NCBI GenBank assembly: GCA_964596735.1
Contig: CAZQVF010000005.1
Coordinates: 13,328-77,327 of the forward strand
Direction of reading: 5' to 3'
DNA: 64,000 bases
From: an uncultured Gammaproteobacteria bacterium
GTDB taxonomy: Bacteria; Patescibacteriota; Patescibacteriia; UBA2591; UBA6264
Shown: piece after piece, positions 1 to 64,000 of the stretch
Position numbering within the stretch: the first letter of the stretch is position 1
How the letters are laid out: every line of letters begins with the position of its first letter
Made by a program: the position numbers and the translations under genes
Notes under the pieces: generated by a model
What the model was told of the DNA's origin: nothing
The model's input: only the letters and a program-made list of their open reading frames with translations
Databases searched by the model: none

Positions 1-66
1 AGCCAATCAACTTTGTTTTTTCCTTATTTTATGTTATACTTTTATAAGGAAAAAATAATTATTTAT

Positions 67-145
67 AAGAACCTTCTCGCTCTGCTCGCAGAACCTTGAA
101 ATTAAATTATTATTGTATAAAAATTAAGGTAATTTGATTATAAAA
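67..145 (+). promoter_or_regulatory. conserved intergenic promoter-like repeat element, copy 1, upstream of aspS
   Basis: AAGAACCT..CAGAACC TTGAAA(96-101)-14nt-TGTATAAA(114-121)...ATTATAAA. The same architecture recurs at 12460-12530, 15164-15214, 17257-17410 (x2), 42866-42919 and 59041-59118. Confidence 0.5.
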
Positions 146-148
146 CTT

Positions 149-1549
149 ATGAAACGAATTCAAAGCGAAGAAACAATTAATAAAATTAAAAAAGAAGTTA
201 AGCTTTGTGGTTGGGTAAACAGCCGTCGCAACATGGGTAAAATTGTTTTTATTGATTTAAGAGACCGTTCTGGCTTAGTCCAGATTGTTTTTATTCCCCA
301 AGAACTTGATCAAGAATCGCAAAAAGCAGTTAAAGAAACTCGACCTGAATTTGTTGTTGAGGTTAAAGGGGTTGTCCGTCTAAGACCGAAAAATCAAATT
401 AACAAAGATTTAATAAGCGGAAAAATAGAAATCTTAGCTAAAAAATTATCTATTTTAAATCAAGCTAAGACTACGCCATTTGAAATTGACAATGAAACCC
501 TTAAAGCCAACGAAGAACTTCGTCTAAAATACCGTTATTTAGACTTGCGGCATGAACGCATGAAAAATAATCTAATTCTTCGTCATCAAGTTATCAAATT
601 TATCCGTGATTATTTAGATAAAGAAAAATTTTTAGAAATTGAAACACCAATTCTAACTAAAGGCACACCAGAAGGTGCTAGAGAATTTATTATTCCTTCT
701 CGACTTTATCCTGGAAAATTCTATGTTCTCCCTCAAGCCCCTCAACAATTTAAACAACTTTTAATGGTTGCTGGTGTTGAAAAATATTTCCAAATTGCTC
801 GTTGTTTTCGTGATGAAGACACGCGGGGTGATCGTCAACCAGAATTTACTCAATTAGACATTGAAATGAGTTTTGTTGATCAGCATGAGATAATGGATTT
901 AATTGAAAAATTAACTATTGCCCTGATTAAAAAGATAGCTCCAAAAAAGAGAATTTTAACTAAACCCTTTCCCAGGATTACTTATGAACAGGCAATAAAA
1001 AAATATAAAACTGATAAGCCTGATCTAAGAAAGAATAAAAAAGATCCTAATGAACTAGCCTTTTGCTTTATCACAGACTTTCCTCTTTTTCAGTATTCAA
1101 AAACAGAAAAGAAAAATATCTCTGTACACCACCCTTTTACTGCCCCTCAAAAAAAAGATATCCCTATTTTAAGCAAAAAACCCCTAAAAGTATTAGCCCA
1201 GCAATATGATTTTGTTTGTAATGGTTTTGAGTTAGGAGGAGGTTCAATTAGAATTCACCAAAGAGAAATCCAGGAAGAAATTTTTAAAATTCTAAAAATT
1301 AATGAACAAGAAACAGAAAGGCGCTTTGGACACCTCCTTAAAGCTTTTGAATATGGAGCCCCTCCTCATGGCGGCATTGCTCTTGGCTTAGACAGAATAA
1401 TTATGATCCTTGCCAATGAGCCTAATATTCGCGAAGTTATCCCTTTTGCTAAAACAGCTGACGCCAAAGACTTAATGATGGGAGCACCAAGTGAAATTCC
1501 AGAAGAACAATTAAAACAAGCTCATATTGAAATCAAAAAGAAAAAATGA
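149..1549 (+). CDS. aspS: aspartyl-tRNA synthetase (short form, probably non-discriminating)
   Basis: ORF 134..1549. ATG at 149 gives MKRIQ..., matching the AspRS N-terminus. Class II motifs FRDEDTRGDRQPEFTQLDIEMSF, GGGSIRIH, GAPPHGGIALGLDR. Confidence 0.9.
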   Translation: MKRIQSEETINKIKKEVKLCGWVNSRRNMGKIVFIDLRDRSGLVQIVFIPQELDQESQKAVKETRPEFVVEVKGVVRLRPKNQINKDLISGKIEILAKKLSILNQAKTTPFEIDNETLKANEELRLKYRYLDLRHERMKNNLILRHQVIKFIRDYLDKEKFLEIETPILTKGTPEGAREFIIPSRLYPGKFYVLPQAPQQFKQLLMVAGVEKYFQIARCFRDEDTRGDRQPEFTQLDIEMSFVDQHEIMDLIEKLTIALIKKIAPKKRILTKPFPRITYEQAIKKYKTDKPDLRKNKKDPNELAFCFITDFPLFQYSKTEKKNISVHHPFTAPQKKDIPILSKKPLKVLAQQYDFVCNGFELGGGSIRIHQREIQEEIFKILKINEQETERRFGHLLKAFEYGAPPHGGIALGLDRIIMILANEPNIREVIPFAKTADAKDLMMGAPSEIPEEQLKQAHIEIKKKK

Positions 1550-2442
1550 GATTCTTTAGATTAGCTTTACAAAACTTTTTTAGAAATTTTTGGCTTTCTC
1601 TAACCAGTATTATTATCATACTCTTAATGCTGTTTTCCCTAAGCCTAGTTTATAGTTTTAACACCCTGGGCCAGCAAATATTAAGCTCTTTTAAAAATAA
1701 AATGGATTTGGGTGTGTATTTAAACCAAAACATTGATTTAAATCAATTAAGCCTTTTAAGGTCTGAGTTGGAGAATATGGATGAAATAAAAGAGGTATAT
1801 TATCTTACCCCTGAAGAATCTTTAGAAAATTTTAAAGAAAAACATGTAAATGATCCTTTAATTTTGAAATCATTAAAAGAACTGAATGAAAATCCCTTAG
1901 GAGGAGCTTTAACTTTAAAATTTTATGATCCTTCGGGTTATGAAAAAGTTATTTCAGTTATTAATCGTCCTGTTTATAGCGCTTTAATCCGAGATCAAAA
2001 TTTTTATGATTATCAAGAATTAATTCATGTTTTTAATCAATTTAATCAAAAAATTACAGGAGCAGGCTTAAGTATCAGTGGAATTTTTGCTTTAATTACT
2101 ATTTTGGTAATTTTCACCACTATTAAACTAGGGGCTCTTTCTCGTCGTCGAGAAATTAAAATTATGAGACTAGTTGGAGCTTCGGCCTGGTCTATTCGTA
2201 CTCCATTTTTAATTGAAGGTGGTCTATATGCATTTATTGCCTGGATCATAAACTCCGCTCTCATTATTCCTTTGGTCTATTTTTCTCAACCATATTTACA
2301 AAAATTTATTGAACTAGATTTTAATTTATTTATTTACCTGAAAACTGGCGCTTTTCATTTTTGGTTTGGCCTTTTACTCTTTGCTTTAATTGTTTCTCTA
2401 ATCGGTAGCAGTCTGGCAATTAAAAAATATTTAAAATTTTAA
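1546..2442 (+). CDS. ftsX: FtsX-like cell-division/ABC permease protein
   Basis: N-terminal TM helix, ~130 aa extracytoplasmic domain, then 3 C-terminal TM helices (FtsX topology). Overlaps the aspS stop by 4 nt. Confidence 0.65.
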   Translation: MRFFRLALQNFFRNFWLSLTSIIIILLMLFSLSLVYSFNTLGQQILSSFKNKMDLGVYLNQNIDLNQLSLLRSELENMDEIKEVYYLTPEESLENFKEKHVNDPLILKSLKELNENPLGGALTLKFYDPSGYEKVISVINRPVYSALIRDQNFYDYQELIHVFNQFNQKITGAGLSISGIFALITILVIFTTIKLGALSRRREIKIMRLVGASAWSIRTPFLIEGGLYAFIAWIINSALIIPLVYFSQPYLQKFIELDFNLFIYLKTGAFHFWFGLLLFALIVSLIGSSLAIKKYLKF

Positions 2443-2457
2443 TACTCTTTCTTTTTC

Positions 2458-3468
2458 ATGAAGTTAAAAGAGTTTAATTATTCTCTTCCTCAAGAATTGA
2501 TTGCCCAGAAACCTATTCGACCTCGAGATCATTCAAGATTAATGGTTTTAAATAGAAAGAATCATACTATTATTCATGATTCTTTTTATAATCTAGATAA
2601 ATACTTAAAACCAAATGATGTTTTGGTTGCTAATAATTCAAAGGTTATACCCGCTCGCTTGTTTGGGCAGAAAACAACTGGGGGAAAAACAGAAATTCTC
2701 CTTTTAAGACCCCTAAAGAATAATCTATGGGAAATCGTTCTCAGGGGAAAGGGCCAACAAAATAAAGAAATTAAATTCAGCAAAAAGCTCTTTGGTATTT
2801 TAAAGCAACAAATCTCAGACCAGACATGGGAAATAGAGTTTAATTTAACCAATAATGCCCTACTCAAACAAATATATAAATTAGGTCACACTCCAACTCC
2901 CCCGTATATTAAACGTGCTTCCAGCTTACAAGAATATCAGACAACATATGCTCAGACTCCTGGTTCAGCGGCAGCGCCAACGGCTGGATTTCACTTTACA
3001 AAAAAATTAATTAAAAAATTAAAAAAACAAGGAAATGAATTTGAATTTATTACCCTCCATGTTGGTTTAGGAACTTTTCAGCCAGTAAGAACAGAAAACA
3101 TTGAAGAACATCAAATACATGCCGAGTGGGGAGAAATAACAAAGCAAACCGCAGAAAAATTAAATCAAGCAAAAGAAAACAAACAAAGAATTATTGCTAT
3201 TGGGACAACAACAACAAGAATTTTAGAGGCATTTACTCTTGAAAAAAAAGTAATTTCAGGAGAAAAATGGATCAATACCTTTATTTATCCTGGCTATGAG
3301 TTTAAATTCATCAACGGCTTAATTACTAATTTTCACCTCCCTCAATCAAGTCTTTTAATGTTGGTTTGTGCTTTTGCTGAAAAAAACTTTATTTTTCAAG
3401 CTTATGAGCAAGCCATAAAAGAAAAATACAGATTTTATTCTTTTGGTGATGCAATGTTAATTATCTAA
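2458..3468 (+). CDS. queA: S-adenosylmethionine:tRNA ribosyltransferase-isomerase
   Basis: MKLKEFNYSLPQELIAQKPIRPRDHSRLMVL... typical QueA N-terminus and length. Confidence 0.9.
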   Translation: MKLKEFNYSLPQELIAQKPIRPRDHSRLMVLNRKNHTIIHDSFYNLDKYLKPNDVLVANNSKVIPARLFGQKTTGGKTEILLLRPLKNNLWEIVLRGKGQQNKEIKFSKKLFGILKQQISDQTWEIEFNLTNNALLKQIYKLGHTPTPPYIKRASSLQEYQTTYAQTPGSAAAPTAGFHFTKKLIKKLKKQGNEFEFITLHVGLGTFQPVRTENIEEHQIHAEWGEITKQTAEKLNQAKENKQRIIAIGTTTTRILEAFTLEKKVISGEKWINTFIYPGYEFKFINGLITNFHLPQSSLLMLVCAFAEKNFIFQAYEQAIKEKYRFYSFGDAMLII

Positions 3469-3510
3469 AACTTGATTTTTTTAAAAATTCTCCTATAATA
3501 AACTTAATTT

Positions 3511-3582
3511 GGCCAGGTAGCCAAGTAGTAAGGCAGGTGTCTGCAAAACACCTATACACGGGTGCAATTCCCGTCCTGGCCT
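3511..3582 (+). tRNA. tRNA-Cys (GCA)
   Basis: GGCCAGG acceptor stem pairing with CCTGGCC; anticodon stem GTGTC/GACAC with loop CTGCAAA (anticodon GCA); canonical T-arm; followed by a T-run. Confidence 0.85.
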
Positions 3583-3585
3583 TTT

Positions 3586-3613
3586 TTGTTTTTCTTTTAA
3601 TCTCTGGTATAAT
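3586..3613 (+). promoter_or_regulatory. sigma70-like promoter for the 5'-3' exonuclease gene (TTGTTT-N16-TATAAT); -10 ends 6 nt before the ATG
   Basis: TTGTTT 3586-3591, TATAAT 3608-3613, ATG at 3620. No Shine-Dalgarno sequence. Confidence 0.4.
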
Positions 3614-3619
3614 AAAAAC

Positions 3620-4549
3620 ATGAAAAAAAATCCAAAACTTATTCTTATTGATGCCCAGGCCGTACTTCATCGCGCTTGGCACGCTTTACCTCAACTAACT
3701 GATTCTCAAGGCAGGACAACCAATGCTGTTTATGGTTTTACAGCTCTTTTATTAAAACTTATTAATGAACAAAAACCTGATTATCTGGCAATTGCTTTTG
3801 ATACTAAGGCTCCTACTTTTCGTCATGAAAAATATGAGGCGTACAAGGCAGGAAGAGAAAAACAACCTCAGAATTTTTATGATCAAATCGACTTTACCAA
3901 GGACATTATTAAACCATTTGATATTCCTGTTTTTGAAAAAGACGGTTTTGAGGCCGATGACCTAATTGGAGCAATTGTGAGAGCACAGAAAAAAAATATC
4001 CCCAATCTTGAATGTTTAATTGTTACTGGTGATTTGGATTTGTGTCAATTAATTGACACAAAAACCTCAGTTTATTTTCTTAGACATGGAATTTCCCAAA
4101 TAAAGATCTATGACCAAAAAGCTGTTAAGGAACGCTTTGATTTGTCGCCTCAACAATTAATTGATTTTAAAGCCTTGAGTGGGGATCCTTCAGATAATAT
4201 TAAGGGTGTTCCTGGTATTGGCCCAAAAACAGCTTTGAACTTAATTAAAAAATTCAAAAACATAGAGAAACTTTATCAACACCTGGAAGGATGTGTCAAA
4301 ACAAAGAAAAGGTGTTTAATTAAAGAATCATTAATGCACCTTCTTTTAAAAAACAAAAAACAAGTTTTTTTGGACAAAGAATTAGTAACTATTGTACAAA
4401 AAATTCCTGGATTAAATCTAAGAAAGCTAAAATGTTTAAAAGCTTTTGATCTAGAAAAAATTGCTCATATCTTCCAGGGATTTGGATTTAAAAGTTTAAT
4501 TAAAAGATTGGAAAAAAATGGTTTAGGCCAGCAAAATAAGCTTTTTTAA
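3620..4549 (+). CDS. standalone 5'-3' exonuclease (FEN / Pol I N-terminal domain homolog)
   Basis: LILIDAQAVLHRAWHALP...GFTALLLKLINEQKPDYLAIAFD... plus H3TH region GDPSDNIKGVPGIGPKTA. No polymerase domain follows. Confidence 0.85.
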   Translation: MKKNPKLILIDAQAVLHRAWHALPQLTDSQGRTTNAVYGFTALLLKLINEQKPDYLAIAFDTKAPTFRHEKYEAYKAGREKQPQNFYDQIDFTKDIIKPFDIPVFEKDGFEADDLIGAIVRAQKKNIPNLECLIVTGDLDLCQLIDTKTSVYFLRHGISQIKIYDQKAVKERFDLSPQQLIDFKALSGDPSDNIKGVPGIGPKTALNLIKKFKNIEKLYQHLEGCVKTKKRCLIKESLMHLLLKNKKQVFLDKELVTIVQKIPGLNLRKLKCLKAFDLEKIAHIFQGFGFKSLIKRLEKNGLGQQNKLF

Positions 4550-4551
4550 TT

Positions 4552-5556
4552 ATGATTGGATTTTTCTATGGCTCAGACACTTATCGTTCAAAACAAAAGT
4601 TAATGAGCTTAAAAAAAGAATTTATTCGTCGAAAAGACCAAAAGGGCCTTAATGTTTCAACTATTGAAGGGGCTAACCTAACCTTAGACGAACTAAGAAA
4701 AGTCTTTTTAAGTACTGGTCTTTTTGCTCAAAAAAGATTACTAATTATCAAGGGCCTTTTATCTCAACGTTTTTTAAAAAAAAATTTAGAAGAAAAAGAA
4801 GAATTATTTAAAGAAATAATAAAAATCATTAAAAAAACGCGGCAAAGTCAGGATAACTCTCTTATTTTCTGGGACGAAGAGATTAAAGAAAAACAGTTAA
4901 ATCCCCTTCAAAAACGCATTTATCAACTGTTAAAAAAAGAAAAATATGCTGAAGAATTTAAATTATTAACAGGACTTGCTTTAAAAAATTGGATAAAAAA
5001 ACAAGCCGCTCAAGAAAATATTCAGATTGAAAACCAGGTTATTGATCTACTTATTAAAACTAATAGAGATAATCTCTGGCTTTTAAAAAATGAACTTGAT
5101 AAATTAATTGCCTGGCAGTTGTTGTCAAAAAAAGCTCAAAAAATTTGTTTGTCTGATGCCCAAAGTCTTGCTCCACCTGAAATTGAACAAGACATATGGC
5201 GTTTAATTGATGCCTTAGGGCACCGAGATAAATTAAAAGCTCTCAAAATTTTGTCTGATCAGTTTAAAAATGGAGTTGAAACCTCTAAAATCATTACTCT
5301 TTTAGCACATCAATATCGTACTATTCTAAGAATAAAATCCTACCTGCAAACTCACCCCGTTATTAATCAATATCAAATAGCAAAAACACTCTCTCTTCAT
5401 CCTTTTGTCTGTAAAAAGGGATTGATTCAAGAAAAAAATTATACATTAGAGGAATTAAAAAAAATCTATCAACAATTATTAAAGATAGACTTTTTAAGAA
5501 AAACTCGGAAAATCGATTCCGAGATGTTATTAGATTTGCTAATTATTAAATCCTAA
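4552..5556 (+). CDS. holA: DNA polymerase III delta subunit
   Basis: 334 aa; N-terminus MIGFFYGSDTYRSKQKLMSLKKEF is typical of HolA; directly downstream of the exonuclease gene. Confidence 0.6.
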   Translation: MIGFFYGSDTYRSKQKLMSLKKEFIRRKDQKGLNVSTIEGANLTLDELRKVFLSTGLFAQKRLLIIKGLLSQRFLKKNLEEKEELFKEIIKIIKKTRQSQDNSLIFWDEEIKEKQLNPLQKRIYQLLKKEKYAEEFKLLTGLALKNWIKKQAAQENIQIENQVIDLLIKTNRDNLWLLKNELDKLIAWQLLSKKAQKICLSDAQSLAPPEIEQDIWRLIDALGHRDKLKALKILSDQFKNGVETSKIITLLAHQYRTILRIKSYLQTHPVINQYQIAKTLSLHPFVCKKGLIQEKNYTLEELKKIYQQLLKIDFLRKTRKIDSEMLLDLLIIKS

Positions 5557-5823
5557 TTATTTTGACAAACTGTTTATTTTTTTAACTAATCGCGACTTAC
5601 TCCGAGCCGCGGTATTTTTTTTCAAAACACCCTTTTGCACTGCTCGATCAAAAGATTTTTGTAATTTTGCATAAAGATCAACCGCCTCTTTCTTTTTCTT
5701 AGCGGCAATCGATTTTAAAAACTGTCGTTTTAACCAGCTAATATTTGCTTTGGTTTTTTTGTTACGTTCTGCACGTTTTTTTGACTGGCGAAGCGCCTTA
5801 ACTGCTGACTTTTTAATTGGCAT
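5557..5823 (-). CDS. rpsT: 30S ribosomal protein S20
   Basis: MPIKKSAVKALRQSKKRAERNKKTKANI... S20 signature. Confidence 0.9.
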   Translation of the reverse strand: MPIKKSAVKALRQSKKRAERNKKTKANISWLKRQFLKSIAAKKKKEAVDLYAKLQKSFDRAVQKGVLKKNTAARSKSRLVKKINSLSK

Positions 5824-5833
5824 GTTTAATAAT

Positions 5834-6112
5834 TTATAACGATCCTTCTTCTTCCTGTTTTAATAACTCTTCCTCTTGGGCGATTAGCTTGTCCCACTTA
5901 TTCCGACCATTAATCAAAATGTTTAGTCTTGCTTTAAAATCTTCATTAAATTCTCTAAGTAATTTAGAATTTTTTTGAAAAAGATTTAAAAGATCTTCCA
6001 ATGCCTGCTCTGGTAAAGCAGGCAAAAAAACCAGTAAATCATTTTGATCATTAGGTGAGATTTTATTAGAAGAAGTAATGACTTCTCGTAATTTTTCTAA
6101 TATTTTTGACAT
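5834..6112 (-). CDS. hypothetical small acidic protein
   Basis: 92 aa ORF, no recognisable motif; tightly packed behind rpsT. Confidence 0.4.
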   Translation of the reverse strand: MSKILEKLREVITSSNKISPNDQNDLLVFLPALPEQALEDLLNLFQKNSKLLREFNEDFKARLNILINGRNKWDKLIAQEEELLKQEEEGSL

Positions 6113-6132
6113 CTCCCTTTTGACTATTTCTA

Positions 6133-6423
6133 TTAACCAATCTTTGGATGAAAAAATTTAACCCTTCTGTCTATAACTTGGGGAGTTTGCATGACTTGAT
6201 GCATTAAATCTCGGCTATTCTTAAAAATTTCATTTAAATCTGATTCCGGGTGAGACTCTAAAACCTGTAAATTCTGTTGATCTTTCTTGTTAAAAAATTC
6301 AGCTACTTCGGGAATTTCTGTTTTTTCTAAAATTTTTCTTTGAACTTCCGCAACTGCTCTTTCAATAGCCAATTCCACCTCTGATTTATCCACTCCTGGT
6401 TTAAACAATGACTCAAATGCCAT
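6133..6423 (-). CDS. hypothetical small protein
   Basis: 96 aa ORF, no recognisable motif. Confidence 0.4.
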   Translation of the reverse strand: MAFESLFKPGVDKSEVELAIERAVAEVQRKILEKTEIPEVAEFFNKKDQQNLQVLESHPESDLNEIFKNSRDLMHQVMQTPQVIDRRVKFFHPKIG

Positions 6424-6487
6424 ATATTTTTACAAATCCCCTCCGACAAATTATTTATTGATAAAATTATAACTGATTTTAATCAAC

Positions 6488-6515
6488 TTGTCAAGTGTGC
6501 ATAACCTGATAAAAT
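6488..6515 (+). promoter_or_regulatory. sigma70-like promoter for ruvA (TTGTCA-N16-TAAAAT); -10 ends 6 nt before the ATG
   Basis: TTGTCA 6488-6493, TAAAAT 6510-6515, ATG at 6522. Same geometry as the tsaD and exonuclease promoters. Confidence 0.45.
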
Positions 6516-6521
6516 AATACT

Positions 6522-7094
6522 ATGATTTACTCTATTCAGGGAAAAATAACCAATTTAAAGCCTGACTATGTTGTGGTTGAAACAAACGGGCTTTCTTATC
6601 AAATTTTTGTCACTGATTTTTTAATAGAGAAAATAAAAAAGGATCAAAAAATTAAACTACTAACCTATTTAGAGGTAAGGGAAACCGCCATGGAATTATA
6701 TGGATTTGAAGATGAGACTCACTTAGAATACTTTAAGTATCTGAGATCAATCTCTGGAATTGGACCAAAATCAGCAATGAATGTGCTTTCATTGGTTCGT
6801 TTGTCAGATTTAGAAAAAGCTATTCTTAATGAAAAGGTTGATATTTTAACCAAGGTCTCTGGAATTGGCAAAAAAACAGCCCAAAGGATTGTTCTAGAAC
6901 TTAAAGGAAAAATTGTTAAAACAAAGAAAGGATCATTAGAACAATCCGAAGATGATTCTTTATTAATTGATGCTTTAATTAGTATGGGCTATACCATTAT
7001 CCAGGCCCGAGAAACAATTAAAAAAATCCCATCAGAGATTCAAGGAACAAAAAAAAGGCTTAAACAAGCCTTAAAAATCCTTTCAGGAAGATAA
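6522..7094 (+). CDS. ruvA: Holliday junction DNA helicase RuvA
   Basis: MIYSIQGKI...VVVETNGLSYQIFV. HhH motifs GIGPKSA and GIGKKTA. Confidence 0.9.
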   Translation: MIYSIQGKITNLKPDYVVVETNGLSYQIFVTDFLIEKIKKDQKIKLLTYLEVRETAMELYGFEDETHLEYFKYLRSISGIGPKSAMNVLSLVRLSDLEKAILNEKVDILTKVSGIGKKTAQRIVLELKGKIVKTKKGSLEQSEDDSLLIDALISMGYTIIQARETIKKIPSEIQGTKKRLKQALKILSGR

Positions 7095-7097
7095 AAT

Positions 7098-7484
7098 TTA
7101 TTTCTTAACTTTTTTAACTGCTGTTGGTTTTTTAGTACTAACGGCTGATTTTTTTTCTAAACCAATTGATAAAATCTTAATTTCAGTATATGGCTGACGA
7201 TGTCCTTGTGTTCGATGATAACGAGTTTTTGGTTTATATTTAATTATTTTAACTTTTTTTGCCCTGTCTTGAGCCAAGACCTCTGCTTCAACTTGAATTT
7301 TAAGGTGTGGCTTGCCAATTTCAACTTTTCTTTTTTTGTCATCAAAACATAAAAGAACTTCTTTGAAGGAAATCTTTTTTCCAACCTTTTCTTCGAGTTT
7401 TTCAATACGAAGAATATCTCCTTTTTTTACTAGATATTGCTTGCCTCCTGTTTTAATTACGGCGAATAAACTCATAATAAACAA
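7098..7484 (-). CDS. rplU: 50S ribosomal protein L21 (with basic C-terminal extension)
   Basis: ...FAVIKTGGKQYLVKKGD... L21 core. True start may be the internal Met (MSLFAV) at 7475. Confidence 0.9.
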   Translation of the reverse strand: MFIMSLFAVIKTGGKQYLVKKGDILRIEKLEEKVGKKISFKEVLLCFDDKKRKVEIGKPHLKIQVEAEVLAQDRAKKVKIIKYKPKTRYHRTQGHRQPYTEIKILSIGLEKKSAVSTKKPTAVKKVKK

Positions 7485-7500
7485 ATTATTTGTATTAAAA

Positions 7501-7529
7501 ATATAGCAAATCCACTGCTATATGTCAAA
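7501..7529 (-). terminator. hairpin between the clpC-like gene and rplU (possible terminator/attenuator)
   Basis: ATATAGCA-aatccac-TGCTATAT forms an 8-bp perfect stem; T-rich tract follows on the minus strand. Confidence 0.35.
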
Positions 7530-7537
7530 CCCTAAAA

Positions 7538-10279
7538 TTACAAATCTTGAGCTTTTTCTACTCTTACCCCTCCGCCTTTTTCTAAAATGACTATATCTCG
7601 TCGGCCAATTTTCTTGGTTAATAAAAGTTTAGCCAAAACATCACTGACTCGATTCTGGATTGCTCTTCTTAATGGCCGAGCTCCAAAAGCTGGATCAAAA
7701 CCAGCTTCTGCCAACTCTGTAACTGCTTCATCTGTTGCTTTTAAAGTAATTCCTTTTTCTTCAAGCTGTTTGGTTAATTTTCTCAAAAGCAATCTTGTAA
7801 TTTGTTTTATTTCTTCCATACCTAATGGCTTGAAAACAACTGTGCCGTCAAAACGATTTAAAAATTCCGGTCGAAAATACGGTCTTAATTTTTCTTGAAT
7901 TAAGGTTTCTGTAATCATTTCTACAGAAGTCCCTTTTGTGATTTCTTCTTGAATAAAATCTGTTCCTGCATTAGATGTACAAATTATTATCAGATTGGTA
8001 AAATCAATTGTTCTCCCAAGAGCATCTGTTAGACGACCATCATCCATTACCTGGAGAAACACATTTAAAATATCTGGGTGGGCCTTTTCAATTTCATCAA
8101 GAAGCAATAAAGAAGAGGGGTTTAACCGTACTGATTCGGTTAACAATCCTCCTTTTTCTCCTCCCGGGACTCCAATTAAACGGTTAATGCTTCCTTTTTC
8201 CTGATACTCACTCATATCTAACCTAATCATTCTATTTTCTTGTCCAAAATATACTTCAGTAACTGTTTTAGCCAATTCTGTTTTTCCCACCCCAGTTGGC
8301 CCTAGAAAAAGTAAATTAACAATTGGTTTTTTCTGGCTACGTAATTCTGTTCTTGCTCTTCTTAAAGCTGCAGCAACCATATTAACTGCTTCATTTTGAT
8401 CAATTAATCTCTTGTGTATTTGTTCTTCTAAATTTAAGAGTTTAGTCGATTCTTTTTCTGTAAGTTTGGTTACAGGAATTTTTGTCTTTTCAGCAACTAA
8501 AGCGGCTACGTCTTCTGCTTGAACAATGCTCTTTTTGCCTTTTCTATTTTTCACGGCAATAGCTACTTCTTTTAAAAGGTTAATTGCTTTATCTGGTAAA
8601 AATTGTTCGTGCAAATAGCGGGATGATAAATCAACCGCTTGATTTAAGGCGCCATAGGAAAAATAAACATGTTCACGAGCTTCAATTGGAGCTGCCTGAG
8701 CCTCTAAAATCTGAATGGTCGCATTTTCATCCGGCTCTTCAATCTTTACCTTTTGAAAAACCTCTCCCAAGGCTTTGGTTTCAATTAAACGACGGTATTC
8801 ATTGGGAATAGATGTTGCTAAAACTAAAAATAATCTTCTTTTCAAAATGCTAGATAAAATTTCTGAAACATCTAATTCTCCTTCAGTTGTACGAACTCCT
8901 ACCATGTTGTGAATATCTTTAATAACTAAAATGATATTTCCCGAACGAGCCACTTCACTAAGAATAATTTGTATTCTTTGTTCAATCTCACCTGATTGTG
9001 AAGCTCCGGCAATCAAACTCGCCAAACTTAAACTGACTAATCTTTTATCTTGAAAGATTTTAGGCACATCCTCTGTAACCATACGCCGAGCCAAACCATT
9101 AATAATAGTTGTCTTTCCTACTCCTGGTTGACCAACTAAAACTACTCCTGGCCGTCCTCCTTCAAGAACTCTAAAAATCTCTTTGACTTCTTTCTCTCTG
9201 TCCATACAGACACCTAAATATCCGCTACGAGCCATTTGAGTCAAATCCTCTCCATGAGCATCAAGATTGGGCGTGGCAATAGCCGTATAAGCCCTATTAA
9301 TTGGGCCCTTAGGTTTAAACCTAGCTTGCCCGGCAAAACTATGTGCCTGCTTGCTTAATTCTTGATAGACCTTAATCCAAAGGCAAACATTGGTTATCTC
9401 ATTTAGACCAACCTCTAAATCGTAAAAAATCTCTTTAACTGGTCCTTCAAAACTCATTAAGGCCTGTAGAATTTCTAAGGGGGAAAGCGAGGTGCTATTA
9501 CCCTCTCCAGCCAAGACATAAGCCCTTAAAAGGACCTTTTGTGTTTCTAGACTATAAGAAACATTTTTAAATGGGCCAGATTTATTAATCTTACCCAGAC
9601 CTCGAGCCACCTTGTCTTGTAGACTTTTCCAATTTAAGCCCAGTCGATTAATAACTAATTTGACATCTGAACCTTCTAAACAACTAGCAAGAATATGAAT
9701 TGGTTGAATCTGCTGATGTTTTAATTTACGAGCTAAAGCCCATGATTTTTGCATGACTTTAACTGAATCTTTAGAAAAAGCTTCTGCAACATCAATTTTA
9801 AACTTCTTGGAAAGGTGGTCTGTTTCTTCCCAATTTTCTGGAATCTGGACACTTTCTCTGATCGATTTTGGCCAATTCTTTTGTCTTTCGTCTTGCTCTT
9901 TTTCTAAGGTATAAAAAAGATAACAATCAGTTAATATTGAAAACCAAATGTATAAAAGCAACCTTTCTTGAGATATATTTAAATATGATATCTGATTTAA
10001 GATATTAATAATGAATTCGGGAACAACAACCTCGGGCAAATTTAAAACTATTTTAAATAAACAAATCAAACCCCAAACTCCAAACAAAATTAATAAAATC
10101 TTAATAATAACTTTTAAAAATCTCCCTAATCCATTGCTAATAATTTCGGCTCTGTTAAAAATTTTGTCTAAAAATAAGATATAACCACCAAACCAGGCAT
10201 AAATTTCCCGACCATTACAGGTAGGACACTTTTTTAAAGGGGTCTTTCCTTGGCAATTTGGACAAATAATAAAATTCAT
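7538..10279 (-). CDS. ClpC/ClpB-type double-AAA+ unfoldase with N-terminal zinc ribbon and TM anchor
   Basis: CPNC..CPTC zinc ribbon, hydrophobic helix ILLILFGVWGLICLFKIVL, Clp-N-like repeats. AAA1 is GQPGVGKTT; AAA2 is GPTGVGKTELAK with sensor region. Confidence 0.85.
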   Translation of the reverse strand: MNFIICPNCQGKTPLKKCPTCNGREIYAWFGGYILFLDKIFNRAEIISNGLGRFLKVIIKILLILFGVWGLICLFKIVLNLPEVVVPEFIINILNQISYLNISQERLLLYIWFSILTDCYLFYTLEKEQDERQKNWPKSIRESVQIPENWEETDHLSKKFKIDVAEAFSKDSVKVMQKSWALARKLKHQQIQPIHILASCLEGSDVKLVINRLGLNWKSLQDKVARGLGKINKSGPFKNVSYSLETQKVLLRAYVLAGEGNSTSLSPLEILQALMSFEGPVKEIFYDLEVGLNEITNVCLWIKVYQELSKQAHSFAGQARFKPKGPINRAYTAIATPNLDAHGEDLTQMARSGYLGVCMDREKEVKEIFRVLEGGRPGVVLVGQPGVGKTTIINGLARRMVTEDVPKIFQDKRLVSLSLASLIAGASQSGEIEQRIQIILSEVARSGNIILVIKDIHNMVGVRTTEGELDVSEILSSILKRRLFLVLATSIPNEYRRLIETKALGEVFQKVKIEEPDENATIQILEAQAAPIEAREHVYFSYGALNQAVDLSSRYLHEQFLPDKAINLLKEVAIAVKNRKGKKSIVQAEDVAALVAEKTKIPVTKLTEKESTKLLNLEEQIHKRLIDQNEAVNMVAAALRRARTELRSQKKPIVNLLFLGPTGVGKTELAKTVTEVYFGQENRMIRLDMSEYQEKGSINRLIGVPGGEKGGLLTESVRLNPSSLLLLDEIEKAHPDILNVFLQVMDDGRLTDALGRTIDFTNLIIICTSNAGTDFIQEEITKGTSVEMITETLIQEKLRPYFRPEFLNRFDGTVVFKPLGMEEIKQITRLLLRKLTKQLEEKGITLKATDEAVTELAEAGFDPAFGARPLRRAIQNRVSDVLAKLLLTKKIGRRDIVILEKGGGVRVEKAQDL

Positions 10280-10285
10280 TTTTAA

Positions 10286-10645
10286 TTAAAATAATAATTT
10301 AATAATTTGCCAGAGACTAATAATTGGCAAAATCAGCCACAGGACAAATAGAACCAAAAATCCAATCGTCCCTAGTAAAAATAAAAAAGAACGCCAAATT
10401 AAAATAATCAAGCGCATGAAAAAACTAATAATTCTTCCCGACATTGATCGTTCACCAAACATGGGCTTAAAAAGATGGGTGAACATCAATTTTAAAGCTA
10501 AATTACGAAATAAATTACTAACACCATTAATCAATCCTAAAAATCTTTTTTTTGCACCGATAGTGTACCACCAAAAAGGAAAGGTAATAATATTTACTAA
10601 ACCGTATAAAAGCGTGGATTTAATAACGGCTGTCAAAATAGACAT
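10286..10645 (-). CDS. hypothetical small membrane protein
   Basis: 119 aa with 3-4 hydrophobic helices. Confidence 0.4.
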   Translation of the reverse strand: MSILTAVIKSTLLYGLVNIITFPFWWYTIGAKKRFLGLINGVSNLFRNLALKLMFTHLFKPMFGERSMSGRIISFFMRLIILIWRSFLFLLGTIGFLVLFVLWLILPIISLWQIIKLLF

Positions 10646-10664
10646 ATTTAGGTCTTCTTTAAAA

Positions 10665-10925
10665 TTATCTTATTGAACTAGAGGCTAGTCCTCTTATTTT
10701 TTTAAAAGTATCTCTGACGACCACCTTCTCTTTAGAAACAGATAAAACCTGTTTTGCTCCGATTATTAAGTGCCCTTGAAATAAATTTTTTAAAAAATTA
10801 TGGCTTTTAATAAAATAATTTTTAACTTGTCCTGTTTCTGGATCAATCTCCAGGTCTACTACTTGACCAAGATAATTACCACTCTCAGTATAAACTGGTA
10901 AATCAATTATCTCTTTTGGGTCCAT
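10665..10925 (-). CDS. PRC-barrel domain protein (YlmC/YmxH-like)
   Basis: 86 aa; GNYLGQVVDLEIDPETGQV...VVRD pattern typical of PRC-barrel proteins. Confidence 0.55.
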   Translation of the reverse strand: MDPKEIIDLPVYTESGNYLGQVVDLEIDPETGQVKNYFIKSHNFLKNLFQGHLIIGAKQVLSVSKEKVVVRDTFKKIRGLASSSIR

Positions 10926-10936
10926 AATTCTAATAT

Positions 10937-11668
10937 CTAAGGCTTAGTTATTTGCTTTGAGGAAGCAAAAACAAGCTTTTGCTCTAAAATAGTAAATAAA
11001 AGACTAGCCAACCAATAAAGCATTAACCCGCTAGGCAGGGTCATTCCAATAAAAACCGTTAAAGCGGGCATCATAAATTTCATCTGCTTATTCATTGTTG
11101 CCATCATGTTCTCGTCTTTTGCTCCGCTTTGTTTAAGTACTTTCTTGTCCGGTTGCTCTGTTGTAAAGGCCTTCATTTGAACATATTGCAAAATGCCAGT
11201 GACCAAGGCAAGAATTGGACTAGCTTTTGCCAAATCTAGCAGGCCAAAGGCCATAATATTTAAAGTCCCTGGATTGTGAATAAAAGAATAAATAGGTAAA
11301 GAATTATCGCTTAAACCAACTCTAAAAACCTGAAAAACAGCAATTAAAATAGGAAGTTGAATTAATAATGGCAAACATGAAGAAAAAGGGTTAACCTTGT
11401 TTTCTTTGTAAAGACTCATCATTGCTTGAGCTTGCTTGTCCTTTTGATTAGCATACTTTTTTTTAAGCTCTTCTAATTTTGGCTGAAGTTCTTTAAGTGC
11501 TTTTTGTGATTTAATTGATTGGCGAGAAAGCGGGAATAACAACAACTTAAGTACCAAGGTTAAAATAATTATTGCTAGCCCTAAATCATGTCCGGGAATT
11601 AAATTGTAAAAAAACACCAGAAGATTAAGCAACGGTTCATAAAGAATTATCTTAAAAAATTCAATCAT
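10937..11668 (-). CDS. yidC: membrane protein insertase YidC (short Gram-positive-type)
   Basis: ...LLFPLSRQSIKSQKALKELQPKLEELKKKY...LPLLIQLPILIAVF conserved YidC/Oxa1 core. Confidence 0.85.
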   Translation of the reverse strand: MIEFFKIILYEPLLNLLVFFYNLIPGHDLGLAIIILTLVLKLLLFPLSRQSIKSQKALKELQPKLEELKKKYANQKDKQAQAMMSLYKENKVNPFSSCLPLLIQLPILIAVFQVFRVGLSDNSLPIYSFIHNPGTLNIMAFGLLDLAKASPILALVTGILQYVQMKAFTTEQPDKKVLKQSGAKDENMMATMNKQMKFMMPALTVFIGMTLPSGLMLYWLASLLFTILEQKLVFASSKQITKP

Positions 11669-11681
11669 ACTAAACTATATT

Positions 11682-11936
11682 TTATGCAGGATCCCATCCC
11701 CCCTTAGACCAAGGGTGGCAACGAAAAATTCTTTTTAAGGCTTTAATTCCTCCCTTTAAAAGACCGTATTTATTAATGGCGTCATAAGCATATTCTGAAC
11801 AAGTCGGACGGAACTTACAGGTTCCTTTCCAGGGGTGAATTAATGAAAAAACACCATGATCAGGAGAAAAGGTTTTTTGATAAAAACGGATCAATTGCAA
11901 AACTAATAATCGTGGCCAAATAAAAATTTGTTTCAT
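11682..11936 (-). CDS. yidD: membrane protein insertion efficiency factor YidD
   Basis: FRPTCSEYAYDAINKYGLLKGGIKALKRIFRCHPWSKGGWDP signature. Confidence 0.85.
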   Translation of the reverse strand: MKQIFIWPRLLVLQLIRFYQKTFSPDHGVFSLIHPWKGTCKFRPTCSEYAYDAINKYGLLKGGIKALKRIFRCHPWSKGGWDPA

Positions 11937-11939
11937 TCT

Positions 11940-12284
11940 TTAGGATTTAATTAAATTCTGTTTTTGAAAAAGTTTTAAAAGTTTGCTTTTAATTTGTGAA
12001 TAATCTAAATCTTCTGTTCCTGATTTAGTTAAAATCATAAAATCGTAACCCTGAACAATATTAGATAGATTTTCTTTTAAAATCGCTCTAATTCTTCTTT
12101 TTATTTTATTACGTATGACTGCCTTTTTGCTGACTTTAAGGGAAACAATAATTCCAAAACGAGAATAATTGAGATTGTTCTTAATATATTTTAAGCCTAA
12201 AGCATAACTAAAAATAATTTTTCCTTGTTGGGCAACCCGAGCAAAATCCTTGTTCTTAGTTAAACGATATTGTTTGGGCAACAT
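11940..12284 (-). CDS. rnpA: ribonuclease P protein component
   Basis: MLPKQYRLTKNKDF...IRNKIKRRIRA RnpA motifs; lies in the conserved rpmH-rnpA-yidD-yidC cluster. Confidence 0.85.
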   Translation of the reverse strand: MLPKQYRLTKNKDFARVAQQGKIIFSYALGLKYIKNNLNYSRFGIIVSLKVSKKAVIRNKIKRRIRAILKENLSNIVQGYDFMILTKSGTEDLDYSQIKSKLLKLFQKQNLIKS

Positions 12285-12292
12285 AAAGCCTT

Positions 12293-12430
12293 TTAAACAG
12301 TTAACTTCTTTCTCTTTTTAGCCCGCCTTCTTTTTAATATTTGCTGGCCAGCTTTTGTTTGCATTCTCTTTTTAAAGCCATGTGTTCTGGCCCTCTTTCT
12401 TTTTTTGGGCTGATAAGTTCTTTTAGGCAT
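12293..12430 (-). CDS. rpmH: 50S ribosomal protein L34 (absent from the ORF track because it is under 60 aa)
   Basis: Reverse-strand translation gives [45 protein letters not shown], a textbook L34. Confidence 0.85.
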
Positions 12431-12459
12431 ATTAAAAAAATCTTATTAAATACTTAATA

Positions 12460-12530
12460 CCCTATAATTAAATTACATTAATTTATATATAATAATTTAA
12501 TTTCAAGGTTCTGGTAAAGTCAGGTTCTTA
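12460..12530 (-). promoter_or_regulatory. conserved promoter-like repeat element (minus orientation) upstream of rpmH-rnpA-yidD-yidC
   Basis: Reverse complement reads AAGAACCTGactttacCAGAACCTTGAAATTAAATTATTATATATAAATTAATGTAATTTAATTATA. Confidence 0.5.
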
Positions 12531-12565
12531 TTTTAACACAAAAAGCACTAAACTACAAATACTAT

Positions 12566-14083
12566 TTATCTGGCGTATTCAATAATCCTGTTCTCTCTGA
12601 TTACTGTTACTTTAATTTCACCTGGATATTTTAATTCTTCTTCTATTCTATCAGCTATTTCTCTAGCTAATTTATGGGCATCTGTGTCATCGACTTCCTG
12701 AGGAGTAACAAAAACTCTTAAATCTCGACCAGCCTGAATGGCATAAACTTTTTCAACACCAGAAAAAGTCTTGGCTAAAGATTCTAGTTCTTCTAAACGT
12801 TTTAAATATTCTTCGTAAGTATCTTTTCGTGCCCCTGGTCGAGCTCCGGAAATCGCATCAGCAACTTTAACAATTACTGCTTCCAATGTTGGAGGTTTAT
12901 CTTCATGATGAGTAGCAATAGGAATAATTACCTCTTTACTTAGGCCGTATTTTTCTCCTAAATTCTTACCAAGTTCTGGATGAGTTCCTTGAACCTCAAA
13001 ATCAACTGCTTTCCCAATGTCATGAAGCAATCCAGCTTTTTTGGCTATGGAAACATCGGCTCCTAACTCGTGAGCGAGCATGGCTGAAAGTTCAGCTACT
13101 TCGATAGAATGAAGAAGTACGTTTTGCCCATAACTAGTCCGGTATTTCAATCTGCCCAGAATTTGAACTAACTTTGGATCAATAGTAGGAATTCCAGTTT
13201 GATAAAGCGCTTCTTCTCCTGCTTTTCTAATATCTCGGGCCAATTCTTTTTTCGTTTCTTCAACAATTCTCTCAATACGAGCTGGTTGAATTCGACCATC
13301 AGCAATTAATTTTTCTAAAACTAATTTTGCCAGTTGACGACGAATTGGATTAAAAGCAGAAACAAACACAACCTCAGGTGTATCATCAACAACAATTTCA
13401 GTACCTGTTAATTGTTCTACTACTTTAATATTCCTTCCTTCTCGACCAATAACCCTACCTTTCACTTCGTCTGACGGTAAAGCTACAGAAGCGATTGTCG
13501 TTTCTGCAGTATGGGCTGAAGCATATCTCTCAATAACATTGGTAATTAATTTCTTAGTTTGTTTTTCAATCTCTTCTGCGCCATATTCCTCCATTTTCTT
13601 AATTCTGAGCAAAAGATCCTCTTTCATTTTCTTTTCTAGGTTATTTAAAAGAAACTCTTTTGCTTCTTGTTCAGTCATTCCAGAAATTCTTTCTAGCTCT
13701 TGTCTTGCCTCTTCATAAAGTTGTTTAATTTTAACTTTTGCCTGTTCTAGTCTATCAGCCTTTCCAGCTAGATCCCTTTGCCTTTCTTCTATCTCAAAAA
13801 TCTTTTTTTCAAAAAGAGACTGTCTTTTTTCTAAACGCTCTTCTGAAACTTTTAGTTCTTTTCTTCTGTCTAGTTCTTCTTTTTTTGCTCTATCGATGAT
13901 CTTAAGGCTTTCTTCACGAGCTTTGAAAAAAACTTCTTGTTGTTTGACCTTAGCTTTAGTTAAAATATCTTTTGCTTTTGATTCTGCTGATTCAGTCATG
14001 TATCGACCCATTTGTCGACGAATCAACCAACCAACAAACATTCCAGCTAAGATGCCAATTAAAACGAAAATGTAATCCATCAT
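12566..14083 (-). CDS. rny: ribonuclease Y
   Basis: N-terminal TM helix, coiled coil, KH domain (GREGRNIK), HD domain (LLHDIGKA...HH). Confidence 0.9.
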   Translation of the reverse strand: MMDYIFVLIGILAGMFVGWLIRRQMGRYMTESAESKAKDILTKAKVKQQEVFFKAREESLKIIDRAKKEELDRRKELKVSEERLEKRQSLFEKKIFEIEERQRDLAGKADRLEQAKVKIKQLYEEARQELERISGMTEQEAKEFLLNNLEKKMKEDLLLRIKKMEEYGAEEIEKQTKKLITNVIERYASAHTAETTIASVALPSDEVKGRVIGREGRNIKVVEQLTGTEIVVDDTPEVVFVSAFNPIRRQLAKLVLEKLIADGRIQPARIERIVEETKKELARDIRKAGEEALYQTGIPTIDPKLVQILGRLKYRTSYGQNVLLHSIEVAELSAMLAHELGADVSIAKKAGLLHDIGKAVDFEVQGTHPELGKNLGEKYGLSKEVIIPIATHHEDKPPTLEAVIVKVADAISGARPGARKDTYEEYLKRLEELESLAKTFSGVEKVYAIQAGRDLRVFVTPQEVDDTDAHKLAREIADRIEEELKYPGEIKVTVIRENRIIEYAR

Positions 14084-14094
14084 ATATTTTATTT

Positions 14095-14128
14095 GTTAAA
14101 TAAATAAAAGCCAATTCTTTTTGGCTTT
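14095..14128 (-). terminator. rho-independent terminator after clpP
   Basis: AAAGCCAA-ttcttt-TTGGCTTT hairpin followed by a U-rich tract on the minus strand. Confidence 0.5.
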
Positions 14129-14154
14129 TAAAAGATTTATTTTTAAAAATGTTT

Positions 14155-14733
14155 CTATTTGGTGATAACCTTATCAACCAGACCGTATTTTTTTGCTTCC
14201 TCAACTGTCATATAAAAATCGCGGTCTGTGTCATTTTCTATCTTCTTTAACGATTGTTTAGTGTGCTTAGCTAATATCTTATTAATTCTATCTCTAACCC
14301 TTAAAATATGTTCGGCTCTAATCTTAATATCTGCGGCTGGACCCTCTGCTCCGCCCATTACTTGATGTAACATTATTTCTGCATTTGGTAGGGCCAGGCG
14401 TTTGCCTTTTGCTCCAGCTGATAAAAGGACCGCTCCCATTGAAGCAGCTGTCCCGATACAAATTGTCATTACATTTGGCCTAACATACTGCATTGTATCA
14501 TAAATAGCTAAGCCAGCTGTAACTGAACCTCCAAGAGTGTTGATATAGAGCTTGATATCCTTGTTTTTATCTTCACTAGCTAAAAACAAGAGTTGAGCAA
14601 TAACGATATTAGCAATATCATCAGTAATAGTATCACCAAGAAAAATAATTCTTTCCTTTAAAAGCCTTGAATATATATCATAAGCTCGTTCTCCATGTGT
14701 AGATTTTTCAATAACTGTTGGAACGAGATGCAT
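14155..14733 (-). CDS. clpP: ATP-dependent Clp protease proteolytic subunit
   Basis: [19 protein letters not shown]...[11 protein letters not shown]... ClpP catalytic Ser/His region. Confidence 0.95.
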
Positions 14734-14776
14734 ATATTAAAAATTGTTCACTATTAATTAATTCCCTCCTTCTAGG

Positions 14777-14804
14777 AGTATATCAGCCCAAAAAATTCTG
14801 TCAA
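14777..14804 (-). promoter_or_regulatory. sigma70-like promoter for clpP (TTGACA-N16-TATACT)
   Basis: TTGACA on the minus strand at 14799-14804 and TATACT at 14777-14782. A GGAGG sits ~33 nt upstream of the ATG, too far for a classical SD. Confidence 0.45.
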
Positions 14805-14823
14805 TTTATTGAGGTGGATAACC

Positions 14824-15162
14824 CTAATTTTTAGCTTCATCTAAGGCTTTCTCAACCTGGCTGACTTCTTCCTCTGTCTCATCAAGTAAAAATTTAATCT
14901 TAGGAATAAATTTAAGAAATAAGCTTTTATTTAATAATCTTTGTAAATAACCGATTCTCTTTGAAAGCTCTTTAAAAACTATTTTGGCCTGATTAATAGG
15001 AAAAACACTAATCCAAATTTTTGCCTGCAATAAATCGGTTGAAGTTTCTACATGAGTAATAGTAATTAACGAGCCTTCTGGCGGATCAATTTCCCTAAGA
15101 AAAATTTTGCTCATCTCTCTTTTAATCAATTCATTGATTTGTTCAATTCTTTGAGAACACAT
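14824..15162 (-). CDS. rbfA: ribosome-binding factor A
   Basis: ORF track starts at 15192. Start at MCSQRIEQINELIKREMSKIFLREIDPP (15162) aligns with the RbfA N-terminal helix; SVFPINQAKIVFKELSK core. Confidence 0.8.
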   Translation of the reverse strand: MCSQRIEQINELIKREMSKIFLREIDPPEGSLITITHVETSTDLLQAKIWISVFPINQAKIVFKELSKRIGYLQRLLNKSLFLKFIPKIKFLLDETEEEVSQVEKALDEAKN

Positions 15163-15163
15163 T

Positions 15164-15214
15164 TTTATAATTAAAATATTTTTTAATTTCAAGGTTCTGC
15201 GAAACAGGTTCTTA
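15164..15214 (-). promoter_or_regulatory. short copy of the conserved promoter-like element abutting the rbfA start
   Basis: Reverse complement reads AAGAACCTGtttcgCAGAACCTTGAAATTAAAAAATATTTTAATTATAAAaATG. Confidence 0.45.
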
Positions 15215-15775
15215 AAAACGAAAAAATTTAAAAGGCCTTTCTGTTAAATCAACTATAATTGATGGTTGACCAGTTAATCCCTCTCCTTTTAAGGCCAGAT
15301 TTACCTGTTGACTAAATTCTTTAGTTATCTTTTTTATACTCAAACTAGGTTGAAAGCCTGACATATTAGCGCTAGTTGTGGTTATTGGAAAATTCTTGCT
15401 TAATTGTTGACAAACCTCTGAATCAGGAATACGGACACCAATCGTTTTTTTACCCCCGGTCAAGATTTTAGACACTTTAGCTTTCTTTTTTAAAATAAAA
15501 GTAAAAGGCCCTGGCAAAAGGGCTGACATTAACTTTTCTTGTTCTTTATTAACCCGGGCCAAATCTTTAATTTCCTTTAAACTTGAAACTATTACAGACA
15601 AGGGTGCTTTAAACTCTCTACCTTTTATTCTAAAAACTTTTTGAATTGCCCCCTGATTAAAAATATCTGCTCCCAGACCGTATAGCGTGTCTGTGGGGTA
15701 AATAATTACTTCGCCTTGTTGCAAGGCCTTTCTTGCTTTTCTTATATTTATCTTAGTTGGTGAATAAACTAACAT
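15212..15775 (-). CDS. tsaC: L-threonylcarbamoyladenylate synthase (YrdC/TsaC)
   Basis: YPTDTLYGLGADIFNQGAIQKVFRIKGREFKAPLSV YrdC fold signature. Confidence 0.85.
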   Translation of the reverse strand: MLVYSPTKINIRKARKALQQGEVIIYPTDTLYGLGADIFNQGAIQKVFRIKGREFKAPLSVIVSSLKEIKDLARVNKEQEKLMSALLPGPFTFILKKKAKVSKILTGGKKTIGVRIPDSEVCQQLSKNFPITTTSANMSGFQPSLSIKKITKEFSQQVNLALKGEGLTGQPSIIVDLTERPFKFFRF

Positions 15776-15777
15776 AT

Positions 15778-16329
15778 TTAAAGACCTAATTCCTTAGGAA
15801 TACTTTGCATTGCCCTTAAACTAATTTTTACAAACTCTTCAAGTGACAAATCTAGTTCTTCACAAGCGGCAATAGTTTCTCGATTAGCTCCTCGGGCAAA
15901 TCCCTTTTCTTTATACCTGTTTAAAACGTTTTCTGCACTTAAATTAATAATTTTCTTGTTTGGCATAACCAAGGTCGCCGCAACAATTAAACCAGTAATC
16001 GGGTCTGCACAAAAAAGGGCCTTGGTCATTTTATCTTCACGAGGCAAACCATGAATTTCATTATGAGCCTTAACAGCCGTAATGACTTCTGAATCAATTC
16101 CATGTTGCTGGAGCATTTCCGCCCCTAGCAAACTATGTTTTTCTGGAGTATCTTTGGTTTCTTCATAATCAATATCATGTAAAAGTCCGGTTAAAGCCCA
16201 CTTTTCAATGTTTTCATTGAAATATTTTGCTAATTCCTTCATTACTGCTTCTACGGCCAAGCAGTGCTTAACCAGATTTCTATTTTGAATCTTTTCCTCA
16301 ACTAATTTTAGAGCCTCTTCTCTAGTCAT
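15778..16329 (-). CDS. HD-domain phosphohydrolase (YqeK-like)
   Basis: VKHCLAVEAVMKELAKYF...GLLHDIDYEE HD motif; ~185 aa. Confidence 0.55.
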   Translation of the reverse strand: MTREEALKLVEEKIQNRNLVKHCLAVEAVMKELAKYFNENIEKWALTGLLHDIDYEETKDTPEKHSLLGAEMLQQHGIDSEVITAVKAHNEIHGLPREDKMTKALFCADPITGLIVAATLVMPNKKIINLSAENVLNRYKEKGFARGANRETIAACEELDLSLEEFVKISLRAMQSIPKELGL

Positions 16330-16991
16330 TAAAGCAATTTAAAGTTATTAATCACTAAATGGAATTTATACCCCAGATAATTAGCGGCTTGACGGCAATA
16401 AGTCATCCTTTCTGTAAAAATTTCAAAAAATTCTATAACTGGAACAAACTTTTGGTCAATCTTTAAGGTAAGAATAATCTGTTTTTTAGATCTATTAATA
16501 CTTAGATCTGATTTGGTTACTGCATAATTCACTCGATCATGAATATCGAGCTTAATTTTTTCTAAAGATTTAACTGTTACTCGGGAACGATGAACATCTG
16601 ACTTGTCAGCCAATACAACAATGGCAGATATAGGCTCTGTTAATTTCATTGTATTTTTATCATGATTAGAGATTGCCTGCATTATCCAAACAAGTTCTTT
16701 GGAGGTAAAATCATTTTTAAAAATCTGATGGAATAAAAGGGAACCCCAATAATGATGTTGTGAACGACCTAGAAAATTACCCATATCATGACAAAAGCCA
16801 GCAATAGCTGCCAAGTCTTGACCCCTTTCACTTAGATTAATTTGTTTGGCTAAATTTTTAGCCTCACGCGCAACTAATTTAGCATGGCGCAAGCCATGTT
16901 CAGTATAATCTAATGCCTTAATAGTAATTTCAGACTGATTAATAAACTCCAAAATTTTTGGATGTTTTTTTATGTCTTGAAATGTTAACAT
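16329..16991 (-). CDS. HD-domain phosphohydrolase
   Basis: HGLRHAKLVAREAKNLA...GFCHDMG HD motif. Confidence 0.55.
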   Translation of the reverse strand: MLTFQDIKKHPKILEFINQSEITIKALDYTEHGLRHAKLVAREAKNLAKQINLSERGQDLAAIAGFCHDMGNFLGRSQHHYWGSLLFHQIFKNDFTSKELVWIMQAISNHDKNTMKLTEPISAIVVLADKSDVHRSRVTVKSLEKIKLDIHDRVNYAVTKSDLSINRSKKQIILTLKIDQKFVPVIEFFEIFTERMTYCRQAANYLGYKFHLVINNFKLL

Positions 16992-16997
16992 ACAATT

Positions 16998-17231
16998 TTA
17001 TTTAATATTTAATTTTTCCTTAAACTTTGGGACATCAAATCCCATAATCATTTCCCCGTCGATTTCTGTTACGGGTACGGCCATCTGCCCTGTTTTTTTA
17101 ATAAAATCATCAACCAGATCCTGATGTTGACTAAGATCAACCTCTTCAAACTCGATTTTATTCTCATTTAAAAAATCTTTGACATGGTGGCAATAAAGAC
17201 ATGATGGTGATGTATAAACAATTATTTTCAT
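16998..17231 (-). CDS. glutaredoxin-like protein (NrdH/Grx family)
   Basis: 77 aa; CLYC active site in a thioredoxin fold (IIVYTSPSCLYCHHVKDFL). Confidence 0.75.
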   Translation of the reverse strand: MKIIVYTSPSCLYCHHVKDFLNENKIEFEEVDLSQHQDLVDDFIKKTGQMAVPVTEIDGEMIMGFDVPKFKEKLNIK

Positions 17232-17256
17232 ATATTCTTAGTTAATTGGTTATTTA

Positions 17257-17334
17257 CTGTTAGTATAAGAACCTGCTTCGCAGAACCTTGAAATTAAATT
17301 CTATTATATATAAATTAAGGTAATTTAATTATAA
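17257..17334 (+). repeat. conserved promoter-like element, copy 2 (tandem with copy 3), facing the 3' end of the DGR RT gene
   Basis: AAGAACCTGcttcgCAGAACCTTGAAATTAAATTCTATTATATATAAATTAAGGTAATTTAATTATAA, near-identical to the aspS copy. Confidence 0.5.
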
Positions 17335-17410
17335 GAACCTGCTTCGCAGAACCTACCTGCCGGCAGGCAGGCCTTGAAATTAAATTCTATTGTATAAATA
17401 ATAATGTATT
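17333..17410 (+). repeat. conserved promoter-like element, copy 3, carrying a 20-nt GC-rich palindromic insertion
   Basis: ...CAGAACC[tacCTGCCGGCAGGcaggcc]TTGAAATTAAATTCTATTGTATAAA...ATTATAAA. The perfect 12-bp palindrome is at 17346-17357. Confidence 0.5.
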
Positions 17411-17464
17411 TTAATTATAAAGATTAGAAAAAGCTCGTCAAGTTATCTTATTTTGTAATAATAT

Positions 17465-18442
17465 TTATTCTACTAAACCTACTTTCTTTCTAAATTTATA
17501 CGTATTTCCGTGAATCAATAGTCCTTGATAAGAAATAACTGTCTGTCGTTTTGGATAATTCTTTAATCTTCTAATTATCTTTCGCTTTGTGGTTGTTCGA
17601 ATCTGTCGATAGCATGGAAAATGTATCCAGCCCAAAAAATCTAAACCCGAAGCATAAGTTCTAATACAAACCTTGTGTTGATGAAGTGTCAATTTAAGTT
17701 CTTTTTGTAAAAATTCAGTGATTCTTAACAATAAACCATTGAGATACTCTTTATTGTCCGATAAAATAACGAAATCGTCGCCATATCTAATATAATATTT
17801 CACTCGCAATTCCTGTTTTATATACATATCAAATTCGTGCATATAAACATTAACGAAAAGTTGGGAAGTGAGGTTGCCAAGGGGCAGACCTATCCCCAAA
17901 CGGCTGGAATAAAAACTAAAAACTACCCTTTCAATCAACCGAATAATTTGAGAATCGTTAATGTGTCTCTTTAATATTTTAATAAGGATTTGCTGATCAA
18001 TGTTAGCAAAAAATTTCTGAATATCGCATTTTAGAATATAACAAGTTTGAGAATTATTTTTTGATACCTTCTGGGCAAAATATCTGAATCTGTTCAAAGC
18101 GCGATGCACTCCCTTGTTTTCTCTACACGAATATACATCATAAATAAACTTTCTATCAAAATAAGGACACAGCTCCTTATAAATGAGATGATGTAATAAC
18201 CGATCACGCACCGTAGCTTTGTGAATATTTCTCGGCTTGGGGTCAGAAATATTAAAAGCCGAATATGGTCCGTGAATATAAGTAAAATTAACCAGAGACT
18301 TATAAAGATCTATTAAATTATCGGCCAGCTTTATTTGAAAAATCATCACATCTTTTTTATGTCTTTTACCACACAAAAAACGCTCCCAAGTCGCTAAGAG
18401 ATTTTCTATCTTAATAATATCAATATATTTAACTTTAAACAT
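17465..18442 (-). CDS. DGR reverse transcriptase
   Basis: RT motifs: IENLLATWERFLCGKRHKKDV N-terminus, LPLGNLTSQLFVNVYM (DGR-specific SQ motif), YIRYGDDFVIL (YxDD). ORF track starts at 18511; start at MFKVKY (18442) abuts the divergent avd ATG (CATATG). Confidence 0.9.
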   Translation of the reverse strand: MFKVKYIDIIKIENLLATWERFLCGKRHKKDVMIFQIKLADNLIDLYKSLVNFTYIHGPYSAFNISDPKPRNIHKATVRDRLLHHLIYKELCPYFDRKFIYDVYSCRENKGVHRALNRFRYFAQKVSKNNSQTCYILKCDIQKFFANIDQQILIKILKRHINDSQIIRLIERVVFSFYSSRLGIGLPLGNLTSQLFVNVYMHEFDMYIKQELRVKYYIRYGDDFVILSDNKEYLNGLLLRITEFLQKELKLTLHQHKVCIRTYASGLDFLGWIHFPCYRQIRTTTKRKIIRRLKNYPKRQTVISYQGLLIHGNTYKFRKKVGLVE

Positions 18443-18820
18443 ATGACTACAATATCTGCGCGAGTACCATTGGTGCTTGTTAGAACAAAAAGGGCTTATC
18501 AAATTTGGCACAAAAATTTAGTCAATCTTAATCGACTTGATCGCTATACTATTGGTGCTAAAATCGATGAATATTTTCTATCTTTATTGGAATTAATTTT
18601 TAAGGCCTGTTTTGCTTACGATAAATTTGAAAAACTCTCAATGGTATCACAAGCGATTGGTAAAAACGATTTATTAAAATTCTTTTTACAGATTGGTTGG
18701 GAACAAAAAACCATTAACCATAAAAATTATGGTCTTCTAATACTTTTACTTGATGAAGTTGGTCGAATGCTGGGTGGCTGGAAAAAAAATATACAAGAAA
18801 AAACTCCCGCTAGTAAGTAG
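18443..18820 (+). CDS. avd: Avd-like accessory variability determinant (four-helix-bundle / IVS family), divergent from RT
   Basis: 125 aa, basic. C-terminus LLDEVGRMLGGWKKN resembles the Bordetella phage Avd C-terminus (AEVGRILGSWI), with the helical pattern of the 23S-IVS family. Confidence 0.6.
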   Translation: MTTISARVPLVLVRTKRAYQIWHKNLVNLNRLDRYTIGAKIDEYFLSLLELIFKACFAYDKFEKLSMVSQAIGKNDLLKFFLQIGWEQKTINHKNYGLLILLLDEVGRMLGGWKKNIQEKTPASK

Positions 18821-18840
18821 CAGGAGAAAAAATTAAATAA

Positions 18841-18960
18841 GTCACAGAAGCAGAGCAGGCAGTCGTTATCATCCCAAGCGTTCTCAAAGTTGCCGAGGTT
18901 GAAATTAAAGTCATCATCCGAGTTGCGGTTGACATTCGGCACGCGGTAGTTGCCGTCAGA
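18841..18960 (-). repeat. DGR template repeat (TR)
   Basis: Minus-strand sense translates ...SDGNYRVPNVNRNSDDDFNFNLGNFENAWDDNDCLLCFCD, rich in AAC/AAT codons. Not part of a real gene. The GC-rich end CGACTGCCTGCTCTGCTTCTG is shared with the VR (IMH-like), with one non-A mismatch. Confidence 0.85.
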
Positions 18961-19194
18961 CAATGTACAGCCCGCCACCTTTTTCACTAAGGGTAACGCC
19001 AGTCGCCCTCTGTATTTTATTCTGAGCCAAAATGCTCAATAGCACGCTGCACCGACTGATTTAATTTTTTCATAAAAGGTTGCACTCATTTACTAAGCAT
19101 GCCCAGTAAATTCCTGGCAAACTCCCTTTACGAGAATTCGATGATATAAAGCCATGGCCACATATCCAATCTATTATCCAAAAATATTATACAG

Positions 19195-19238
19195 AAAAAA
19201 TACATAAAAGAAAAGGGTCCTTACATTGGTAAGAACCC
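19195..19238 (-). terminator. hairpin + U-tract downstream of the DGR target gene (terminator; possible DGR homing hairpin)
   Basis: Minus sense GGGUUCUUAC-CAAU-GUAAGGACCC forms a 10-bp stem with one G-U, followed by UUUUCUUUUAUGUAUUUUUU. Confidence 0.55.
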
Positions 19239-19289
19239 AAAGGGTCAAAAAATCCAAAGAACAGGACTAAGAAACCAAGTGCCTAAGCA

Positions 19290-19997
19290 CTAATCGCAGT
19301 CGCAGAAGCAGAGCAGGCAGTCGCTATCATCCCAAGCGTCCTCAAAGGGGCCGAGGAAGAAAATAAAGTCACCAACCGAGTAGCGGTCGACAGACGGCAC
19401 GCGGTAGCTGCCGTCAGAATCGATCCAGAGAGCCTCTTTCTCATCAAACGAGACAGACCAACGGCTCTTTGGCAACTTGTTTTTGGCAAGTTCATAGACC
19501 AGTGAAGCGCCTTGAGCGCCGGCTAAAACAGCTTTCTGAGAATACAGGAAATTTAAACAGTCTTCCGAAGTCACAGTTTCTGTGATATTAAAAACCTTTA
19601 CCTTGAACTTTCTGCCAGGCACGAGCTTTGTTGTCGCTTTGTTAAAGTGCTTATCAGTGATGTCGGAATTGTAGTAATTAAATTCCGAGCCATGCGCTGC
19701 TGCAAAGTCAGTCAAGCGCGTAGCATGGTCGTAACCCTTAGGCACAACAATGTTAAACGCATTGGCCAATTTGAAGCGCGGGTCAGGCATAAACGGTGAA
19801 AGAGCTTGCTGACGTTGTTTCTGTGTCAGATTTAAAAAACATTCATATTCTGGCAAACTCATTTGCCCTTTCTTGATCTTCTGATTGCAATCCATATGCA
19901 GACCAGCCAATTTGGCCGCTTCTGCGCCGATAGATGTCTTATCCATCATTTTCTCCTTTGATACCAAGAGTTTAATAATTGACCCCATGCCAATCAT
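19290..19997 (-). CDS. DGR target protein with C-terminal variable region
   Basis: C-terminal 40 aa (GSYRVPSVDRYSVGDFIFFLGPFEDAWDDSDCLLCFCD) are encoded by the VR. N-terminal portion has no recognised domain; start codon uncertain (several in-frame Met). Confidence 0.75.
   Translation of the reverse strand: MIGMGSIIKLLVSKEKMMDKTSIGAEAAKLAGLHMDCNQKIKKGQMSLPEYECFLNLTQKQRQQALSPFMPDPRFKLANAFNIVVPKGYDHATRLTDFAAAHGSEFNYYNSDITDKHFNKATTKLVPGRKFKVKVFNITETVTSEDCLNFLYSQKAVLAGAQGASLVYELAKNKLPKSRWSVSFDEKEALWIDSDGSYRVPSVDRYSVGDFIFFLGPFEDAWDDSDCLLCFCDCD
19299..19418 (-). repeat. DGR variable repeat (VR) at the 3' end of the target gene
   Basis: Differences from the TR occur only where the TR has A on the sense strand (AAC to AGC, GAC, TAC, TTC, CCC; GAT to GTT, GGT). 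Confidence 0.85.
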
Positions 19998-20095
19998 TTT
20001 CTCAGTATTGATAATATTATGTCATATTTTAGCCTTTTTGTCAACACTCCTATTCCAAAAGACTTAAAATTTATATTAATCTAAAATAAAAACAC

Positions 20096-20125
20096 CGCCG
20101 AGGAGAATCGAACTCCTGAGACGGA
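20096..20125 (-). pseudogene. tRNA 3'-half fragment (canonical T-arm + acceptor 3' strand, no 5' half)
   Basis: Minus sense AGGAG-TTCGATT-CTCCT then CGGCGGTG; no matching 5' acceptor strand within 80 nt. The 14-nt core CCGAGGAGAAT(C/T)GA is directly repeated at 20181-20194. Confidence 0.4.
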
Positions 20126-20201
20126 TTTGCCTTTAGCGGAAAACCTGGCGTCCTACAATGCTTAATAAATTAAAATGGCCCCGAGGAGAATTGAGTGAAA
20201 A

Positions 20202-20890
20202 TTATTTTAATCCACTTTGTAATTTTAACGCGTCAATCCATCCTTTAATTCGAAAAGCTATCTTACGACCATGTACACGTAAATCAAGTGTGCCATATGG
20301 CAAAGAATTGATTGGACGTTTTCTGTTGCTCGCTTTGCTTATTTGTTTAAAAATGCGAAAACGACTTTTAGGAATATTAGTTACTCTAGCCCAAAAATTA
20401 ATGGCAGATTGCTCGCTAATATTAGCATGTATTCTAACACATACTTTTAATTTCTCTTCAGGGACTTTAATAATTTCTCGTAAAAAGCGAAGAAACAACG
20501 CAATCATATAAGGATCAGCATTAACAAAATCAACTACATACCCTTTGTTTTTTTGAGCCTCAATTTTATATCCCTCTGCCCAATAAAGAGCATTTGCAAC
20601 TAATAATAACTCATATTTTGACAACGAATGAATTTCATTAAAAGTCTCCTTCTTTATTCTCTGATTTTCAATCCAAATAGCACGTGTCCGTTGCCGATTG
20701 TTTTCAAATAACCCATGTTCTCGAGCAATTCTCGTTTTTTTTTCTAAAAGCTTTTTTGCTGACTTTGTTAGTTTTAAGTCTCTAAACCAAACGCTAAGCG
20801 AGCCCTTGGAAACACTTAAAGTACGAGCTATTTCATTGTAACTTTTACCCTTTAACCGCAACCTGAGCGCTTTTTGATATTGTGGATGCA
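20202..20890 (-). CDS. hypothetical HTH-domain protein with LAGLIDADG-like motif (possible homing-endonuclease-like protein)
   Basis: HTH segment KGKSYNEIARTLSVSKGSLSVWF; motif LLLVANALYWAEGYKIEAQK...VDFVNADPYMIALFLRFL resembles degenerate LAGLIDADG. ORF track start (20954) overlaps tRNA-Glu, so ATG at 20890 (MHPQYQ) is used. Confidence 0.35.
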
Positions 20891-20908
20891 TAATAATTAA
20901 ATATATAA

Positions 20909-20980
20909 GTAGCGCCAAGGGGAATCGAACCCCTGTTACATGGTTGAAAACCATGTGTCCTGACCACTAGACGATGGCGC
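20909..20980 (-). tRNA. tRNA-Glu (UUC)
   Basis: GGCGCCA acceptor stem (G1-U72), anticodon stem CATGG/CCATG with loop TTTTCAA (anticodon TTC), T-arm GGGGTTCGATTCCCC. Confidence 0.85.
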
Positions 20981-21019
20981 CATTATTATTTAGCGCAATC
21001 TTAGCAAAATTAAACGAAT

Positions 21020-21047
21020 TTGTCAAAGAATTAATTTATGTTAAAAT
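21020..21047 (+). promoter_or_regulatory. sigma70-like promoter for tsaD (TTGTCA-N16-TAAAAT); -10 ends 6 nt before the ATG
   Basis: TTGTCA 21020-21025, TAAAAT 21042-21047, ATG at 21054. Identical geometry to the ruvA promoter. Confidence 0.45.
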
Positions 21048-21053
21048 AATCTT

Positions 21054-22112
21054 ATGCTTATCTTAGGTATTGAAACATCTTGTGATGAAACAGCGGCGGC
21101 TGTTTTAGAATATAAGCCCTTAAAAAAAGAAGGTCAGTTTAAAGTTATTTCCAATGTTATTTTTTCACAAATCTCAATTCATCGTCAATACGGAGGTATT
21201 ATTCCTGAGGTAGCCGCCAGGGCTCATATTGAAAATATTTTACCAGTGATTAAAAAATCTCTTAAAAATATAGATTATAGAAAAATCGATTTAATTGCTG
21301 TTACTCAAGGGCCGGGGCTAATCACATCGTTATTAGTTGGTTTAGAAACTGCTAAATCTTTATCCTATTCTTGGAAAAAACCATTAATGGGAATTAATCA
21401 TTTACAAGGTCATTTGGCGGCTAATTTTATTGAACATGAAACAAAGAATGTTTTTCCGGCAATTAGCTTAATTGTCTCTGGTGGACATACTGAACTTGGC
21501 TTAATGAGAAAGTCTGGTCATTATAAAAAAATTGGACAAACTAGGGATGATGCCGCTGGAGAATGTTTTGATAAAATCGCTAAATTATTAAAAATCGGCT
21601 ATCCTGGAGGTCCAGTTATCTCTAAAATGGCTGAAAAAATAAACAACAAATCAAATAATATCTGCTTTCCTCGCCCCATGATCAAAACAAATGATTTTGA
21701 TTTTAGTTTCTCGGGACTAAAAACAGCTGTACTTTATTTTGTTAAAAAGAATAGAAATAAACTAGAAAAGAAAAAATTTATTCAGAACATTTGTGCTGAA
21801 TCTCAACAAGCAATTATTGACGTTTTAATTCATAAAACAATTAAAGCAAGTAAAAAATATAAAGCCAAAGCTATTTTTCTAAGTGGTGGAGTGGCCGCCA
21901 ACCAAGAACTAAGAGAACAATTGAAGCTCCATGTTTGTAGATTGCCAAATAGTGTAAAATTCTTTGTTCCATCAAGAAATCTTTGCACTGATAATGCGGT
22001 AATGATTGCTGCAGCCGCCGCCCTCAAATTCAAAAACTTAATACCAATTCAAAGGAAGAAATTAAAAAATAATTGGCAAAAAATAAAAGTAGATCCTAAC
22101 TTAGAAACATGA
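21054..22112 (+). CDS. tsaD: tRNA N6-adenosine threonylcarbamoyltransferase
   Basis: MLILGIETSCDETAAAV...GPGLITSL...GINHLQGH Kae1/TsaD signature. Confidence 0.9.
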   Translation: MLILGIETSCDETAAAVLEYKPLKKEGQFKVISNVIFSQISIHRQYGGIIPEVAARAHIENILPVIKKSLKNIDYRKIDLIAVTQGPGLITSLLVGLETAKSLSYSWKKPLMGINHLQGHLAANFIEHETKNVFPAISLIVSGGHTELGLMRKSGHYKKIGQTRDDAAGECFDKIAKLLKIGYPGGPVISKMAEKINNKSNNICFPRPMIKTNDFDFSFSGLKTAVLYFVKKNRNKLEKKKFIQNICAESQQAIIDVLIHKTIKASKKYKAKAIFLSGGVAANQELREQLKLHVCRLPNSVKFFVPSRNLCTDNAVMIAAAAALKFKNLIPIQRKKLKNNWQKIKVDPNLET

Positions 22113-22534
22113 AAACAACTACCAAATCAGAAAAACAAACCCTTAATTTAGGTAAAAACTTTGTTTTAGAGCTTAAAGGAGGTGAAGTAATTGGTTTTAT
22201 TGGTGAATTAGGGGCCGGAAAGACTGTTTTTATCAAAGGACTGGCCCAGGGACTAAACATTAAAAACATAATTACCAGTCCTACTTTTGTTTTAATGAAA
22301 ATATATAAAGCAAAGGGGCCAATAAAAGATCTCTGTCATGTTGATGCCTATCGTTTAAAATCTGCTCAAGATCTAATTGACATTGGCATTAAAGACTATT
22401 TAAACAAAAAAGCCGCTGTTACGGTAATTGAATGGGCTGATCAAGTAAAAAATATTTTGCCAAAAAATAAAATTCTTGTTAAAATAAAAATTGGTAAAAA
22501 TCCGAACCAAAGAATTTTTGAAATTATTAAATAA
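22109..22534 (+). CDS. tsaE: tRNA t6A biosynthesis ATPase TsaE (YjeE)
   Basis: GELGAGKTVFIKGLAQGL P-loop; ~140 aa; overlaps the tsaD stop. Confidence 0.8.
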   Translation: MKTTTKSEKQTLNLGKNFVLELKGGEVIGFIGELGAGKTVFIKGLAQGLNIKNIITSPTFVLMKIYKAKGPIKDLCHVDAYRLKSAQDLIDIGIKDYLNKKAAVTVIEWADQVKNILPKNKILVKIKIGKNPNQRIFEIIK

Positions 22535-22535
22535 T

Positions 22536-24893
22536 ATGGGAAAAGCATACGAACCCAAAGAATATGAATCAAAAATATATCAACTCTGGGAAAAGAGCGA
22601 ATTTTTTAATCCTGATAAGCTGCCCGGTAAACCAAAAAAAACATACTCTATCTCTATCCCTCCACCAAATGTTACTGGATCTCTTCACCTTGGCCATGCT
22701 TTAAATAATACGATTCAGGATATTTTGACCAGATTTTATCGCATGAAGGGAAGAAAAACACTTTGGTTGCCTGGAACAGATCACGCTGGCATTGCGACAC
22801 AAAATGTTGTGGAAAAAGAATTAGCCAAACAAGGGTTAACTCGTCACCAATTAGGCAGAGAAAAATTTACTGAAAAGGCTTGGCAATGGAAAGCAAAATA
22901 TGGTGATTTAATTCTAGAACAATTAAAAAAACTTGGCTGCTCTTGTGATTGGTCTAGAACTCGCTTTACCTTAGACAAAGACTATGCAGAAGCGGTTTTA
23001 ACTGCTTTTATTAATTATCATAAAAAGGGATATATTTATCGCGGACCAAGAATTGTTAATTGGTGTCCGCGTTGCACCACAGCCATTTCTGATATTGAAA
23101 TAAAATATCAAGAAAAAAAAGGCAAACTCTGGTATTTAAAATATCCTTTTAAGGATAATCCTAATAAATTTATAGTTGTAGCAACTACTCGCCCAGAAAC
23201 TATGCTAGGAGACACAGCTGTGGCCGTAAGTCCTAAACGTGAAAAATATAAAAAGTTGATTGGAGAAAAACTAATCCTCCCCATTATGAACCGAGAAATT
23301 CCTTTGGTGTCTCACCATTTAGTTGATGCTGAGTTTGGTACAGGGGCGGTGAAAATTACTCCGGCTCATGATAAAACTGACTGGCAAATTGGTAAAGAAA
23401 ATAATTTGGAGGTGATAAACGTTATTGGGGCAGAGGGGAAAATGACCAAGGAAGCGGGAAAATATTCCGGTCTACCTGTTTTAGAAGCAAGAAAAAAGAT
23501 TATTGAAGAATTGGAAAAATTAAATCTCTTGGAAAAAATTGAAGACTATCAACATCAAATCTCTCTTTGTGATCGCTGTAGCACACCAGTTGAGCCTCAG
23601 ATTTCTACTCAGTGGTTTGTGGCTATGAAAAAATTAGCCAAACCAGCTATTAAAGTTGTAAAAAAATCAAAAATAAAAATTTCTCCTAAACGTTATAAAA
23701 AAGTGTATTTAGATTGGTTGGATAATATTGAAGATTGGTGTATCTCTCGTCAACTTTGGTGGGGCCATCGATTACCAGTTTGGTTTTGCCAAAAACAAAA
23801 AGATAAATATCTTGTCTCTATAAATCAACCTAAAAAATGTCCTTATTGTAATAAGTGTAAAATGGACCAATCTGAAGATGTGCTTGATACCTGGTTTTCT
23901 TCAGCCCTATGGCCGTTTGCTACTCTTGGCTGGCCTAAAAAAACAAAGGATTTAAAAGAATTTTACCCTACTTCTCTGCTTTCCACGGCTAGAGACATTC
24001 TTTATCTCTGGGTGGCTCGTATGGTTTTTTCTAGCTTAGAATTTTTAAAAAAAATACCGTTTGAACAAGTCTATATCCATTCCACCATTTTAACACTGGA
24101 GGGCCGACGCATGAGCAAATCATTAGGAACTGGTATTGACCCATTGGAGTTAATAAATAAATATGGAGCTGACGCAACCCGATTTGGTATAATTTACCAA
24201 ACAAATCGCGACCAACAAGCGATTCGTTTTGACGAAAGAGCTATCGTTGCCGCTCGTAATTTTATTAATAAACTTTGGAATATTAGTCGTTTTATTGCCA
24301 TACAAATTGAAACAGAGCCAGAAATAAAAATTAAAAATATTAAAACGCAAACTTTAGCTGATCAATGGATTGTTTCAGGGGTTAATAACTTAATTACTTC
24401 AGCGACAGAAAAAATTGAAAATTACGAATTTGGTGAAGCTAGTAAAGAAATTTATGATTTTATCTGGCATGATTTTGCTGATTGGTATTTAGAAATCTCA
24501 AAATTCCAAATAGCTGATTCTAGACTAAAAAAAGAGACTATTCGTAATTTAAAACTTGTTCTTTGTCTTTGTCTAAGACTGCTTCATCCTTTTACTCCTT
24601 TTGTTACGGAACAAATTTACCAACAACTTAATGCTTGTCCTGACTCCTCAGATTTATTAATGATTGCCTCTTGGCCAAGGGTAAAAAAGAATTTTATCAA
24701 CCCAAAAAGAGAAAAAGAATTTGCTAGCGTAAAAGAAATAGTTATGGAAATTAGGAATTGGAAAGTGGATAAAAAAATATCCCCAAAAGAAATAGTGGAT
24801 TATAAAATTAAGCCAGAAAACAAAAAAATCCCAGTTCAAAACGAACTTAAGGATTTAATTGAAAAATTAGGTAAAATAAAACTAGTTTTCTGA
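22536..24893 (+). CDS. valS: valyl-tRNA synthetase
   Basis: PPPNVTGSLHLGHA (HIGH region) and KMSKSLGTG (KMSKS); CP1 editing domain. ATG at 22536 (MGKAYEPKEY) is preferred over the track start at 22491, which overlaps tsaE. Confidence 0.9.
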   Translation: MGKAYEPKEYESKIYQLWEKSEFFNPDKLPGKPKKTYSISIPPPNVTGSLHLGHALNNTIQDILTRFYRMKGRKTLWLPGTDHAGIATQNVVEKELAKQGLTRHQLGREKFTEKAWQWKAKYGDLILEQLKKLGCSCDWSRTRFTLDKDYAEAVLTAFINYHKKGYIYRGPRIVNWCPRCTTAISDIEIKYQEKKGKLWYLKYPFKDNPNKFIVVATTRPETMLGDTAVAVSPKREKYKKLIGEKLILPIMNREIPLVSHHLVDAEFGTGAVKITPAHDKTDWQIGKENNLEVINVIGAEGKMTKEAGKYSGLPVLEARKKIIEELEKLNLLEKIEDYQHQISLCDRCSTPVEPQISTQWFVAMKKLAKPAIKVVKKSKIKISPKRYKKVYLDWLDNIEDWCISRQLWWGHRLPVWFCQKQKDKYLVSINQPKKCPYCNKCKMDQSEDVLDTWFSSALWPFATLGWPKKTKDLKEFYPTSLLSTARDILYLWVARMVFSSLEFLKKIPFEQVYIHSTILTLEGRRMSKSLGTGIDPLELINKYGADATRFGIIYQTNRDQQAIRFDERAIVAARNFINKLWNISRFIAIQIETEPEIKIKNIKTQTLADQWIVSGVNNLITSATEKIENYEFGEASKEIYDFIWHDFADWYLEISKFQIADSRLKKETIRNLKLVLCLCLRLLHPFTPFVTEQIYQQLNACPDSSDLLMIASWPRVKKNFINPKREKEFASVKEIVMEIRNWKVDKKISPKEIVDYKIKPENKKIPVQNELKDLIEKLGKIKLVF

Positions 24894-25328
24894 TTCTTTT
24901 GCTCTGTCTAAAATCCATTCTTCAAATTGGGATTCACTAGCAAAGCCATGATGCCAAGAAGTGTCTAAACCATAATTTATAAAAAGACGTGAAAGAATGT
25001 TCAAATCGTCAACGATAACATTCTTTTTACTTATCTTTGCTTGCATCCAGGTTTCTAATTCTTTTAGTCCATTTCTTCTTTCCTCTTGATTTTGAGAACT
25101 AGCCTCTTGAATTTTATTCCAGGCTCGGTAATAAGATCGCTCTATTTTAATATATTCTTGACAATACCGCTCTAATTCATTAACAAATTCCATAACTTGT
25201 TCCTTGTCTTCTGCCCTCGGAATGGTCTCAATGTTCTTTCTCAAGGAATTAAAACTAAACCGAGCTGCTTCAGTTTTTTGTTCTTCCGGTCTTAAAACCT
25301 CGCGTTTGTGTAAAAATTGATGTTCCAT
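24882..25328 (-). CDS. hypothetical protein
   Basis: 148 aa, charged, no motif recognised; last gene of the dnaA / ATP-cone nuclease / pilB string. Confidence 0.4.
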   Translation of the reverse strand: MEHQFLHKREVLRPEEQKTEAARFSFNSLRKNIETIPRAEDKEQVMEFVNELERYCQEYIKIERSYYRAWNKIQEASSQNQEERRNGLKELETWMQAKISKKNVIVDDLNILSRLFINYGLDTSWHHGFASESQFEEWILDRAKESEN

Positions 25329-25358
25329 ATAAATTTATTTTATTTTTATTAATATCTC

Positions 25359-27071
25359 TTATTCAGCCACACGGAAAACTTCTTCTACAGTAGTAAGTCC
25401 ATCTAAAACTTTTAAGATTCCGTCTTGAACCATACCAACCATGCCCTGGCCTTTAACTAATTCTTTCATTTTATACTCGGAAAGGTCACCTTCTAGAACT
25501 GCTTTTTCAATCTCTGGATCAATTATTAAAACCTCATAAATTCCAACTCGTCCTTTATAGCCCAGGCCCTGGCATTTTTCACAACCTTCTCCTTTATAAA
25601 ATTTAAGTTTATTCAAGTCAATTTTAATGCCTGATTTCTCTGGAATTTCAGATAAAATCTTTTTTACTCGAACTAACTTTTCAGGCTCCAAGGTTGTTTC
25701 TTTTTTACATTCTTTGCAAATTCTTCTTCCTAAACGCTGGCCAATAACTGCATTAAGTGCTGGTGCCAAAAGATAAGGCTTTGCTCCCATAGAAAGAAAT
25801 CTAGGCAAAGCCCCTACTGCATCATTTGTATGAAGAGTAGAAACTACTAAATGACCAGTCAGGGCAGCTTGAATAGCGATATCAGCTGTTTCCAAATCTC
25901 TAATTTCTCCAACCATAACCACGTCTGGATCCTGACGAAGAATTGAACGAAGACCTTTGGCAAAGGTATATTCTTTTGATTTATCAACCTGACTCTGATT
26001 AACTCCTTTTAAATGATACTCTATTGGATCTTCTAGGGTAATAATTTTTGTTTCTGGATCATTAAGCTTATTTAAGATAGCATATAAGGTGGTTGTTTTT
26101 CCTGAACCTGTTGGACCTGTGGTGATAATCATCCCATTAGGTCTTTCTATTTGTGCTTTTAGTTTTTCTTCAACATCTTTACGAAAGCCAAGATCTTCAA
26201 AGCTTAACCCAGCTACTGATGCACGAAGTAGTCTCATAACCACACTTTCACCATAAGCGGTCGGTAATGTAGAAACCCGAACATCTGTTTTTTCTTTATT
26301 TAAATAAATAGTAAATCGTCCGTCTTGTGGCCGATCTGTTACATTCATTTTAAGACTAGATAATAATTTAAGCCTTGAAATGACTTTAGGCCAAAACTTC
26401 TTGTCTATCTCAGCCACTTCAATTAAAACTCCATCTATTCTAAATCTGACTTTAATGGCTGTTTCTTCTGCTTCAATATGAATATCAGAAGCTCCTGATT
26501 GGACAGAACTGGCCATAATTAAGGTGACCATATCAGAAATTTTAACATTCTGAACCTCCTGATTTAAATCTTTAAATGTTTTTACTTTATTTTTAAAATG
26601 TTCAAAGTCCTCGGGAGATATCTCAACTCCTTTGACAATTTTGCTAACCTTAGGCAAGGCAGCATAACGCTGATGAGCAAGTTTAAAACTATGTTCGGAA
26701 ATTAAATGAAGCTCTGTTTTTACATTCCAGGCTCCTTCAATTTGCTCTCTAAGATCTGCTAAACCAGGATTTTCAACCTGGGTTGAGGCAAGTTTAACTT
26801 TTTCTTCGGTTCGATAAAAACAAACTACCTGGTGTTTTAAGGCATCTTCTTCAGAAATCAACGTTAAAGCTTCAGAAGAAATAGGAAAATCAGCTAAATT
26901 AATATAAGGAATACCTATCTGACGAGCTTGCTCAGTCGCTTTTTCTTCTAAGTCTTTAATATTAATATTTATTAACTTCTGATTCAACTTTTTTTGTTCT
27001 TCTTCTGAAGCAATGTTGGGTTTTTTAGAAGATTGACCACCTTGTCCTAATAAATCCTTTAAATCTAACAT
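25359..27071 (-). CDS. type II secretion / type IV pilus assembly ATPase (GspE/PilB family)
   Basis: Walker A GPTGSGKTTTLYA, Asp box, His box and C-terminal CxxC...CxxC zinc motif (CKECK...CEKCQGLGY). Confidence 0.85.
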   Translation of the reverse strand: MLDLKDLLGQGGQSSKKPNIASEEEQKKLNQKLININIKDLEEKATEQARQIGIPYINLADFPISSEALTLISEEDALKHQVVCFYRTEEKVKLASTQVENPGLADLREQIEGAWNVKTELHLISEHSFKLAHQRYAALPKVSKIVKGVEISPEDFEHFKNKVKTFKDLNQEVQNVKISDMVTLIMASSVQSGASDIHIEAEETAIKVRFRIDGVLIEVAEIDKKFWPKVISRLKLLSSLKMNVTDRPQDGRFTIYLNKEKTDVRVSTLPTAYGESVVMRLLRASVAGLSFEDLGFRKDVEEKLKAQIERPNGMIITTGPTGSGKTTTLYAILNKLNDPETKIITLEDPIEYHLKGVNQSQVDKSKEYTFAKGLRSILRQDPDVVMVGEIRDLETADIAIQAALTGHLVVSTLHTNDAVGALPRFLSMGAKPYLLAPALNAVIGQRLGRRICKECKKETTLEPEKLVRVKKILSEIPEKSGIKIDLNKLKFYKGEGCEKCQGLGYKGRVGIYEVLIIDPEIEKAVLEGDLSEYKMKELVKGQGMVGMVQDGILKVLDGLTTVEEVFRVAE

Positions 27072-27080
27072 AAAAACTCA

Positions 27081-27947
27081 TTAAGATATAATTGAACTAG
27101 CTTCGTTGATTAAACTAGTTAACTTTTTTCCTTTAAGCATTGTTTTTTGTTTTAAAACCTCTTTTTTTGTAGAAATGAGCTCCTGACATAAAATCATCTT
27201 CTTAGAAAAAAGAATTTCTCTTGAAGCTCGATCCAAAGATCTTAAAATGGTAATTGGATAAAGCTTTTTATTCTCGATTAAATATTCTAAACCATTTCCT
27301 TTGGGATGTTGCCATCCTAACAATCTCAAATCCTTACATTGAGCATATTTGATAGCTGAATTAGAAAACTTGGTGTTAGAAATTAACCAAGGACGATGAA
27401 ACTCTCGACCTGTACCCTGACGCCAAGCATCTTGAAGGTCTAAAAATCTCGCCCACACATAAAGAGCTTCTTTTAGTCCTGACCGTAGCCCTGGAGCATT
27501 ATGATATTTACATTCTATCATATAAGTTCTGCTGTGACTAGATTCTTTTTCATTTATAGGATCAGGTTTTTTGTATGGAGATTTAGCAATAATATCTACT
27601 TCATGTTTAACACAAACCCCTTGAATAAGTGGCGGGCACCAAGCTTGATAGCCATAGGCCTTTAATAGGCTAACTATAAATTCTTCAAAAATAAAACCAG
27701 CCGGACCCAGGCTTAACATTGCTTTTTTTAAGCTATAACGAGTAGCAACGGCAGGGTCTTTTTGTTTTAAAAGCTTTAAAATCAACCTCAATAACTCACG
27801 CGTTTCCATGCCGTTATAAACATGTTTTATTACTTCTTTAACAATACGATCTGCTAGGTCTGGGCTAGCCCCTGCCCTAAGGCAGGTACGACGTACTTTA
27901 GCGGGATTAAACTTTGCTCTTTTCCCAGAGACCTTAATAACATACAT
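27081..27947 (-). CDS. ATP-cone domain fused to PD-(D/E)xK (Mrr-like) nuclease domain
   Basis: N-terminal MYVIKVSGKRAKFNPAKVRRTCLRAGASPDLADRIVKEV is an NrdR-like ATP-cone; central ...HEVDIIAKS...YMIECKYH has D...E-x-K nuclease catalytic spacing. Confidence 0.5.
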   Translation of the reverse strand: MYVIKVSGKRAKFNPAKVRRTCLRAGASPDLADRIVKEVIKHVYNGMETRELLRLILKLLKQKDPAVATRYSLKKAMLSLGPAGFIFEEFIVSLLKAYGYQAWCPPLIQGVCVKHEVDIIAKSPYKKPDPINEKESSHSRTYMIECKYHNAPGLRSGLKEALYVWARFLDLQDAWRQGTGREFHRPWLISNTKFSNSAIKYAQCKDLRLLGWQHPKGNGLEYLIENKKLYPITILRSLDRASREILFSKKMILCQELISTKKEVLKQKTMLKGKKLTSLINEASSIIS

Positions 27948-27949
27948 AT

Positions 27950-29317
27950 TTATTGATTATATAACCTTTGTTTAATTAAATCTATTTCCTGTTTTGTGCG
28001 GCTATTTTGCTCAATCCCATCTTTTATCTTTTCATAAGCATGCATAGCTGTTGTGTGATCACGATTCCCTAATTCTTTACCAATTAAAGGAAAGGAGGCT
28101 CCGACTTCTTCCCTCATCAAATACATGGCTACCTGTCTAGGAACAACAAGTTCTCTTTTTCGAGAGAGACCAATCATTTCACTAACGTGAATACCATAAA
28201 AATTAGCTACTGTTTCAATTAATTCTTTTGCTTGAATTAATCCTTTTTTTCTTCGCGTGTCTAAACTAGCTAGAACATTTTTTACTACAGATAAATCAAG
28301 TTCTGTTCTATGAAACTCATAATAAGCAATTAATTTGTTAAGGGCTCCTTCCAGCTCTCTAACGTTGCTTTGGATATGAGTAGCCAAATATTGAATAATC
28401 TCCTCATTTAAATTACATTTTCTTTCTTGACACTTTGCCTTTAAAATAGCTAACCTTGTTTCTAAATCAGGCGGAGTAATATCAGCAATTAATCCCCATT
28501 CTAATCGTGAGATTAAACGATCTTCAAGGGCAGGAATATCTTTGGGGGTGCGATCAGAGGTGAGGACTATTTGTTGCCCATCTTGATGAAGGCTGTTAAA
28601 GGTATGAAAAAATTCTTCCTGAGTCCGTTCTTTACCGGCCATAAATTGAATATCATCAACCAAAAGGACATCTACCCCCCTATAGATTTCTTTAAATTTA
28701 TCAATCGTTCCATTTCCAATCGCCCGAATAAACTCATTAGTAAACCTTTCTGCATTAGTACAAAGAACTTTTATCTTAGAGTTCTTCTCTAAAATAGCAT
28801 GGCCAATTGCTTGTAATAAATGGGTTTTTCCTAGTCCAACTCCTCCATAAATAAAAAGCGGGTTGTATTTTTTACCCGGCTGTTTAACTATAGCCTGACA
28901 AGCGGCGTAAGCCAATTCTGAACCCTTGCCGACAACAAAATTTTTAAAAGTATAACGAACATTTAATCCATGGCCATTAGTTTCTGGAACCTTCTCTGGG
29001 ACCAGCTTATCTATATCAATAGTTTCAGGTCCAGGCTCCTTAGCTGATTTTACGGCCTCAACCTTATAAATTACTTTTTTAACCTTGTTGTCTGTAGCTC
29101 CCTGTAGGGCCTCAAGAATAGATCGATGATATTTCTTTTCTAACCAATTTTTAGAAAAATTATTTGGCACACCAACAATAACAGTTTCCCCATTATCCTG
29201 GAGTTGAGAAATATAAGTATTTTGAAACCAAGTCTTAAAATTAGCTTTAGAAAGCGATAACTCTAGCTCTGACAAAACAATATTCCAAATTTCTTGTTTA
29301 TCCACTTCTTCAACCAT
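27950..29317 (-). CDS. dnaA: chromosomal replication initiator protein DnaA
   Basis: AAA+ Walker A GGVGLGKTHLL, box VII, C-terminal DNA-binding helix-turn-helix (HTAMHAYEKI). Confidence 0.95.
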   Translation of the reverse strand: MVEEVDKQEIWNIVLSELELSLSKANFKTWFQNTYISQLQDNGETVIVGVPNNFSKNWLEKKYHRSILEALQGATDNKVKKVIYKVEAVKSAKEPGPETIDIDKLVPEKVPETNGHGLNVRYTFKNFVVGKGSELAYAACQAIVKQPGKKYNPLFIYGGVGLGKTHLLQAIGHAILEKNSKIKVLCTNAERFTNEFIRAIGNGTIDKFKEIYRGVDVLLVDDIQFMAGKERTQEEFFHTFNSLHQDGQQIVLTSDRTPKDIPALEDRLISRLEWGLIADITPPDLETRLAILKAKCQERKCNLNEEIIQYLATHIQSNVRELEGALNKLIAYYEFHRTELDLSVVKNVLASLDTRRKKGLIQAKELIETVANFYGIHVSEMIGLSRKRELVVPRQVAMYLMREEVGASFPLIGKELGNRDHTTAMHAYEKIKDGIEQNSRTKQEIDLIKQRLYNQ

Positions 29318-29503
29318 AACAAACTGTTTAAATAAATTACTTAATAATTTAGTAGATATATAATAACATTTATTAACAAAAAGACAAATTAATCAAAGTT
29401 AACAACATGGGGACAATCTGTGGACAACCTAAATCCTTGCCTTCTTGGACAAAAACTGTTATTTTAATAACAATAACTAATTATAATAAGATTTAAGATT
29501 AAT
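29318..29503. other. candidate replication origin (oriC) between dnaA and rpmF
   Basis: AT-rich 186-bp spacer with DnaA-box-like 9-mers TGTGGACAA (29419-29427), GGGGACAAT (29409-29417) and TTGGACAAA (29445-29453), immediately upstream of the dnaA start. Confidence 0.45.
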
Positions 29504-29740
29504 ATGGCCTTACCAACGCAAAAAAGATCAAAATCTCGCAAAAGGGTTAAACAGTATAAAAATCGCTTAAAAAAGAAAATTTTATCAACTTGTCCAAAAT
29601 GCAAAAAACCAGTTCTCCCTCATCACGCTTGTCATTTCTGCGGTATTTATATAAATAAAGAAATTATTAACCCGAAAAAAGATAAGAAAGAAAGGAAAAA
29701 AGAAAAAGAAAAAAAAGAAAAAGAATCAACAAAAAAATAA
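29504..29740 (+). CDS. rpmF: 50S ribosomal protein L32 with lysine-rich C-terminal tail
   Basis: MALPTQKRSKSRKR...CPKCKKPVLPHHACHFCGIY L32 zinc-ribbon core. Confidence 0.8.
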   Translation: MALPTQKRSKSRKRVKQYKNRLKKKILSTCPKCKKPVLPHHACHFCGIYINKEIINPKKDKKERKKEKEKKEKESTKK

Positions 29741-29754
29741 AATAATTTAATTTT

Positions 29755-30204
29755 ATGTCTCAAAGGCATTTAGCGAGAACAATTGCTGTCCAAACATTAG
29801 CCGAATGGGATTTTAATCGATCTATTCTTAAAAAAGAATCTGAAATTAAAAAAATTCTTGAACGCCACTTAAAAGAATCTACGTTACCAGAATTTGAAGG
29901 AAAAGAATTTACTGAAAAACTAGTTAAAGGAGTTTCTGATGGATTTCTAAAAATTAATGCATATATTAAAAAATATGCTCCCCAATGGCCCATTGAACAA
30001 ATAACTCTAATTGATAGAAATATTCTTCGACTGGGAATTTTTGAACTTATCTTTTTTACAGAAACTCCTCCGAAAGTAGCAATAAATGAAGCAATTGAAA
30101 TAGCCAAGGCTTTTGGTGGCGGAACCTCTGGTAAATTTATTAACGGTGTTCTGGGAGCAATCTATGAAGATATAAAGAAACAGAAACCTAAAAACAAAAA
30201 ATGA
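29755..30204 (+). CDS. nusB: transcription antitermination factor NusB
   Basis: [17 protein letters not shown]...[11 protein letters not shown] NusB fold signature. Confidence 0.85.
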
Positions 30205-30890
30205 AAAACTTATCTACCTTTGAAAAAGAACTTAACTTAAAATTTAAAAATAAGGATCTTTTTCATCAAGCATTAATTCATCGATCTTATCTAAATGAAC
30301 ATCCGACCTTTAAGCTTGGTCATAATGAAAGGTTGGAATTTTTAGGCGACGCTGTTCTAGAACTCATTATTACTAAATTCCTTTTTCAAAATTTCAAACA
30401 GGGAGAAGGGCAATTAACCCGTTTTCGTTCTAGCTTGGTTAACACAAAAACATTAGCTCAGGTCGCCAAAAAACTAAAACTTAATGACTATCTTTTTTTA
30501 AGTAAAGGAGAAAACAACTCAAAAGGTAAATCTCGAGAAGCTATTCTTGCTAACACTTTTGAAGCTTTACTTGGGGCTATTTACCTAGACCAAGGCTTTA
30601 ATCAAGCAGAAAAATTTATTCACCATCATCTTGTTCCTATCTTAGATGATATTTTAAAGAATAGGTTATACCGAGATCCTAAAAGTAAGTTCCAGGAACT
30701 TATTCAAAATAAACTAAAGATTACTCCTGTTTACAAACTCATTCAGGAATCTGGATTGGATCATGCAAAAAAATTTACTATTGGTGTATTTTTAAATCAA
30801 AAGCTGATCGCTAAAGGAATGGGAAAAAATAAACACGAAGCAGAAACAGAAGCAGCCAAAAAAGCCTTAAAGAAAAAATTAAACATTTAA
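30201..30890 (+). CDS. rnc: ribonuclease III
   Basis: [16 protein letters not shown] catalytic signature plus C-terminal dsRBD. Confidence 0.9.
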
Positions 30891-30904
30891 ACAATATGGT
30901 TTTG

Positions 30905-30925
30905 AGGCCTCAGGGCCTATTTTCT
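30905..30925 (+). terminator. short hairpin + T-tract after rnc
   Basis: AGGCC-tcag-GGCCT followed by ATTTTCT. Confidence 0.4.
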
Positions 30926-30943
30926 ATTAACAAAATTTAATTC

Positions 30944-33166
30944 ATGTATCTTAAACGTTTAGAAATAATTGGTTTTAAATCTTTTGCCCGTCGTTCTATT
31001 TTAGAATTCCCTCAACCTAAAAAGGGAAATTTAAGTATTGCGGCAATTGTTGGACCAAACGGAGTTGGAAAATCAAATTTAGTGGAATCTATTCGCTGGG
31101 CTTTGGGTGAACAAAGCCTAAAGAGTTTACGAGGGAAAAAATTACAAGACATTATTTTCTCTGGTTCTATTAGAAAAACTCGTTTAAATTTAGCCGAAGT
31201 TACCCTATTTTTTAATAATGAAGACGGAGCAGCTCCTATAGATTATAAAGAATTTACAGTCACCCGCCGAATTTATCGTAATGGAGAAAGTGAATATTTA
31301 ATTAATAAAAATAAAGTCCGACTTCAAGATATTTTAATTTTATTAGCTAAAAGTAATTTTGGACAAAAAAGCTATAGTGTTGTTAGTCAGGGAATGGTTG
31401 ATCAAATTCTTCAATCCTCTCCTTTGGAAAGAAAAAGGTTTTTTGATGAAGCTACCGGCATTAAACAATATCAAATAAAAAAAGATGAAGCATTTAGAAA
31501 AATCGAAAGAAGCCAAATAAACCTACAGCAAGCCAATATTGCTCTCTCTGAGATTTCTCCCCACTTGCGTTCTTTAACTCGTCAAATAAATAAATTAGAA
31601 AGACGCAAAGAAATAGAGGCAAAGCTCATTAAACTACAAAATAAATACTATGGTGCTTTATGGCAAGATTCTAATGAGGAAATTTTTATTCTGAATAAAA
31701 AGATTGATCAAGAAGTTCAAAAACAAAAACAAGTTGAGGAAATGTTGGAAAATGTTCAAAAACAATCTGAGGCTCTGGTTTATGAAAAAATTGATGATCA
31801 ATATGAAAAAATACAAAAAGATTATCAACGTACTTTGGAAGAAAAAAATAAATATTTAGGAGAACAATCTATGTTACAGGCTCAATTAAATTTTCAAAAA
31901 CAATTAAATCAGGGAAAAGAAGAAAACCTTAAAATAGAACTAGACGAAGAAAAGTTATTACTTGATTTAAAAAAATTAGAATCTGATCAAAAAGAATTTC
32001 TAAATAAATTAGAAAAAATTTCTCAGATTAAAGAGTTAGAAAAAATAAAAAATTTGAGCAAAATAATCTATGAAAAAATTATTTTATGTTTAAAACAATT
32101 TGAACCGGAAAAAAACACGAAGACCACCTCAACTAATTCAAAACAAGAACAACAAATTAAAACATTAGAAGTAAAAAAAACGCAAATTGATAGAAATATT
32201 AAAGAAGTAGATAAAAAATTAAAGCAAATTAATCAAGAATTAAATGAATTTAACGAAAAAGAAAGAGGAAAGCGAAAAAAATTATTGGATTGGCAAAAGA
32301 AGGTTCAGGAAAAACAATCCAAATTAAATCAACTTACTTATAAAATCAATGAATTAAAAATTGACCTGGCTCGTTTAGAAACTAAAGAGGACATTTTAGA
32401 AGAAGAAATTAATGAAGAAATGGGGGCTCAGGGTAAAGAAATTATGAAAATTAGAAAAACTAATGTCCGGCCAGAACAAGAAGATCTAGACAAAATTCAT
32501 AAATTAAAACATCAACTGGAATTAATTGGAAGTATTGATCCAGAAATTGCCAAAGAATATCCTGAAGTTCGTCAGCGTTATGAATTCTTAAATTCACAGA
32601 GCAATGATTTGACAAAAAGTCTCAAGGCTTTAAATAAAATCATTCAAGAATTAGATGAAAAAATTAAAGAACAGTTCAAAGGAAATTTTTCTCAGATTAA
32701 TCAAATGTTTGACCGCTATTTTAAAATTATCTTTGGTGGCGGCAATGCAAAAATAATTTTACAAAAACAAGAACAAGAGCCTCAAAAAAATGAAGACGAG
32801 CAAGAATCATTGATAATAAATAAAATAATCGATGGAATTGATATTTTTGCTACCCCTCCAGGAAAAAAAATAAAAAGCATTGAAATGCTTTCCGGTGGAG
32901 AAAAAGCCCTCGCCTCTCTTGCTCTTATCTGCGCTATTATTTCTATTAACAAACCTCCTTTTGTTGTTCTTGATGAAGTTGACGCTGCCTTAGACCAAGA
33001 AAATTCTTTTAGATTTGGGAAAATTTTACAAGAATTAAGGCATAATTCTCAGTTTATTATTGTCACCCACAATCAGCAAACAATTGAAGCAGCTGATATT
33101 CTTTACGGGATCACCATGGACAGTGATAGTATTTCTAGGTTAATTTCTCTGAAATTAGAAGAATAA
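30944..33166 (+). CDS. smc: SMC-family chromosome segregation ATPase (short, no recognisable hinge)
   Basis: Head Walker A GPNGVGKSN; long coiled coil; C-terminal signature LSGGEKALASLAL and Walker B VLDEVDAALD. Conserved rnc-smc synteny. Only 740 aa. Confidence 0.7.
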   Translation: MYLKRLEIIGFKSFARRSILEFPQPKKGNLSIAAIVGPNGVGKSNLVESIRWALGEQSLKSLRGKKLQDIIFSGSIRKTRLNLAEVTLFFNNEDGAAPIDYKEFTVTRRIYRNGESEYLINKNKVRLQDILILLAKSNFGQKSYSVVSQGMVDQILQSSPLERKRFFDEATGIKQYQIKKDEAFRKIERSQINLQQANIALSEISPHLRSLTRQINKLERRKEIEAKLIKLQNKYYGALWQDSNEEIFILNKKIDQEVQKQKQVEEMLENVQKQSEALVYEKIDDQYEKIQKDYQRTLEEKNKYLGEQSMLQAQLNFQKQLNQGKEENLKIELDEEKLLLDLKKLESDQKEFLNKLEKISQIKELEKIKNLSKIIYEKIILCLKQFEPEKNTKTTSTNSKQEQQIKTLEVKKTQIDRNIKEVDKKLKQINQELNEFNEKERGKRKKLLDWQKKVQEKQSKLNQLTYKINELKIDLARLETKEDILEEEINEEMGAQGKEIMKIRKTNVRPEQEDLDKIHKLKHQLELIGSIDPEIAKEYPEVRQRYEFLNSQSNDLTKSLKALNKIIQELDEKIKEQFKGNFSQINQMFDRYFKIIFGGGNAKIILQKQEQEPQKNEDEQESLIINKIIDGIDIFATPPGKKIKSIEMLSGGEKALASLALICAIISINKPPFVVLDEVDAALDQENSFRFGKILQELRHNSQFIIVTHNQQTIEAADILYGITMDSDSISRLISLKLEE

Positions 33167-33183
33167 AAAAAGAAAAGAAAAAA

Positions 33184-33206
33184 GGGATTTTTAAATCTCT
33201 TTTTTG
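33184..33206. terminator. hairpin + T-run between convergent smc and mreB (possible bidirectional terminator)
   Basis: GGGATTT-tt-AAATCTC (one G-U) followed by TTTTTTG. Confidence 0.3.
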
Positions 33207-33216
33207 TTTTAAAAAT

Positions 33217-34254
33217 TTAATCTCTAGCCGAAGGAACAAAAACTTGTCTCAAGTTTTCAAAATCCTCTAGCACTAATCCAGTGCCCCTAATAATAGCTGT
33301 GGCTGGATCATCTGTTACTAATACAGGAATATTGATTCTTTTCTGAATCATTTTATCTAAACCACGTAACATTGCTCCCCCTCCCGAGAGAACAATTCCT
33401 CTTTCATAAATATCAGAAACTAACTCTGGTGGGGTCGCTTCAATGGTTTCATGAACTCCCTCAACAATTGTCTTTAGTAGTGGCATAATCGCCTCTCTTA
33501 TTTGGCTTTCGTTAATAAGTACCTCTTTGGGTAAACCTTTGATTAAATCTCTTCCCTTTGCCCTCATTTCTTGATTTTTATTACCAAAGGCTGAACCAAT
33601 CTTGACTTTTATTTCTTCAGCAGTCTGGTTTCCTAAAAGAACCCCAAATTTTTCCCTAATATAACTAATAATATTTTTATTAAGTGATTCTCCACCAATC
33701 TTTAATGACTTACTAGAAACAATTCCGTTTAAAGAAATCACCGCCACTTCGGAAAGCCCTCCCCCAAGTTCAACAATTAAATTACCAATTGATTCTTGAA
33801 TGGGAAGCCGTACCCCAATCGCAGCAGCCACTGGTCTCTCAACTAAAAAAACTTCACGTGCTCCTGCCTGTATAATAACGTCTTCTAAAGACTTTTTTTC
33901 TACCTCAGTTACATCAAGGGGAATAGCGGCAACTACTTTTGGTCTAGGAACAAGAGTAAAGGTATCTCTATGTACTTTTTCAAAAATTGATTTAAGCATT
34001 TTTTCTGTCACTTCAAAATCTGAAATAACCCCATGACTTAATGGTTCAATAATTGAAATATGACTAGGGGCTTTGCCCATCATTTTTAAAGCATTGGTTC
34101 CAATGGCAATAATTTGCTCGTTTCTTAAATTAATGGCAACGACAGAGGATTCACTGATTACCATCCCTCTCCCGCGAACATAAACCCTGACATTAGTAGT
34201 ACCTAAATCAATTCCAATATCTTTTGAGAATAAGCCAAAAAATTTTTTTAACAT
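33217..34254 (-). CDS. mreB: rod-shape-determining actin homolog MreB
   Basis: IGIDLGTTNVRVY...LGGG...VLSGGGA actin-fold phosphate/adenosine motifs. Confidence 0.9.
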   Translation of the reverse strand: MLKKFFGLFSKDIGIDLGTTNVRVYVRGRGMVISESSVVAINLRNEQIIAIGTNALKMMGKAPSHISIIEPLSHGVISDFEVTEKMLKSIFEKVHRDTFTLVPRPKVVAAIPLDVTEVEKKSLEDVIIQAGAREVFLVERPVAAAIGVRLPIQESIGNLIVELGGGLSEVAVISLNGIVSSKSLKIGGESLNKNIISYIREKFGVLLGNQTAEEIKVKIGSAFGNKNQEMRAKGRDLIKGLPKEVLINESQIREAIMPLLKTIVEGVHETIEATPPELVSDIYERGIVLSGGGAMLRGLDKMIQKRINIPVLVTDDPATAIIRGTGLVLEDFENLRQVFVPSARD

Positions 34255-34316
34255 AAAATATATTTATTTAATACTATATTAGAGTTTAGCTGATAATAAC
34301 TTAATTGTAAACATCT

Positions 34317-35780
34317 TTAATAACCCTGAGCGAATAACCACCTACGTTTAGCCGACTTTCCACAATGTATACACTTTCCCTTTAGATTTTCTTTAACTTT
34401 ATTCATTTCTAAGACCCGCGTACTAAATTTAGTTTCTTGCTTAATTTTTTCTTCACACCTTTTATCTTCACACCAAAAAGCCCTAATAAAGACTTTTCGA
34501 GCCTGGCTAATCTTTTTAAATTCTTGATAAGTATCAACCTCAACTGTTAAATCTCTTTTAATTTTCTCTGATTTGGCAAAAAGATCTTTTTGTATTTGAT
34601 CCAAAAGATTTTTAGTCTTTATAATTAAATCTTTAACAGAAACCAAACTCTGTGAAAAAGTATCTCTTCTTACAAATTTTATTTTTTTGCCCTTAAGCTC
34701 TTTTTGCCCAATTTCTATTCTAAGGGGAACTCCTTTTATCTCCCATTCGTTGATACGATAACCCAAGGAGTATTTAAGATCTGTATCAAGCTTGACTCTT
34801 AGTCCGTTTTTCTTCAATTTTCCACAAACCTCTTGAGCGTATTTTTTTGTCTTTTCTGACTGAACTTTTTCTTTATCAGCTATTGCTAATATAACCACCT
34901 GGGGCTCTGCTACCTTTGGAGGAAGAATCAAACCAGAATCATCTCCATGGACCAAAACTAATCCTCCGATTGACCGTGTAGATAATCCCCAAGAAGTCTG
35001 AAAGGGATGACGTTTTTTCTCCTTATTATCCAAAAAACTAATATCAAACACTTTAGAAAAATTATCACCTAAATTATGCGAAGTAGCTGCTTGTAATGCC
35101 TTTCCATTAGGGATAACCAACTCAACAGAATAAGTAGTTTTAGCTCCTGCAAATTTTTCCTGCTCACTTTTAATGCCCACATAAGGAGATATGGCGAAAT
35201 AGTCTTTATAAAAATCTTCATACCACCCTAAAGCCTCTAAGGCCATCTTAATGGCTTCTTGTTCTGTTTGGTGGACTGTATGACCCTCTTGCCATAAAAA
35301 TTCTGTCGTTCTAAGAAAAGGATAAGTTCTTTTTTCCCATCTAATTACATTACACCATTGATTTATTTTTAAGGGTAAGTCTCGATAACTGTGAATCCAA
35401 TCAGCAAAAGTTTTATACATAATCGTTTCAGAAGTTGGTCTAAGAACATAGGGCTCAGATAGTTTTTCTCCTCCAGCATAAGTAACCACAGCTAACTCAG
35501 GAGAAAACCCTTCTAAATGTTTCTTTTCTTTTTTTAAAAGATGATTAGGAATTAACAATGGAAAATAACAGTTTTTAACATCGCTTTGCTTAAATTTTTG
35601 GTCAAGGACTGTTTGCACTTTTTCCCAAAGAGCATAACCATTTGGTTTAATAATCATGCTTCCTTTTACTTCAGAATAATCAGCCAAATCAGCGCGTAAA
35701 ACAACATCGCTATACCATTTGGCAATATTTTCTGATTTTTTTGTTAAACCCTTTTTTTCAAAGCTTTTTTTCTGTCTCAT
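34317..35780 (-). CDS. proS: prolyl-tRNA synthetase (archaeal/eukaryotic-like type)
   Basis: Class II motifs, no bacterial INS domain; C-terminal zinc-binding extension CIHCGKSAKRRWLFAQGY ending in Tyr, typical of the archaeal-type enzyme. Confidence 0.9.
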   Translation of the reverse strand: MRQKKSFEKKGLTKKSENIAKWYSDVVLRADLADYSEVKGSMIIKPNGYALWEKVQTVLDQKFKQSDVKNCYFPLLIPNHLLKKEKKHLEGFSPELAVVTYAGGEKLSEPYVLRPTSETIMYKTFADWIHSYRDLPLKINQWCNVIRWEKRTYPFLRTTEFLWQEGHTVHQTEQEAIKMALEALGWYEDFYKDYFAISPYVGIKSEQEKFAGAKTTYSVELVIPNGKALQAATSHNLGDNFSKVFDISFLDNKEKKRHPFQTSWGLSTRSIGGLVLVHGDDSGLILPPKVAEPQVVILAIADKEKVQSEKTKKYAQEVCGKLKKNGLRVKLDTDLKYSLGYRINEWEIKGVPLRIEIGQKELKGKKIKFVRRDTFSQSLVSVKDLIIKTKNLLDQIQKDLFAKSEKIKRDLTVEVDTYQEFKKISQARKVFIRAFWCEDKRCEEKIKQETKFSTRVLEMNKVKENLKGKCIHCGKSAKRRWLFAQGY

Positions 35781-35791
35781 ATAAAATTTAT

Positions 35792-36943
35792 TTAGATTAG
35801 ATTGAAAATTTCTCTAACAGTAATAAAAAGTAAAAGTAAAAGTAAGATATAAAATCCTATATTAATTAAAATTAACTCTGTCTTACTGTTGATTGGCTTT
35901 CTTCTTGCCCCCTCTATAATAGAAAAAACTATACGCGAACCATCTAATGCGGGAAAAGGAATAATTTGAAAAACACCAATAGCAACGGAAAGCAAACCAA
36001 TAAATTGTAAAAGATAAATAAAACCAACGCGAGCCATATCGCTAGCCATAGTTGTTATTCCTACTGGTCCAAGTAATTGGCCTATCATTTGTTGATGGAC
36101 CACTAAATTCTTTAAAATCAGCCATAAACCGTGAAAAAGTCTTCCGGTCAAGGAGACGGTTGTTTTAACGCCAAGAATAATAGACTGGTGCCAAGGATAT
36201 GCAACAATCACTGTTTGAGACAAAGCAATTCCAATAACCCCTCGTGGATCTTTCATGTCATCAAAAATTTGCTCACTCGGAACCACGTTAACGACCCGGC
36301 TAATTATCTCTTTTTGCCTCTCAACTTTTATTTCTAAAGACTGATTAAGCTTTGTTTCAATATAATCTTGAATTTCTTTTACCTGTTTAAATTCTTGGCT
36401 GTCCAAACTAAGAATAACATCTCCAATTTTTAGGCCAGCTTGATCAGCTGGTGAATTTGGCATAACCATGCCAATTTGAATTCCCACTGAACGAAGAATT
36501 TTTCCTCCACTGATTTGTTCAACGTCTTGAGGTAGGCCGACAAAATAGGCAAGAGCGAAGATAAAAAAAGCGAGAAAAATATTCATTAATATGCCACCGG
36601 CAGCCACTAAGGCTTTTTTCCACCAGACTTGAACAAAAAAACTATCTGGATCATCATTTGATTTTCCCCCTAATTCCCCTTTAAGTTTATTAAATCCGCC
36701 AAAAGGTATCCAATTTAAAGAATAAATTGTCTTGGTTTTTGTCTCTAATGGTTCGTCTTTACTCCAGAAAAATTTAAATCTAAATTTTTTCTCTGAAGAT
36801 CTAACAAGACCACAAACTCTCGGCGGATACCCAAATCCAAATTCTTCCACTCTAATTTTAAAAATCTTAGCCAAAATAAAATGACCTAATTCGTGGAAAA
36901 AAACTACAATACTTAAACCAACAATAGCTAAAAAAATAAACAT
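35792..36943 (-). CDS. rseP: site-2 protease RseP (M50 with PDZ domain)
   Basis: HELGHFILAK HExxH in the first TM helix, central PDZ (GLKIGDVILSLD), C-terminal LDGSR motif. Confidence 0.8.
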   Translation of the reverse strand: MFIFLAIVGLSIVVFFHELGHFILAKIFKIRVEEFGFGYPPRVCGLVRSSEKKFRFKFFWSKDEPLETKTKTIYSLNWIPFGGFNKLKGELGGKSNDDPDSFFVQVWWKKALVAAGGILMNIFLAFFIFALAYFVGLPQDVEQISGGKILRSVGIQIGMVMPNSPADQAGLKIGDVILSLDSQEFKQVKEIQDYIETKLNQSLEIKVERQKEIISRVVNVVPSEQIFDDMKDPRGVIGIALSQTVIVAYPWHQSIILGVKTTVSLTGRLFHGLWLILKNLVVHQQMIGQLLGPVGITTMASDMARVGFIYLLQFIGLLSVAIGVFQIIPFPALDGSRIVFSIIEGARRKPINSKTELILINIGFYILLLLLLFITVREIFNLI

Positions 36944-37005
36944 AACTTCTCTTCTGTCTTTAATGTTCGAGGTTCTCAGGTTTGCCTCGGCAATTACTTG
37001 ATAAT

Positions 37006-37557
37006 CTAAATGGTATTAATTTCTTTTTCTTTACGCTCACCAATTGATTTAATCTCTTCCTGATATTCGTTGGTCAATTTATCTAAATCTTCGAAAAATC
37101 GATATTTTTCATCTTCAGTAATCTCTTTTGCCCGTTCAGCTTTAATGATTTCTTCACGAACAGAATCACGAATATTTCGTAAAGATTTTCTTACATTCTC
37201 TAATCTACTATGTAAAATCTTTATCAGGTCTTTTCTTCTCTCCTCATTTAAAGGGGGTAAAGATAGACGAATCATCCCTTCAACCGAATTCACGGAAAAG
37301 CCTAAATCAGTTTTTAATAAAGCCTGCTCGATTTCCTTAATAATATTTTTATCCCAAGGTTGAACAACAATTGTTCTTGGTTCAGGAATGTTTAAAGTGG
37401 CTAACTGCTCTAAGGGTGTTTTTGTTCCGTAAACCTCTATTAAAAGATGGGTAACCAATTCTGGGTTAGCTCTATTTGTTCTTAAACTTTGAACGTCTTT
37501 TTTTAAGAAATCAATTGCCTTATTAAATTCTGGTTTATGAGATTCAATAATATCCAT
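37006..37557 (-). CDS. frr: ribosome recycling factor
   Basis: 183 aa; ...LRTNRANPELVTHLLIEVYGTKTPL...IRLSLPPLNEERRKDL RRF signature. Confidence 0.9.
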   Translation of the reverse strand: MDIIESHKPEFNKAIDFLKKDVQSLRTNRANPELVTHLLIEVYGTKTPLEQLATLNIPEPRTIVVQPWDKNIIKEIEQALLKTDLGFSVNSVEGMIRLSLPPLNEERRKDLIKILHSRLENVRKSLRNIRDSVREEIIKAERAKEITEDEKYRFFEDLDKLTNEYQEEIKSIGERKEKEINTI

Positions 37558-37575
37558 AATAAATATTAAACTTAT

Positions 37576-38625
37576 TTACTTAGAATTAATCATTCCTAAA
37601 TAAAGGATGTCTGAGTTAACTGGATTAACCAATATCTTGTTTGGAATCTTTTTACTGGGAATTGGCTTGGTTATCCAATTTTCTCCATTGTCAATTGATT
37701 TATACAAAGTCTTATTAGTTGCATAATAAATAATGTCTGCATTTTGAGAATCAACCGCCAAGGAATAAATTTCTACTTTATCTCCTGAGGTTACCAGTTT
37801 ATATTCTGTCCAATTTTGACCACCATCTTCAGTATGAAGCAAGCCAGCTTTACTAATACTAATTAAAGCATCGGGAAAATTAGGATTAAAGATTAATTGA
37901 CGAATCTTTTCTGCCCCTGAAAAAGAACGATAACGCTCTTCTAAGGATTTCCAATCAATTCCATGATTTTCTGAACGAAAAACCTCTTGATTTAATAAAG
38001 TAACATAAATTATCTGAGGGTTATACGGATTTATTAGAACTTGGCCAATTCTTTTCTCAAAATTCCTTAAAGGGGTCCAGCTCAGGCCTCCATCTTCGCT
38101 ACGAATAAGTCGACCATCTGAAAGTCCGGCCGTAACAATATTCGGAAACAAATGATTAACAGCTAAAGCACTTATTTCTACATCAGAAAAAGTATCTAAA
38201 TAAACACTTCCCCAGGTTCTATTAGCGTCCTTTGTTTTAAAAATTCTATTTTCTATGCCCACATAAACGATATGTTTAGCTTTTGGATCAACCGCCAATG
38301 AACTAATCTTTCCCTTGGGCAATCTTTTAACCTCTTGCCATGATTCAGCTCCGTCAAAACTAACAAAAAGGCCATTCTTTTTTGTTCCCAAATAAATAGT
38401 TTGAGAATCTTGAGGATCAAAAACAAAAACGTTTGTTTCAATATTGTTTAGATATTTTTGTTCCTGAGGCAAACTCAATAAAAATATTTTTTGCTGCCAA
38501 TTATTACCTCCATCCACTGATTTATAAACACCACCCCCTGTTGGTGTATTTTCCACCCTAATACAACCACTAGCTAATAAAAAAACCAGTAATAAGGATG
38601 ATAAAATTGTTGTCTTTTTTAACAT
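37576..38625 (-). CDS. lipoprotein with BNR/Asp-box repeats (beta-propeller, Ycf48-like)
   Basis: Lipobox LLASGC; repeated S-x-D-G-G-x-(N/S)-W motifs (SVDGGNNW, SFDGAESW, SEDGGLSW, TEDGGQNW, SIDNGENW). Confidence 0.5.
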   Translation of the reverse strand: MLKKTTILSSLLLVFLLASGCIRVENTPTGGGVYKSVDGGNNWQQKIFLLSLPQEQKYLNNIETNVFVFDPQDSQTIYLGTKKNGLFVSFDGAESWQEVKRLPKGKISSLAVDPKAKHIVYVGIENRIFKTKDANRTWGSVYLDTFSDVEISALAVNHLFPNIVTAGLSDGRLIRSEDGGLSWTPLRNFEKRIGQVLINPYNPQIIYVTLLNQEVFRSENHGIDWKSLEERYRSFSGAEKIRQLIFNPNFPDALISISKAGLLHTEDGGQNWTEYKLVTSGDKVEIYSLAVDSQNADIIYYATNKTLYKSIDNGENWITKPIPSKKIPNKILVNPVNSDILYLGMINSK

Positions 38626-38629
38626 AAGC

Positions 38630-39619
38630 CTATTGATTAATTATTAAATTTTCAATAGCCAATTTTTGGTTAACATTGGCTGCTAGCAAAAGCTGAGTTT
38701 TAAAAATTCGATTAATCAAATTTTGCAAATCTTTTTGGGTATATTTTTGAGCCAAATCTCTTAACTGAATGGAAATCGACCGATCAGCAGGACAAAGATT
38801 TAGTTTAACTAAAATCAAATCTCTAAGTAATCTTGCTAAATTATCTAAGGCTTGCTGTGGACTTCTTTTTGTATTAAGAATTAAATCAACTAATCGAAAT
38901 TTACTTTCTGAATCATTTTTACTTAAAAGAGATATAAAATCATTGATTAGGCTCCTTTCCTGTTCTATTTCTTTAAAATTTCGAGCAAACTGAATTGCTA
39001 AGCCTGGCCGACCAAGGGCTAAACTTAATATTTCTTTGGCTTTTTCTTCTTTTAAAGAAAATTCTTGCTTTAAAAAATTTGTTGTTTCTTCTTTTAAAGG
39101 AAAGGAAAATCTTAAAATCTGACATCTTGAACGAAGTGTTACTGGTAAATAAGTGAAGCTCCGTGAAATCAAAATAATAATTGACTTCTGTGGTGGCTCT
39201 TCTAATAGTTTTAAAAGGGCATTAGCAGCCGGAAGGGTAAGATTGTCTGTTTCTTCTATTATAACAACTTTATACGGGGCAGAAAAGGGGCTAGAATAAA
39301 GGAATTCTTTAATTTGTCGAGCTTGTTCAACACCAACTTTCCCCTGTGGGGTTAATTCGATAGAAGAAAATGAACTACCTAAATAAATAAAATCCGGATG
39401 AATCTTTTTTATAAGCTGTTGACAAGGAAGGCACGTCCCGCAAGGAAGAAAAGAGTTTTTCTTTTTATTTAAACAAAATAAATTAGAAATAAAAATTTCT
39501 GCTACTTTATTTTTACCAATATGTTTAGGCCCATAAAATAAATAAGAATGGGCTAACTGATTATTAATAGCACTTCTTTGTAAGAATTTAAGAATTTTTT
39601 GATGACCGACAACTTCCAT
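38630..39619 (-). CDS. holB: DNA polymerase III delta' subunit
   Basis: HSYLFYGPKHIGKNKVAEIF P-loop-like region and zinc module CGTCLPCQQ. Track start 39676 overlaps the upstream GT4 gene; internal Met (MEVVGHQKIL) at 39619 is preferred. Confidence 0.7.
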   Translation of the reverse strand: MEVVGHQKILKFLQRSAINNQLAHSYLFYGPKHIGKNKVAEIFISNLFCLNKKKNSFLPCGTCLPCQQLIKKIHPDFIYLGSSFSSIELTPQGKVGVEQARQIKEFLYSSPFSAPYKVVIIEETDNLTLPAANALLKLLEEPPQKSIIILISRSFTYLPVTLRSRCQILRFSFPLKEETTNFLKQEFSLKEEKAKEILSLALGRPGLAIQFARNFKEIEQERSLINDFISLLSKNDSESKFRLVDLILNTKRSPQQALDNLARLLRDLILVKLNLCPADRSISIQLRDLAQKYTQKDLQNLINRIFKTQLLLAANVNQKLAIENLIINQ

Positions 39620-39627
39620 TTTTTTAA

Positions 39628-40746
39628 TTAAACAGTTAATAAAACTTTTATTGTTTCTTGAGCACATTTTTCCCAAGAATATTTTTTAATATTTTCTAAT
39701 CCTTTTTTTCTTAATTGATATTTTAAACTTTGATCAGTTAAAAATTCTTTTAAAGTACTGGTGATTTCTTCAATTTTATTCGGATTAAAATATAAAGCTG
39801 CCTCATCACCTACTTCAGGAATTGATCCTGCATTGCTAATAATCACTGGAGTTCCACAGGCCATTGCTTCTAAAATAGGCAAACCAAAGCCTTCATAAAG
39901 TGAGGGGAAAATAAACGCCTCTGCTCCATGATAGAAATGAACTAATTCATCAGCCTGAATATAACCAATCTGATAAATTAATGGTTTAACTTTCTCAATT
40001 TCTGAGGCAATCTCTTGATAATCAAATCCTGGGTCACCTATTAAAACTAATCTTGGAAATGATGTCTTAACTTCTGAATTAAAGAGTCTAGAATATGCTT
40101 TTATTAGATTTGTAACATTTTTTTTCTTTTCTAACCGTCCGACAAAAAGAAAATAAGGCTTTTTTATTTTATATTTTTTTAAAAGTTGGTTTATTTTCTC
40201 CTGATTTTCATTTAAATTAAACATTTCCTTGTCATAACCCTCATAAATAACATTTATTTTTTCTTCCTTAGTATAATATAACTGTATTAACTCTTCTTTG
40301 GTAAAATCTGAAGGCACTATGATTTTATCTGCTTTTTTACTTGCCCACCAATGGACAAAATAAGCATAAATTCTTTGAAGAAATGAATAAACATTTTTAA
40401 ACCTCCTGAACCCTAAATCATGGATAGTTATCACTTTTTTAGGACGACAAAAAATTGGCAAGGCATGAGCAGGAACAAATAAAACATCTGGTGGATTAAA
40501 AAATATTTCCCAACACAATCTTATATGTGTCCAAATATATTTAAAGGGCCATGACAAAACTTTACTTTGCCAATTATTAGGCAAATGAGCCAAGTCGCCT
40601 TTTAACATATCTCTTGAATATAAGACAAATTTATCCCCTGGTTTAAGGGGAATTTTTTTTAACATCTGGATTAAATGATATGAATACCACTCTACTCCTG
40701 TTTTGTTTTTTTTATTTGCCCGCGAGGCATCAATGCCGATTAGCAT
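39628..40746 (-). CDS. glycosyltransferase family 4
   Basis: EGFGLPILEAMACGTPVIISN GT4 C-terminal motif. Confidence 0.75.
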   Translation of the reverse strand: MLIGIDASRANKKNKTGVEWYSYHLIQMLKKIPLKPGDKFVLYSRDMLKGDLAHLPNNWQSKVLSWPFKYIWTHIRLCWEIFFNPPDVLFVPAHALPIFCRPKKVITIHDLGFRRFKNVYSFLQRIYAYFVHWWASKKADKIIVPSDFTKEELIQLYYTKEEKINVIYEGYDKEMFNLNENQEKINQLLKKYKIKKPYFLFVGRLEKKKNVTNLIKAYSRLFNSEVKTSFPRLVLIGDPGFDYQEIASEIEKVKPLIYQIGYIQADELVHFYHGAEAFIFPSLYEGFGLPILEAMACGTPVIISNAGSIPEVGDEAALYFNPNKIEEITSTLKEFLTDQSLKYQLRKKGLENIKKYSWEKCAQETIKVLLTV

Positions 40747-41753
40747 TATCTCATTGCTAAAATACTTCTTTTATACGATTCTAAATTATCCAAAGCTGTC
40801 CCTGTGCCACGCGCTACAGAAAGTAAGGGCTCATCAGCCAAATAAGTAGGGACCCCAATAGCTTGAGTTAAAAGTTTATCCATATTTCTCAAAAGCGCAC
40901 TTCCTCCAGATAAAACCATGCCTTTTTCCATAACATCAGCCGAGAGCTCTGGAGGGGTTTCATAAAGAACAGATTTAACTGCTAAAATAATAGATTGGAG
41001 TTCATTTTGAATTGCCTCTGTAATATCATCTGAATTAATCGTAAGAACTCGAGGCAGTCCAAGGATCATATCTCGCCCCTTAATATCCAGTTTTAATTTT
41101 TTCTCCAATGGCAGGGCTGAACCAATCTTTATTTTAATTTCTTCTGCCGTCCTTTCCCCTACGGCCAAATTATATTTTTTTCGAATAAAAGTAGTAAGAG
41201 AAGAATCAAACTTATTTCCAGCCACCCGAACAGAAGTACAGGCAACAATTCCCCCTAAAGAAATAACTGCTGCTTCAGTAGTTCCCCCACCAATATCAAT
41301 AATCATATGACCCGAAGCTGATCCAATCGGGATATTTGCTCCAATCGCCGCCGCTATGGGTTCTTTGATGATATAGGCTGCTTTAGCTCCTGAACGCATG
41401 GTGGCATCAACCACGGCCCTTCTTTCTGAAGAAGTAATCCCTCCTGGAACGGCAACCATCACCTCTGGTCTAAAAATATTAAAACGACCGATTACTTTAC
41501 CAATAAAATATTTTAACATCGCCTCTGTGGTCTTATAATCAGCGATAACCCCATCTTTCAGGGGTTTTTTTGCAATAATAGTATCTGGAGTCCGCCCAAT
41601 CATTTCCTTGGCCTCGTCACCCACGGCTAAAACGCTTTTATCAATGGTAGAAATAGCGACCACTGAAGGCTCGTTGGTGACAATGCCTTTATCTGGTAAA
41701 TAAACCAAAATGTTGGTCGTTCCTAAGTCAATGCCGACTTTCTTAATAAACAT
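40746..41753 (-). CDS. MreB paralog (second actin-like rod-shape protein)
   Basis: VGIDLGTTNILVY...IIDIGGGTTE...VLSGGSALL. Distinct from the copy at 33217-34254. Confidence 0.85.
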   Translation of the reverse strand: MFIKKVGIDLGTTNILVYLPDKGIVTNEPSVVAISTIDKSVLAVGDEAKEMIGRTPDTIIAKKPLKDGVIADYKTTEAMLKYFIGKVIGRFNIFRPEVMVAVPGGITSSERRAVVDATMRSGAKAAYIIKEPIAAAIGANIPIGSASGHMIIDIGGGTTEAAVISLGGIVACTSVRVAGNKFDSSLTTFIRKKYNLAVGERTAEEIKIKIGSALPLEKKLKLDIKGRDMILGLPRVLTINSDDITEAIQNELQSIILAVKSVLYETPPELSADVMEKGMVLSGGSALLRNMDKLLTQAIGVPTYLADEPLLSVARGTGTALDNLESYKRSILAMR

Positions 41754-41820
41754 ATCATTACTTTATCTAAATATCAAAAAAAGTCAACCTTTCTTATTTT
41801 TGTGATAAAGCTATAAAAAA

Positions 41821-42864
41821 CTAACTTTCTATTACTTTTTTCTTATATTTCAAATAATATCTAACCAAAATAGCAACGATCGTCGCCGCTGGAACAGCTA
41901 AAACCATACCAATGGGTCCAGCTAATTTCCCCCCTACTAATAAGGCCAAGATAATAACCAGGGGGTCAAGGCCAACAGCCTTATGCATTACATAAGGAGA
42001 AATCAAAGTGTTTTCAATCTGCTGAATAACCATAAAAAGAATCAAAACAAATAAAGCCAGGGTTGGTGACTGGGTAAGAGCAATCAAAACTGCCGGAACG
42101 GCACCAATAAAAGGCCCAAGATAAGGAATTACTTCTGCTAAACCAGCAATCACTGCTAAGGTTAAAGAAAATTTAACGCCCAAAATCAGTAGACCCAAAT
42201 AAACCAAGACTCCAACAAATAAACAAATTAGTAACAGTCCTCTGGCCCATGCGCCAACGTCTTTTTGTACTGATTCACTAAAATCTGTTAAAAACTTCCT
42301 ATAATTGGCTGGTACCAAAGAATCTATAAAAGACCTCACGCCCCTTTTTCTGACCGAAATATAAAAGGATAAAACAAATACCATAAAAACAGACATAACC
42401 TGACCAGCTACCGTTCCTAAAACAGAAAAAATTGACTTAGCACTTAAAGACGATTTATTAAGCCAATTATTAAGCATGTCCAAAAACTGTTCTTGTGAAC
42501 CTGCCTGAATACCTGCTTGAACTTTATCTAAAATCGAGGTTAAAAATTCAGGAATTTCATCAATAAAAAGCCTGGTTTGTGATACAACAGCAGGAACAAT
42601 GGCCAGGCCCACTAAAATCAAAACTAATAATACACTCAAATAAACAAAAAGAGCCCCTGCCCAGCGAGGGATTTTCTTCTTTTCAAAATAATTAACCATT
42701 GGATTAATAATCGTCGCTAAAAGTACGGCAACCAAAATGATAAAAATCACATCGCGCAGCACGTATAAAAGCCAAAGGATGACAAAAATTAAAAGAATTT
42801 TGCCAATTGACCAAATATCAAACTTAATTAAAGTCACATTTTCTTTGTTATTTTTGTTTTCCAT
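41821..42864 (-). CDS. AI-2E family transporter (PerM/UPF0118)
   Basis: 8 predicted TM helices with the characteristic central loop; ~340 aa. Confidence 0.75.
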   Translation of the reverse strand: MENKNNKENVTLIKFDIWSIGKILLIFVILWLLYVLRDVIFIILVAVLLATIINPMVNYFEKKKIPRWAGALFVYLSVLLVLILVGLAIVPAVVSQTRLFIDEIPEFLTSILDKVQAGIQAGSQEQFLDMLNNWLNKSSLSAKSIFSVLGTVAGQVMSVFMVFVLSFYISVRKRGVRSFIDSLVPANYRKFLTDFSESVQKDVGAWARGLLLICLFVGVLVYLGLLILGVKFSLTLAVIAGLAEVIPYLGPFIGAVPAVLIALTQSPTLALFVLILFMVIQQIENTLISPYVMHKAVGLDPLVIILALLVGGKLAGPIGMVLAVPAATIVAILVRYYLKYKKKVIES

Positions 42865-42865
42865 A

Positions 42866-42919
42866 GTTTATAATTAAAATGTTTTTTAATTTCAAGGTTC
42901 TGGCGAAGCCAGGTTCTTA
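42866..42919 (-). promoter_or_regulatory. short copy of the conserved promoter-like element abutting the AI-2E transporter start
   Basis: Reverse complement reads AAGAACCTGGcttcgCCAGAACCTTGAAATTAAAAAACATTTTAATTATAAActATG. Confidence 0.45.
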
Positions 42920-42944
42920 TTTTTTAAATTTATAATTATCTATA

Positions 42945-44219
42945 TTATATCCTTTTCTCTAAAATCCGCAACAAAGATTGTTTATTCTTAAATGGCCCTA
43001 TTAAGGCTAATTTTAGACCTTGTTTACAAAAAATATCTTGAGCTACATTTTGAATCTGTTTTTGGGTAACCTTTTTTAATTTTTTCAGTCGCTGACTTGG
43101 AGAAACAATCTTACCAACAAAAAGAGATTGATAACCATGCCAAGTTGCTAAATTAGCTGAATCTTCTAAGGAAATTTTCATTATTCCTCCAATATAATCT
43201 TTAGCTCGCGCTAACTCTTCTTTTGTTACAATATCTTTCTTAACTTTATTTAATTCATCTAAAATAACTTTTACTGTTTCTAAAACCTTTTCTTTATCAA
43301 CCCCTGCTTGAATAACATAGTTACCAATATCTTGATATTTACCCAAACCCATTTTAATTGAATAAGCCAGCCCTCTTTTATCTCTAACCTGAGTAAAAAG
43401 GCGTGAACTCATATTTCCACCAAGAATTGTTGACAAAAGTGTGGCTGCTTCTAATTTGGGGTGATTATAAGAATAGGCAAAACCGCCCAAAGCAAGTTGT
43501 GTTTGTTTTAATTTTTTGAATCGAATTTTAATATCTGGCTTGGTTTTTTTTCTTACCAAAGGTGTATACTTAATTTTTTTTGCTCTTCCTTGATAAGAAG
43601 CAAAATATTTTTTAACCAGCTTAATAGTTTGGGTTTTTTCTATTCCTCCGGCCACTATCATCAACATCTGATTAGGTTGATAAAATAGTTCTTTATATTT
43701 AACTAAAGATCGTCTACTTAATTTTTGAACATCACTAAGGTGACCACTAATTAACTGTCCTAGGGCGTGTTTATTAAAAAGAGTACTTTCAAAAAATTCA
43801 TTAATATAAAATAAAGGATTTTCTTCATACATTTTAATTTCTTCTAAAATGACTGTCTTTTCATGATCAAATTCTTTCTGATCAAAAACAGAATTAAAAA
43901 GCATATCAGACAAAACGTCTAAACTTATACTTATCTTTTCTTTAGCTGATTTTACCCAATAACCAGTATGGTCTTTTCCTGTAAATGCATTGTAATATGC
44001 TCCTATTCCATCTAATTCCTTAGAAATTGCCAAACTATTTAATCTTTTTTTTGTTCCTTTAAACATCATATGTTCAATAAAATGCGAGCCACCATTTAAG
44101 TGAGCTGGTTCATATCTGGATCCAACTGGTAATAAAACTAAAACCGTCACTGTTTTTGCATCTTTAACAGGGACGGTAATTAATTTAAGACCGTTAGGAA
44201 AAATAGTTTGGGAGTACAT
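42945..44219 (-). CDS. M16 family zinc peptidase (insulinase/pitrilysin-like)
   Basis: HFIEHMMFKGT inverted zincin HxxEH motif near the N-terminus; ~420 aa. Confidence 0.8.
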   Translation of the reverse strand: MYSQTIFPNGLKLITVPVKDAKTVTVLVLLPVGSRYEPAHLNGGSHFIEHMMFKGTKKRLNSLAISKELDGIGAYYNAFTGKDHTGYWVKSAKEKISISLDVLSDMLFNSVFDQKEFDHEKTVILEEIKMYEENPLFYINEFFESTLFNKHALGQLISGHLSDVQKLSRRSLVKYKELFYQPNQMLMIVAGGIEKTQTIKLVKKYFASYQGRAKKIKYTPLVRKKTKPDIKIRFKKLKQTQLALGGFAYSYNHPKLEAATLLSTILGGNMSSRLFTQVRDKRGLAYSIKMGLGKYQDIGNYVIQAGVDKEKVLETVKVILDELNKVKKDIVTKEELARAKDYIGGIMKISLEDSANLATWHGYQSLFVGKIVSPSQRLKKLKKVTQKQIQNVAQDIFCKQGLKLALIGPFKNKQSLLRILEKRI

Positions 44220-44220
44220 T

Positions 44221-45591
44221 TTAAAATAATTTATCCTTTAAATAGTCTATTAATTCTTCAATACTTATTCTCTCTTGCTTCATTGTGTCTCTATCTCTAA
44301 TGGTCACCTTTTTGTCGTCTAAACTGTCAAAGTCAACGGTTACACAGTATAGGGTGCCAATTTCATCCTGACGACGATAACGTCGACCAATAGAACCGAC
44401 TTCGTCATATTGGACCATCCAATATTTTTTCAAGTCTTTATAAATACTCTGAGCCACTTTTTTTAAAGGTTCTTTTTTGCTTAAAGGTAAAATTGCTACC
44501 TTGATTGGAGCTAAATCTTTATGTAAGCGGAGAACAACTTCTTGTTCTTTGTTTGATCTAGTTGTTGTTGTTCGTCCTCCTTTAATTTCTTCATAAGCAT
44601 CAGTCAAAAAGGCTAATAATGGCCTGTCAACGCCAGCTGACGGTTCAATAACATAAGGAATATACTTTTTCCTATCTTGATCTTGATAAGACATATCTTG
44701 GCCAGAAAATTTTTGATGTTGTTTTAAGTCAAAATCACCCCTATTGGCCACTCCTTCTAATTCTGACCAACCAAAAGGAAATTTATACTCAACATCAGAA
44801 CAAGACTGAGCATAATGAGCTAATTCATCCTTTCCGTGTTCACGCAAACGCAAGTTTTTCTTTTTAATCCCTAAATCCAAATACCAATCAAATCTTTGTT
44901 TTAACCAATATTTATACCATTTTTTAGCTTGATTAGCCCTTACAAAAAATTCTACTTCCATTTGTTCAAACTCCCGGGTTCTGAAAATAAAATTACCTGG
45001 GGTTATTTCGTTGCGGAAAGATTTACCAATCTGGGCAATGCCAAAAGGTGTTTTCATCCGACTGGATTGCAAAATATTATTAAAATTAACAAATATTCCT
45101 TGAGCAGTTTCTGGACGAAGATAGATTATATTGGCCTCAGTTTCGGTGGGCCCCATAAAAGTTTTAAACATTAAATTAAATAGCTGTTCATTTGTAAACT
45201 CCCTTGAACCACATTCAGGACAAATTTTTTGGGGCTGTTTTGTCCATTTTACTCCCTTTTTATGTCGCTCTACAGAAACTCCCAAATCTTCTAACCTAAA
45301 TCTTTTATGGCAATTTTTGCATTCAACTAAAGGATCATGAAATCCCTTTAAGTGTCCAGAGGCCTCCCAAACCTTAGAATTCATTAAAATAGAAGAATCT
45401 AGGCCAACCACGTCGTCTCTTTCTTGAACAACCTTTTTCCACCAGGCTTTTTTAATATTATTCTTTAATTCCACACCTAAAGGCCCATAATCATAGCAAG
45501 AAGCTAATCCTCCATAAATTTCTGATGAAGGAAAAATAAACCCCCGGCGCTTAGCTAAAGATACTATTTTCTCCATTAATTCTTGACTCAT
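44221..45591 (-). CDS. glyQS: glycyl-tRNA synthetase (alpha2 dimeric type)
   Basis: MSQELMEKIVSLAKRRGFIFPSSEIYGG... N-terminus and class II motifs of the eukaryote/archaeal-like GlyRS. Confidence 0.9.
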   Translation of the reverse strand: MSQELMEKIVSLAKRRGFIFPSSEIYGGLASCYDYGPLGVELKNNIKKAWWKKVVQERDDVVGLDSSILMNSKVWEASGHLKGFHDPLVECKNCHKRFRLEDLGVSVERHKKGVKWTKQPQKICPECGSREFTNEQLFNLMFKTFMGPTETEANIIYLRPETAQGIFVNFNNILQSSRMKTPFGIAQIGKSFRNEITPGNFIFRTREFEQMEVEFFVRANQAKKWYKYWLKQRFDWYLDLGIKKKNLRLREHGKDELAHYAQSCSDVEYKFPFGWSELEGVANRGDFDLKQHQKFSGQDMSYQDQDRKKYIPYVIEPSAGVDRPLLAFLTDAYEEIKGGRTTTTRSNKEQEVVLRLHKDLAPIKVAILPLSKKEPLKKVAQSIYKDLKKYWMVQYDEVGSIGRRYRRQDEIGTLYCVTVDFDSLDDKKVTIRDRDTMKQERISIEELIDYLKDKLF

Positions 45592-45628
45592 ATAAATATG
45601 ATAACAGATTTGTTAGAAAAATAAAGAT

Positions 45629-46720
<1,092 letters not shown>

Positions 46721-46737
46721 TTATTTATAAGCAAAGC

Positions 46738-46765
46738 TTGAAATTAAAAAACATTTTAACTATAA
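46738..46765 (+). repeat. degenerate partial copy of the conserved intergenic element at the tgt/recO junction
   Basis: TTGAAATTAAAAAACATTTTAActATAAA matches the short version of the element but lacks the AAGAACCTG..CAGAACC half. Confidence 0.3.
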
Positions 46766-47479
46766 ATGCCAGCTGAAAAACAGCTTAATCACTTTCTCGG
46801 CTATTTGTAAATCCTTTTGGACAAATTTTTGTTGAATTAAAGAAGCAAAATCTTGGTAAAGCAATTTTCGTAAAACCATTAAAGCTTTTATATTAATTCT
46901 GACTTGTTGATTGTTAGCGTTGTCATCTAAATTATGTTTTAAGCAAACAATTCCCCCTTTTTCTAAATTAAAAACAATCTCTTCTTCTTGGGGTGTTTGA
47001 TAACAAATTAGACAGGTTTTTATCTCTGGACAATATCCTGAGAAAGCGAGGAATTTGATTAAAAAAGCATGATTAATAATCCTAATTTTATTTAAAGGAA
47101 TTTGATTAATTATTTTTAAAAATTTTAATATCAGAAGGAAAATTTTTTTATCAGACTGGGGTTTAATTAATTGATTAATTCGTTTTAGTAAAGTATTGGT
47201 TTGAATAATCTTTTGTTCTTCTGTAATAATATTCTTAAAACGTTCCTTAACCTCACCGCCAATTAAATGAGTATGACTTTTCCCTGGAGCAACAACTAAA
47301 TCTAATAAAGCAAAAGGCTCCGAAATAAGTGGAGCCAGCTTAGAATTGATTTTACGAGCCCCGCGAACAAAGACTTCTAATTTGCCAGATTCTTGACTAT
47401 AAAAAGATATAACTTGATCATTCTCCCGCCAATTCTCTCTGGCCAAAATTATTCCCAGTAAATGTTGGGTTCTAGACAT
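46760..47479 (-). CDS. recO: DNA repair protein RecO
   Basis: N-terminal OB fold (GIILARENWRENDQVISFYSQESGKLEVFVRGARK) and C-terminal Cys4 zinc motif (CLIC...CLKH). Confidence 0.75.
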   Translation of the reverse strand: MSRTQHLLGIILARENWRENDQVISFYSQESGKLEVFVRGARKINSKLAPLISEPFALLDLVVAPGKSHTHLIGGEVKERFKNIITEEQKIIQTNTLLKRINQLIKPQSDKKIFLLILKFLKIINQIPLNKIRIINHAFLIKFLAFSGYCPEIKTCLICYQTPQEEEIVFNLEKGGIVCLKHNLDDNANNQQVRINIKALMVLRKLLYQDFASLIQQKFVQKDLQIAEKVIKLFFSWHL

Positions 47480-47481
47480 AA

Positions 47482-50388
47482 TTATTTTTTCAACACTAGC
47501 CTAACCTTTTGTCCGTTTATCTCTATTTCTTTCTGAATTAAACTTTTATCTGAAATAGTTTGAAAGAGAATGTTTTTACTAACCGTATTTTTTTTAAATA
47601 ATTCTTTATATTTTTCCAAAATCTGTTTAATCTCCCTAGACTCTGTTTGACAAAATATATTAACTAAATCCTTTTGAGTCAAACCAGCTTTTTTTCGCAA
47701 AGCATTAATTTGACGAACAATTTCCCGAACCAATCCTTGTTCTTTTAATTCTAAACTAATCTCTGTATTTAAACATAATTCAATGCCACCCTCTTTTGTC
47801 GTCTTCCAATTATCTCCCTGAGGTAAATTTTTCTCAATTTCAATCTCTTTTATATTTAATTCATCCTTGATTAAATCAACTAAGCTATCTGAAACCCCAA
47901 CTCCTGAAACTATTAGTTTGGCCAAAGGTTGGCGAACTTTAATCCCTGCTTGAACCCGTAAATTATGCCCTAATTCACAAATTTTTCTTACCATCTGCAT
48001 TTCAGATAATAATTTTTCATTAATTAAATCTTCATCAAATTCAGGCCAATCTTGCAAATGAACAGACTCTTGTTTCCCATCTATATCTTGATATATGTAT
48101 TCAGCTAAGAAGGGGAGAAAAGGAGCCATGATTCTACTCAAATGAAACAAAATTCTTCTTAATGTTTTTAAGGCTTTTATCCTGGCCTCTTTGTCTTCTC
48201 CTCTAAACCTGCCTCTTGATCTTCTAATATACCAAGTAGATAAATCATTGACAAAATTAGGTATCTCCCGTACAGCGTTTAAGTCATACTTATCCATTCT
48301 TTTAGTAATATCTCTAGTTAACAAACTAAGTCGACTAGTAATCCATTGGTCAAGGACATGAGTAATGTCTTTATTTTTATCTAGATTCTCAACCTTAATA
48401 TCTCTTTTAAACATCTGGTAAAAAGTCAAAACGTTCATTAAAGTGGTAAAAAATCGACACTGTTCTTTTAAGTCTTTTTCAGAAAAACTTAAATCCTCTG
48501 CTTTCATTACTGAAGAATTTGTTAAATAATATCGTATTGCATCTGCACCATACTTTTCCATTACTTCTATCGGGTCTGGATAATTTCTTAAGTGTTTTGA
48601 CATTTTTTTACCGTCTTCGGCCAAAACCATACCATTAACAACTACGTTTTTAAAACAATTGGTGTTTTTAAGAGCCGTGGCTAAAATATGCAAATAATAA
48701 AACCAAGCCCGTGTATGATCAATTCCTTCGGCAATAAATTGAGCGGGAAAATTTTTTTCAAACCTCTCTTTGTTCTCAAAAGGATAATGTAACTGAGCAT
48801 ATGGCATTGCCCCTGATTCAAACCAACAATCTAAAACATCTGGGACTCTTCTCATTATTCCCTGGCATTTTTCACATTTAAAAGTGTATTTATCAACAAA
48901 ATGTTTATGAAGATCTTTAATTTTTTCTCCAGAAATTTCTTCTAATTCTTTGACTGAACCAAAAACTTTTTTTTCTCCGCATTTATCACATATCCAAACT
49001 GGAATAACTGAACCCCAAAATCTTTGTCTTGAAATTGACCAGTCTCTAGCCCCCTCTAACCATTTACCAAATCTTCCTTCTTTAATATGACTGGGGACCC
49101 AGTTAATCTCCCTGGCTGTTTTTAAAGCTTTTTCCCTAATTTTTGTCACATTAACAAATAAAGAAGAGGTCGCATAATTTAACAAAGGAGCATCACAACG
49201 CCAACAATGCGGATAAGAATGAACAAATGGAATCCTACTAAAAACCAACCCCTTTTTTTCTAAATAATCCAAGACTTTTTTGTCCGTACCCGCAGGATCG
49301 CTTTTGGGTTTTACTTCCTCACCTTTAAAATCAATAACATCATCTGTAAAATGTCCGTCCATTTTAACGTGTTGAATAAAAGGTAGCTCTTTTTCTTTCC
49401 CTAAATTCATATCATCCTCACCAAAAGCTGGAGCAATATGAACCACGCCGGTTCCGTCTTCTATAGTAACAAAGTCTGCCAACTGAACAGTATATAAATT
49501 TTGTTTATTTTCTAGATTTTTATCTAAATAATAATCGAATAATGGTCTATATTTTTTATTCTCTAATTCTTTGGCTTTAATATCTTTTAAAATTTTATAC
49601 TTTCTTCCTTCAAATATATTTTCTATGTTCTGCTTAACACAAATATATCTTTCTTTTCCTGATTCGACTAAAACATATTTTAAATTCTCTCCCATGGCCA
49701 AAGCGACATTTCCGGGTAGTGTCCAGGGTGTAGTCGTCCAAGCTAAAATATAAACGTCTGGCTGATCTATTAGTTCAAACTTAGCAATAACAGATATATC
49801 TTCAATGTCCTTATATCCTTCACTTACTTCATGTTGAGATAAGGTAGTTTCACACCGAGGACAAATATGCATTGATTTATAACTTTCATAAATCAATCCT
49901 TTATCCCACAACTCTTTGAATGCCCACCAAATGCTTTCCATGTAATCTTTATCCATTGTTTTATAGTCATTGTCCATATCTACCCAGCGCCCGAAACGGT
50001 AAATAATTTTTCTCCATTCTTCAGCATAAATTAAAACCTTGCTTCGACAGGTTTCATTAAATTTAGCGACCCCTAGTTCCTCAATTTGTTTTTTGCTTTT
50101 AATTTTCATTTCCCCTTCAACAATATTTTCAATTGGCAAGCCGTGGCAATCCCATCCCCATTTTCTTTCAACATGATATCCTTTCATTGTCCAATAACGA
50201 GGGACCACATCTTTCATTAAACTAGCAACCAAATGACCATAATGGGGGGTGCCTGTAGCAAAAGGGGGGCCGTCATAAAATACAAAATCACCTTGATTAG
50301 AAGATTTCCTTTTCAAGGACTTTTCAAAGGTTTTATCTTTATCCCAAAACCTTAGAATTTCTTTTTCAATTTGAGAAAAATTAAACAT
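47482..50388 (-). CDS. ileS: isoleucyl-tRNA synthetase (type 2)
   Basis: PPFATGTPHYGHL (HIGH), KMSKHLRNY (KMSKS), CP1 editing domain, C-terminal zinc-less extension. Confidence 0.95.
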   Translation of the reverse strand: MFNFSQIEKEILRFWDKDKTFEKSLKRKSSNQGDFVFYDGPPFATGTPHYGHLVASLMKDVVPRYWTMKGYHVERKWGWDCHGLPIENIVEGEMKIKSKKQIEELGVAKFNETCRSKVLIYAEEWRKIIYRFGRWVDMDNDYKTMDKDYMESIWWAFKELWDKGLIYESYKSMHICPRCETTLSQHEVSEGYKDIEDISVIAKFELIDQPDVYILAWTTTPWTLPGNVALAMGENLKYVLVESGKERYICVKQNIENIFEGRKYKILKDIKAKELENKKYRPLFDYYLDKNLENKQNLYTVQLADFVTIEDGTGVVHIAPAFGEDDMNLGKEKELPFIQHVKMDGHFTDDVIDFKGEEVKPKSDPAGTDKKVLDYLEKKGLVFSRIPFVHSYPHCWRCDAPLLNYATSSLFVNVTKIREKALKTAREINWVPSHIKEGRFGKWLEGARDWSISRQRFWGSVIPVWICDKCGEKKVFGSVKELEEISGEKIKDLHKHFVDKYTFKCEKCQGIMRRVPDVLDCWFESGAMPYAQLHYPFENKERFEKNFPAQFIAEGIDHTRAWFYYLHILATALKNTNCFKNVVVNGMVLAEDGKKMSKHLRNYPDPIEVMEKYGADAIRYYLTNSSVMKAEDLSFSEKDLKEQCRFFTTLMNVLTFYQMFKRDIKVENLDKNKDITHVLDQWITSRLSLLTRDITKRMDKYDLNAVREIPNFVNDLSTWYIRRSRGRFRGEDKEARIKALKTLRRILFHLSRIMAPFLPFLAEYIYQDIDGKQESVHLQDWPEFDEDLINEKLLSEMQMVRKICELGHNLRVQAGIKVRQPLAKLIVSGVGVSDSLVDLIKDELNIKEIEIEKNLPQGDNWKTTKEGGIELCLNTEISLELKEQGLVREIVRQINALRKKAGLTQKDLVNIFCQTESREIKQILEKYKELFKKNTVSKNILFQTISDKSLIQKEIEINGQKVRLVLKK

Positions 50389-50401
50389 ATTATATTAAAA
50401 A

Positions 50402-52300
50402 TTATTCTTTAGATTCTATTACGATTCCTTGATTTTGACCCCAAGGATCATCTTTTAAGTTGGTATCTAAAGCACTTGCTTGGTCAAAAATCAAATCACC
50501 TGTTAATTGGTCTTCTGCGGTTAACAATATATCTTCAGTTAAAAAAAGTAGCTGATTTAACTGGAATTTTTTAGGAACCATTTTTACTTCAAACTGCGCC
50601 TCAACTAATGAATAGGGGCCTCCTTGATAAATTGATAATTCCGGAATTTGCCAAGAAACTTCTTGGCCATCTTCTTGATAAAGAATCAGGCCGTGAGTTG
50701 TCTTTGTCTGGCCGGTCCAAATCACACTGTCTGGTAATTTTGTTTTAACAAAAATATTTTTAATCGGATTCGTGGTATTTTTAATCCGCCAGAAAATTGA
50801 AAAACGAGTTTCTTCTCCCACCTGCGGAGGTAAGGGCCCTTGCCCCAGGGGAATGTGTTCATCATCGTAATAACGAGCATCAGACTCTAGGTTCAGACTA
50901 GTTTTAATGGGTAGCTCAATCTTGTTTCCTTGCATCTCCCAAATAAAGTCCTCTTGGTTTAATCTTCCTTGTCCTAAAATTTCAAGGCTGATCTGTGCTT
51001 GCAGTTCACTCGCTTTTATTGCTTGTAAAGATGTTTTCAGGGGGAGATCAAAAACAACAATTCCCTCAGCCCCTGGCAAAATCTGCTCAAAAGCGGGTAT
51101 TAAACCTGAAGACCATCCCTTGATTTTATTGTCTGAAAAAATTTCTAAAGATTCACTTATAACCTCGGAGGAAAGTTTTTTTGAAATAAAGGCTGAAGAC
51201 GATTGAGAACTAGAACCCTGATAATAGTGCCAGCGAGACTGATAAAGTCTATCAAAATCCACATACTGACCGCCAGTTAATTTTAGCTTTAAAACAAAAT
51301 CCTTAATAGTTTGTTGACTTTGATTGTAATATGTAAGGCCAATCGGCAAAATTTGCCCCCAATCACAGCTCTGTACTTTTTCAATTAGACCATTTACTTC
51401 TAAGGCTATATTAAAATCAAACTTTTCAAGTAATATTTTTTTTTGTTTTTCAATTTGAGAAAAAAACTCTTTATTTTCAAAAACACCAGCCTGTAGATCA
51501 AACGTTAATTCATTAATAAGTGGATTTTTAAAAACACCTTCAAATTCAAGTCCCTTTTTATCTTTTGGATTTAAATCATTAATTTTCCACTTAAGTTGAC
51601 GCTCTGATTCTTTAATTTCAATTTCCTCTTCTTTATTATTTTCTAAAACAGATTTTGCCCTTGCTAATGTAAAATCACGAGACCAATTAATAATTACCTG
51701 AGCAGTAGGAATTATTTCCTCACTGATGTTTTCTAAAGATAGGTTTGACTCTATTTTCTGGCCAAAACTAGACTGTTCAGGAATTTGCCAAGCTAAAAAA
51801 ATTGATGGTGTTAACTTAATCGAAGAAGACAATGTTTTTTGAAACTCAGAAGAAAATCCGGCTAAACGAAAATTTAAAACGCCATCAAAATTTTGAGCTT
51901 GATCAGCTCGCCCAAAGAGCTGACCCTGAAGCTCAATCTCTTTTAATTCACCTTTTTTAATCTGGGCAAAAGACCAAAAACATCTTTGGGCCAACACCTG
52001 ACCGCAAGCTGGAGAACTTGATTTAAGGACAAATCCTTGAGGAAAATCTAAAACTACCTCAACCTGCTCTAAATTATGGCGTCCCTGATTTTTGATAAAA
52101 ACAAAAAATGTATTTTCTTGGCCAACTATTTGTTCTGCATGCCGATAAAACCAAAACCTAATGTCTTGATTCTTATTGTCTGATGGATCTTGGTTAAAAT
52201 AAAAAAGGCCTATCAGACTGATCCCCAGGACTAATATCAATAAAACAAAAACAAGGCCTAAAAAACTTGATCCTCTATTTTTTGGCTGATTTGTTTGCAT
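50402..52300 (-). CDS. hypothetical membrane-anchored surface protein with repeated beta-sandwich-like segments
   Basis: N-terminal TM helix (FLGLVFVLLILVLGISLIGLFYF) followed by ~600 aa of repetitive beta-rich sequence; no catalytic motif. Confidence 0.4.
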   Translation of the reverse strand: MQTNQPKNRGSSFLGLVFVLLILVLGISLIGLFYFNQDPSDNKNQDIRFWFYRHAEQIVGQENTFFVFIKNQGRHNLEQVEVVLDFPQGFVLKSSSPACGQVLAQRCFWSFAQIKKGELKEIELQGQLFGRADQAQNFDGVLNFRLAGFSSEFQKTLSSSIKLTPSIFLAWQIPEQSSFGQKIESNLSLENISEEIIPTAQVIINWSRDFTLARAKSVLENNKEEEIEIKESERQLKWKINDLNPKDKKGLEFEGVFKNPLINELTFDLQAGVFENKEFFSQIEKQKKILLEKFDFNIALEVNGLIEKVQSCDWGQILPIGLTYYNQSQQTIKDFVLKLKLTGGQYVDFDRLYQSRWHYYQGSSSQSSSAFISKKLSSEVISESLEIFSDNKIKGWSSGLIPAFEQILPGAEGIVVFDLPLKTSLQAIKASELQAQISLEILGQGRLNQEDFIWEMQGNKIELPIKTSLNLESDARYYDDEHIPLGQGPLPPQVGEETRFSIFWRIKNTTNPIKNIFVKTKLPDSVIWTGQTKTTHGLILYQEDGQEVSWQIPELSIYQGGPYSLVEAQFEVKMVPKKFQLNQLLFLTEDILLTAEDQLTGDLIFDQASALDTNLKDDPWGQNQGIVIESKE

Positions 52301-52357
52301 ACCAATATTTAGGCTAAAATATTCTTATCCCTAAATAAAGGATTATTCTTCGTCTGG

Positions 52358-52807
52358 TTATTCTTTTAACTGTTTAATTGTTGCAATTATTTGAGAGTCT
52401 TGGGCTAATTTCTGAACATATACGACATGTTGGCGGCTAATTTGCATTTCATTTTCTGGAGCATGAAGATCTGTCTCAACGCTTACCACCGTAATTTGAG
52501 GCTGAGGAGGCTCAACTCCCTCTTCAGTCGGCGGTAGTTGTTGAACTTGTAAATAATAAACATCTTGTAAAACAATTGTTTGCGAATTTTGCTTAACAAT
52601 ATGACCAAAATAAGTACGGCCATTAGTTAAAAAGAATCCATACCAAGCACCTCCCTTAACTGGTGAAACAAAAATTGTCATCACCAAAAAAGCAACAATC
52701 GCAACGAGAACAATAATGCCTACAATTAATAATACTAATCCTTTTTTTCCATTAGCTGCTTTACCTTTTGATACTAATGGTTCGGATTTTTTCATTGCTT
52801 CTGACAT
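52358..52807 (-). CDS. hypothetical single-pass membrane protein
   Basis: 149 aa; TM helix LVLLIVGIIVLVAIVAFLVMTIFV then a Pro/Gln-rich tail. Confidence 0.4.
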   Translation of the reverse strand: MSEAMKKSEPLVSKGKAANGKKGLVLLIVGIIVLVAIVAFLVMTIFVSPVKGGAWYGFFLTNGRTYFGHIVKQNSQTIVLQDVYYLQVQQLPPTEEGVEPPQPQITVVSVETDLHAPENEMQISRQHVVYVQKLAQDSQIIATIKQLKE

Positions 52808-52843
52808 TGTAATAAATTATTAACTCGATTAATTAAATATACC

Positions 52844-54043
52844 TTAACCTTTATTTATCTCCCTATAAACACTGAGGGTTTTTCTAGCACATTTCTCCCA
52901 AGTAAAATTTTTAACTCGGGTGTGGCCCTTAGTAATTAATTTCTTTTGTAAATTTTTATCCTCTAACAAAGTATACATTACTTGGGCTATTTGAGCAACA
53001 TTATAAGGATCAACCAAAATCGCTGCGCTTTTGACTACCTCAGGAATAGAAGAAATATTACTACTAAGTATAGGGACTCCCTTGGCCATAGCTTCAAGAA
53101 TTGGCAAACCAAAACCTTCATAGAGCGATGGAAAGACAAATAAACTGGCTCCACTGAAAAGTGCCCCCAAATCATCGGCTTGAACATAACCTGGCAAGAT
53201 AATGTCATTTTTATACTCTGAATCAGCTATCTTCTTTTTGATTTTTTTAAAGTCATATCCTTTAGCCCCAGCTAAAACAAGTTGGTATTTAGAAAAAATC
53301 CTTTGACTAATTTTTCTTTTACTCCTCGTATTAGACAATGGCTGGATTAACCGACCCCTAAAACGTTCATAAGCCTCAATAATCCGCATAATATTCTTTC
53401 TTGATTCAAGGGTTCCTAAAAAGAACAAATAATCTTTTTGAATATTATACTTCTTTTTCACTTTTCTAATTTCTGATAAAGTTCTTTTTTTAAAAAACCG
53501 TTGATCAATACCATGATATATGATTTCTGTCTTTTCCGCGTCTAAATTAAAAATTTCCTGTAAATCCTTAGCAGTTGATTTAGAAACAGCGATTATCTTT
53601 CTGGCTTCTTTAAGAACATTCGGAACAGTGGTTTTCAATAAGTGAAATTTTTCTGGAAAGGTTAATTCAGGAAATTTATAAAAAGCTAAATCATGGACAG
53701 TGATTATGCTGGGCCCTTGATAAGAACGAGGAAGGGACAAATTTGGTGAATGAAAAATATCTAATTTTTCCCTGTCTAATGTCGCATTGGCTAAAAGATG
53801 AGAAAGGCCGTCGGGCATTAATTTTTTATACTGAAGAAAGGGGAAAAATCTAATTAAAACATTTCTTTGTTTAAACTTATCTAATCTTCTCTTTTGAACT
53901 GAACGGTCAAAAAATAAAAAATAGGTGTTTTTTTTATCAATTTTTAATAAATGCCTGACTAATTGATATGTATAATGGCCCAGGCCAGCTCCTTCGCCTT
54001 TTTCTGGATGTAAAATTGTTCGACAATCAATCCCAATACGCAT
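52844..54043 (-). CDS. glycosyltransferase family 4
   Basis: EGFGLPILEAMAKGVPILSSN GT4 motif. Confidence 0.75.
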   Translation of the reverse strand: MRIGIDCRTILHPEKGEGAGLGHYTYQLVRHLLKIDKKNTYFLFFDRSVQKRRLDKFKQRNVLIRFFPFLQYKKLMPDGLSHLLANATLDREKLDIFHSPNLSLPRSYQGPSIITVHDLAFYKFPELTFPEKFHLLKTTVPNVLKEARKIIAVSKSTAKDLQEIFNLDAEKTEIIYHGIDQRFFKKRTLSEIRKVKKKYNIQKDYLFFLGTLESRKNIMRIIEAYERFRGRLIQPLSNTRSKRKISQRIFSKYQLVLAGAKGYDFKKIKKKIADSEYKNDIILPGYVQADDLGALFSGASLFVFPSLYEGFGLPILEAMAKGVPILSSNISSIPEVVKSAAILVDPYNVAQIAQVMYTLLEDKNLQKKLITKGHTRVKNFTWEKCARKTLSVYREINKG

Positions 54044-54065
54044 AATATTATAATATTATACCTTT

Positions 54066-54091
54066 TTGCTTTATTCGTAAAGTGCTATAAT
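54066..54091 (+). promoter_or_regulatory. extended -10 promoter for smpB (TTGCTT-N14-TGcTATAAT)
   Basis: TATAAT at 54086-54091 with TG two nt upstream; ATG at 54101. Confidence 0.4.
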
Positions 54092-54100
54092 GGGGATATT

Positions 54101-54556
54101 ATGAGTTCAATTACTGCTAATAAAAAAGCCTATCACGACTATGAAATTCTGCAATCTCTTGAAGCAGGGATTGTCCTTTCTGGACCTGAGGTTAAATCTA
54201 TTAAAGGGGGGCGGATTAACCTTTCTGGCGGTTATGTTAACATTGATTCAAAGGGAGCTGTTTGGTTAATAAATGTTCACGTTGACCCTTATGCCCCTGC
54301 CGCTCAAGTACAAAAAGACTATAACCCAACCCAAAGCAGAAAATTACTTTTAAATAAAAAAGAAATTGCCTCTTTAATGGGCAAAATCAAAACCAAGGGG
54401 TTAACGATCATTCCTCTTAAAGTTTATACTAAACACCGTATTATTAAAATTGAAATCGGCTTAGTTAGAGGGAAGAAGAAATGGGACAAAAGAGAAGATA
54501 TTAAAAAACGAGAAACAAAAAGAAAAATAGAACAAAGCCTCAAAAATTATTCTTAA
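54101..54556 (+). CDS. smpB: SsrA-binding protein
   Basis: NKKAYHDYEILQSLEAGIVLSGPEVKSIK...GLTIIPLKVY SmpB signature. Its partner tmRNA is at 62909-63257. Confidence 0.9.
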   Translation: MSSITANKKAYHDYEILQSLEAGIVLSGPEVKSIKGGRINLSGGYVNIDSKGAVWLINVHVDPYAPAAQVQKDYNPTQSRKLLLNKKEIASLMGKIKTKGLTIIPLKVYTKHRIIKIEIGLVRGKKKWDKREDIKKRETKRKIEQSLKNYS

Positions 54557-55064
54557 CTTTCTTTAAACTACTTAAAAATATATAAGCAATAACACCTCCG
54601 GCTAAGGCGGTCGCTAGTTGTGGCCAACTCATTATGCTCACTACTTTAGTGGCGATTTCTTTTTTTAAAAGCAAATTAATAACAACCGAGCTAGTAGTAA
54701 AAAGAAAAATAAATTTTAAGACACTAGCCACAATTATTCCTAGCCAATAATTTTTATTTCTTAGATGGGCAAAAGTAATAATTAAAATAGCATTGGATAA
54801 CATAATAAAAGGTATCATTGGGGCTAAAATGGCGGGCAATAAGCCAGTTGATAGGGCAATTACGCTAGGAATTAAGCCAATTAAAAGGGCGTATTCTATT
54901 CCTAATAAACAAACAGCAATGAAAAGGATTGCATTAACAATTGGTCCTGTAACGGGCTGAAAATGAAACAAAGGAGCAATGGTTACTACACTAGTCAAAA
55001 AAAGAAATGCTGTTAAATTAATAACCACTTTTTTATTTAAAATCAAGGTTTTAATTTTTTCCAT
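54540..55064 (-). CDS. small polytopic membrane protein (possibly an ECF-transporter S-component-like substrate binder)
   Basis: 174 aa with 5-6 TM helices; last gene of the hydrogenase string. Confidence 0.35.
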   Translation of the reverse strand: MEKIKTLILNKKVVINLTAFLFLTSVVTIAPLFHFQPVTGPIVNAILFIAVCLLGIEYALLIGLIPSVIALSTGLLPAILAPMIPFIMLSNAILIITFAHLRNKNYWLGIIVASVLKFIFLFTTSSVVINLLLKKEIATKVVSIMSWPQLATALAGGVIAYIFLSSLKKVKNNF

Positions 55065-55083
55065 AAATATAATTTTAAATTAA

Positions 55084-56823
55084 TTAATGTTGTCCAGGGG
55101 GTAAAATTTTAACCCCCTGCTTTTTATTTTGTGAATATTTAGTGTGGCAAACTAAATGAATCTTTTCCTTTTCGTTTAAAAATTCTTTATAAACTTTTTG
55201 AACAACCGGATTTTGGTGTGCTGATCTAATATTTTTTCTTTGATCAACCTTGTACAAACCCTTAGCCCGACTCGCTCTGATTTCTGAATCAACCGGGACC
55301 GGCTGACCTCCTCCACCAACACAGCCTCCAGGACAGGCCATTACCTCAATATAATCATAAGCAGGAGAATCACTTTTTAGCTCTTTTAAAATCCTTTTGG
55401 CTTGACCAATACCATTAATTACAGCTATTTTAAGGATATGATTCTTAATCTTAATCTTGGCTCTTTTAACTCCATCCATTCCTCGAACCTGTTCAAATTC
55501 TAATCTTTTTAAAGGCTTATTTGTTATTTTTTCTACTACTGTTCTCAGGGCAGATTCCATTACCCCACCTGTTGCCCCGTAGATAACACCAGCTCCTGAA
55601 GGAAAGCCCAAGGGTGTATCCAGCTTTTGAGGAACAAGTTTTTTTAAATCAATCTTTCTCTTTTTTAAGAGACTGGCTAATTCCCTGGTTGTTAAAACAT
55701 AATCTACCGGCAACAAACCATTAATTTTCAGCTCTTTTCTAGCAATTTCGTGTTTTTTGGCTACACAAGGCATAATAGAGACAACAATAATTTTCTTTGG
55801 GTCGATGCCTTGTTTTTTAGCCCAAAAAGTTTTTATTAAACCTCCCAAAATTATATGTGGCGAGCGAACAGTGGTCAGATTTGGAATAAATTCAGGGAAA
55901 TAAAATTCAACAAATTTTACCCAAGCAGGGCAACAAGATGTAAACATGGGCAACCTTCCTTTTCCTTTTAACCTTTTAGTAAATTCCTCTGCTTCTTCGA
56001 CTGTAGTAAAATCCGCTCCTACGCTTACATCAAAAACTTTTTCTACACCAAGTTTTTTTATCCCAGCCGCCAACTTTTCAGTAATAAGCGTGCCTAAAGA
56101 AATATCAAACTCCTCGCCAATACTTGTTCTAATTGAAGGAGCAAATTGAACAACAACTAATTTATCTTTTTGTTGAAAAGGTTTTTCAATTTCTTCAAAT
56201 TCTCCAACCCCTTCAAAAGCTCCAGCCGGACAATGAACAATACACTGTCCACAATAAATACAATCCTTATTTTTATCTTTAGTAGGTAATATTTTTGTAT
56301 GTACTCCCCTGTTTTTCATTTCTAAAAAACCGACTCCTTGTTTTTCACACATTTCAACACAATTATAACAATCGATGCACTTGGAAGAATCAAAAATAAG
56401 AGAATTCCCAAATCGATAAACTAGAAAATCTTTTTTCCTGTCAATAAATCGATTAGTCTTGAGTCGCTGTTTCTTTGCTAGTTTTAAAAGCTGACAACGG
56501 GCCTCCCAAACACAGTCATTACATTCTTCAAAATGTTGAGCAAAAATTAATTCTAAATTGATTCTTCTTGCTCTCCTAATTCTTGGTGTGTCAGTCATAA
56601 TTTCCATGCCTGGCTTAACTTTAGTGGAACAAGATGTTTGTAAGTCTTTAATGCCTTTTATTTTAACAATACAAATACAACAATTAGACTTTATCTCTAA
56701 ATCTGAATGATAACAAAATGCTGGAATTTCAATCCCATGTTTTTTAGCCACTTGAAAAACTGTCTGCCCCTCAAAAGCCTGGACTTTCTTTCCGTTAATG
56801 GTTATTTGAAATCTTTTATTCAT
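55084..56823 (-). CDS. hydA: [FeFe]-hydrogenase catalytic subunit HydA
   Basis: N-terminal 2Fe-2S and 4Fe-4S ferredoxin modules; H-cluster motifs TSCCPAW, MPCVAKKHE and EVMACPGGCVGGGGQP. Confidence 0.9.
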   Translation of the reverse strand: MNKRFQITINGKKVQAFEGQTVFQVAKKHGIEIPAFCYHSDLEIKSNCCICIVKIKGIKDLQTSCSTKVKPGMEIMTDTPRIRRARRINLELIFAQHFEECNDCVWEARCQLLKLAKKQRLKTNRFIDRKKDFLVYRFGNSLIFDSSKCIDCYNCVEMCEKQGVGFLEMKNRGVHTKILPTKDKNKDCIYCGQCIVHCPAGAFEGVGEFEEIEKPFQQKDKLVVVQFAPSIRTSIGEEFDISLGTLITEKLAAGIKKLGVEKVFDVSVGADFTTVEEAEEFTKRLKGKGRLPMFTSCCPAWVKFVEFYFPEFIPNLTTVRSPHIILGGLIKTFWAKKQGIDPKKIIVVSIMPCVAKKHEIARKELKINGLLPVDYVLTTRELASLLKKRKIDLKKLVPQKLDTPLGFPSGAGVIYGATGGVMESALRTVVEKITNKPLKRLEFEQVRGMDGVKRAKIKIKNHILKIAVINGIGQAKRILKELKSDSPAYDYIEVMACPGGCVGGGGQPVPVDSEIRASRAKGLYKVDQRKNIRSAHQNPVVQKVYKEFLNEKEKIHLVCHTKYSQNKKQGVKILPPGQH

Positions 56824-57809
56824 TTAGGTTGAATAACCTTTTTAATTAAAGTTGTAAAGGGCAAAGCCACATTTTTCCCAAAAGGACAAAAGCTGGTTTG
56901 ATCTAAGACAAATAATAAATCCCTAAGTGTTCTCTTGTCAATTTGTCTTTGATTTAAAATTTGCCTAACACGGTAAACCCCTTCTCTGCAAGGAACACAT
57001 TTTCCACAATTCTCTTTAAAAAAGAAATCAATCCATTTTTTCATTAAAAAATTTGGATTAGTTTTTCTAAGATTATAAACAAAAATTGTCCCGACTCCGC
57101 CTACTTTTTGGTTTAACTCCTTTAAGAGTAAAATGCGACCACTAGCTCCTCCTCCTGCCTGAACAAAAAAATCAAAGTTAGGCCAATTGTCTGTTTTTTT
57201 TAAAATCTGTTTCACGCTCAATCTTTCTGATAACTCATAAACATCTGGATTCTTTACCTTATTTAAAGAATAAAAGCGCGTTTTCTTGTACTTATTTTGG
57301 ATAATTTGCGCTATATAATAAAAAGTTTCTACATTGTTGACTAAAGTAGGATAACCCCAAAGTCCTTTTTCAGGCGGATATGGCGGGCGAGCCTGAGGGA
57401 TAGGATCTTTTCCTTCTAATGTTTGAATTAAAGTAGTTTCTTCTCCGCAAAGATACCCGGCTTGTTTTTTAAAAATCTTTATGGATAAATTATTAACTTT
57501 AATAATTTTTTCTAATGATGCTTTAAATTTTTGATAATAATCTTTACGAAGATAAATATAAGCTGAACTATGATCAATGGTTTTTAAAGCAATTTCGATT
57601 CCTTTGATTAATTCCTCTGGATAATTATGAAGAATAAAACCATCTTTAAATGTCCCTGGTTCTCCTTCAGATCCGTTACAAATAATATATTTCTTCTTCG
57701 CTGAAACCCTTTTAACCATTCCCCACTTTAAGCCAGTAGGAAATTCTGCTCCACCTCGTCCGGTTAAGCCAGAATCTTTTATTTTTTCAATTACATTTTG
57801 AGGACTCAT
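56820..57809 (-). CDS. NuoF-like flavoprotein subunit (hydrogenase beta subunit, truncated form)
   Basis: GRGGAEFPTGLKW NADH/FMN-binding signature and C-terminal 4Fe-4S CGKCVPCREG; only 329 aa. Confidence 0.75.
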   Translation of the reverse strand: MSPQNVIEKIKDSGLTGRGGAEFPTGLKWGMVKRVSAKKKYIICNGSEGEPGTFKDGFILHNYPEELIKGIEIALKTIDHSSAYIYLRKDYYQKFKASLEKIIKVNNLSIKIFKKQAGYLCGEETTLIQTLEGKDPIPQARPPYPPEKGLWGYPTLVNNVETFYYIAQIIQNKYKKTRFYSLNKVKNPDVYELSERLSVKQILKKTDNWPNFDFFVQAGGGASGRILLLKELNQKVGGVGTIFVYNLRKTNPNFLMKKWIDFFFKENCGKCVPCREGVYRVRQILNQRQIDKRTLRDLLFVLDQTSFCPFGKNVALPFTTLIKKVIQPK

Positions 57810-57840
57810 AGATTAGTTGAAAGTTAAGTGGTCGTCATCG

Positions 57841-57866
57841 GGGTGCCCGGAATCGAACCCGGGTCA
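57841..57866 (-). other. GC-rich tRNA T-arm-like hairpin between the zinc-ribbon gene and the NuoF-like gene
   Basis: Minus sense CCCGG-GTTCGATT-CCGGG then CACCCCG in an otherwise AT-rich spacer; no 5' tRNA half. Confidence 0.3.
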
Positions 57867-58727
57867 AATATTTTCGATTTCTAATTCTAAAATTTCTGAA
57901 AGACGATTCACAGGAAATAAATCCTTAGGATATATTTCTATTAATTTAAGATTGCATTTTTTACAAATATTTTGTTTTTCCCTAACTAATTCGTCATATC
58001 TTTTTATTGCTCCAATTAGTCCAAAAAATTCTATAATAGTATCTTTAACGACAAAATCGGCTGTTAAAGACTTGTTTTGAGGATAAGGAACATTTCTTTT
58101 GTGCTTAATATTCTTACTAAGAAGCCAATCATCTATTATTTTTTCAGAAAAAGAATCGCATTTATGACCATCTTTGGCAATAAATTTTTTAGCAAACAAA
58201 ACTGGGTTAGGTTCAAACCCAGCGGATTTAACAGCCTTATTCCATGTCCCGAATCTTAGTCTCGCTGCATCATAATGATGATATTCTCTTTTAACAGGAA
58301 TTCTTTTTTCGCGCTTATAAAATGCTTTTATTTCATTGGTAATCTGCTTACTACTTACTACTATTTTAGAATTTATTAAATTGTAACAAGATTTTGAACA
58401 ACATTTTCGTTCACCAAAAAACTCTTTACCACAATTAATACATGTCTTACTTTTTCTCCTTTTTTGATTACTTACAATAGCAGCACAAGATTGGGAACAA
58501 AAAACCATGCCCGTTCTCGATTTTCTAATTTCAGAAGGCGGACGAATTACTATTCTGTTGCATACAGGATTTGCACAAATTCTTCTGACACTCCTGATTC
58601 GATCTTTCTTTAAACACTTTTGAGAGCAATACTGTTTCCAACCAAATTTTTTAGCTTCATTTACTCGCCCCACTGTTCTAAAAAATTTTTGACCACAAAA
58701 GGCACAATTAATTTTAACTAAATTCAT
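57864..58727 (-). CDS. multi-zinc-ribbon protein with C-terminal Vsr/DUF559-like endonuclease-fold segment
   Basis: At least five CxxC pairs in the N-terminal 120 aa; FGTWNKAVKSAGFEP motif; C-terminal ...TADFVVKDTIIEFFG resembles the DUF559 aDF..p...IE.DG core. Confidence 0.4.
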   Translation of the reverse strand: MNLVKINCAFCGQKFFRTVGRVNEAKKFGWKQYCSQKCLKKDRIRSVRRICANPVCNRIVIRPPSEIRKSRTGMVFCSQSCAAIVSNQKRRKSKTCINCGKEFFGERKCCSKSCYNLINSKIVVSSKQITNEIKAFYKREKRIPVKREYHHYDAARLRFGTWNKAVKSAGFEPNPVLFAKKFIAKDGHKCDSFSEKIIDDWLLSKNIKHKRNVPYPQNKSLTADFVVKDTIIEFFGLIGAIKRYDELVREKQNICKKCNLKLIEIYPKDLFPVNRLSEILELEIENI

Positions 58728-58739
58728 AAAAATATTTAA

Positions 58740-58817
58740 TATCGGGCTGGCCGGCTCCGCCCCGGCGACCTCATCTCCCCCAGAGATGCGCGCTAACTAA
58801 CTGCGCCACAGCCCGAC
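58740..58817 (-). ncRNA. GC-rich tRNA-like cloverleaf (degenerate tRNA-Pro-GGG-like; function unknown)
   Basis: Minus sense GTCGGGC/GCCCGAT acceptor, GCGC-9nt-GCGC D-arm, CATCT-CTGGGGG-AGATG anticodon arm, GCCGG-GGCGGAG-CCGGC T-arm. T-loop and D-loop lack canonical GG/TTC residues and there are 2 extra nt before the acceptor 3' strand. Confidence 0.4.
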
Positions 58818-58826
58818 ATTCAAAAT

Positions 58827-59006
58827 CTAAACTCCAAAATTCTTTTTCAAAGATTTTAAACACTTGGTACAAATCTTTATCCTCTTGCCAGATATCTTTT
58901 TTGTCTGTAAATTTAAATATTGTCGCCTTTTTGTGGCGATATTTGAATGGGACCTGGTAAAGCTTGTTTGTGGACCACGTCCACAAATTGAACAACGTCT
59001 TGCCAT
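58827..59006 (-). CDS. rpmB: 50S ribosomal protein L28
   Basis: MARRCSICGRGPQTSFTRSHSNIATKRRQYLNLQTKK L28 signature. Start at internal Met; track ORF begins at 59054. Confidence 0.8.
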   Translation of the reverse strand: MARRCSICGRGPQTSFTRSHSNIATKRRQYLNLQTKKISGKRIKICTKCLKSLKKNFGV

Positions 59007-59040
59007 AATCGTATCTTTTAAATATTTTAATTTAGTATAT

Positions 59041-59118
59041 AAGAACCTGCTCACTTCGTTCGCAGAACCTTGAAATTAAATATTTATTGTATAAAATATT
59101 AATGTACTTCAATTATAA
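59041..59118 (+). promoter_or_regulatory. conserved promoter-like repeat element upstream of the M50 protease gene
   Basis: AAGAACCTGctcacttcgttcgCAGAACCTTGAAATTAAATATTTATTGTATAAAatattaatgtacttcaATTATAAT. Confidence 0.5.
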
Positions 59119-59149
59119 TATATTAACATTTTAAACTTATTTAGCAAGT

Positions 59150-59758
59150 ATGACTAAACTTTTTATTTATATCATCATTATTCTCTCTGCTGTTTTTCAT
59201 GAATATGCTCATGGTTGGGCAGCTTATCAGCTGGGGGATTCAACGGCCAAAGATGAAGGCCGTTTAACTTTAAATCCTCTTGTCCATTTAGACCCTATTG
59301 GAACAGTAATCCTTCCTCTTTTTTTATTATTTACCTCTGGAATGTTTCTTGGTTGGGCCAAGCCTGTTCCTTATAATCCTTATAATCTTCGAGACCTAAA
59401 ATACGGAACACTAAAGGTGGCGGCGGCTGGGCCAGGGGCTAATCTTTTAATTGCCTTAGTTGTTGGCCTTATATTAAGGCTCTTTCTGCCCGTCATCTCC
59501 AGCTATAGCATGTTTCTTCCGTTTTACCTTGGTTTTATTGTTTATGTTAATATATTTTTAGCTTTGTTTAATTTATTGCCCTTCCCTCCCCTTGATGGTT
59601 CAAAAATATTCGCTGACCTCTTCCCTGATCAATGGAAATATTTTATGCAATTAGGAATGATGGGGATTTTTATTGCTCTCTTTGTGGCCTTTTTTATACT
59701 TTCTCCTATTGCTAATTTTATTTTTAAAATAATTGTTGGGCAAGGATTTATATTTTAG
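59150..59758 (+). CDS. M50 family membrane metalloprotease (SpoIVFB-like site-2 protease)
   Basis: HEYAH HExxH in the first TM helix; polytopic; ~200 aa. Confidence 0.8.
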   Translation: MTKLFIYIIIILSAVFHEYAHGWAAYQLGDSTAKDEGRLTLNPLVHLDPIGTVILPLFLLFTSGMFLGWAKPVPYNPYNLRDLKYGTLKVAAAGPGANLLIALVVGLILRLFLPVISSYSMFLPFYLGFIVYVNIFLALFNLLPFPPLDGSKIFADLFPDQWKYFMQLGMMGIFIALFVAFFILSPIANFIFKIIVGQGFIF

Positions 59759-59761
59759 GCC

Positions 59762-59790
59762 TTGACTTTTAGAATAATTACTTTAAAATA
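59762..59790 (+). promoter_or_regulatory. sigma70-like promoter for the rpsL-rpsG-fusA operon (TTGACT-N16/17-TAAAAT)
   Basis: TTGACT 59762-59767, TAAAAT 59784-59789; 30-nt leader without SD. Confidence 0.4.
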
Positions 59791-59820
59791 TTATTTACAA
59801 AGATTAAACTCTATTAATTT

Positions 59821-60282
59821 ATGCCAACGGTTAATCAATTAGTCCGTAAAGGAAGAAAAAAATCTAAGAAAAAATCAAAAACACCTGCTCTGCAGACTAC
59901 TTTTAACATTTTAAAGAGGAGAAGAAATGAAATAGCAAAGGGTCAACCATTTTTGCGTGGTGTTTGTTTAAAAGTTACTACACAAACTCCTAAAAAACCC
60001 AATTCTGCTTTACGGAAAATTGCCCGAGTAAGACTTTCTAATGGAATGGAGGTAACCGCCTATATTCCTGGAATTGGCCATAATTTACAAGAACATTCTG
60101 TGGTTTTACTTCGTGGCGGTCGAGTAAAAGATCTTCCCGGTGTCCGCTATCATGTCGTCCGTGGAGTTTATGATTCCGGGGGTGTTGAGAATAGAAAACA
60201 AAGTCGTAGCCTTTATGGAACAAAAAGGGATAAAGGAAAACAAAAAACAGAGAAAGAACAAGAAGAAAAAACTGAAACCTAA
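59821..60282 (+). CDS. rpsL: 30S ribosomal protein S12 (with K/E-rich C-terminal extension)
   Basis: [12 protein letters not shown]...[10 protein letters not shown]...[26 protein letters not shown]12 core. Confidence 0.95.
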
Positions 60283-60291
60283 TTTTATATT

Positions 60292-60762
60292 ATGCGTGGA
60301 AAACAGGCTCCAAAAAGAAAAATCAAATCCGACCCTAAATATCAGCTCCCTCAATTAGCTAAATTTATTAATTATATCATGAAAGGCGGTAAAAAAAATA
60401 CTGCAACAAAAATAGTTTATCAAGCATTAGACATTATTAAAGAAAAAAGTAAAGGAGACCCTTTAGAAATTTTCAAAAGAGCTATTGAAAACATTTCTCC
60501 TGTGGTAGAAGTGCGGTCGCGTCGAATTGGTGGAGCTAATTACCAAATTCCATATCCAACAAATGAATCTCGTCAATTTGTTTTAGCTTCACGATGGATT
60601 ATTGCCGCTGCTAAAGCCAAAAAGGGTAAAACCATGGCTGAAAAATTAGCAGAAGAACTTTTAGACGCGGCTGAAAAGCAAGGCTCTGCTATTAAGAAAA
60701 AAGAGGACGTTCATCGCATGGCTGAAGCCAACAAGGCCTTTGCTCACTTTGCAAGATACTAG
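60292..60762 (+). CDS. rpsG: 30S ribosomal protein S7
   Basis: [21 protein letters not shown]...[16 protein letters not shown]7 signature. Confidence 0.95.
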
Positions 60763-60767
60763 TAGTT

Positions 60768-62861
60768 ATGACTTCTGAATTTTCCTTAGAAAAAACTCGA
60801 AACATCGGCATTATTGCCCATATTGACGCCGGTAAGACTACTGTTACCGAGCGTATTTTATATTACACAGGAAAAAAACATAAAGTTGGTGAGGTGCATG
60901 AAGGACAAGCAGAAATGGATTGGATGGAACAGGAAAAAGAAAGAGGGGTAACAATAACATCAGCAGCAACAACTGTTTTTTGGACCCCTAATAAAGGCGA
61001 AGAAACTCGTATTAATATTATTGATACTCCTGGACATATTGATTTTACAGCTGAAGTACAAAGATCTTTAAGAATCCTTGACGGAGGCGTAGTTGTTTTC
61101 GATGGCGTTGCTGGAGTTGAACCACAATCAGAAACTGTTTATCATCAAGCTGAAAAATTTAAAATTCCTTTAATTGCTTTTATAAATAAAATGGATCGAA
61201 TGGGGGCTGATTTTTATGCTGACCTAGATTCAATTCATGAAAGATTAACGTCTAATGCCTATCCTGTTCAATTGCCAATTGGAGTTGAGGCAAATTTTAA
61301 AGGTGTTATTGATTTATTCACTCGTAAAGCAAGGTTCTACTTAGATGAAATGGGAGAAAACATTGAAGAAAGGGAGGTGCCAGCTGAATTAAAAGATAAA
61401 GTTGAAGAATATCGTCATAAATTAATTGAAACTATTGTTGAACATGATGAAAAATTAATGCATGGTTATTTGGATGGCAAAGAACCAGAAATAAATGAAT
61501 TAAAAAGAGTTTTACGTCAAGCAGTAATTCAAGGAAAATTAATCCCTGTTCTATGTGGTTCAGCCCTTAAAAATAAAGGGGTTCAATCATTACTAGACGC
61601 TATTTGTGAATACTTACCCTCTCCTTTAGATGTTCCCCCGGTAAAAGGAACTGTTCCTCGAACTGAAGAAAAAGAAATCAGAAAGGCAGACAAAAATGGA
61701 CCCTTTGCCGCTCTGTCTTTTAAAATAGCTACTGATCCTTATGTTGGTCGTCTTTGTTATGTTCGAGTTTATTCTGGGTCTTTAAATGCTGGATCATATA
61801 TTCTAAATACTACTACTGGCAACAAAGAAAGAGTGGGCCGAATTGTTCAAATGCATGCTAACCAGAGAAAAGAACTTAAACAGGTCTATGCTGGAGAAAT
61901 TGCCGCCATTGTCGGGATTAAAAATACCAGCACGGGAGATACTCTTTGTGACCCAGATCATCCTATCATTTTAGAATCTATTACCTTTCCTGATCCAGTT
62001 ATTTCTGTGGCTATTGAGCCAAAAACAAAATCAGATCAAGAAAAAATGGGTCAAGCTATTACTAAATTAGTAGAAGAAGATCCTACTTTTAAAGTAAAAA
62101 GTGATGAAGAAACCGGACAGACAATTATCTCAGGGATGGGTGAATTACACTTAGAAATTATTGTTGATCGCTTAAGTCGTGAGTTTAATGTTCATGCTAA
62201 CGTTGGTCAACCAAGAGTGGCTTATAAAGAAGCTATTACTGCCGACATTCAGGTTGAGGGAAAATATATTCATCAATCAGGCGGACGAGGTCAATATGGC
62301 CATTGTTGGCTTAAACTTGAACCAATGGAAAGGGGAAAAGGCTTTGAATTTGTTGATAAAATTAAGGGAGGAGCTATCCCCAGAGAATATGTTCCGGCTA
62401 TTAAAAAAGGTGTTATTGAATCAATGGAAGCCGGTGTTTTAGCGGGTTATCCAGTTGTTGATATGAAGGTAACTGTTTATGATGGTTCTTTTCATGAAGT
62501 CGACTCTTCAGAAGCCGCCTTTAAAATTGCTGCTAATCGAGCGATTCGTGATGGCGTACAACAAGCCAAGCCCATTCTCTTAGAACCTGTTATGAAAGTC
62601 GAGGTAGTTGTCCCTGAAAAATTCATGGGAGAAGTAATTGGCGATCTTAACTCTCGTAGAGCTCAAGTCCAAGGGACAAAAACCCGAGGACAGGTAAAAT
62701 TAGTTGATGCTTTAGTTCCCTTAGGAGAAATGTTTGGTTACACCACATCTTTACGATCATTGACTGAGGGTCGTGGAAGCTCAACTATGGAATTTTTTCA
62801 TTATGCTCCGGTACCTAAAAATGTTCAGGAAAATATTGTTGGAGAAAAAGTTGAAAAATAG
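60768..62861 (+). CDS. fusA: elongation factor G
   Basis: G-domain [18 protein letters not shown]; domains II-V through ...GRGSSTMEF. Confidence 0.95.
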
Positions 62862-62908
62862 GAAAAATAAGCGATTTGACTTTTATTTTAAAAAGGGTAT
62901 ATTTAAGT

Positions 62909-63257
62909 GGGGGTGAAAGGAATCGACAGGAAGCCAGTGTTAAAGACAGCTTTTTGTCCTGAGAAAGACACAAAAATTCTCAAAAAACATAATTGCCAAC
63001 GAAAAGTTAGCATTTGCTGTAGCTTAAACAAGCTAAAGCCGTTAAGACTAAAGACTCCTCCTATTTAGTCATTGACGTCAATCTAGAAGGATCGACATTT
63101 TGGTTGCCTGGATCAAAATGTTTAAAAAATCAGGATAGAGTTTAAGAATTTTGTCTTGTTTCAATTCTAAAACTCAAATAGAACAAACAAGACTATAAAA
63201 GTAGACATTTTTAACAGCACTTTCTAGACGGGAGTTCGATTCTCCCCACCTCCACCA
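62909..63257 (+). ncRNA. ssrA: tmRNA (ssrA), one-piece; tag peptide ANEKLAFAVA
   Basis: 5' GGGGGTGAAAGGAATCGAC pairs with 3' GGGAGTTCGATTCTCCCCACCTCCACCA (G3-U70 Ala identity, encoded CCA). Tag ORF gcc aac gaa aag tta gca ttt gct gta gct taa at 62995-63027. Confidence 0.85.
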
Positions 63258-63289
63258 TCTAGTTAAGAATAAAAATTTTAAATTTAAAT

Positions 63290-63796
63290 TTGAAGTATTA
63301 TCGCCTTAACAATAAAATTACTGCTCCTCAGGTTTGTTTAATTAATGAAAAGGGAGAACATCTTGGCAATATTGATATTAATAAAGCCATGGAAATGGCT
63401 CGAGAAAAAGGATTAGACTTGGTAGAAATCGGGCCTAAGGCAAATCCACCAGTAGTAAAAATATTAGACTTTGGGCAATTCAAATATGACTCAAAAAAGA
63501 AAGATCGCGAACAGAAAAAACAAGGTAAAACAGGTCTAATCAAGGGTATTCGTTTAACGCCTCGTATTGGTAAACATGATTTAGAATTTCGGAGAAATAA
63601 AGCTAAGAGTTTTCTTGCCGAAGGTTATAAGGTAAAAATTGAAATGGTACTTAGGGGAAGAGAAAAGGCTCATTTTGACCTAGCTGAAGAAAAATTAAAA
63701 GAATTTATTGATTTTTTGAGCGAAGAAGCTAAGATTGAACAACAGCCCAAACGACAAGGAGCTCGCCTGACTGCCTTGATTTCCCCAATTAAATAA
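63290..63796 (+). CDS. infC: translation initiation factor IF-3
   Basis: ...VCLINEKGEHLGNIDINKAMEMAREKGLDLVEIGPKANPPVVKILDFG... IF3 N- and C-domains; non-ATG (TTG) start as is common for infC. Confidence 0.85.
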   Translation: MKYYRLNNKITAPQVCLINEKGEHLGNIDINKAMEMAREKGLDLVEIGPKANPPVVKILDFGQFKYDSKKKDREQKKQGKTGLIKGIRLTPRIGKHDLEFRRNKAKSFLAEGYKVKIEMVLRGREKAHFDLAEEKLKEFIDFLSEEAKIEQQPKRQGARLTALISPIK

Positions 63797-63802
63797 ATTT
63801 AA

Positions 63803-63997
63803 TTGCAAATTATGCAAAAAACACGCAAATCAATTGCTAAAAAATTAAAAATTACTAAAAATAAAAAATTCTTGCATCGCACCTGTGGGCAAAATCATTT
63901 TAATGTTCGTGATACAGGAAAAAAAACAAAAAATAAAAGAAAAAATAAACCATTGAGTAAGGGTTATAGAAAAACCCTTAAACAACATTTAAAATAA
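63803..63997 (+). CDS. rpmI: 50S ribosomal protein L35
   Basis: MQKTRKSIAKKLKITKNKKFLHR... basic L35 signature; infC-rpmI synteny. Confidence 0.85.
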   Translation: MQIMQKTRKSIAKKLKITKNKKFLHRTCGQNHFNVRDTGKKTKNKRKNKPLSKGYRKTLKQHLK

Positions 63998-64000
63998 CTA

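What the first reader, a model, noticed from the sequence alone, without database searches (positions are those of the whole stretch)
67..145. Conserved ~50-80-bp intergenic element family (at least 8 copies, both orientations) with paired GAACCT repeats and promoter-like boxes
Copies at 67-145(+), 12460-12530(-), 15164-15214(-), 17257-17334(+), 17333-17410(+), 42866-42919(-), 59041-59118(+), plus a degenerate copy at 46738-46765(+). They share AAGAACCTG-(5-15 nt)-CAGAACC-TTGAAATTAAA-...-TGTATAAA-...-ATTATAAA. Long copies have two TATA-like boxes; short copies (rbfA, AI-2E transporter) collapse to TTGAAA-N17-TATAAA directly abutting the ATG. Most copies lie upstream of, and co-oriented with, a gene (aspS, rpmH operon, rbfA, AI-2E transporter, M50 protease). 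This suggests a strong shared promoter with an upstream operator-like direct repeat (GAACCT x2 at variable spacing). Three copies instead face the 3' ends of convergent genes (RT, recO), so promoter function alone does not explain all copies. The reverse complement of the 3' box reads TTTATAAT, a perfect -10, so the element could act bidirectionally.
Basis: seen in the sequence. Interest (0 to 1): 0.6.

Follow-up and report, generated by a model that had tools for sequence, protein, structure and literature searches.

The report
Mobile hairpin repeat family in Patescibacteria
The repeated 50-80-bp intergenic element is real, but it behaves like a small mobile hairpin repeat spread through many ultra-small (Patescibacteria) genomes that tends to sit at promoter -10 boxes and stop codons, not like one shared promoter with an operator.

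Summary
There are eight copies in the window, none expected by chance. The same element occurs in at least 23 species-level Patescibacteria genomes and more than 100 metagenome contigs, often in head-to-tail arrays.

- **Orientation.** Across 98 classified arrays, orientation relative to flanking genes is random (39 same, 36 opposite).
- **The GAACC "direct repeats".** They are the two conserved flanks of an imperfect hairpin (H1). Its inner stem covaries, and it folds well only on the reverse-complement strand (G.U pairs, tandem G.A, R-N-A triloop).
- **The AT-rich part.** It is a second inverted repeat (H2) around a loop of 4-38 nt.
- **Turnover.** Relatives 91-97% identical show clean filled and empty sites bounded by 3-5 nt of (T)ATAA. 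H1 differs completely between orthologous copies.
- **Forward-strand promoter geometry fails.** TTGAAA lies 13-15 nt from the first TATA box. In the short copies the expected start site falls inside the ORF.
- **Reverse-strand promoter.** The reverse complement of the 3' end is a consensus TATAAT. In 22 of 51 copies facing a gene that way, the flank supplies TGn or a -35, against 1 of 35 otherwise.

Best reading: a new REP/BOX/Correia-like non-autonomous mobile repeat that targets AT-rich ...AT/TAA sites and preserves or donates -10 boxes. The mobilising enzyme is unknown.

The parts
67..144 (+). Copy c1, long form, in the 5' leader of aspS. H1 hairpin module 67-97. H2 arms 99-107 and 132-139, with the loop at 108-131.
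   Evidence: aspS confirmed.
13..40 (+). Canonical extended -10 promoter in the flank upstream of c1 (TTGTTT-16-TGT-TATACT; -10 at 35-40). It would transcribe through c1 into aspS.
   Evidence: Read from the sequence. Inference from the sigma-70 consensus.
12461..12529 (-). Copy c2, long form, between rny (RNase Y) and rpmH. H1 12505-12529. H2 arms 12495-12503 and 12466-12473.
   Evidence: Absent from relative L061. Present in L172 with H1 deleted.
12530..12558 (-). Flank promoter abutting the 5' end of c2: TTGTAG-17-TGT-TAAAAT, with the -10 ending exactly at the element boundary.
   Evidence: distance 0 class.
15164..15213 (-). Copy c3, short form, inserted between the TAA stop of tsaC/Sua5 and the ATG of rbfA.
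   Evidence: Empty site in L061 (CGTTTTTAAAGATG). Filled in L172.
17267..17335 (+). Copy c4, long form, first unit of a head-to-tail pair.
   Evidence: Only its 3' part is present in L061.
17333..17421 (+). Copy c5, long form, carrying an extra GC-rich palindrome (17356-17374, CCTGCCGGCAGG) after H1.
   Evidence: The orthologous copy in L061 has a different H1, while the rest of the element is identical.
17414..17441 (-). Canonical promoter TTGACG-16-TATAAT on the minus strand. The -10 is the reverse complement of the 3' end of c5 and the -35 lies in the flank. It reads through c5 and c4 towards the glutaredoxin gene (16998-17231, -).
   Evidence: 11/12 match. -35 conserved in L061. Glutaredoxin confirmed.
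42867..42918 (-). Copy c6, short form, between the M16 peptidase gene and the AI-2E transporter gene, 2 nt before the ATG.
   Evidence: Empty site in L132 (AAAAAATAA|ACTATGG). L019 has this copy plus an extra long copy.
46729..46766 (+). Copy c7, short form of the AAGCAAAGCTT subfamily (mini-hairpin in place of H1), between the recO stop and the tgt start.
   Evidence: The subfamily recurs.
59041..59118 (+). Copy c8, long form, between tRNA-Pro (-) and the M50 peptidase gene. H1 59041-59071.
   Evidence: Present in the same place in L229.
29742..29752 (+). Remnant (ATAATTTAATT, the 3' arm of H2) at a site where relative L132 carries a full copy abutting the ATG of the next gene.

Best explanation
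The element is a non-autonomous, modular, interspersed palindromic repeat. It is a small mobile element of the REP/BIME, BOX or Correia kind, maintained across a large clade of Patescibacteria.

**Structure**
- *H1 module.* A GC-rich imperfect hairpin: AAG-AAC-[covarying stem]-[apex TC-GC-TTC-GC-TC]-[stem']-AAC-CTT. It folds properly only on the reverse-complement strand.
- *H2 module.* An AT-rich inverted repeat, AATTAAAN...N'TTTAATT, around a loop of 4-38 nt. It ends in ...AATTATAA.

**Behaviour**
- New copies appear at AT-rich sites of the form ...(T)AT|AA or TAA. These sites are mostly TAA stop codons and promoter -10 hexamers. There are no terminal inverted repeats, and only 3-5 nt of terminal identity.
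- Because the element itself ends in the target-like sequence, it forms head-to-tail arrays.
- H1 is a hot spot for replacement, deletion and nested insertion of further GC palindromes.

**Effect on the host (inferred)**
- In one orientation the element's terminal TATAAT serves as the -10 of a canonical promoter whose -35 or TGn lies in the flank. Transcription would start inside the element, and the stable H1 hairpin would become part of the 5' leader.
- In the other orientation the element is simply co-transcribed inside leaders and operons. It can abut stop and start codons without harm.

**Shown:** family, structure, strand asymmetry, presence/absence polymorphism, random orientation, promoter features in the flank.

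**Inferred:** active transposition (as opposed to recombination or slippage), a single-stranded DNA or RNA intermediate, the transcription start, and the trans-acting enzyme, which was not found.
For: **Spread.** The exact 18-mer is found in more than 100 stretches of species-representative genomes, mostly Patescibacteria/Parcubacteria MAGs from at least 23 assemblies. A further 120 metagenome contigs carry it. Many are tandem arrays with a period of about 66-86 nt.

**Gain and loss among close relatives**
- c3 is empty in L061 and filled in L172.
- c6 is empty in L132, while L019 has an extra copy.
- L153 is filled and L166 empty, with flanks 95-97% identical.
- L132 has a full copy where the window has only a remnant (29742-29752).
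- L180 has a copy where the window has TGGTATAAT-N6-ATG.
- In three clean pairs the empty site equals the filled site minus the element, with 3-5 nt of (T)ATAA shared.

**H1 turnover.** Orthologous copies keep an identical AT-rich module but carry unrelated H1 sequences. L172 lacks H1 altogether.

**Orientation.** 39 same versus 36 opposite.

**H1 structure**
- 123 distinct modules. The inner stem is 72-85% Watson-Crick at its first three pairs, with several pair types.
- There are 99 T.C/C.T mismatches (G.A on the other strand) against 2 G.A.
- The reverse strand is more stable in 111/123 modules (-6.7 versus -3.5 kcal/mol).
- 97.2% of cells are paired, 6 of 11 pairs show changes on both sides, and 0/500 shuffles reach this.

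**H2 structure.** The first free pair is TA 56, CG 24, AT 7. Watson-Crick pairing is 67%, against 43% when shuffled (0/2000).

**Modularity.** H1 occurs alone 63 times, in arrays with other hairpin modules, and with nested GC palindromes in its loop.

**Promoter features at the boundaries**
- Reverse strand: 22/51 gene-facing copies versus 1/35.
- Forward strand: 14 copies have an extended -10 ending exactly at the 5' boundary.

**Conservation.** The AT-rich module is about 83% identical between genomes whose genes align at only 65-70%.

**No prior description found.** No Rfam family matches. No paper in the library describes it.
Against: - No transposase, RAYT-like or other candidate enzyme was found. 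Genes next to the elements are housekeeping genes (ClpB, RecA, PNPase, EF-Tu, PilT/PilC, bactofilin). No full-length element with split ends was seen.
- There are no terminal inverted repeats and no fixed-length target duplication, so the insertion chemistry is unknown.
- Empty sites could in principle arise by precise deletion between short TAA repeats. Arrays could arise by slippage.
- Copies recur at the same intergenic spacers in different genera (recA upstream in 3 species, pilT-pilC, pnp). Within-genome identity (86%) is about the same as between-genome identity (83%). This would also fit long-term purifying selection on a host function.
- Single-sequence folding energies are modest (z from 0 to -3.6).
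- Gene calls used for the orientation classes were crude ORF calls.
Confidence: 0.6

Rival explanations
1. First reader's model. The element is a strong shared sigma-70 promoter (TTGAAA / TATA boxes) on the forward strand, with an upstream operator made of two GAACCT direct repeats. It would control a coherent gene set.
For: TTGAAA-N17-TATAAA in the short copies. Five of 8 window copies are co-oriented with the next gene. Arrays are enriched in divergent over convergent spacers. The sequence is strongly conserved across genomes.
Against: - Orientation is random over 75 arrays between co-directional genes.
- In long copies, which make up about 90% of the family, TTGAAA is 13-15 nt from the first TATA box, and the distance to the conserved 3' block varies with loop length.
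- In short copies the -10 ends 1-2 nt from the ATG.
- aspS and rpmH have canonical promoters in the flank.
- No TGn or -35 enrichment is seen when the element's TATAAG is taken as a -10.
- Copies inserted between stop and start codons are absent from close relatives.
- GAACC spacing ranges from 7 to more than 60 nt, with a covarying hairpin in between.
- The neighbouring genes show no common theme.
Confidence: 0.08
2. The element is a host-selected RNA element read from the reverse-complement strand. It would be a portable unit of -10, start site and leader. The resulting RNA is either a roughly 60-nt small RNA ending at the H1 hairpin (followed by UUCUUAUA), or a structured 5' leader that stabilises or attenuates the downstream mRNA. 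H1's conserved GUU/GUU and tandem-GA motifs would be bound by a conserved protein.
For: - The strand asymmetry of H1 favours the reverse strand.
- The conserved 3' block reads TATAAT-TAAAtT-AC on that strand, which is a -10, a 6-nt discriminator and a purine start.
- Flank -35/TGn features occur specifically when that strand faces a gene.
- A reverse-strand promoter plus element lies upstream of recA in 3 species.
- H1 on the reverse strand is flagged as terminator-like at 17350-17338 and 17284-17272.
- The consensus is kept across genera.
Against: - About 40% of arrays (39 of 98 classified) lie antisense to both neighbours and have no flank promoter features (1/35).
- The 5' arm of H2 would lie upstream of the predicted start, so H2 covariation is not explained by this RNA.
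- The tail after H1 is only moderately U-rich compared with this genome's clear terminators.
- Triloops of the GCGAAGC type are known (from my own knowledge) as unusually stable in DNA, not RNA.
- Presence/absence turnover between near-identical genomes argues against an essential role at each site.
Confidence: 0.2
3. The element is a DNA-level host signal rather than a selfish element. Candidates are an uptake signal for natural transformation, or a binding or cruciform site for a nucleoid, recombination or replication protein.
For: Independence of orientation, intergenic location and conservation of an exact 18-mer across many species. Hairpins best formed by one DNA strand.
Against: - Density is only about 1 per 8-9 kb (8 copies in 74 kb). 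That is far below known uptake sequences (my own knowledge).
- The conserved unit is 50-80 bp with hypervariable parts.
- Tandem arrays and nested insertions are typical of repeats that propagate.
- No orientation polarity along a region of constant GC skew.
Confidence: 0.05

Closest known systems
REP / BIME / REPIN elements of Proteobacteria (mobilised by RAYT HUH transposases)
   Same: - Short (about 30 nt) imperfect palindromes in extragenic DNA, found in both orientations.
- Combined with other motifs into mosaic units and clusters.
- One strand folds better than the other.
- A conserved consensus persists over long evolutionary times alongside within-genome diversity.
- No terminal inverted repeats.
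   Different: - No GTAG-type tetranucleotide at the hairpin foot.
- The units are direct head-to-tail, not inverted REP doublets.
- The second module is AT-rich and carries a -10 box.
- No RAYT gene was identified.
- The host phylum is new.
Correia elements (CREE/NEMIS) of Neisseria
   Same: - Roughly 100-bp multicopy intergenic repeats that insert at TA-rich sites.
- They create or carry -10 boxes at their ends.
- They are co-transcribed with neighbouring genes as hairpin-forming leaders.
   Different: - Correia elements have 26-bp terminal inverted repeats and a TA duplication. This family has neither.
- This family is modular, with a hypervariable hairpin.
BOX elements of Streptococcus pneumoniae (also ERIC, MIRU)
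   Same: - Modular build (boxA, a variable number of boxB, boxC), comparable to one to three H1-type hairpins plus the AT-rich module.
- Intergenic, structured, and able to alter expression of neighbouring genes.
- As with MIRU, copies sit inside operons and overlap the upstream stop codon and the downstream start codon.
   Different: No sequence similarity. Smaller unit. No small ORF through the element. Strong link to -10 boxes.
IS200/IS605-derived palindrome-associated elements (PATE)
   Same: Subterminal hairpins, no terminal inverted repeats, insertion next to a short specific sequence without a fixed duplication, and dependence on a folded single strand.
   Different: - The two hairpins are unrelated to each other.
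- No orientation bias relative to gene or replication direction.
- No tnpA or tnpB partner was seen.
Mobile promoters ('promoter propagation in prokaryotes')
   Same: Homologous promoter-like sequence upstream of unrelated genes in the same genome and in related genomes.
   Different: The promoter activity here is inferred only.

Membership tests
   Long copies: TTGAAA lies 13-15 nt from TATAAA/TATATA, and the -10 candidates end in A. Short copies have a spacing of 17, but the -10 is TATAAA/TATAAG.
   In c3 and c6 the -10 ends 1-2 nt before the ATG. In L046 and L083 the element abuts position +1 of tRNA-Leu-like sequence.
Sigma-70 promoter on the reverse-complement strand | A consensus -10 with TGn and/or a -35 at 16-18 nt, facing a gene | tested here: met
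   TATAAT in 54/73 solo copies. TGn or a -35 match of at least 5/6 in 22/51 gene-facing copies, against 1/35 antisense copies and about 3-7% at control TATAAT sites. Window example at 17441-17414. This holds for a subset only. Transcription itself could not be tested.
Operator made of direct repeats | Fixed spacing of the repeats, and conservation as duplex sequence rather than as pairing | tested here: not met
   Spacing ranges from 7 to more than 60 nt. The sequence between the repeats is a hairpin with compensatory changes.
Classical MITE (derived from a DDE transposon) | Terminal inverted repeats | tested here: not met
   The 5' end AAGAACCTG... and the reverse complement of the 3' end TTATAATTAAAT... 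share no similarity.
Classical MITE (derived from a DDE transposon) | Target-site duplication of fixed length | tested here: inconclusive
   Filled/empty pairs share TAA, ATAA or TATAA (3-5 nt). This is equally compatible with insertion next to ...AT/TAA by an element that ends in the same letters.
Classical MITE (derived from a DDE transposon) | Small, multicopy, non-coding, with insertion polymorphism between relatives | tested here: met
REP/REPIN-RAYT | Extragenic imperfect palindrome of 20-40 nt that folds on one strand | tested here: met
   H1 module of 23-45 nt, with strand asymmetry.
REP/REPIN-RAYT | Conserved GTAG-like tetranucleotide at the foot, and inverted REP doublets | tested here: not met
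   The foot is AAGAAC/AACCTT. Units are arranged head-to-tail.
REP/REPIN-RAYT | A cognate single-copy RAYT (Y1 HUH) gene flanked by the repeats | not testable with these tools
   Only about 1.5 Mb of fragments from many genomes was available. None of the 240 ORFs next to elements formed a transposase-like cluster.
IS200/IS605-type PATE | Strand-specific insertion giving an orientation bias relative to replication | tested here: not met
   39 versus 36 relative to co-directional genes. 5(+) and 3(-) in a window whose GC skew is negative over most of its length. Gene direction was used as a proxy for replication direction.
Integron attC site | R''/R' core sites RYYYAAC ... GTTRRRY, in arrays next to intI | tested here: not met
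   The sequences do not fit (AAGAAC; GGTTCTT on the other strand). The copies are dispersed.
Intrinsic terminator | GC-rich stem followed directly by a U-tract, at gene ends | tested here: inconclusive
   H1 on the reverse strand passes the simple scan at two copies. However, the tail is GUUCUUAUA, arrays are depleted in convergent spacers (5 versus about 9 expected), and half of the copies lie on the wrong strand.
TIGR or CRISPR arrays | Short repeats alternating with variable spacers (36-nt TIGR units), next to tas or cas genes | tested here: not met
   The period is 66-86 nt, units within an array are near-identical, and the copies are dispersed. The TIGR definition is taken from PMC12045711.
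Any Rfam family | A covariance-model score at or above the gathering threshold | tested here: not met
   Only tmRNA and tRNAs pass in the window. The best sub-threshold hit at 17200-17480 scores 22 bits against a threshold of 49.

The most novel reading that the evidence does not exclude
The family could be a long-lived mobile hairpin system, in the manner of REPIN-RAYT, specific to streamlined Patescibacteria. It would be propagated by a vertically inherited single-copy enzyme, not yet identified, that recognises the strand-specific H1 hairpin (GUU/GUU base, tandem G.A, R-N-A triloop). It would insert at the melted -10 region of promoters and at TAA stops. The element would be built so that promoters survive insertion in either orientation, which in effect makes it a portable -10/start-site/5'-hairpin cassette that rewires transcription in genomes with almost no regulators.
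Probability: 0.2. Interest if true: 0.7.

Novelty: new member of a known kind. Interest (0 to 1): 0.5.

Why it matters
Patescibacteria are regarded as extremely streamlined, with tiny intergenic regions and few mobile elements. This repeat family has about one copy per 8-9 kb. It is more conserved than the neighbouring genes across genera, turns over between near-identical genomes, and sits at -10 boxes and stop/start junctions. That shows their intergenic DNA is dynamic.

The family also offers three practical uses:
- a marker for strain-level variation;
- a cause of assembly breaks in metagenome-assembled genomes;
- a defined sequence for testing how promoters and 5' leaders work in an uncultivated phylum.

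If a cognate enzyme exists, it would be a new hairpin-recognising mobilisation system.

Tried and rejected
1. **Shine-Dalgarno reading of TAAGGT in the 3' block.** The GG variant is no more frequent in copies that abut an ATG (33%) than in others (46-50%).
2. **Insertion into -10 boxes with TATAAG as the disrupted -10.** No TGn or -35 enrichment at that register. A different register, with the -10 ending exactly at the boundary, does occur in 14 copies.
3. **Phage origin.** The two IMG/VR hits to the 18-mer are chance matches inside coding sequence.
4. **A known RNA family.** None.
5. **TIGR arrays.** The unit structure does not fit.
6. **An autonomous parent with split ends.** None in the held sequence.
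7. **An associated transposase among neighbouring ORFs.** Only housekeeping clusters were found.
8. **A wobble-pair test for the strand of H2.** T.G and C.A cases are about equal, so it is uninformative.
9. **Pairing of ACCTT with AAGGT (pseudoknot or antiterminator).** Not kept in the AATGT and AAAGT variants.
10. **A link between the elements and the neighbouring reverse transcriptase.** The RT belongs to a diversity-generating retroelement that is absent from L061, while copy c5 and its flank are present there.
11. **Literature.** Searches for the sequence, and for repeats, MITE or REP in Patescibacteria, found nothing relevant.

Full report
**1. Observation**

The window is 32-36% G+C and lies in a 315-kb metagenome contig, JGI 3300009311 Ga0117906_1000004. 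The 17-mer AGAACCTTGAAATTAAA occurs six times, against 0.00 expected in shuffles. A profile built from copies in other genomes finds seven window copies (E = 1e-15 to 4e-7) and no others. Ten further kilobases upstream of the window hold no additional copy. The eighth copy (46729-46766) belongs to a recurrent subfamily in which AAGC-AAA-GCTT replaces the first hairpin.

**2. Distribution**

Most carried the full element, and these came from at least 23 Patescibacteria/Parcubacteria assemblies. The remainder were isolated chance matches inside genes of unrelated bacteria.

A metagenome scan anchored only on the AT-rich part gave 120 more contigs. Tandem head-to-tail arrays of 2-5 units are common. 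IMG/VR viral contigs gave only two chance hits inside coding sequence.

The element's AT-rich module is about 83% identical between genomes whose genes align at only 65-70% nucleotide identity. Part of that figure is fixed by the search pattern. The free part is about 71% identical.

**3. Anatomy**

The element has two modules.

*H1.* The layout is AAG-AAC-[stem]-[apex]-[stem']-AAC-CTT. The "GAACC direct repeats" are the two sides of the base of this hairpin.
- Among 123 distinct modules, the first inner-stem pairs are 72-85% Watson-Crick, with several pair types: CTGC/GCAG, CTGGC/GCCAG, CTGAC/GTCAG, CCT/AGG, CTT/AAG, CTC/GAG, ATGC/GCAT.
- The common apex TC-GC-TTC-GC-TC gives pyrimidine mismatches on the forward strand. 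On the reverse strand it gives tandem G.A pairs and a GAA (R-N-A) triloop: 99 T.C-type mismatches against 2 G.A-type.
- The invariant AAC/AAC becomes G.U, U.U, U.G on the reverse strand.
- The reverse strand is more stable in 111 of 123 modules.
- On an alignment of 36 modules of one length class, 97.2% of cells pair and 6 of 11 pairs change on both sides. No shuffle out of 500 reaches this. The outer pairs are fixed by the way the modules were collected.

*H2.* This is AATTAAA-N...N'-TTTAATT around a loop of 4-38 nt. The first free pair covaries: TA 56, CG 24, AT 7. Watson-Crick pairing is 67%, against 43% when shuffled (0 of 2000).

*3' block.* TAAnGTAaTTTAATTATAa is the most conserved stretch.

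*Other points.* Single-copy folding energies are modest. H1 also occurs alone, in arrays with other small hairpins that share the same apex, and with further GC-rich palindromes nested in its loop.

**4. Turnover**

Relatives 91-97% identical in the flanks show several differences.

| Site | Filled | Empty or different |
|---|---|---|
| c3 (tsaC stop / rbfA ATG) | window, L172 | L061 (CGTTTTTAAAGATG) |
| c6 | window; L019 has it plus an extra long copy | L132 (AAAAAATAA\|ACTATGG) |
| L153 site | L153 | L166 (AAATATAA\|AAAAA) |
| window 29742-29752 | L132 (full copy) | window (only the 3' arm remains) |
| tRNA-Cys to 5'-3' exonuclease gene | L180 | window (TGGTATAAT-N6-ATG, a leaderless-type promoter) |
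| c2 (upstream of rpmH) | window | L061 (a canonical TTGTGT-16-TGTTATAAT promoter instead); L172 (copy lacking H1) |

In the clean pairs the empty site equals the filled site minus the element, with 3-5 nt of (T)ATAA shared. Units in arrays share the same junction, AATTAT|AAGAACC. Orthologous copies have unrelated H1 sequences beside identical AT-rich modules. About a quarter of arrays start with an extra partial 3' block.

**5. Position and orientation**

The 98 classified arrays, taken from the held loci that carry elements (crude ORF calls), fall as follows:
- 39 between co-directional genes in the same orientation;
- 36 between co-directional genes in the opposite orientation;
- 18 in divergent spacers;
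- 5 in convergent spacers.

The background of ORF pairs is 696 tandem, 72 divergent and 81 convergent. There is therefore no co-orientation (p = 0.82). There is an excess in spacers that contain promoters (p = 0.007).

Same-orientation copies often fill the whole spacer. The upstream TAA stop lies in TAAGAAC, and the ATG follows or overlaps AATTAT.

**6. Promoter readings**

*Forward strand.* The spacing from TTGAAA to a TATA box is wrong in long copies. In short copies the start site would lie inside the ORF. aspS and rpmH have extended -10 promoters in the flank. The SD-like AAGG is not enriched where an ATG abuts the element.

*Reverse strand.*
- The 3' end reads TATAAT (54/73 solo copies), followed by TAAAtT and AC.
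- A TGn or a -35 match of at least 5/6 at 16-18 nt is present in 16/34 opposite-orientation arrays and 6/17 divergent arrays, but in only 1/35 same-orientation arrays. Control TATAAT sites show 6.9% TGn and 3.2% -35.
- Examples: window 17441-17414, TTGACG-16-TATAAT, towards the glutaredoxin gene; recA in three species, including TTGACA-17-TATAAT.
- In the forward orientation, 14 copies have an extended -10 ending exactly at the 5' boundary.

I read this as a preference for ...AT/TAA targets, of which -10 hexamers and TAA stops are the commonest in these spacers. The element's ends then keep a usable -10 in place. This last step is inference.

**7. What it is not**

- No Rfam family.
- Not a TIGR or CRISPR array.
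- No attC core.
- No terminal inverted repeats.
- No orientation bias of the IS200/IS605 kind.
- No autonomous parent.
- No transposase among neighbouring genes.
- No description found in the literature library.

**8. Verdict**

The promoter/operator interpretation is partly supported: promoter association holds, mainly on the other strand and with help from the flank, while a shared forward promoter with a direct-repeat operator does not.

The best explanation is a new family of non-autonomous, modular, hairpin-based interspersed repeats in Patescibacteria, analogous to REP/BIME, BOX and Correia elements. The mobilising mechanism is unknown (confidence 0.6). The main rival is a host-selected reverse-strand leader or small RNA (0.2).

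Noticed in passing
window 17465-19997 (-): A diversity-generating retroelement. The RT gene is at 17465-18511 (Pfam RVT_1). The template repeat is at 18840-18960 and the variable repeat at 19298-19418, at the 3' end of a 235-aa ORF with no Pfam match. Every difference between the two repeats falls at an A of the template copy. The whole segment of about 3.5 kb (17420-20896) is absent from the close relative L061.
   Followed up: partly
window 3590-3622 (+): TGGTATAAT followed by 6 nt and then the ATG of the 5'-3' exonuclease gene. This is the geometry of a leaderless mRNA, so the organism probably uses leaderless starts. Most genes near the elements also lack a Shine-Dalgarno sequence.
   Followed up: no
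L046 3380-4200 (-), and L083 2900-3040 (+): The element abuts a roughly 25-nt 5' fragment of tRNA-Leu, which is followed by a full tRNA-Leu. In L046 an ORF of about 200 aa separates the two. From its sequence it looks like a LAGLIDADG homing endonuclease, but this was not tested.
   Followed up: no
L118, L156, L158, L161, L214, L222, L011, L079, L091 (loop of the H1 hairpin): Families of further GC-rich palindromes, such as CCCGCT(N)AGCGGG and GCCAGGCACCGTCTGGCGCCTGGC, are nested exactly in the apical loop of H1. They are apparently flanked by a duplicated TTCG or TCG. This looks like a second tier of tiny hairpin insertions.
   Followed up: partly
L035, L062, L078, L119, L137, L163, L185; also L032, L043, L058, L063, L135: Other recurrent modules follow H1 in place of the AT-rich module. 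One is GATTCGCTTTGAATAATATATATCTCTTGAAAT. Another is a hairpin such as GCTATTCGCTACGCTCATAGT, which has the same apex as H1. They form arrays with a period of about 50 nt.
   Followed up: no
L094 about 720-950 (-): Downstream of an element lies a series of direct repeats (TTATTTATAATTGAATTACCT...) with spacers of about 30 nt. This may be a CRISPR-like array. Not examined.
   Followed up: no
window 62909-63257 (+): A tmRNA gene with tag peptide ANEKLAFAVA. smpB lies about 8 kb upstream (54101-54556).
   Followed up: no
L226 9700-9900 (just upstream of window position 1): A tRNA (anticodon region CTGTTAATC, probably tRNA-Asn) and a clear terminator (AAGTCCGCCCTAAAAGGCGGATTTTTT) precede the aspS promoter and copy c1.
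   Followed up: no
many loci (for example L002, L009, L017, L031, L044, L073, L076, L157, L178): Contigs frequently end inside or next to an element. The repeat family probably breaks short-read assemblies of these genomes.
   Followed up: no

Follow-up and report, generated by a model that had tools for sequence, protein, structure and literature searches.

The diversity-generating retroelement (DGR) of Bordetella phage BPP-1 is the prototype of these elements. The DGRs of Patescibacteria (CPR) correspond to "DGR clade 2" of Roux et al. (bioRxiv 10.1101/2020.04.01.020958). The cassette that we describe here lies in a 64-kb window (the whole stretch of Patescibacteria DNA analyzed, 64,000 nucleotides) and resembles both in having a DGR-type reverse transcriptase (RT), a bAvd gene, and a template repeat (TR) and VR with adenine-specific mismatches, the VR being placed at the C terminus of a small target protein with a hairpin just 3' of it. 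Unlike those DGRs, its avd gene is divergent from the RT gene, with abutting start codons; it is chromosomal, without phage or mobile-element context; and it can be dated as a strain-specific gain. Its TR has the target gene on one side and the 3' end of avd on the other, so that the arrangement departs from the classical co-oriented avd-TR-RT order.

The same stretch contains tRNA pieces. Williams is said to have set out, in 2002, sublocation classes for integrase-mediated islands in tRNA genes. As in such islands, an intact tRNA stands at one edge, displaced tRNA 3' fragments form direct repeats, the insert is missing in relatives, and the tRNA locus has been reused repeatedly. Unlike in those islands, there is no integrase, the DGR is not bounded by the fragment, replacement appears to have affected the tRNA in full and not only at its 3' end, and the tRNA-to-relic "island" amounts to one ORF of 0.7 kb. 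Another comparison is offered by free-standing homing endonuclease genes. Paquin and colleagues reportedly described, in 1994, a free-standing GIY-YIG element in Allomyces atp6 that carries a replacement end of its target gene, and Brok-Volchanskaya and colleagues, reportedly in 2008, the SegB homing endonuclease of the phage T4 tRNA gene cluster. As with such genes, an endonuclease-like ORF lies immediately 3' of a conserved, essential gene, a 3' piece of that gene persists downstream as a displaced pseudogene, and a fixed genomic site goes with a patchy distribution among close relatives. Unlike in the atp6 and SegB elements, the target is a tRNA-Glu gene on a bacterial chromosome, the putative nuclease has an HTH and just one, divergent LAGLIDADG-like domain, and the ORF has no room for a promoter of its own (it starts 1 to 37 nt after the tRNA). 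The Gram-positive transcription factor WhiA, which has lost the catalytic acidic residues, carries two degenerate LAGLIDADG domains followed by a C-terminal HTH; unlike WhiA, proteins of the ORF family have their HTH at the N terminus, a single domain, and a motif glutamate that is invariant. Taken as a whole, the stretch between grx and tsaD is probably a composite of three independent insertions (a dispersed repeat, the DGR cassette, and a tRNA-Glu/ORF module), not one island.

The grx-tsaD interval and its dispersed repeat

The interval is flanked on the left by grx (glutaredoxin; 16998-17231, minus strand; Pfam PF00462, E = 2.5e-16), which is 84 to 91% identical in L008, L011, and L013, and on the right by tsaD (21054-22112, plus strand; PF00814, E = 7e-92). 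The spacer between these conserved flanks measures 3.8 kb in this genome versus ~270 bases in the closest relatives. In L011, the closest of all (flanking proteins 90 to 95% identical), the order is grx, 125 bp, tRNA-Glu, and tsaD, all within 266 bp; the same three genes fall within 243 bp in L015 and 207 bp in L063. The initial annotation had read the stretch as an insertion relative to related genomes, with tsaD as the next plus-strand gene, and had proposed this synteny comparison; the comparison bore out the insertion, and tsaD is indeed the next plus-strand gene. The L011 interval contains no DGR, HTH ORF, or promoter-like repeats, and the DGR and HTH ORF are likewise absent from the site in L015, L063, L008, and L013/L014. 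Other small cargo, a 99-aa ORF, occupies the interval in L008, and L013/L014 carry a 537-aa ORF on the opposite side of the tRNA; the grx-tsaD interval is a hotspot for strain-specific insertions. L011 aligns with the window up to 17268, then from 17395 to ~17466, and then from ~20997, and its tRNA-Glu aligns with 20093-20155.

Next to grx, at 17269-17420 on the plus strand, lies a dispersed intergenic repeat (GAACC...TTGAAATTAAATTCTATT...TTATAA), present as two units in tandem. Unit 1 (17269-17334) is 66 nt long and unit 2 (17335-17420) 86 nt, the latter containing a 20-nt palindromic insert outside which the units align at 70 of 80 positions. L011 lacks them, AGATTAG following directly after TATAA; one unit is found in L008, two between grx and an HD gene in L013/L014, and a partial copy upstream of rbfA in the window itself (15193-15216, minus strand). 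Facing grx is a promoter-like site, TTGACG-16-TATAAT (17414-17441, minus strand; 11/12 matches), where the end of the inserted repeat restores the -10 element. The TTGACG is kept in L011 and L008; L011 has TATACT 17 nt after it. The tandem repeat probably entered the grx promoter at its -10 element, rebuilding it. The tandem promoter-like repeats noted initially are real, in two units, but they are not a promoter cut off from tsaD, being missing from the L011 empty site and dispersed at other loci. Nor has tsaD lost its promoter, as had been supposed: a promoter-like site, TTGTCA-16-TAAAAT (21020-21047, plus strand), is intact and conserved beside tsaD in all relatives, and the block GAATTTGTCAAAGAATTAATTTATGTTAAAATAA at this site is identical in L011.

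A DGR cassette active in the population

The DGR cassette is compact (2.6 kb, ~17465 to 20045/20075), running from the target-gene promoter through the RT stop codon, and both of its junctions could be mapped to within ~30 nt. The stop codon of the 325-aa RT (17465-18442, minus strand; RVT_1, E = 2e-21) coincides with the left junction, L011 empty-site homology reaching ~17466. The bAvd accessory gene (18443-18820, plus strand; PF22296, E = 2.7e-12) is followed by the TR (18840-18960, minus strand) and by a conserved noncoding spacer (18961-19289, minus strand) that is also present in the L103 sequence. This spacer, which separates the TR from the target gene, holds a terminator-like hairpin of the target (19238-19215), a promoter-like site (19168-19141), and one arm of an 18-nt inverted repeat bracketing the TR. 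The target gene (19290-19997, minus strand) likely starts at ATG 19949 or 19946, just after a Shine-Dalgarno AAGGAG; the VR (19298-19418, minus strand) lies at its C terminus, and the hairpin 3' of the VR lies at 19291-19278. A target-gene promoter-like site, TTGACA-17-CATAAT (20016-20044, minus strand; 11/12 matches), forms the right functional end. The cassette flanks carry an ambiguous, degenerate duplication (ATTCTACTAAA at 17467-17477 versus TTAATCTAAA at 20076-20085) and no terminal inverted repeats, and there is no mobility gene within the cassette.

TR and VR are 88% identical, and all 14 core differences fall at TR adenines. Among otherwise identical contigs the VR varies at 22 columns, 21 of which are TR adenines. 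This population-level variation shows that the element is active in the population; it is a genuine DGR, as first annotated. The C terminus that it diversifies belongs to a protein of ~220 aa.

Homologues of the RT number in the thousands in Patescibacteria, the closest being 85% identical. In the L103 counterpart, Avd is 80% and the target 40% identical, and DNA homology with the L103 cassette runs to 20029. Cassettes with RTs 85%, 75%, and 74% identical share the layout seen here and sit in unrelated housekeeping contexts, beside adk/map, ftsW/holB, and pilB-like genes; no tRNA was found near these related cassettes (RT 74 to 85% identical). More distant DGRs occupy still other positions in relatives, such as the tsaD-tsaE gap in L009.

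The stretch had also been described as compositionally distinct. This is true of the TR (G+C 0.50), VR (0.58), and target gene (0.46), set against a genome mean of 0.334, and ~18700-20050 contains the only 700-bp windows of at least 0.42 G+C in the whole 64 kb; it is not true of the RT and Avd (0.32), the HTH ORF (0.34), or the repeats (0.27), which are host-like. The L103 cassette (85% identical) shows the same contrast (target 0.58, RT 0.33). High G+C is limited to the TR, spacer, and target gene and is a trait of the cassette family, not the mark of a foreign island.

We propose that the cassette, comprising the target promoter, target gene with VR, conserved spacer, TR, avd, and RT, inserted in the ~65 nt that separate the tRNA-Glu terminator from the grx promoter, most likely by illegitimate or microhomology-mediated recombination, and that it may later have spread between close strains via the conserved flanks.

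Three tRNA-Glu types at one locus

To the right of the cassette lies a pseudo-tRNA-Glu (20093-20155, minus strand) that represents the resident gene. Two blocks of it, 26/26 and 17/17 nt, are identical to the functional tRNA-Glu of L011, and it also matches those of L008, L013, L015, and L063. Positions 1 to ~21 are lost, and 20 unrelated nucleotides stand in place of the variable region and the anticodon-stem 3' strand. What remains includes the anticodon loop with the 5' strand of its stem, and the D-stem 3' strand; neither ARAGORN nor Rfam calls a tRNA at 20093-20155. The gene is still in place with its own downstream flank (TTAATCTAAA...). The initial annotation had seen a T-arm and acceptor-3' fragment without a 5' half at 20096-20125; the piece is indeed a tRNA, but it is longer and includes the anticodon loop.

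The tRNA/ORF module occupies 20156 to ~20996 and consists of a foreign-type tRNA-Glu, a 229-aa ORF, and a tRNA 3' relic. As first annotated, the tRNA-Glu(UUC) (20909-20981, minus strand; Rfam, 68.6 bits; called as tRNA-Glu(ttc)) is intact and the HTH/LAGLIDADG-like ORF abuts it. The tRNA, with acceptor GGCGCCA/TGGCGCT, is of a nonresident type, differing from the tRNA-Glu of relatives in the acceptor, anticodon, and T stems, and 17 nt separate its end from the ATG of the ORF (20202-20891, minus strand). The encoded protein has an HTH at its N terminus, a long helix, and a single LAGLIDADG-like domain, which current Pfam LAGLIDADG models miss; within the motif of this domain, LLVANALYWAEG, E106 and G107 are invariant in the ORF family. 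Eight nucleotides past the ORF stop codon begins fragA (20176-20194, minus strand), a relic of a different tRNA-Glu that spans the T-loop through the acceptor 3' end (19/20 nt match to L063). Its acceptor 3' strand, CGGGGCC, is closest to the L015/L063-type CGGGGCT. An equivalent relic occurs in L094 at the same +8 offset, and L118 and L120 have further tRNA 3' relics downstream of the ORF.

The 14-nt direct repeat reported at 20098-20111 and 20181-20194 is present, with a third copy inside the intact tRNA. Its copies are the 3' ends of three tRNA-Glu types of different origin (resident CGGCGGT, relic CGGGGCC, and incoming TGGCGCT), and neither the repeat nor the tRNA fragment is att-like, as had been suggested.

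Origin of the stretch

Because the pseudo-tRNA is resident and sits between the DGR and the HTH ORF, at least two separate events flank it. No intermediate strain, with the DGR but without the ORF module or the reverse, was found, all same-Avd contigs having the full arrangement, so the position of the pseudo-tRNA is what carries both the order and the independence of these two events. The initial annotation had instead envisaged one horizontally acquired island of repeats, DGR, and ORF, integrated at tRNA-Glu with att-like repeats, bounded by promoter duplications, the tRNA fragment, and tRNA-Glu, and separating tsaD from its promoter. The whole of 17.27 to 20.99 kb is indeed missing from L011, an intact tRNA stands at one end with tRNA 3' fragments inside, and a G+C-rich patch exists, yet we consider this highly improbable: the pseudo-tRNA lies mid-stretch and not at an end, the grx-side junction has no tRNA fragment, and there is no integrase or recombinase; related cassettes never adjoin a tRNA, the repeats are missing at the empty site and present at other loci, the tsaD promoter-like site is intact and conserved, and the RT and avd have host-like G+C. 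It is also unlikely that the ancestor carried the DGR and a pair of tRNA-Glu genes on either side of the ORF, with deletion in L011, L008, L013, L015, and L063 and decay of the second tRNA-Glu here. Such an arrangement would agree with the order of tsaD (or valS), tRNA-Glu, and ORF kept in distant Patescibacteria, with genome reduction, which is common in the phylum, and with a nearest ORF homologue that is only 67% identical, so that no recent donor has been sampled. It would, however, need independent losses in at least five relatives spanning 72 to 95% identity, all of them keeping a clean resident-type or L015-type tRNA-Glu. A deletion by recombination between tRNA copies would mismatch the acceptor stem (GGCGCCA with CGGCGGT), whereas that of L011 pairs perfectly (GCCGCCG/CGGCGGT); fragA derives from a third tRNA-Glu type, and other relatives have DGR cassettes at different loci.

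On the preferred reading of separate insertions, the module (a complete tRNA-Glu, a cotranscribed HTH/LAGLIDADG-like ORF, and an older tRNA 3' relic) would have replaced the 5' third of the resident tRNA-Glu, leaving a dead remnant and a new functional gene. A homing-type event is the most likely mechanism: tRNA-Glu genes lacking the ORF would be cleaved by the protein it encodes, and their repair would then bring in the ORF along with a tRNA-Glu that resists cleavage. In every lineage examined, members of the ORF family stand immediately after tRNA-Glu (1 to 37 nt after tRNA-Glu(ttc) in 6/6 other lineages at the DNA level), suggesting a homing-type element linked to tRNA-Glu. The closest relatives lack the ORF. 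The protein could instead be a domesticated, nonmobile DNA-binding factor comparable to WhiA and cotranscribed with tRNA-Glu, the tRNA fragments being decayed local duplications, a less likely account but one that we take seriously. The family keeps its synteny with tsaD or valS in distant Patescibacteria, as would an old gene passed on vertically. Against domestication stand the patchy distribution of the ORF among close relatives, the relics that start in the T-loop at a fixed +8 offset in two distant lineages, the further relics in L118 and L120, the replacement and pseudogenization of the resident tRNA-Glu here, and the invariance of E106, the acidic residue of the motif. The resident remnant starts in the D stem, the other relics in the T-loop, and this D-stem start is not predicted by a simple homing model. 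Of 21 gene calls in the ORF family that are too long, 17 have an N-terminal extension produced by in-frame translation of a tRNA.

Cargo of the grx-tsaD interval in related genomes

Relatives were found by searching public genomes with tsaD and metagenome contigs with the HD-domain gene that adjoins the glutaredoxin gene (grx), and the window proteins were mapped onto every locus. In the window, grx occupies 16998-17231 on the minus strand and tsaD 21054-22112 on the plus strand. In the closest relative, locus L011, whose HD protein, valS and tsaD are 95%, 93% and 90% identical to those of the window, grx is followed by 125 bp, tRNA-Glu and tsaD, all inside 266 bp. The same order is found in the loci L015 (243 bp) and L063 (207 bp). 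The interval from grx to tRNA-Glu in L008 (tsaD 91% identical) contains a single promoter-like repeat unit together with a 99-aa ORF and a tRNA 3' fragment that is split, and in L013 and L014 the distance from grx to tRNA-Glu is 60 nt and a 537-aa ORF lies between the tRNA and tsaD. Both the diversity-generating retroelement (DGR) and the HTH ORF of the window were absent from this locus in L008, L011, L013/L014, L015 and L063. The synteny comparison bore out the view that relatives lack the stretch, with L011, L015 and L063 empty and L008 and L013/L014 holding other cargo. The grx-tsaD interval is a general hotspot for variable cargo.

Several smaller occupants were seen along the way. The 537-aa ORF of L013/L014 is membrane-like (L013 3235-4848), and in a further locus, L017 (ORFs 5-268 and 570-848), a GIY-YIG-like ORF of 87 aa immediately precedes tRNA-Glu. 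Between tRNA-Glu and grx, L008 (7410-7709) and L017 have in common a 92- to 99-aa ORF (37% identity) that probably occupied this slot before the DGR. L008, which lacks the HTH ORF, also contains a second tRNA-Glu T arm and acceptor 3' strand (7745-7810), 50 nt downstream of its intact tRNA-Glu. An insert of 39 nt, consisting of two G+C-rich hairpins, breaks the T-loop of this second copy, and the split copy may be the footprint of a lost element. The locus is flanked by an rpmH-rnpA-yidD-yidC cluster ∼5 kb to the left and by dnaA ∼7 kb to the right (gene table of the compared locus L001; window ∼10000-30000), and the cumulative GC skew reaches a local minimum near 20.8 kb. Given this gene neighborhood and the skew minimum, the hotspot may lie close to the replication origin.

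Three inserts and a replaced tRNA-Glu

L011 aligns with the window up to 17268 (ending TATAA), again from 17395 to ∼17466, and then from ∼20997. The middle block spans a shared TTGACG -35 element and ends at the stop codon of the reverse transcriptase (RT) gene, and the last runs through the tsaD promoter-like site into tsaD. The L011 tRNA-Glu aligns with window positions 20093-20155: 26/26 nt match from the discriminator base through the T arm, and a second block of 17/17 nt covers the anticodon loop together with one strand each of the anticodon stem (5') and the D stem (3'). The window has 20 unrelated nt between these blocks where the real tRNA has 10 nt. The resident flank, TTAATCTAAA-ATAAAAA (20076-20092), is kept downstream of the remnant. 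Because of the match to L011 and this retained flank, the tRNA fragment noted in the initial annotation is the resident tRNA-Glu, 5'-truncated, dead and at its original place. Its tRNA origin had been recognized correctly, but it is longer than described and includes anticodon-loop and D-stem parts that match L011. Neither ARAGORN nor Rfam called this pseudo-tRNA-Glu. In an Rfam scan of 16.5-21.5 kb at E ≤ 10, the intact tRNA was the sole match, with no group I intron, riboswitch, fragment or repeat hit, and folding gave no convincing structured RNA in the fragment region (z -0.6) or the repeat region (z -2.0).

The window also holds an intact tRNA-Glu(ttc) at 20909-20981 on the minus strand. 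Its acceptor, anticodon and T stems all differ from those of the relatives' gene (acceptor stem GGCGCCA/TGGCGCT versus GCCGCCG/CGGCGGT), and it is therefore no hybrid but a whole gene of another type. The resident tRNA-Glu has been disrupted and functionally replaced.

The pseudo-tRNA-Glu parts two inserted blocks. On its 3' side lies the DGR cassette, with a left edge a few bases from the RT stop codon (17465-17467) and a right edge ≤30 nt from the -35 element of the target promoter (20044-20039). On the 5' side, a 20-nt joint, a second tRNA-Glu 3' relic (fragA, 20176-20194), the HTH ORF and the complete tRNA-Glu together form a module. A repeat pair at 17269-17420 is a third, unrelated insertion. 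Relative to its relatives, this strain gained three inserts.

The initial annotation had instead proposed a single acquired island from grx to tRNA-Glu, bounded by att-like repeats. Like a tRNA-targeted integrative genomic island, the stretch is missing from this site in related genomes; unlike one, it has no bounding repeats around the DGR, no island-wide atypical composition and no integrase. No integrase or recombinase domain was found between grx and tsaD, where the ORFs are RT, Avd, the target gene and the HTH/LAGLIDADG-like ORF. Near 17466, at the grx-side junction, no tRNA fragment is present, and both relics (20093-20155 and 20176-20194) lie between the ORF and the DGR, so that tRNA repeats do not stand at both boundaries. 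Cassettes with 74 to 85% identical RTs adjoin adk/map, ftsW/holB or pilB-like genes with no tRNA nearby. Because a resident pseudo-tRNA parts the inserted blocks, and because the integrase and the grx-side tRNA fragment are missing and related cassettes are tRNA-free, we concluded that the stretch is not one island. The features that had been listed were largely correct, as was the idea of insertion; the single att-bounded island and the orphaned promoter discussed below did not hold.

Composition had also been taken to set the whole stretch apart. This is true of 18.7-20.05 kb: across the 64 kb scanned, 700-bp windows with G+C of ≥0.42 start only between 18701 and 19351, and G+C is 0.50 in the template repeat (TR), 0.39 in the spacer, 0.58 in the variable repeat (VR) and 0.46 in the target gene. 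It does not extend to the island as a whole, as RT (0.316), avd (0.32), the HTH ORF (0.34) and the repeats (0.27) are host-like against a genome mean of 0.334. The closest cassette in another genome, L103 (RT 85%, Avd 80% and target protein 40% identical), shows an equal contrast (target 0.58 versus RT 0.33), and we therefore regard the G+C-rich patch as a trait of the target/TR half of this cassette family, with no foreign-island signature. High G+C in a DGR target gene should not be mistaken for an island signature when the genome is A+T-rich.

The inserted repeat pair consists of a 66-nt unit and an 86-nt unit that includes a 20-nt palindromic insert, 70/80 positions being identical outside the insert. 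It lies within the -10 element of a grx-facing promoter-like site, which reads TTGACG-17-TATACT in L011 and TTGACG-16-TATAAT in the window, where the end of the repeat forms the new -10. The unit is absent from L011, L015 and L063, single in L008 (7159-7262), and present as two tandem copies between grx and the HD gene in L013/L014, in the opposite orientation relative to the genes (L013 5211-5358); in the window itself, rbfA is preceded by a partial copy (15193-15216). The unit GAACC..TTGAAATTAAATTCTATT..TTATAA is a small dispersed tandem intergenic repeat. Close strains carry it at different intergenic sites, in zero to two copies. The repeats do contain predicted plus-strand promoter matches (TTGAAA-17-TAAATT/AATAAT), which had been read as a promoter cut off from tsaD by the insertion. 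That reading is unsupported, because tsaD keeps its own promoter-like site, TTGTCA-16-TAAAAT (21020-21047), within a block identical in the window and L011, and because the repeats are absent beside tsaD in L011, L015 and L063 and are found elsewhere. We also considered whether the units could be the decayed 5' end of a P-loop kinase gene that follows RT in L103; the score of 38 fell within that of shuffled sequences (28 ± 4.4, maximum 41). An apparent extension of DGR homology into the repeats (17323-17464 versus L103, permissive blastn) was a low-complexity artifact.

The DGR cassette

The RT gene (17465-18442, minus strand) matches RVT_1 (E 2.3e-21), and its closest homologues are Patescibacteria RTs adjoining bAvd genes and TR/VR pairs. 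The window's bAvd gene (18443-18820, plus strand, divergent from RT) matches PF22296 at 47.5 bits against a 40-bit cutoff. A repeat search placed the TR at 18840-18960 on the minus strand, followed by a non-coding spacer of 329 nt and the minus-strand target gene (19290-19997), which carries the VR (19298-19418) at its C terminus. TR and VR form a 121-nt repeat with 88% identity, and 14/14 core differences are A-to-N changes at TR adenines. The target stop codon lies 8 nt past the VR end, with a hairpin at 19291-19278 that is kept in L103. Genes identical to the window's occur on the JGI contig Ga0117906_1000004 and others from the same Patescibacteria (CPR) population, and contigs from other samples, while sharing otherwise identical genes, differ in the VR at 22 columns, of which 21 are TR adenines. 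The DGR is real and currently active, given the adenine-specific TR/VR differences and the VR variation among otherwise identical contigs. RT lineage, adenine-specific TR/VR pair, C-terminal VR with hairpin, Avd and ongoing mutagenic homing were all found. It is a new member of a known Patescibacteria DGR clade (bioRxiv 10.1101/2020.04.01.020958) and ordinary for the phylum, except for an unusually clean pair of empty and filled sites.

That pair, empty in L011 and filled in the window, gives a clean before/after comparison in which both cassette junctions are mapped to ∼30 nt. No terminal inverted repeats were found around the cassette and no clear target-site duplication; both junctions show an ambiguous, degenerate 11-nt similarity (17467-17477 versus about 20075-20085). 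When intermediate strains were sought with the exact Avd sequence, 21/21 contigs had the same arrangement or broke inside the DGR. We propose that the cassette entered by illegitimate or microhomology-mediated recombination, after which homologous recombination in the conserved flanks could carry it on to other close strains. The 2.6-kb cassette would be an autonomous insertion unit running from the target promoter to the RT stop codon without a dedicated mobility gene. That a minimal active DGR cassette arrived with neither an integrase nor a phage nor a tRNA att site narrows the range of mechanisms for chromosomal DGR movement.

More distant DGRs occur elsewhere in relatives. The locus L009 (519-5623; tsaD 70% identical) has one, with an Avd and an RT that is 43% identical, between tsaD and tsaE, two genes that overlap in the window. 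The window VR differs from that of a long JGI contig from the same population (compared with L001/L108) and equals a variant present in L109 and L112, two other compared loci; at least four VR variants coexist across samples.

The layout of the cassette offered further observations. The avd ATG (plus strand, 18443) abuts the RT ATG (minus strand, 18442), divergent and with zero spacer (18440-18445; L103 1727-1732), so each promoter must lie within the opposite gene; the layout is identical in L103-L105. Visible conservation with L103 extends through the DNA that separates the target terminator (19238-19215) from the TR, even though identity between the target proteins is only 40%. The TR is bracketed by an 18-nt inverted repeat (18826-18843/19054-19071, 94% complementary), and a terminator-like hairpin follows it directly on the minus strand (18826-18804). 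This conserved non-coding stretch, the inverted repeat and the hairpin suggest that the TR may be produced as a discrete structured RNA of ∼300 nt.

The tRNA-Glu-linked ORF family

The HTH ORF (20202-20891, minus strand, 229 aa) belongs to a family of at least 210 members with 42 to 67% identity; every one comes from a Patescibacteria-type source, and the annotation is either hypothetical or HTH protein. DNA was examined for six more lineages, and in each of them the ORF starts 1 to 37 nt after a tRNA-Glu(ttc), usually with a divergent tsaD or valS on the upstream side and with varying downstream neighbors. A relic running from T-loop to 3' end begins 8 nt past the ORF stop codon in the window (fragA) and in a second family locus, L094. 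The acceptor 3' strand of fragA, CGGGGCC, is closest to L015/L063-type tRNA-Glu, and further tRNA relics follow the ORF in L118 and L120. In L077, tRNA-Phe and tRNA-Gly flank a homologue that is 30% identical. Across 38 family sequences, L97, L102, W104, E106 and G107 are invariant within the motif LLxxALYWxEG, a helix ending in an acidic residue and glycine. Pfam returned HTH families only for the 38 members, with no LAGLIDADG match; a PDB profile search gave HTH proteins only, and Foldseek against PDB gave no LAGLIDADG hit. Scans against NCBIfam and PHROGs with the ORF, with the target gene and with the 99-aa ORF of L008 yielded weak HTH or transposase-HTH matches only.

Free-standing homing endonuclease genes supply a replacement end for their target gene and leave the displaced end downstream, as in the Allomyces atp6 element and SegB in a tRNA cluster of phage T4. 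The ORF module most resembles these elements. A fixed site, patchy presence (none in L008, L011, L013, L015 or L063) and target-gene relics were all observed. The ORF is a putative homing-type endonuclease linked to tRNA-Glu, and it would spread by double-strand-break repair that co-converts the adjacent tRNA gene. Spread of this kind would explain the constant location, the uneven occurrence among relatives, the traveling fragA and the fresh pseudo-tRNA. Such an element would carry a cleavage-resistant tRNA-Glu copy or 3' end and leave displaced tRNA-Glu relics, and the window pseudo-tRNA-Glu would be a fresh footprint of one invasion. In the few tRNA-Glu genes compared, position 7:66 looked like A:T in ORF-linked copies and G:C in ORF-free ones, a difference that, if systematic, could mark the recognition site. 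The remnant starts in the D stem, not the T-loop, which suggests that one side of the repair was non-homologous. We tentatively propose, with the balance tilted somewhat against both parts holding together, that the 225-aa HTH/LAGLIDADG-like family is an undescribed free-standing tRNA-Glu homing element of Patescibacteria and the 2.6-kb DGR cassette an autonomous insertion unit.

No description of a tRNA-Glu-linked LAGLIDADG-like gene in Patescibacteria was found in the searchable literature. In a survey of tRNA introns (PMC13011429), HNH endonucleases are reported from tRNA-Asn introns, and for LAGLIDADG endonucleases in rRNA introns the authors refer to another study. The tRNA-Glu-linked family is a more novel lead than the DGR. 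If its product is a homing enzyme, it would represent a new kind of selfish element in reduced genomes, one that rewrites an essential single-copy tRNA gene, and it would explain stray tRNA-Glu fragments and over-long gene calls in many Patescibacteria assemblies.

In the window (20891-20909) and in four family loci (L091, L094, L099 and L118), the distance from the tRNA-Glu 3' end to the ORF start is 1 to 17 nt, too little for a separate promoter, and a Shine-Dalgarno sequence is lacking. The ORF would therefore be expected to use the tRNA promoter and be co-transcribed with the tRNA, possibly yielding a leaderless mRNA after tRNA 3' processing. Among over-long gene calls in the family, 17/21 N-terminal extensions are in-frame tRNA translations, such as ..RT..FQ..N.GS[I/T/N]P.. 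and GFDS, which translate the anticodon loop (TTTTCA) and T arm (GGTTCGATTCC) and end immediately ahead of the first Met of the family. Such extension of the ORF into the tRNA is frequent among gene calls; the 250-aa ORF of the window (20202-20954) is an example.

Follow-up and report, generated by a model that had tools for sequence, protein, structure and literature searches.

The described systems closest to the locus considered here include the diversity-generating retroelement (DGR) of the Bordetella phage BPP-1, which is the mechanistic prototype and the one DGR that has been studied well, and the DGR cassettes of the Patescibacteria (CPR bacteria). The BPP-1 element has the gene order mtd-avd-TR-brt, and its template repeat (TR) is followed by a structured spacer of ~140 nt, which contains the priming site as well as a stem-loop that binds the reverse transcriptase (RT), and which serves as a scaffold. 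DGR reverse transcriptases carry the motif (I/L/V)GxxxSQ, where those of group II introns and retrons have QGxxxSP instead. Immediately 3' of the TR, BPP-1 possesses an Avd-binding stem-loop, and for 207 of 278 DGRs Handa et al. (bioRxiv 10.1101/2023.10.23.563531) predict a stem-loop of this kind close to the TR on its 3' side. In the CPR bacteria, 90% of the set of DGRs follows the architecture B3, which is TR-(avd)-RT with the avd gene reversed (Wu et al. 2018, NAR 46:11, PMC5758913).

The region 17465–20044 of the 64-kb stretch of DNA that was analysed (the window) can with great confidence be regarded as a chromosomal, currently active DGR of the Patescibacteria (CPR) type, in which the target gene with its variable repeat (VR), the TR, a reversed avd and the RT gene follow one another in this order. 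Cassettes of exactly this type are known to abound in CPR bacteria, and the locus is a confirmation that is ordinary for the group. A complete DGR had been claimed in an earlier note on this DNA, and this is borne out by adenine-specific divergence between TR and VR, an RT, an Avd, and a VR at the 3' end of the gene for a C-type-lectin-like target. The genes and repeats are as follows.

17465–18442, minus strand: gene of the DGR reverse transcriptase, 325 aa when read from ATG 18442; as defined mechanically, the ORF reaches back to GTG 18511
18443–18820, plus strand: gene of the accessory protein Avd, 125 aa, with an ATG that directly adjoins that of the RT gene
18841–18960, minus strand: template repeat (TR), 120 nt with 28 adenines; 3' end GC-rich and IMH*-like
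19290–19946, minus strand: target (variable protein) gene, probably 218 aa; the ORF is extendable to 19997
19299–19418, minus strand: variable repeat (VR), codons 194–233 of a 235-codon ORF, with two further codons before the stop

In the window the RT, avd and target genes are each an intact ORF, and the surroundings of the element consist of housekeeping genes on the chromosome. The avd gene lies on the plus strand between TR and RT, with RT, TR and target on the minus strand. The TR thus shares its strand with the RT gene and lies 398 nt ahead of the RT start, with the reversed avd in between. The same arrangement, with A-biased TR/VR pairs, occurs in ~70 related Patescibacteria loci; counted on its own, the reversal of avd beside the RT is found in ~70 of 80 related loci, nearly all of which are labelled Patescibacteria. 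The locus resembles the CPR B3 DGRs (Wu et al. 2018, PMC5758913) in gene order, strands and host group, and also in a target without Pfam domain, AAC-rich codons in the TR, and the presence of a terminator after the target gene instead of a GC-rich cruciform. Unlike the BPP-1 element, it has avd on the other strand and is chromosomal, not located in a phage. One point against the assignment as an active DGR is that the ATG of avd directly abuts the ATG of the RT gene (CATATG), which leaves zero intergenic space and no Shine-Dalgarno sequence for either gene. No further remote VRs are present within the 64-kb window, where the IMH-like block occurs only twice. A 229-aa HTH ORF (20202–20891) was considered as a DGR accessory gene and rejected, with a homologue in 0 of 80 related loci.

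The RT is homologous to that of BPP-1 over its full length, and the Avd is likewise a homologue. Among PDB sequences the best relative of the RT is Brt of phage BPP-1 (8ub7, 5.9e-40, residues 9–305), and the next class, that of the group II intron RTs, follows at 2.1e-17, 22 orders of magnitude behind Brt. Matches were also obtained with Pfam RVT_1 (2.3e-21) and PHROG 1423 (4.6e-92). The DGR-specific motif that had been noticed earlier is indeed there, as LGNLTSQLF at RT residues 187–195, with YGDD at residue 220, and on these sequence relationships the RT is assigned to the DGR clade. Translation probably starts at the ATG and not at the upstream GTG; in public contigs, gene callers likewise give a 325-aa RT. 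For the accessory gene, the matches to Pfam and PHROG identify the 125-aa ORF as Avd, in agreement with the earlier note, which had left unstated that it lies on the strand opposite to the RT. The family suggested at the time, PF05635, gave no match; instead, PF22296 (bAvd) is matched at 47.5 bits (cut-off 40) over profile positions 8–106 of 107. PHROG 3206 ('Avd protein of DGR') is matched at 1.3e-15, and NCBIfam NF033474 (DivGenRetAVD) at 4.5e-14 and 52.6 bits, which is under the equivalog cut-off of 80 and thus a further point against. The C-terminus of the ORF reads ...EVGRMLGGWKKNIQEKTPASK. A phmmer search with Avd against PDB sequences, at E up to 1, returned no Avd chain and nothing relevant.

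The two 120-nt repeats had been located exactly, and their differences amount to 15 instead of the estimated 16. The expectation that mismatches would be confined to adenines of the TR holds for 14 of these 15; the exception is a T-to-C difference (TR 18844, VR 19302), which is fixed and lies 4 nt from the 3' end of the repeat. With 28 adenines in the TR, at least 14 of 15 mismatches would fall on A by chance with P = 7.9e-10 (hypergeometric). Every A change from TR to VR is at codon position 1 or 2, comparable to the A-to-N changes at positions 1 and 2 of AAY codons in BPP-1, and the codon changes read earlier were found again, with TCT in addition: AAC/AAT codons become AGC, TCT, GAC, TAC, ATT, TTC, CCC, GAC and AGC, and GAT becomes GTT and GGT. 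The identical GC-rich 3' ends take the form of a 20-nt block, GACTGCCTGCTCTGCTTCTG, of which the window contains exactly two copies, one terminating the TR and one the VR. Variable sites extend up to position 95 of the 120 in the TR, after which only the one fixed T/C difference follows. Judged by sequence, the GC-rich blocks, which have their counterparts in BPP-1, would be IMH/IMH*-like and would bound the mutagenesis. The TR was said to lie outside any real gene; an 86-aa ORF does cover it (18727–18987, minus strand) but was rejected as a gene: it is the TR read in the frame of the VR, it overlaps avd antisense, and it is not credible as a coding sequence.

The VR had been described as the last 40 codons of a 235-aa gene. 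These 40 codons are followed by two more before the stop, and a protein of 218 aa is likelier, with its start probably at ATG 19946, because of an AAAGGAG ribosome-binding site and the match to homologues of 218 aa. At the sequence level, the target has zero matches to Pfam and NCBIfam families, Foldseek gave no significant match to the PDB, and no signal peptide or membrane segment is visible in the sequence. The predicted structure comprises an N-terminal three-helix region and then a C-type-lectin-like domain, of which the VR would form the last three strands; the model thus has the CLec fold with the VR as C-terminal ligand-binding face, and in BPP-1 the VR is also at the C-terminus of a protein with C-type-lectin fold. 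In comparison to variable proteins of the Mtd, TvpA and FGE-sulfatase types, the target, at 218 aa, is a small protein, and its three-helix N-terminal region is private to it. The family appears lectin-like by structure prediction, whereas many CPR VR classes were left unassigned by Wu et al. (PMC5758913).

Variation of the VR at A positions at the population level had been set in advance as a test that could refute the DGR, and it was found when metagenome contigs were compared. The comparison is at the assembly level, i.e. between assembled contigs from different metagenome samples. Outside the VR, contigs L001, L005 and L006 agree with the window at every position over 2.9–8.7 kb, except for a single difference in L006; in the VR they differ from the window at 2, 16 and 15 sites, respectively. 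Taken together, the four VR alleles have 23 variable sites, 21 of which are TR adenines, which means that 21 of the 28 TR adenines have been used, and the TR itself is identical in all metagenome copies compared. One change concerns a non-adenine position (T-to-G at VR 19406 in L005) and is not A-mutagenesis; rare non-A changes have been reported for DGRs, and this one is compatible with them. The VR is turned over in nature on an otherwise clonal genome, i.e. mutagenic retrohoming is ongoing. The locus is a rare natural case in which DGR activity is visible without experiments, and since a clonal chromosome carries four VR alleles, it is a good anchor for measuring DGR turnover at read level in the source metagenomes.

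A single genome cannot show current activity, and the TR-frame ORF at 18727–18987 could also be interpreted as a pseudogene derived from the target C-terminus. One might therefore take the repeats for an ordinary duplicated gene fragment near an unrelated or dead retroelement, with the A-bias as a coincidence or relic, but the strength of that bias (P = 7.9e-10), the four VR alleles with 0–1 other differences in up to 8.7 kb and an invariant TR, and the intact RT, avd and target ORFs make this extremely improbable. There is hardly more reason to believe that the RT is of another class (group II intron, retron, or defence-associated DRT/Abi) and the element not a DGR. NCBIfam does rank a group II intron RT first (1.8e-37), but with 129 bits where the cut-off is 300, and apparently it contains no DGR-RT model; PADLOC gives weaker matches to many DRT models. 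Against such an assignment stand the 22 orders of magnitude by which Brt, as the best solved relative, leads over group II RTs, the size of 325 aa without a maturase or endonuclease extension, and the lack in Rfam of a match to a group II intron, retron or other RNA family, next to the combined presence of LGNLTSQ, an adjacent Avd and an A-biased TR/VR pair.

With the locus taken as an active CPR-type DGR, comparison with ~120 related loci reveals conserved parts outside the coding sequences that go beyond the protein-centred surveys in the literature searched, i.e. a leader RNA, a CTTNG array and simple-sequence tracts. The non-coding features of the window are listed below.

18795–18826, minus strand: post-TR stem-loop and U-tract; 9 bp (18826–18804), 15 nt after the TR; overlaps the avd stop codon antisense
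18961–19179, minus strand: structured leader RNA, ~220 nt, directly 5' of the TR; seven helices, one of which (12 bp) closes a three-way junction
19186–19191, minus strand: -10-like TATAAT box, 6–7 nt before the first conserved leader nucleotide
19205–19238, minus strand: intrinsic terminator of the target gene; 10-bp stem (19238–19215), then a U-tract
19238–19287, minus strand: CTTNG array with five motifs (19287–83, 19279–75, 19271–67, 19259–55 and 19242–38), mostly 8 nt apart
20016–20044, minus strand: promoter-like site of the target gene, TTGACA, 17 nt, TG-CATAAT; 11 of 12 consensus positions, by pattern match only

Where BPP-1 has its structured spacer 3' of the TR, the present locus and its relatives have a conserved structured RNA 5' of the TR. 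Its consensus comprises 56 pairs, 42 of which show compensatory changes (RNAalifold, 25 loci), and 96.3% of the cells are paired as compared to 37–48% in slid controls. A covariance model of the leader (R1) matches the window at 18960–19179 with 216.5 bits and is found at full length in 64 of 80 RT-related loci, and in that alignment 53 of the 56 pairs covary. Over 100 related loci have the leader immediately beside their TR. If loci are retrieved by a 21-mer of the leader instead of by the RT, a DGR is present wherever flanking sequence exists. In Rfam 15 the leader matches no family, neither at the gathering threshold nor at E up to 10, and neither leader nor CTTNG array was found in Rfam 15 or in the literature searched, which did not include Paul et al. 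2017 (Nat Microbiol, PMC5436926), a paper on CPR DGRs. A small ORF in the leader (ATGAAAAAA...) was rejected, because several loci lack its ATG and its frame is disrupted by single-base indels. In the -10-like hexamer, the T, A and final T are invariant in 25 aligned loci, and this box is a putative promoter of a leader-TR RNA.

On the other side of the TR, the core helix of the post-TR hairpin covaries (28 loci). By eye, a hairpin and then a U-run are present 10–20 nt after the TR in nearly all related loci; a strict automatic filter accepts 24 of 54. In alignment A3 the hairpin is 61% paired, being out of register there, and per-sequence folding and a second alignment were used for this element. 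Similar to the stem-loop at the same place in BPP-1, it is a candidate Avd-binding stem-loop and/or a candidate terminator of the TR RNA. Among the RNA features of the BPP-1 type, only this stem-loop has a counterpart; a structured spacer downstream of the TR was not found. The 164 nt past the hairpin (antisense avd) contain 0 consensus pairs by RNAalifold and show only the codon-periodic conservation that stems from avd, and the BPP-1 spacer RNA (Rfam RT-10 motif, Weinberg et al. 2017) gave no match at E up to 10. No pairing of leader or downstream RNA with the TR 3' end, as in a primer duplex, emerged from an all-against-all column scan of 28 loci, nor did a BPP-1-like 'stop' duplex between the TR flanks; apart from the helices of the leader, the scan detected the post-TR hairpin and nothing else. 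A 5-bp match (GUCGG/CCGAC) exists between an invariant block of the leader and the 5' edge of the TR, and neither side varies.

Downstream of the VR, a hairpin with U-tract at ~60 nt had been pointed out, and it is present 61 nt after the VR. This terminator of the target gene shows compensatory changes at 10 of 10 pairs, with 88–95% of cells paired (25 loci). The CTTNG array is situated between the target stop codon and this terminator, and the VR is thus followed by array and terminator, unlike in BPP-1, which has a cruciform. After the VR, the mean density of CTTNG is 3.46 per 80 nt versus a background of 0.31 (56 loci), the spacing has its mode at 8 nt (61 of 139 intervals), and the triple motif is unique within the 64-kb window. 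The array is a candidate target-side recognition signal.

Since no consensus structure occurs in the 164 nt that lie beyond this hairpin of the TR RNA, the leader is the only candidate for an RNA scaffold; by analogy, it may recruit RT and Avd, which is the role of the downstream spacer in BPP-1. An RNA with the invariant TR would then be made that starts at the -10 box (~19186–19191) and contains the ~220-nt folded leader, the TR and the 3' stem-loop with U-tract. The RT, together with pentameric Avd, would copy the TR to cDNA and misincorporate opposite template adenines. This cDNA would replace the VR, the last 40 codons of the C-type-lectin-like protein, by which twelve AAY/GAT codons on the predicted binding face would be re-randomised and the GC-rich 3' block and the scaffold would stay fixed. 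For this scheme we infer the transcript boundaries, the priming site and the manner in which the cDNA is installed. Extended to the Patescibacteria B3 DGRs, it leads to a joint reading that we put forward tentatively, as it falls slightly short of being probable: the scaffold that recruits RT and Avd and sets priming would be permuted to a multi-helix leader of ~220 nt 5' of the TR, the template would be a discrete RNA of ~385 nt (promoter, leader, TR, stem-loop/terminator), and the VR would be marked for cDNA installation by the 8-nt-periodic CTTNG array and not by a cruciform.

As in many regulators, there is a multi-helix junction in the leader, along with A-rich stretches that are unpaired and invariant, and pairing of the leader with the TR 3' end is not demonstrable in the 28-locus scan. 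These properties would also suit a function outside the retrohoming machinery, either as a regulatory 5' element (riboswitch-like or protein-binding) that times the TR RNA or as an independent small RNA. We consider this unlikely, though still deserving serious attention, because the leader abuts the TR with no terminator between them, accompanies the DGR also in loci whose target proteins are unrelated, and is absent from L088 and from the outgroup DGRs L089 and L090, the latter two having avd on the same strand; moreover, it is the site of the structured BPP-1 spacer that here lacks a consensus structure. If the leader is indeed a functional scaffold, BPP-1-type priming rules, in which a spacer downstream of the TR is used, could not be carried over directly to the largest DGR reservoir in nature, and the leader would define a minimal RNA for reconstituting a CPR DGR in protein engineering.

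With respect to its CPR B3 relatives, nothing essential differs in the locus. Most relatives possess a poly-G or dinucleotide tract between avd and RT, and there is none in the window; in the relatives, such simple-sequence tracts would suit phase-variable on/off control.

The earlier note was right in both observation and interpretation. The element is a genuine and complete DGR that is active today and belongs to the standard CPR type, which makes it unsurprising in itself. The element and its immediate neighbourhood contain the following features:

17465-18511, minus strand: ORF of the reverse transcriptase (RT), with a Pfam RVT_1 match
18443-18820, plus strand: ORF of the accessory gene avd, Pfam bAvd 47.5 bits (cut-off 40)
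18826-18795, minus strand: stem-loop of 9 bp followed by a U-run, 15 nt after the template repeat
18841-18960, minus strand: template repeat (TR)
After the target terminator: putative promoter element TATAAT/TATACT, in which the T, the A and the final T are invariant (25 loci)
19238-19205, minus strand: target terminator
19238-19287, minus strand: array of CTTNG motifs, directly after the target stop codon
19299-19418, minus strand: variable repeat (VR), at the 3' end of the target gene
20909-20981, minus strand: tRNA-Glu, overlapping the 5' extension of the 250-aa ORF 20202-20954

On the minus strand, 18841-18960 and 19299-19418 align over 120 nt without a gap and differ at 15 positions. At 14 of these the RT-proximal copy has an A (six A>T, five A>G and three A>C changes); the remaining one is a T>C change 4 nt from the 3' end of the repeat. 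As TR holds 28 A in its 120 nt, chance alone would place 14 or more of the 15 mismatches on an A with a probability of 7.9e-10. In the frame of ORF 19290-19997, all changes at adenines lie at position 1 or 2 of AAC, AAT and GAT codons. Similarity of the two copies ends at the 120-nt bounds, the flanks being unrelated, and both are closed by a 20-nt GC-rich block, GACTGCCTGCTCTGCTTCTG, of which the 64 kb hold no third copy. The earlier description of the repeats is therefore accurate; only the number of mismatches, given as about 16, has to be corrected.

The DGR is also active at present. At 90% identity the target falls in a cluster of four members, which are identical except in the last 40 residues, and the contigs of these members, which are assemblies from different samples and not reads, were compared with the window base by base. 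Three contigs (L007, L009, L010) do not differ from the window, while L001 and L005 show 2 and 16 differences, respectively, in 8708 positions and L006 shows 16 in 2926. With a single exception, at 19255 in L006, the differences are all located within VR, and TR is identical in all compared contigs. Taking TR and the four VR alleles together, 21 of the 23 variable sites are TR adenines, so that 21 of the 28 adenines are used across the alleles; population-level variation at these positions, which the earlier note had proposed to look for, is thus present at the level of assemblies. The other two sites are the fixed T/C near the 3' end and a T-to-G change in L005 (JGI 3300009311) at the equivalent of 19406. 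This change, which replaces Tyr by Asp where TR has a T, is the one VR polymorphism at a non-adenine site that the four alleles show.

The closest solved relative of the RT is the BPP-1 reverse transcriptase of the Bordetella phage prototype DGR (8ub7, 5.9e-40, residues 9-305); next come group II intron RTs at 2e-17, followed by retron and defence RTs with still weaker scores. The protein matches PHROG 1423 'Reverse transcriptase' at 4.6e-92 and contains both LGNLTSQ and YGDD. The avd product matches PHROG 'Avd protein of DGR' at 1.3e-15 and NCBIfam 'diversity-generating retroelement protein Avd' with 52.6 bits, which is under the cut-off of 80. Its gene lies on the strand opposite to every other part of the element, an orientation that looks odd beside a textbook phage DGR but is standard among related CPR loci, where it is known as architecture B3, TR-(avd)-RT with avd reversed (Wu et al. 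2018, PMC5758913). Scanning species-representative genomes with the RT yielded 80 loci, labelled mostly as Patescibacteria-group or unclassified bacterium, with about ten carrying other labels. Since about 70 of these have avd directly upstream of RT on the opposite strand, the reversed gene is the norm in Patescibacteria-type loci. Among the three most distant loci, avd is on the RT strand in L089 and L090, and no Avd was detected in L088. Most of the 80 loci have A-biased TR/VR pairs, with VR-to-TR offsets of typically 420-570 nt; the closest ones, about 30, share the target family, and the others diversify different proteins.

The target protein has no match in Pfam, NCBIfam, PHROG or PADLOC and is one of a large family of hypothetical proteins, 210-230 aa long, whose few source-named members are from Patescibacteria or unclassified bacteria. 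Its true product is probably 218 aa long, because close homologues begin at the equivalent of M18 and AAAGGAG precedes that codon. The element is chromosomal and not phage-borne, since its neighbours on public contigs are housekeeping genes (TsaD, TsaE, class I aminoacyl-tRNA synthetase, glutaredoxin, HD, Sua5) and the contigs carrying it reach 315 kb. ORF 20202-20954, which has a later start in public calls (229-238 aa) and only weak helix-turn-helix matches, was considered as a DGR part and rejected because no homologue adjoins any related DGR. A tmRNA gene unrelated to the DGR lies at 62909-63257 on the plus strand (Rfam 143.8 bits, tag peptide ANEKLAFAVA).

When 25 loci were aligned from the end of VR to shortly beyond TR, the VR-TR 'spacer' of about 340 nt proved to be highly organised. 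A leader of about 220 conserved nt starts 6-7 nt after the TATAAT-type box and runs to the first TR base. The consensus structure predicted by RNAalifold has seven helices and 56 pairs, of which 42 show compensatory changes; pairing holds in 96.3% of cells, as compared to 37-48% in controls with partners displaced by 1-3 columns, and none of 500 shuffles matched any observed pairing measure. These controls are cleaner than the covariation of 53 of the 56 pairs in a 68-sequence alignment, because that alignment was fitted to the covariance model. The model (R1) finds a full-length leader in 64 of the 80 loci, on the RT-sense strand and ending within a few nt of the TR start wherever TR could be mapped. 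Its one match in the window scores 216.5 bits and spans 18960-19179, and it found no leader in the three outgroup loci L088-L090. Scanning metagenome contigs with a leader 21-mer, independently of any protein, gave 49 loci, 40 with a full-length leader and one more cut by a contig end, and every leader locus with enough flank has the layout target-leader-TR-(avd)-RT. Neither RT nor Avd is present in the eight 21-mer loci without leader match or on the single viral contig matched. The leader has no match in Rfam 15, even at E up to 10, and a conserved short ORF within it was ruled out by missing ATGs and single-base indels. Insertions of 15-35 nt are confined to the terminal loops of two hairpins, helix 1 (L013, L086) and helix 4 (L012, L030, L034, L036, L037), as is usual for functional structured RNAs in which peripheral elements vary.

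Other signals flank the repeats. The hairpin with U-tract noted earlier downstream of VR is indeed a terminator, all ten pairs of which covary. In 56 loci (L011-L087), CTTNG occurs after VR at 3.46 per 80 nt against a background of 0.31, about 11-fold, with a sharp spacing peak at 8 nt (61 of 139 intervals); the array is kept where the target protein is unrelated, and the triple motif has no other occurrence in the window. It is a reasonable guess that the array is a candidate target-side recognition signal, since BPP-1 has a cruciform at that position. The sole non-VR difference of L006, 19255 G>T, is the last base of the fourth CTTNG motif. The post-TR stem-loop shares bases with the stop codon of avd, which is on the opposite strand; a hairpin and U-run with differing stem sequences is seen by eye in nearly all loci, and in 24 of 54 with a strict automatic filter. 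In the 164 nt beyond it, antisense to avd, RNAalifold found no consensus pairs and conservation is only codon-periodic.

In BPP-1, synthesis of the cDNA depends on about 20 nt preceding TR and on a structured 140-nt spacer following it, which begins with an Avd-binding stem-loop and also contains the priming adenosine and a stem-loop that binds RT; for 207 of 278 DGRs, stem-loops binding Avd were predicted just 3' of TR (Handa et al., bioRxiv 10.1101/2023.10.23.563531). The spacer was noted earlier as the RT-10 motif (Weinberg et al. 2017). The stem-loop just 3' of TR has a counterpart in the window element, whereas the rest of the spacer has none and a large structured RNA lies upstream of TR instead. 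Leader, TR and post-TR hairpin may form a single RNA, in which the leader would provide RT binding and priming and the 3' hairpin would bind Avd and/or terminate the transcript; as a whole, we propose this model tentatively, rating its chance slightly below even. Adenine mutagenesis and then VR replacement would follow, steps based on established DGR biology and the natural allele series. No description of the leader RNA or the VR-flanking array was found in the literature covered, which does not include the key paper of Paul et al. 2017; both are common to the whole class and worth specialist attention.

Public gene calls start RT at the ATG at 18442 (325 aa), which abuts the avd ATG as CATATG without intergenic bases. 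A Shine-Dalgarno sequence is lacking on both sides of this junction (18437-18448), in contrast to the AAAGGAG of the target gene. A leaderless RT mRNA would fit with the TATTGT hexamer located at -12 to -7 relative to its ATG. In 54 of 74 related loci (L011-L087; e.g. L037:3963, L095, L136, L014:1748, L122:4794) the junction carries a tract, either a poly-G run (RT-sense strand) of 7-16 or 6-17 units of (GA)n or (GT)n, often with a short inverted repeat GCACAAG...CTTGTGC upstream; the window junction (18440-18445, CATATG) has no tract. Tract length varies between otherwise identical contigs (G11 vs G15, G9 vs G10), for which homopolymer sequencing error is a possible source; the resemblance of the tracts to phase-variable promoters suggests phase-variable expression in the relatives.

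Downstream of RT, at 17255-17420, lie two direct repeats (34 and 49 nt, 88% identical), both of which include a small hairpin, CTGC-TTC-GCAG. A 20-nt palindrome, CCTACCTGCCGGCAGGCAGG, splits the second copy at 17352-17371. L086 has this palindrome, CCTGCCTGCCGGCAGGCAGG, as an insertion in its leader helix 1 loop, and L012 has a diverged version in one of its leader loops. The palindrome resembles a tiny palindromic insertion sequence travelling between CPR genomes.
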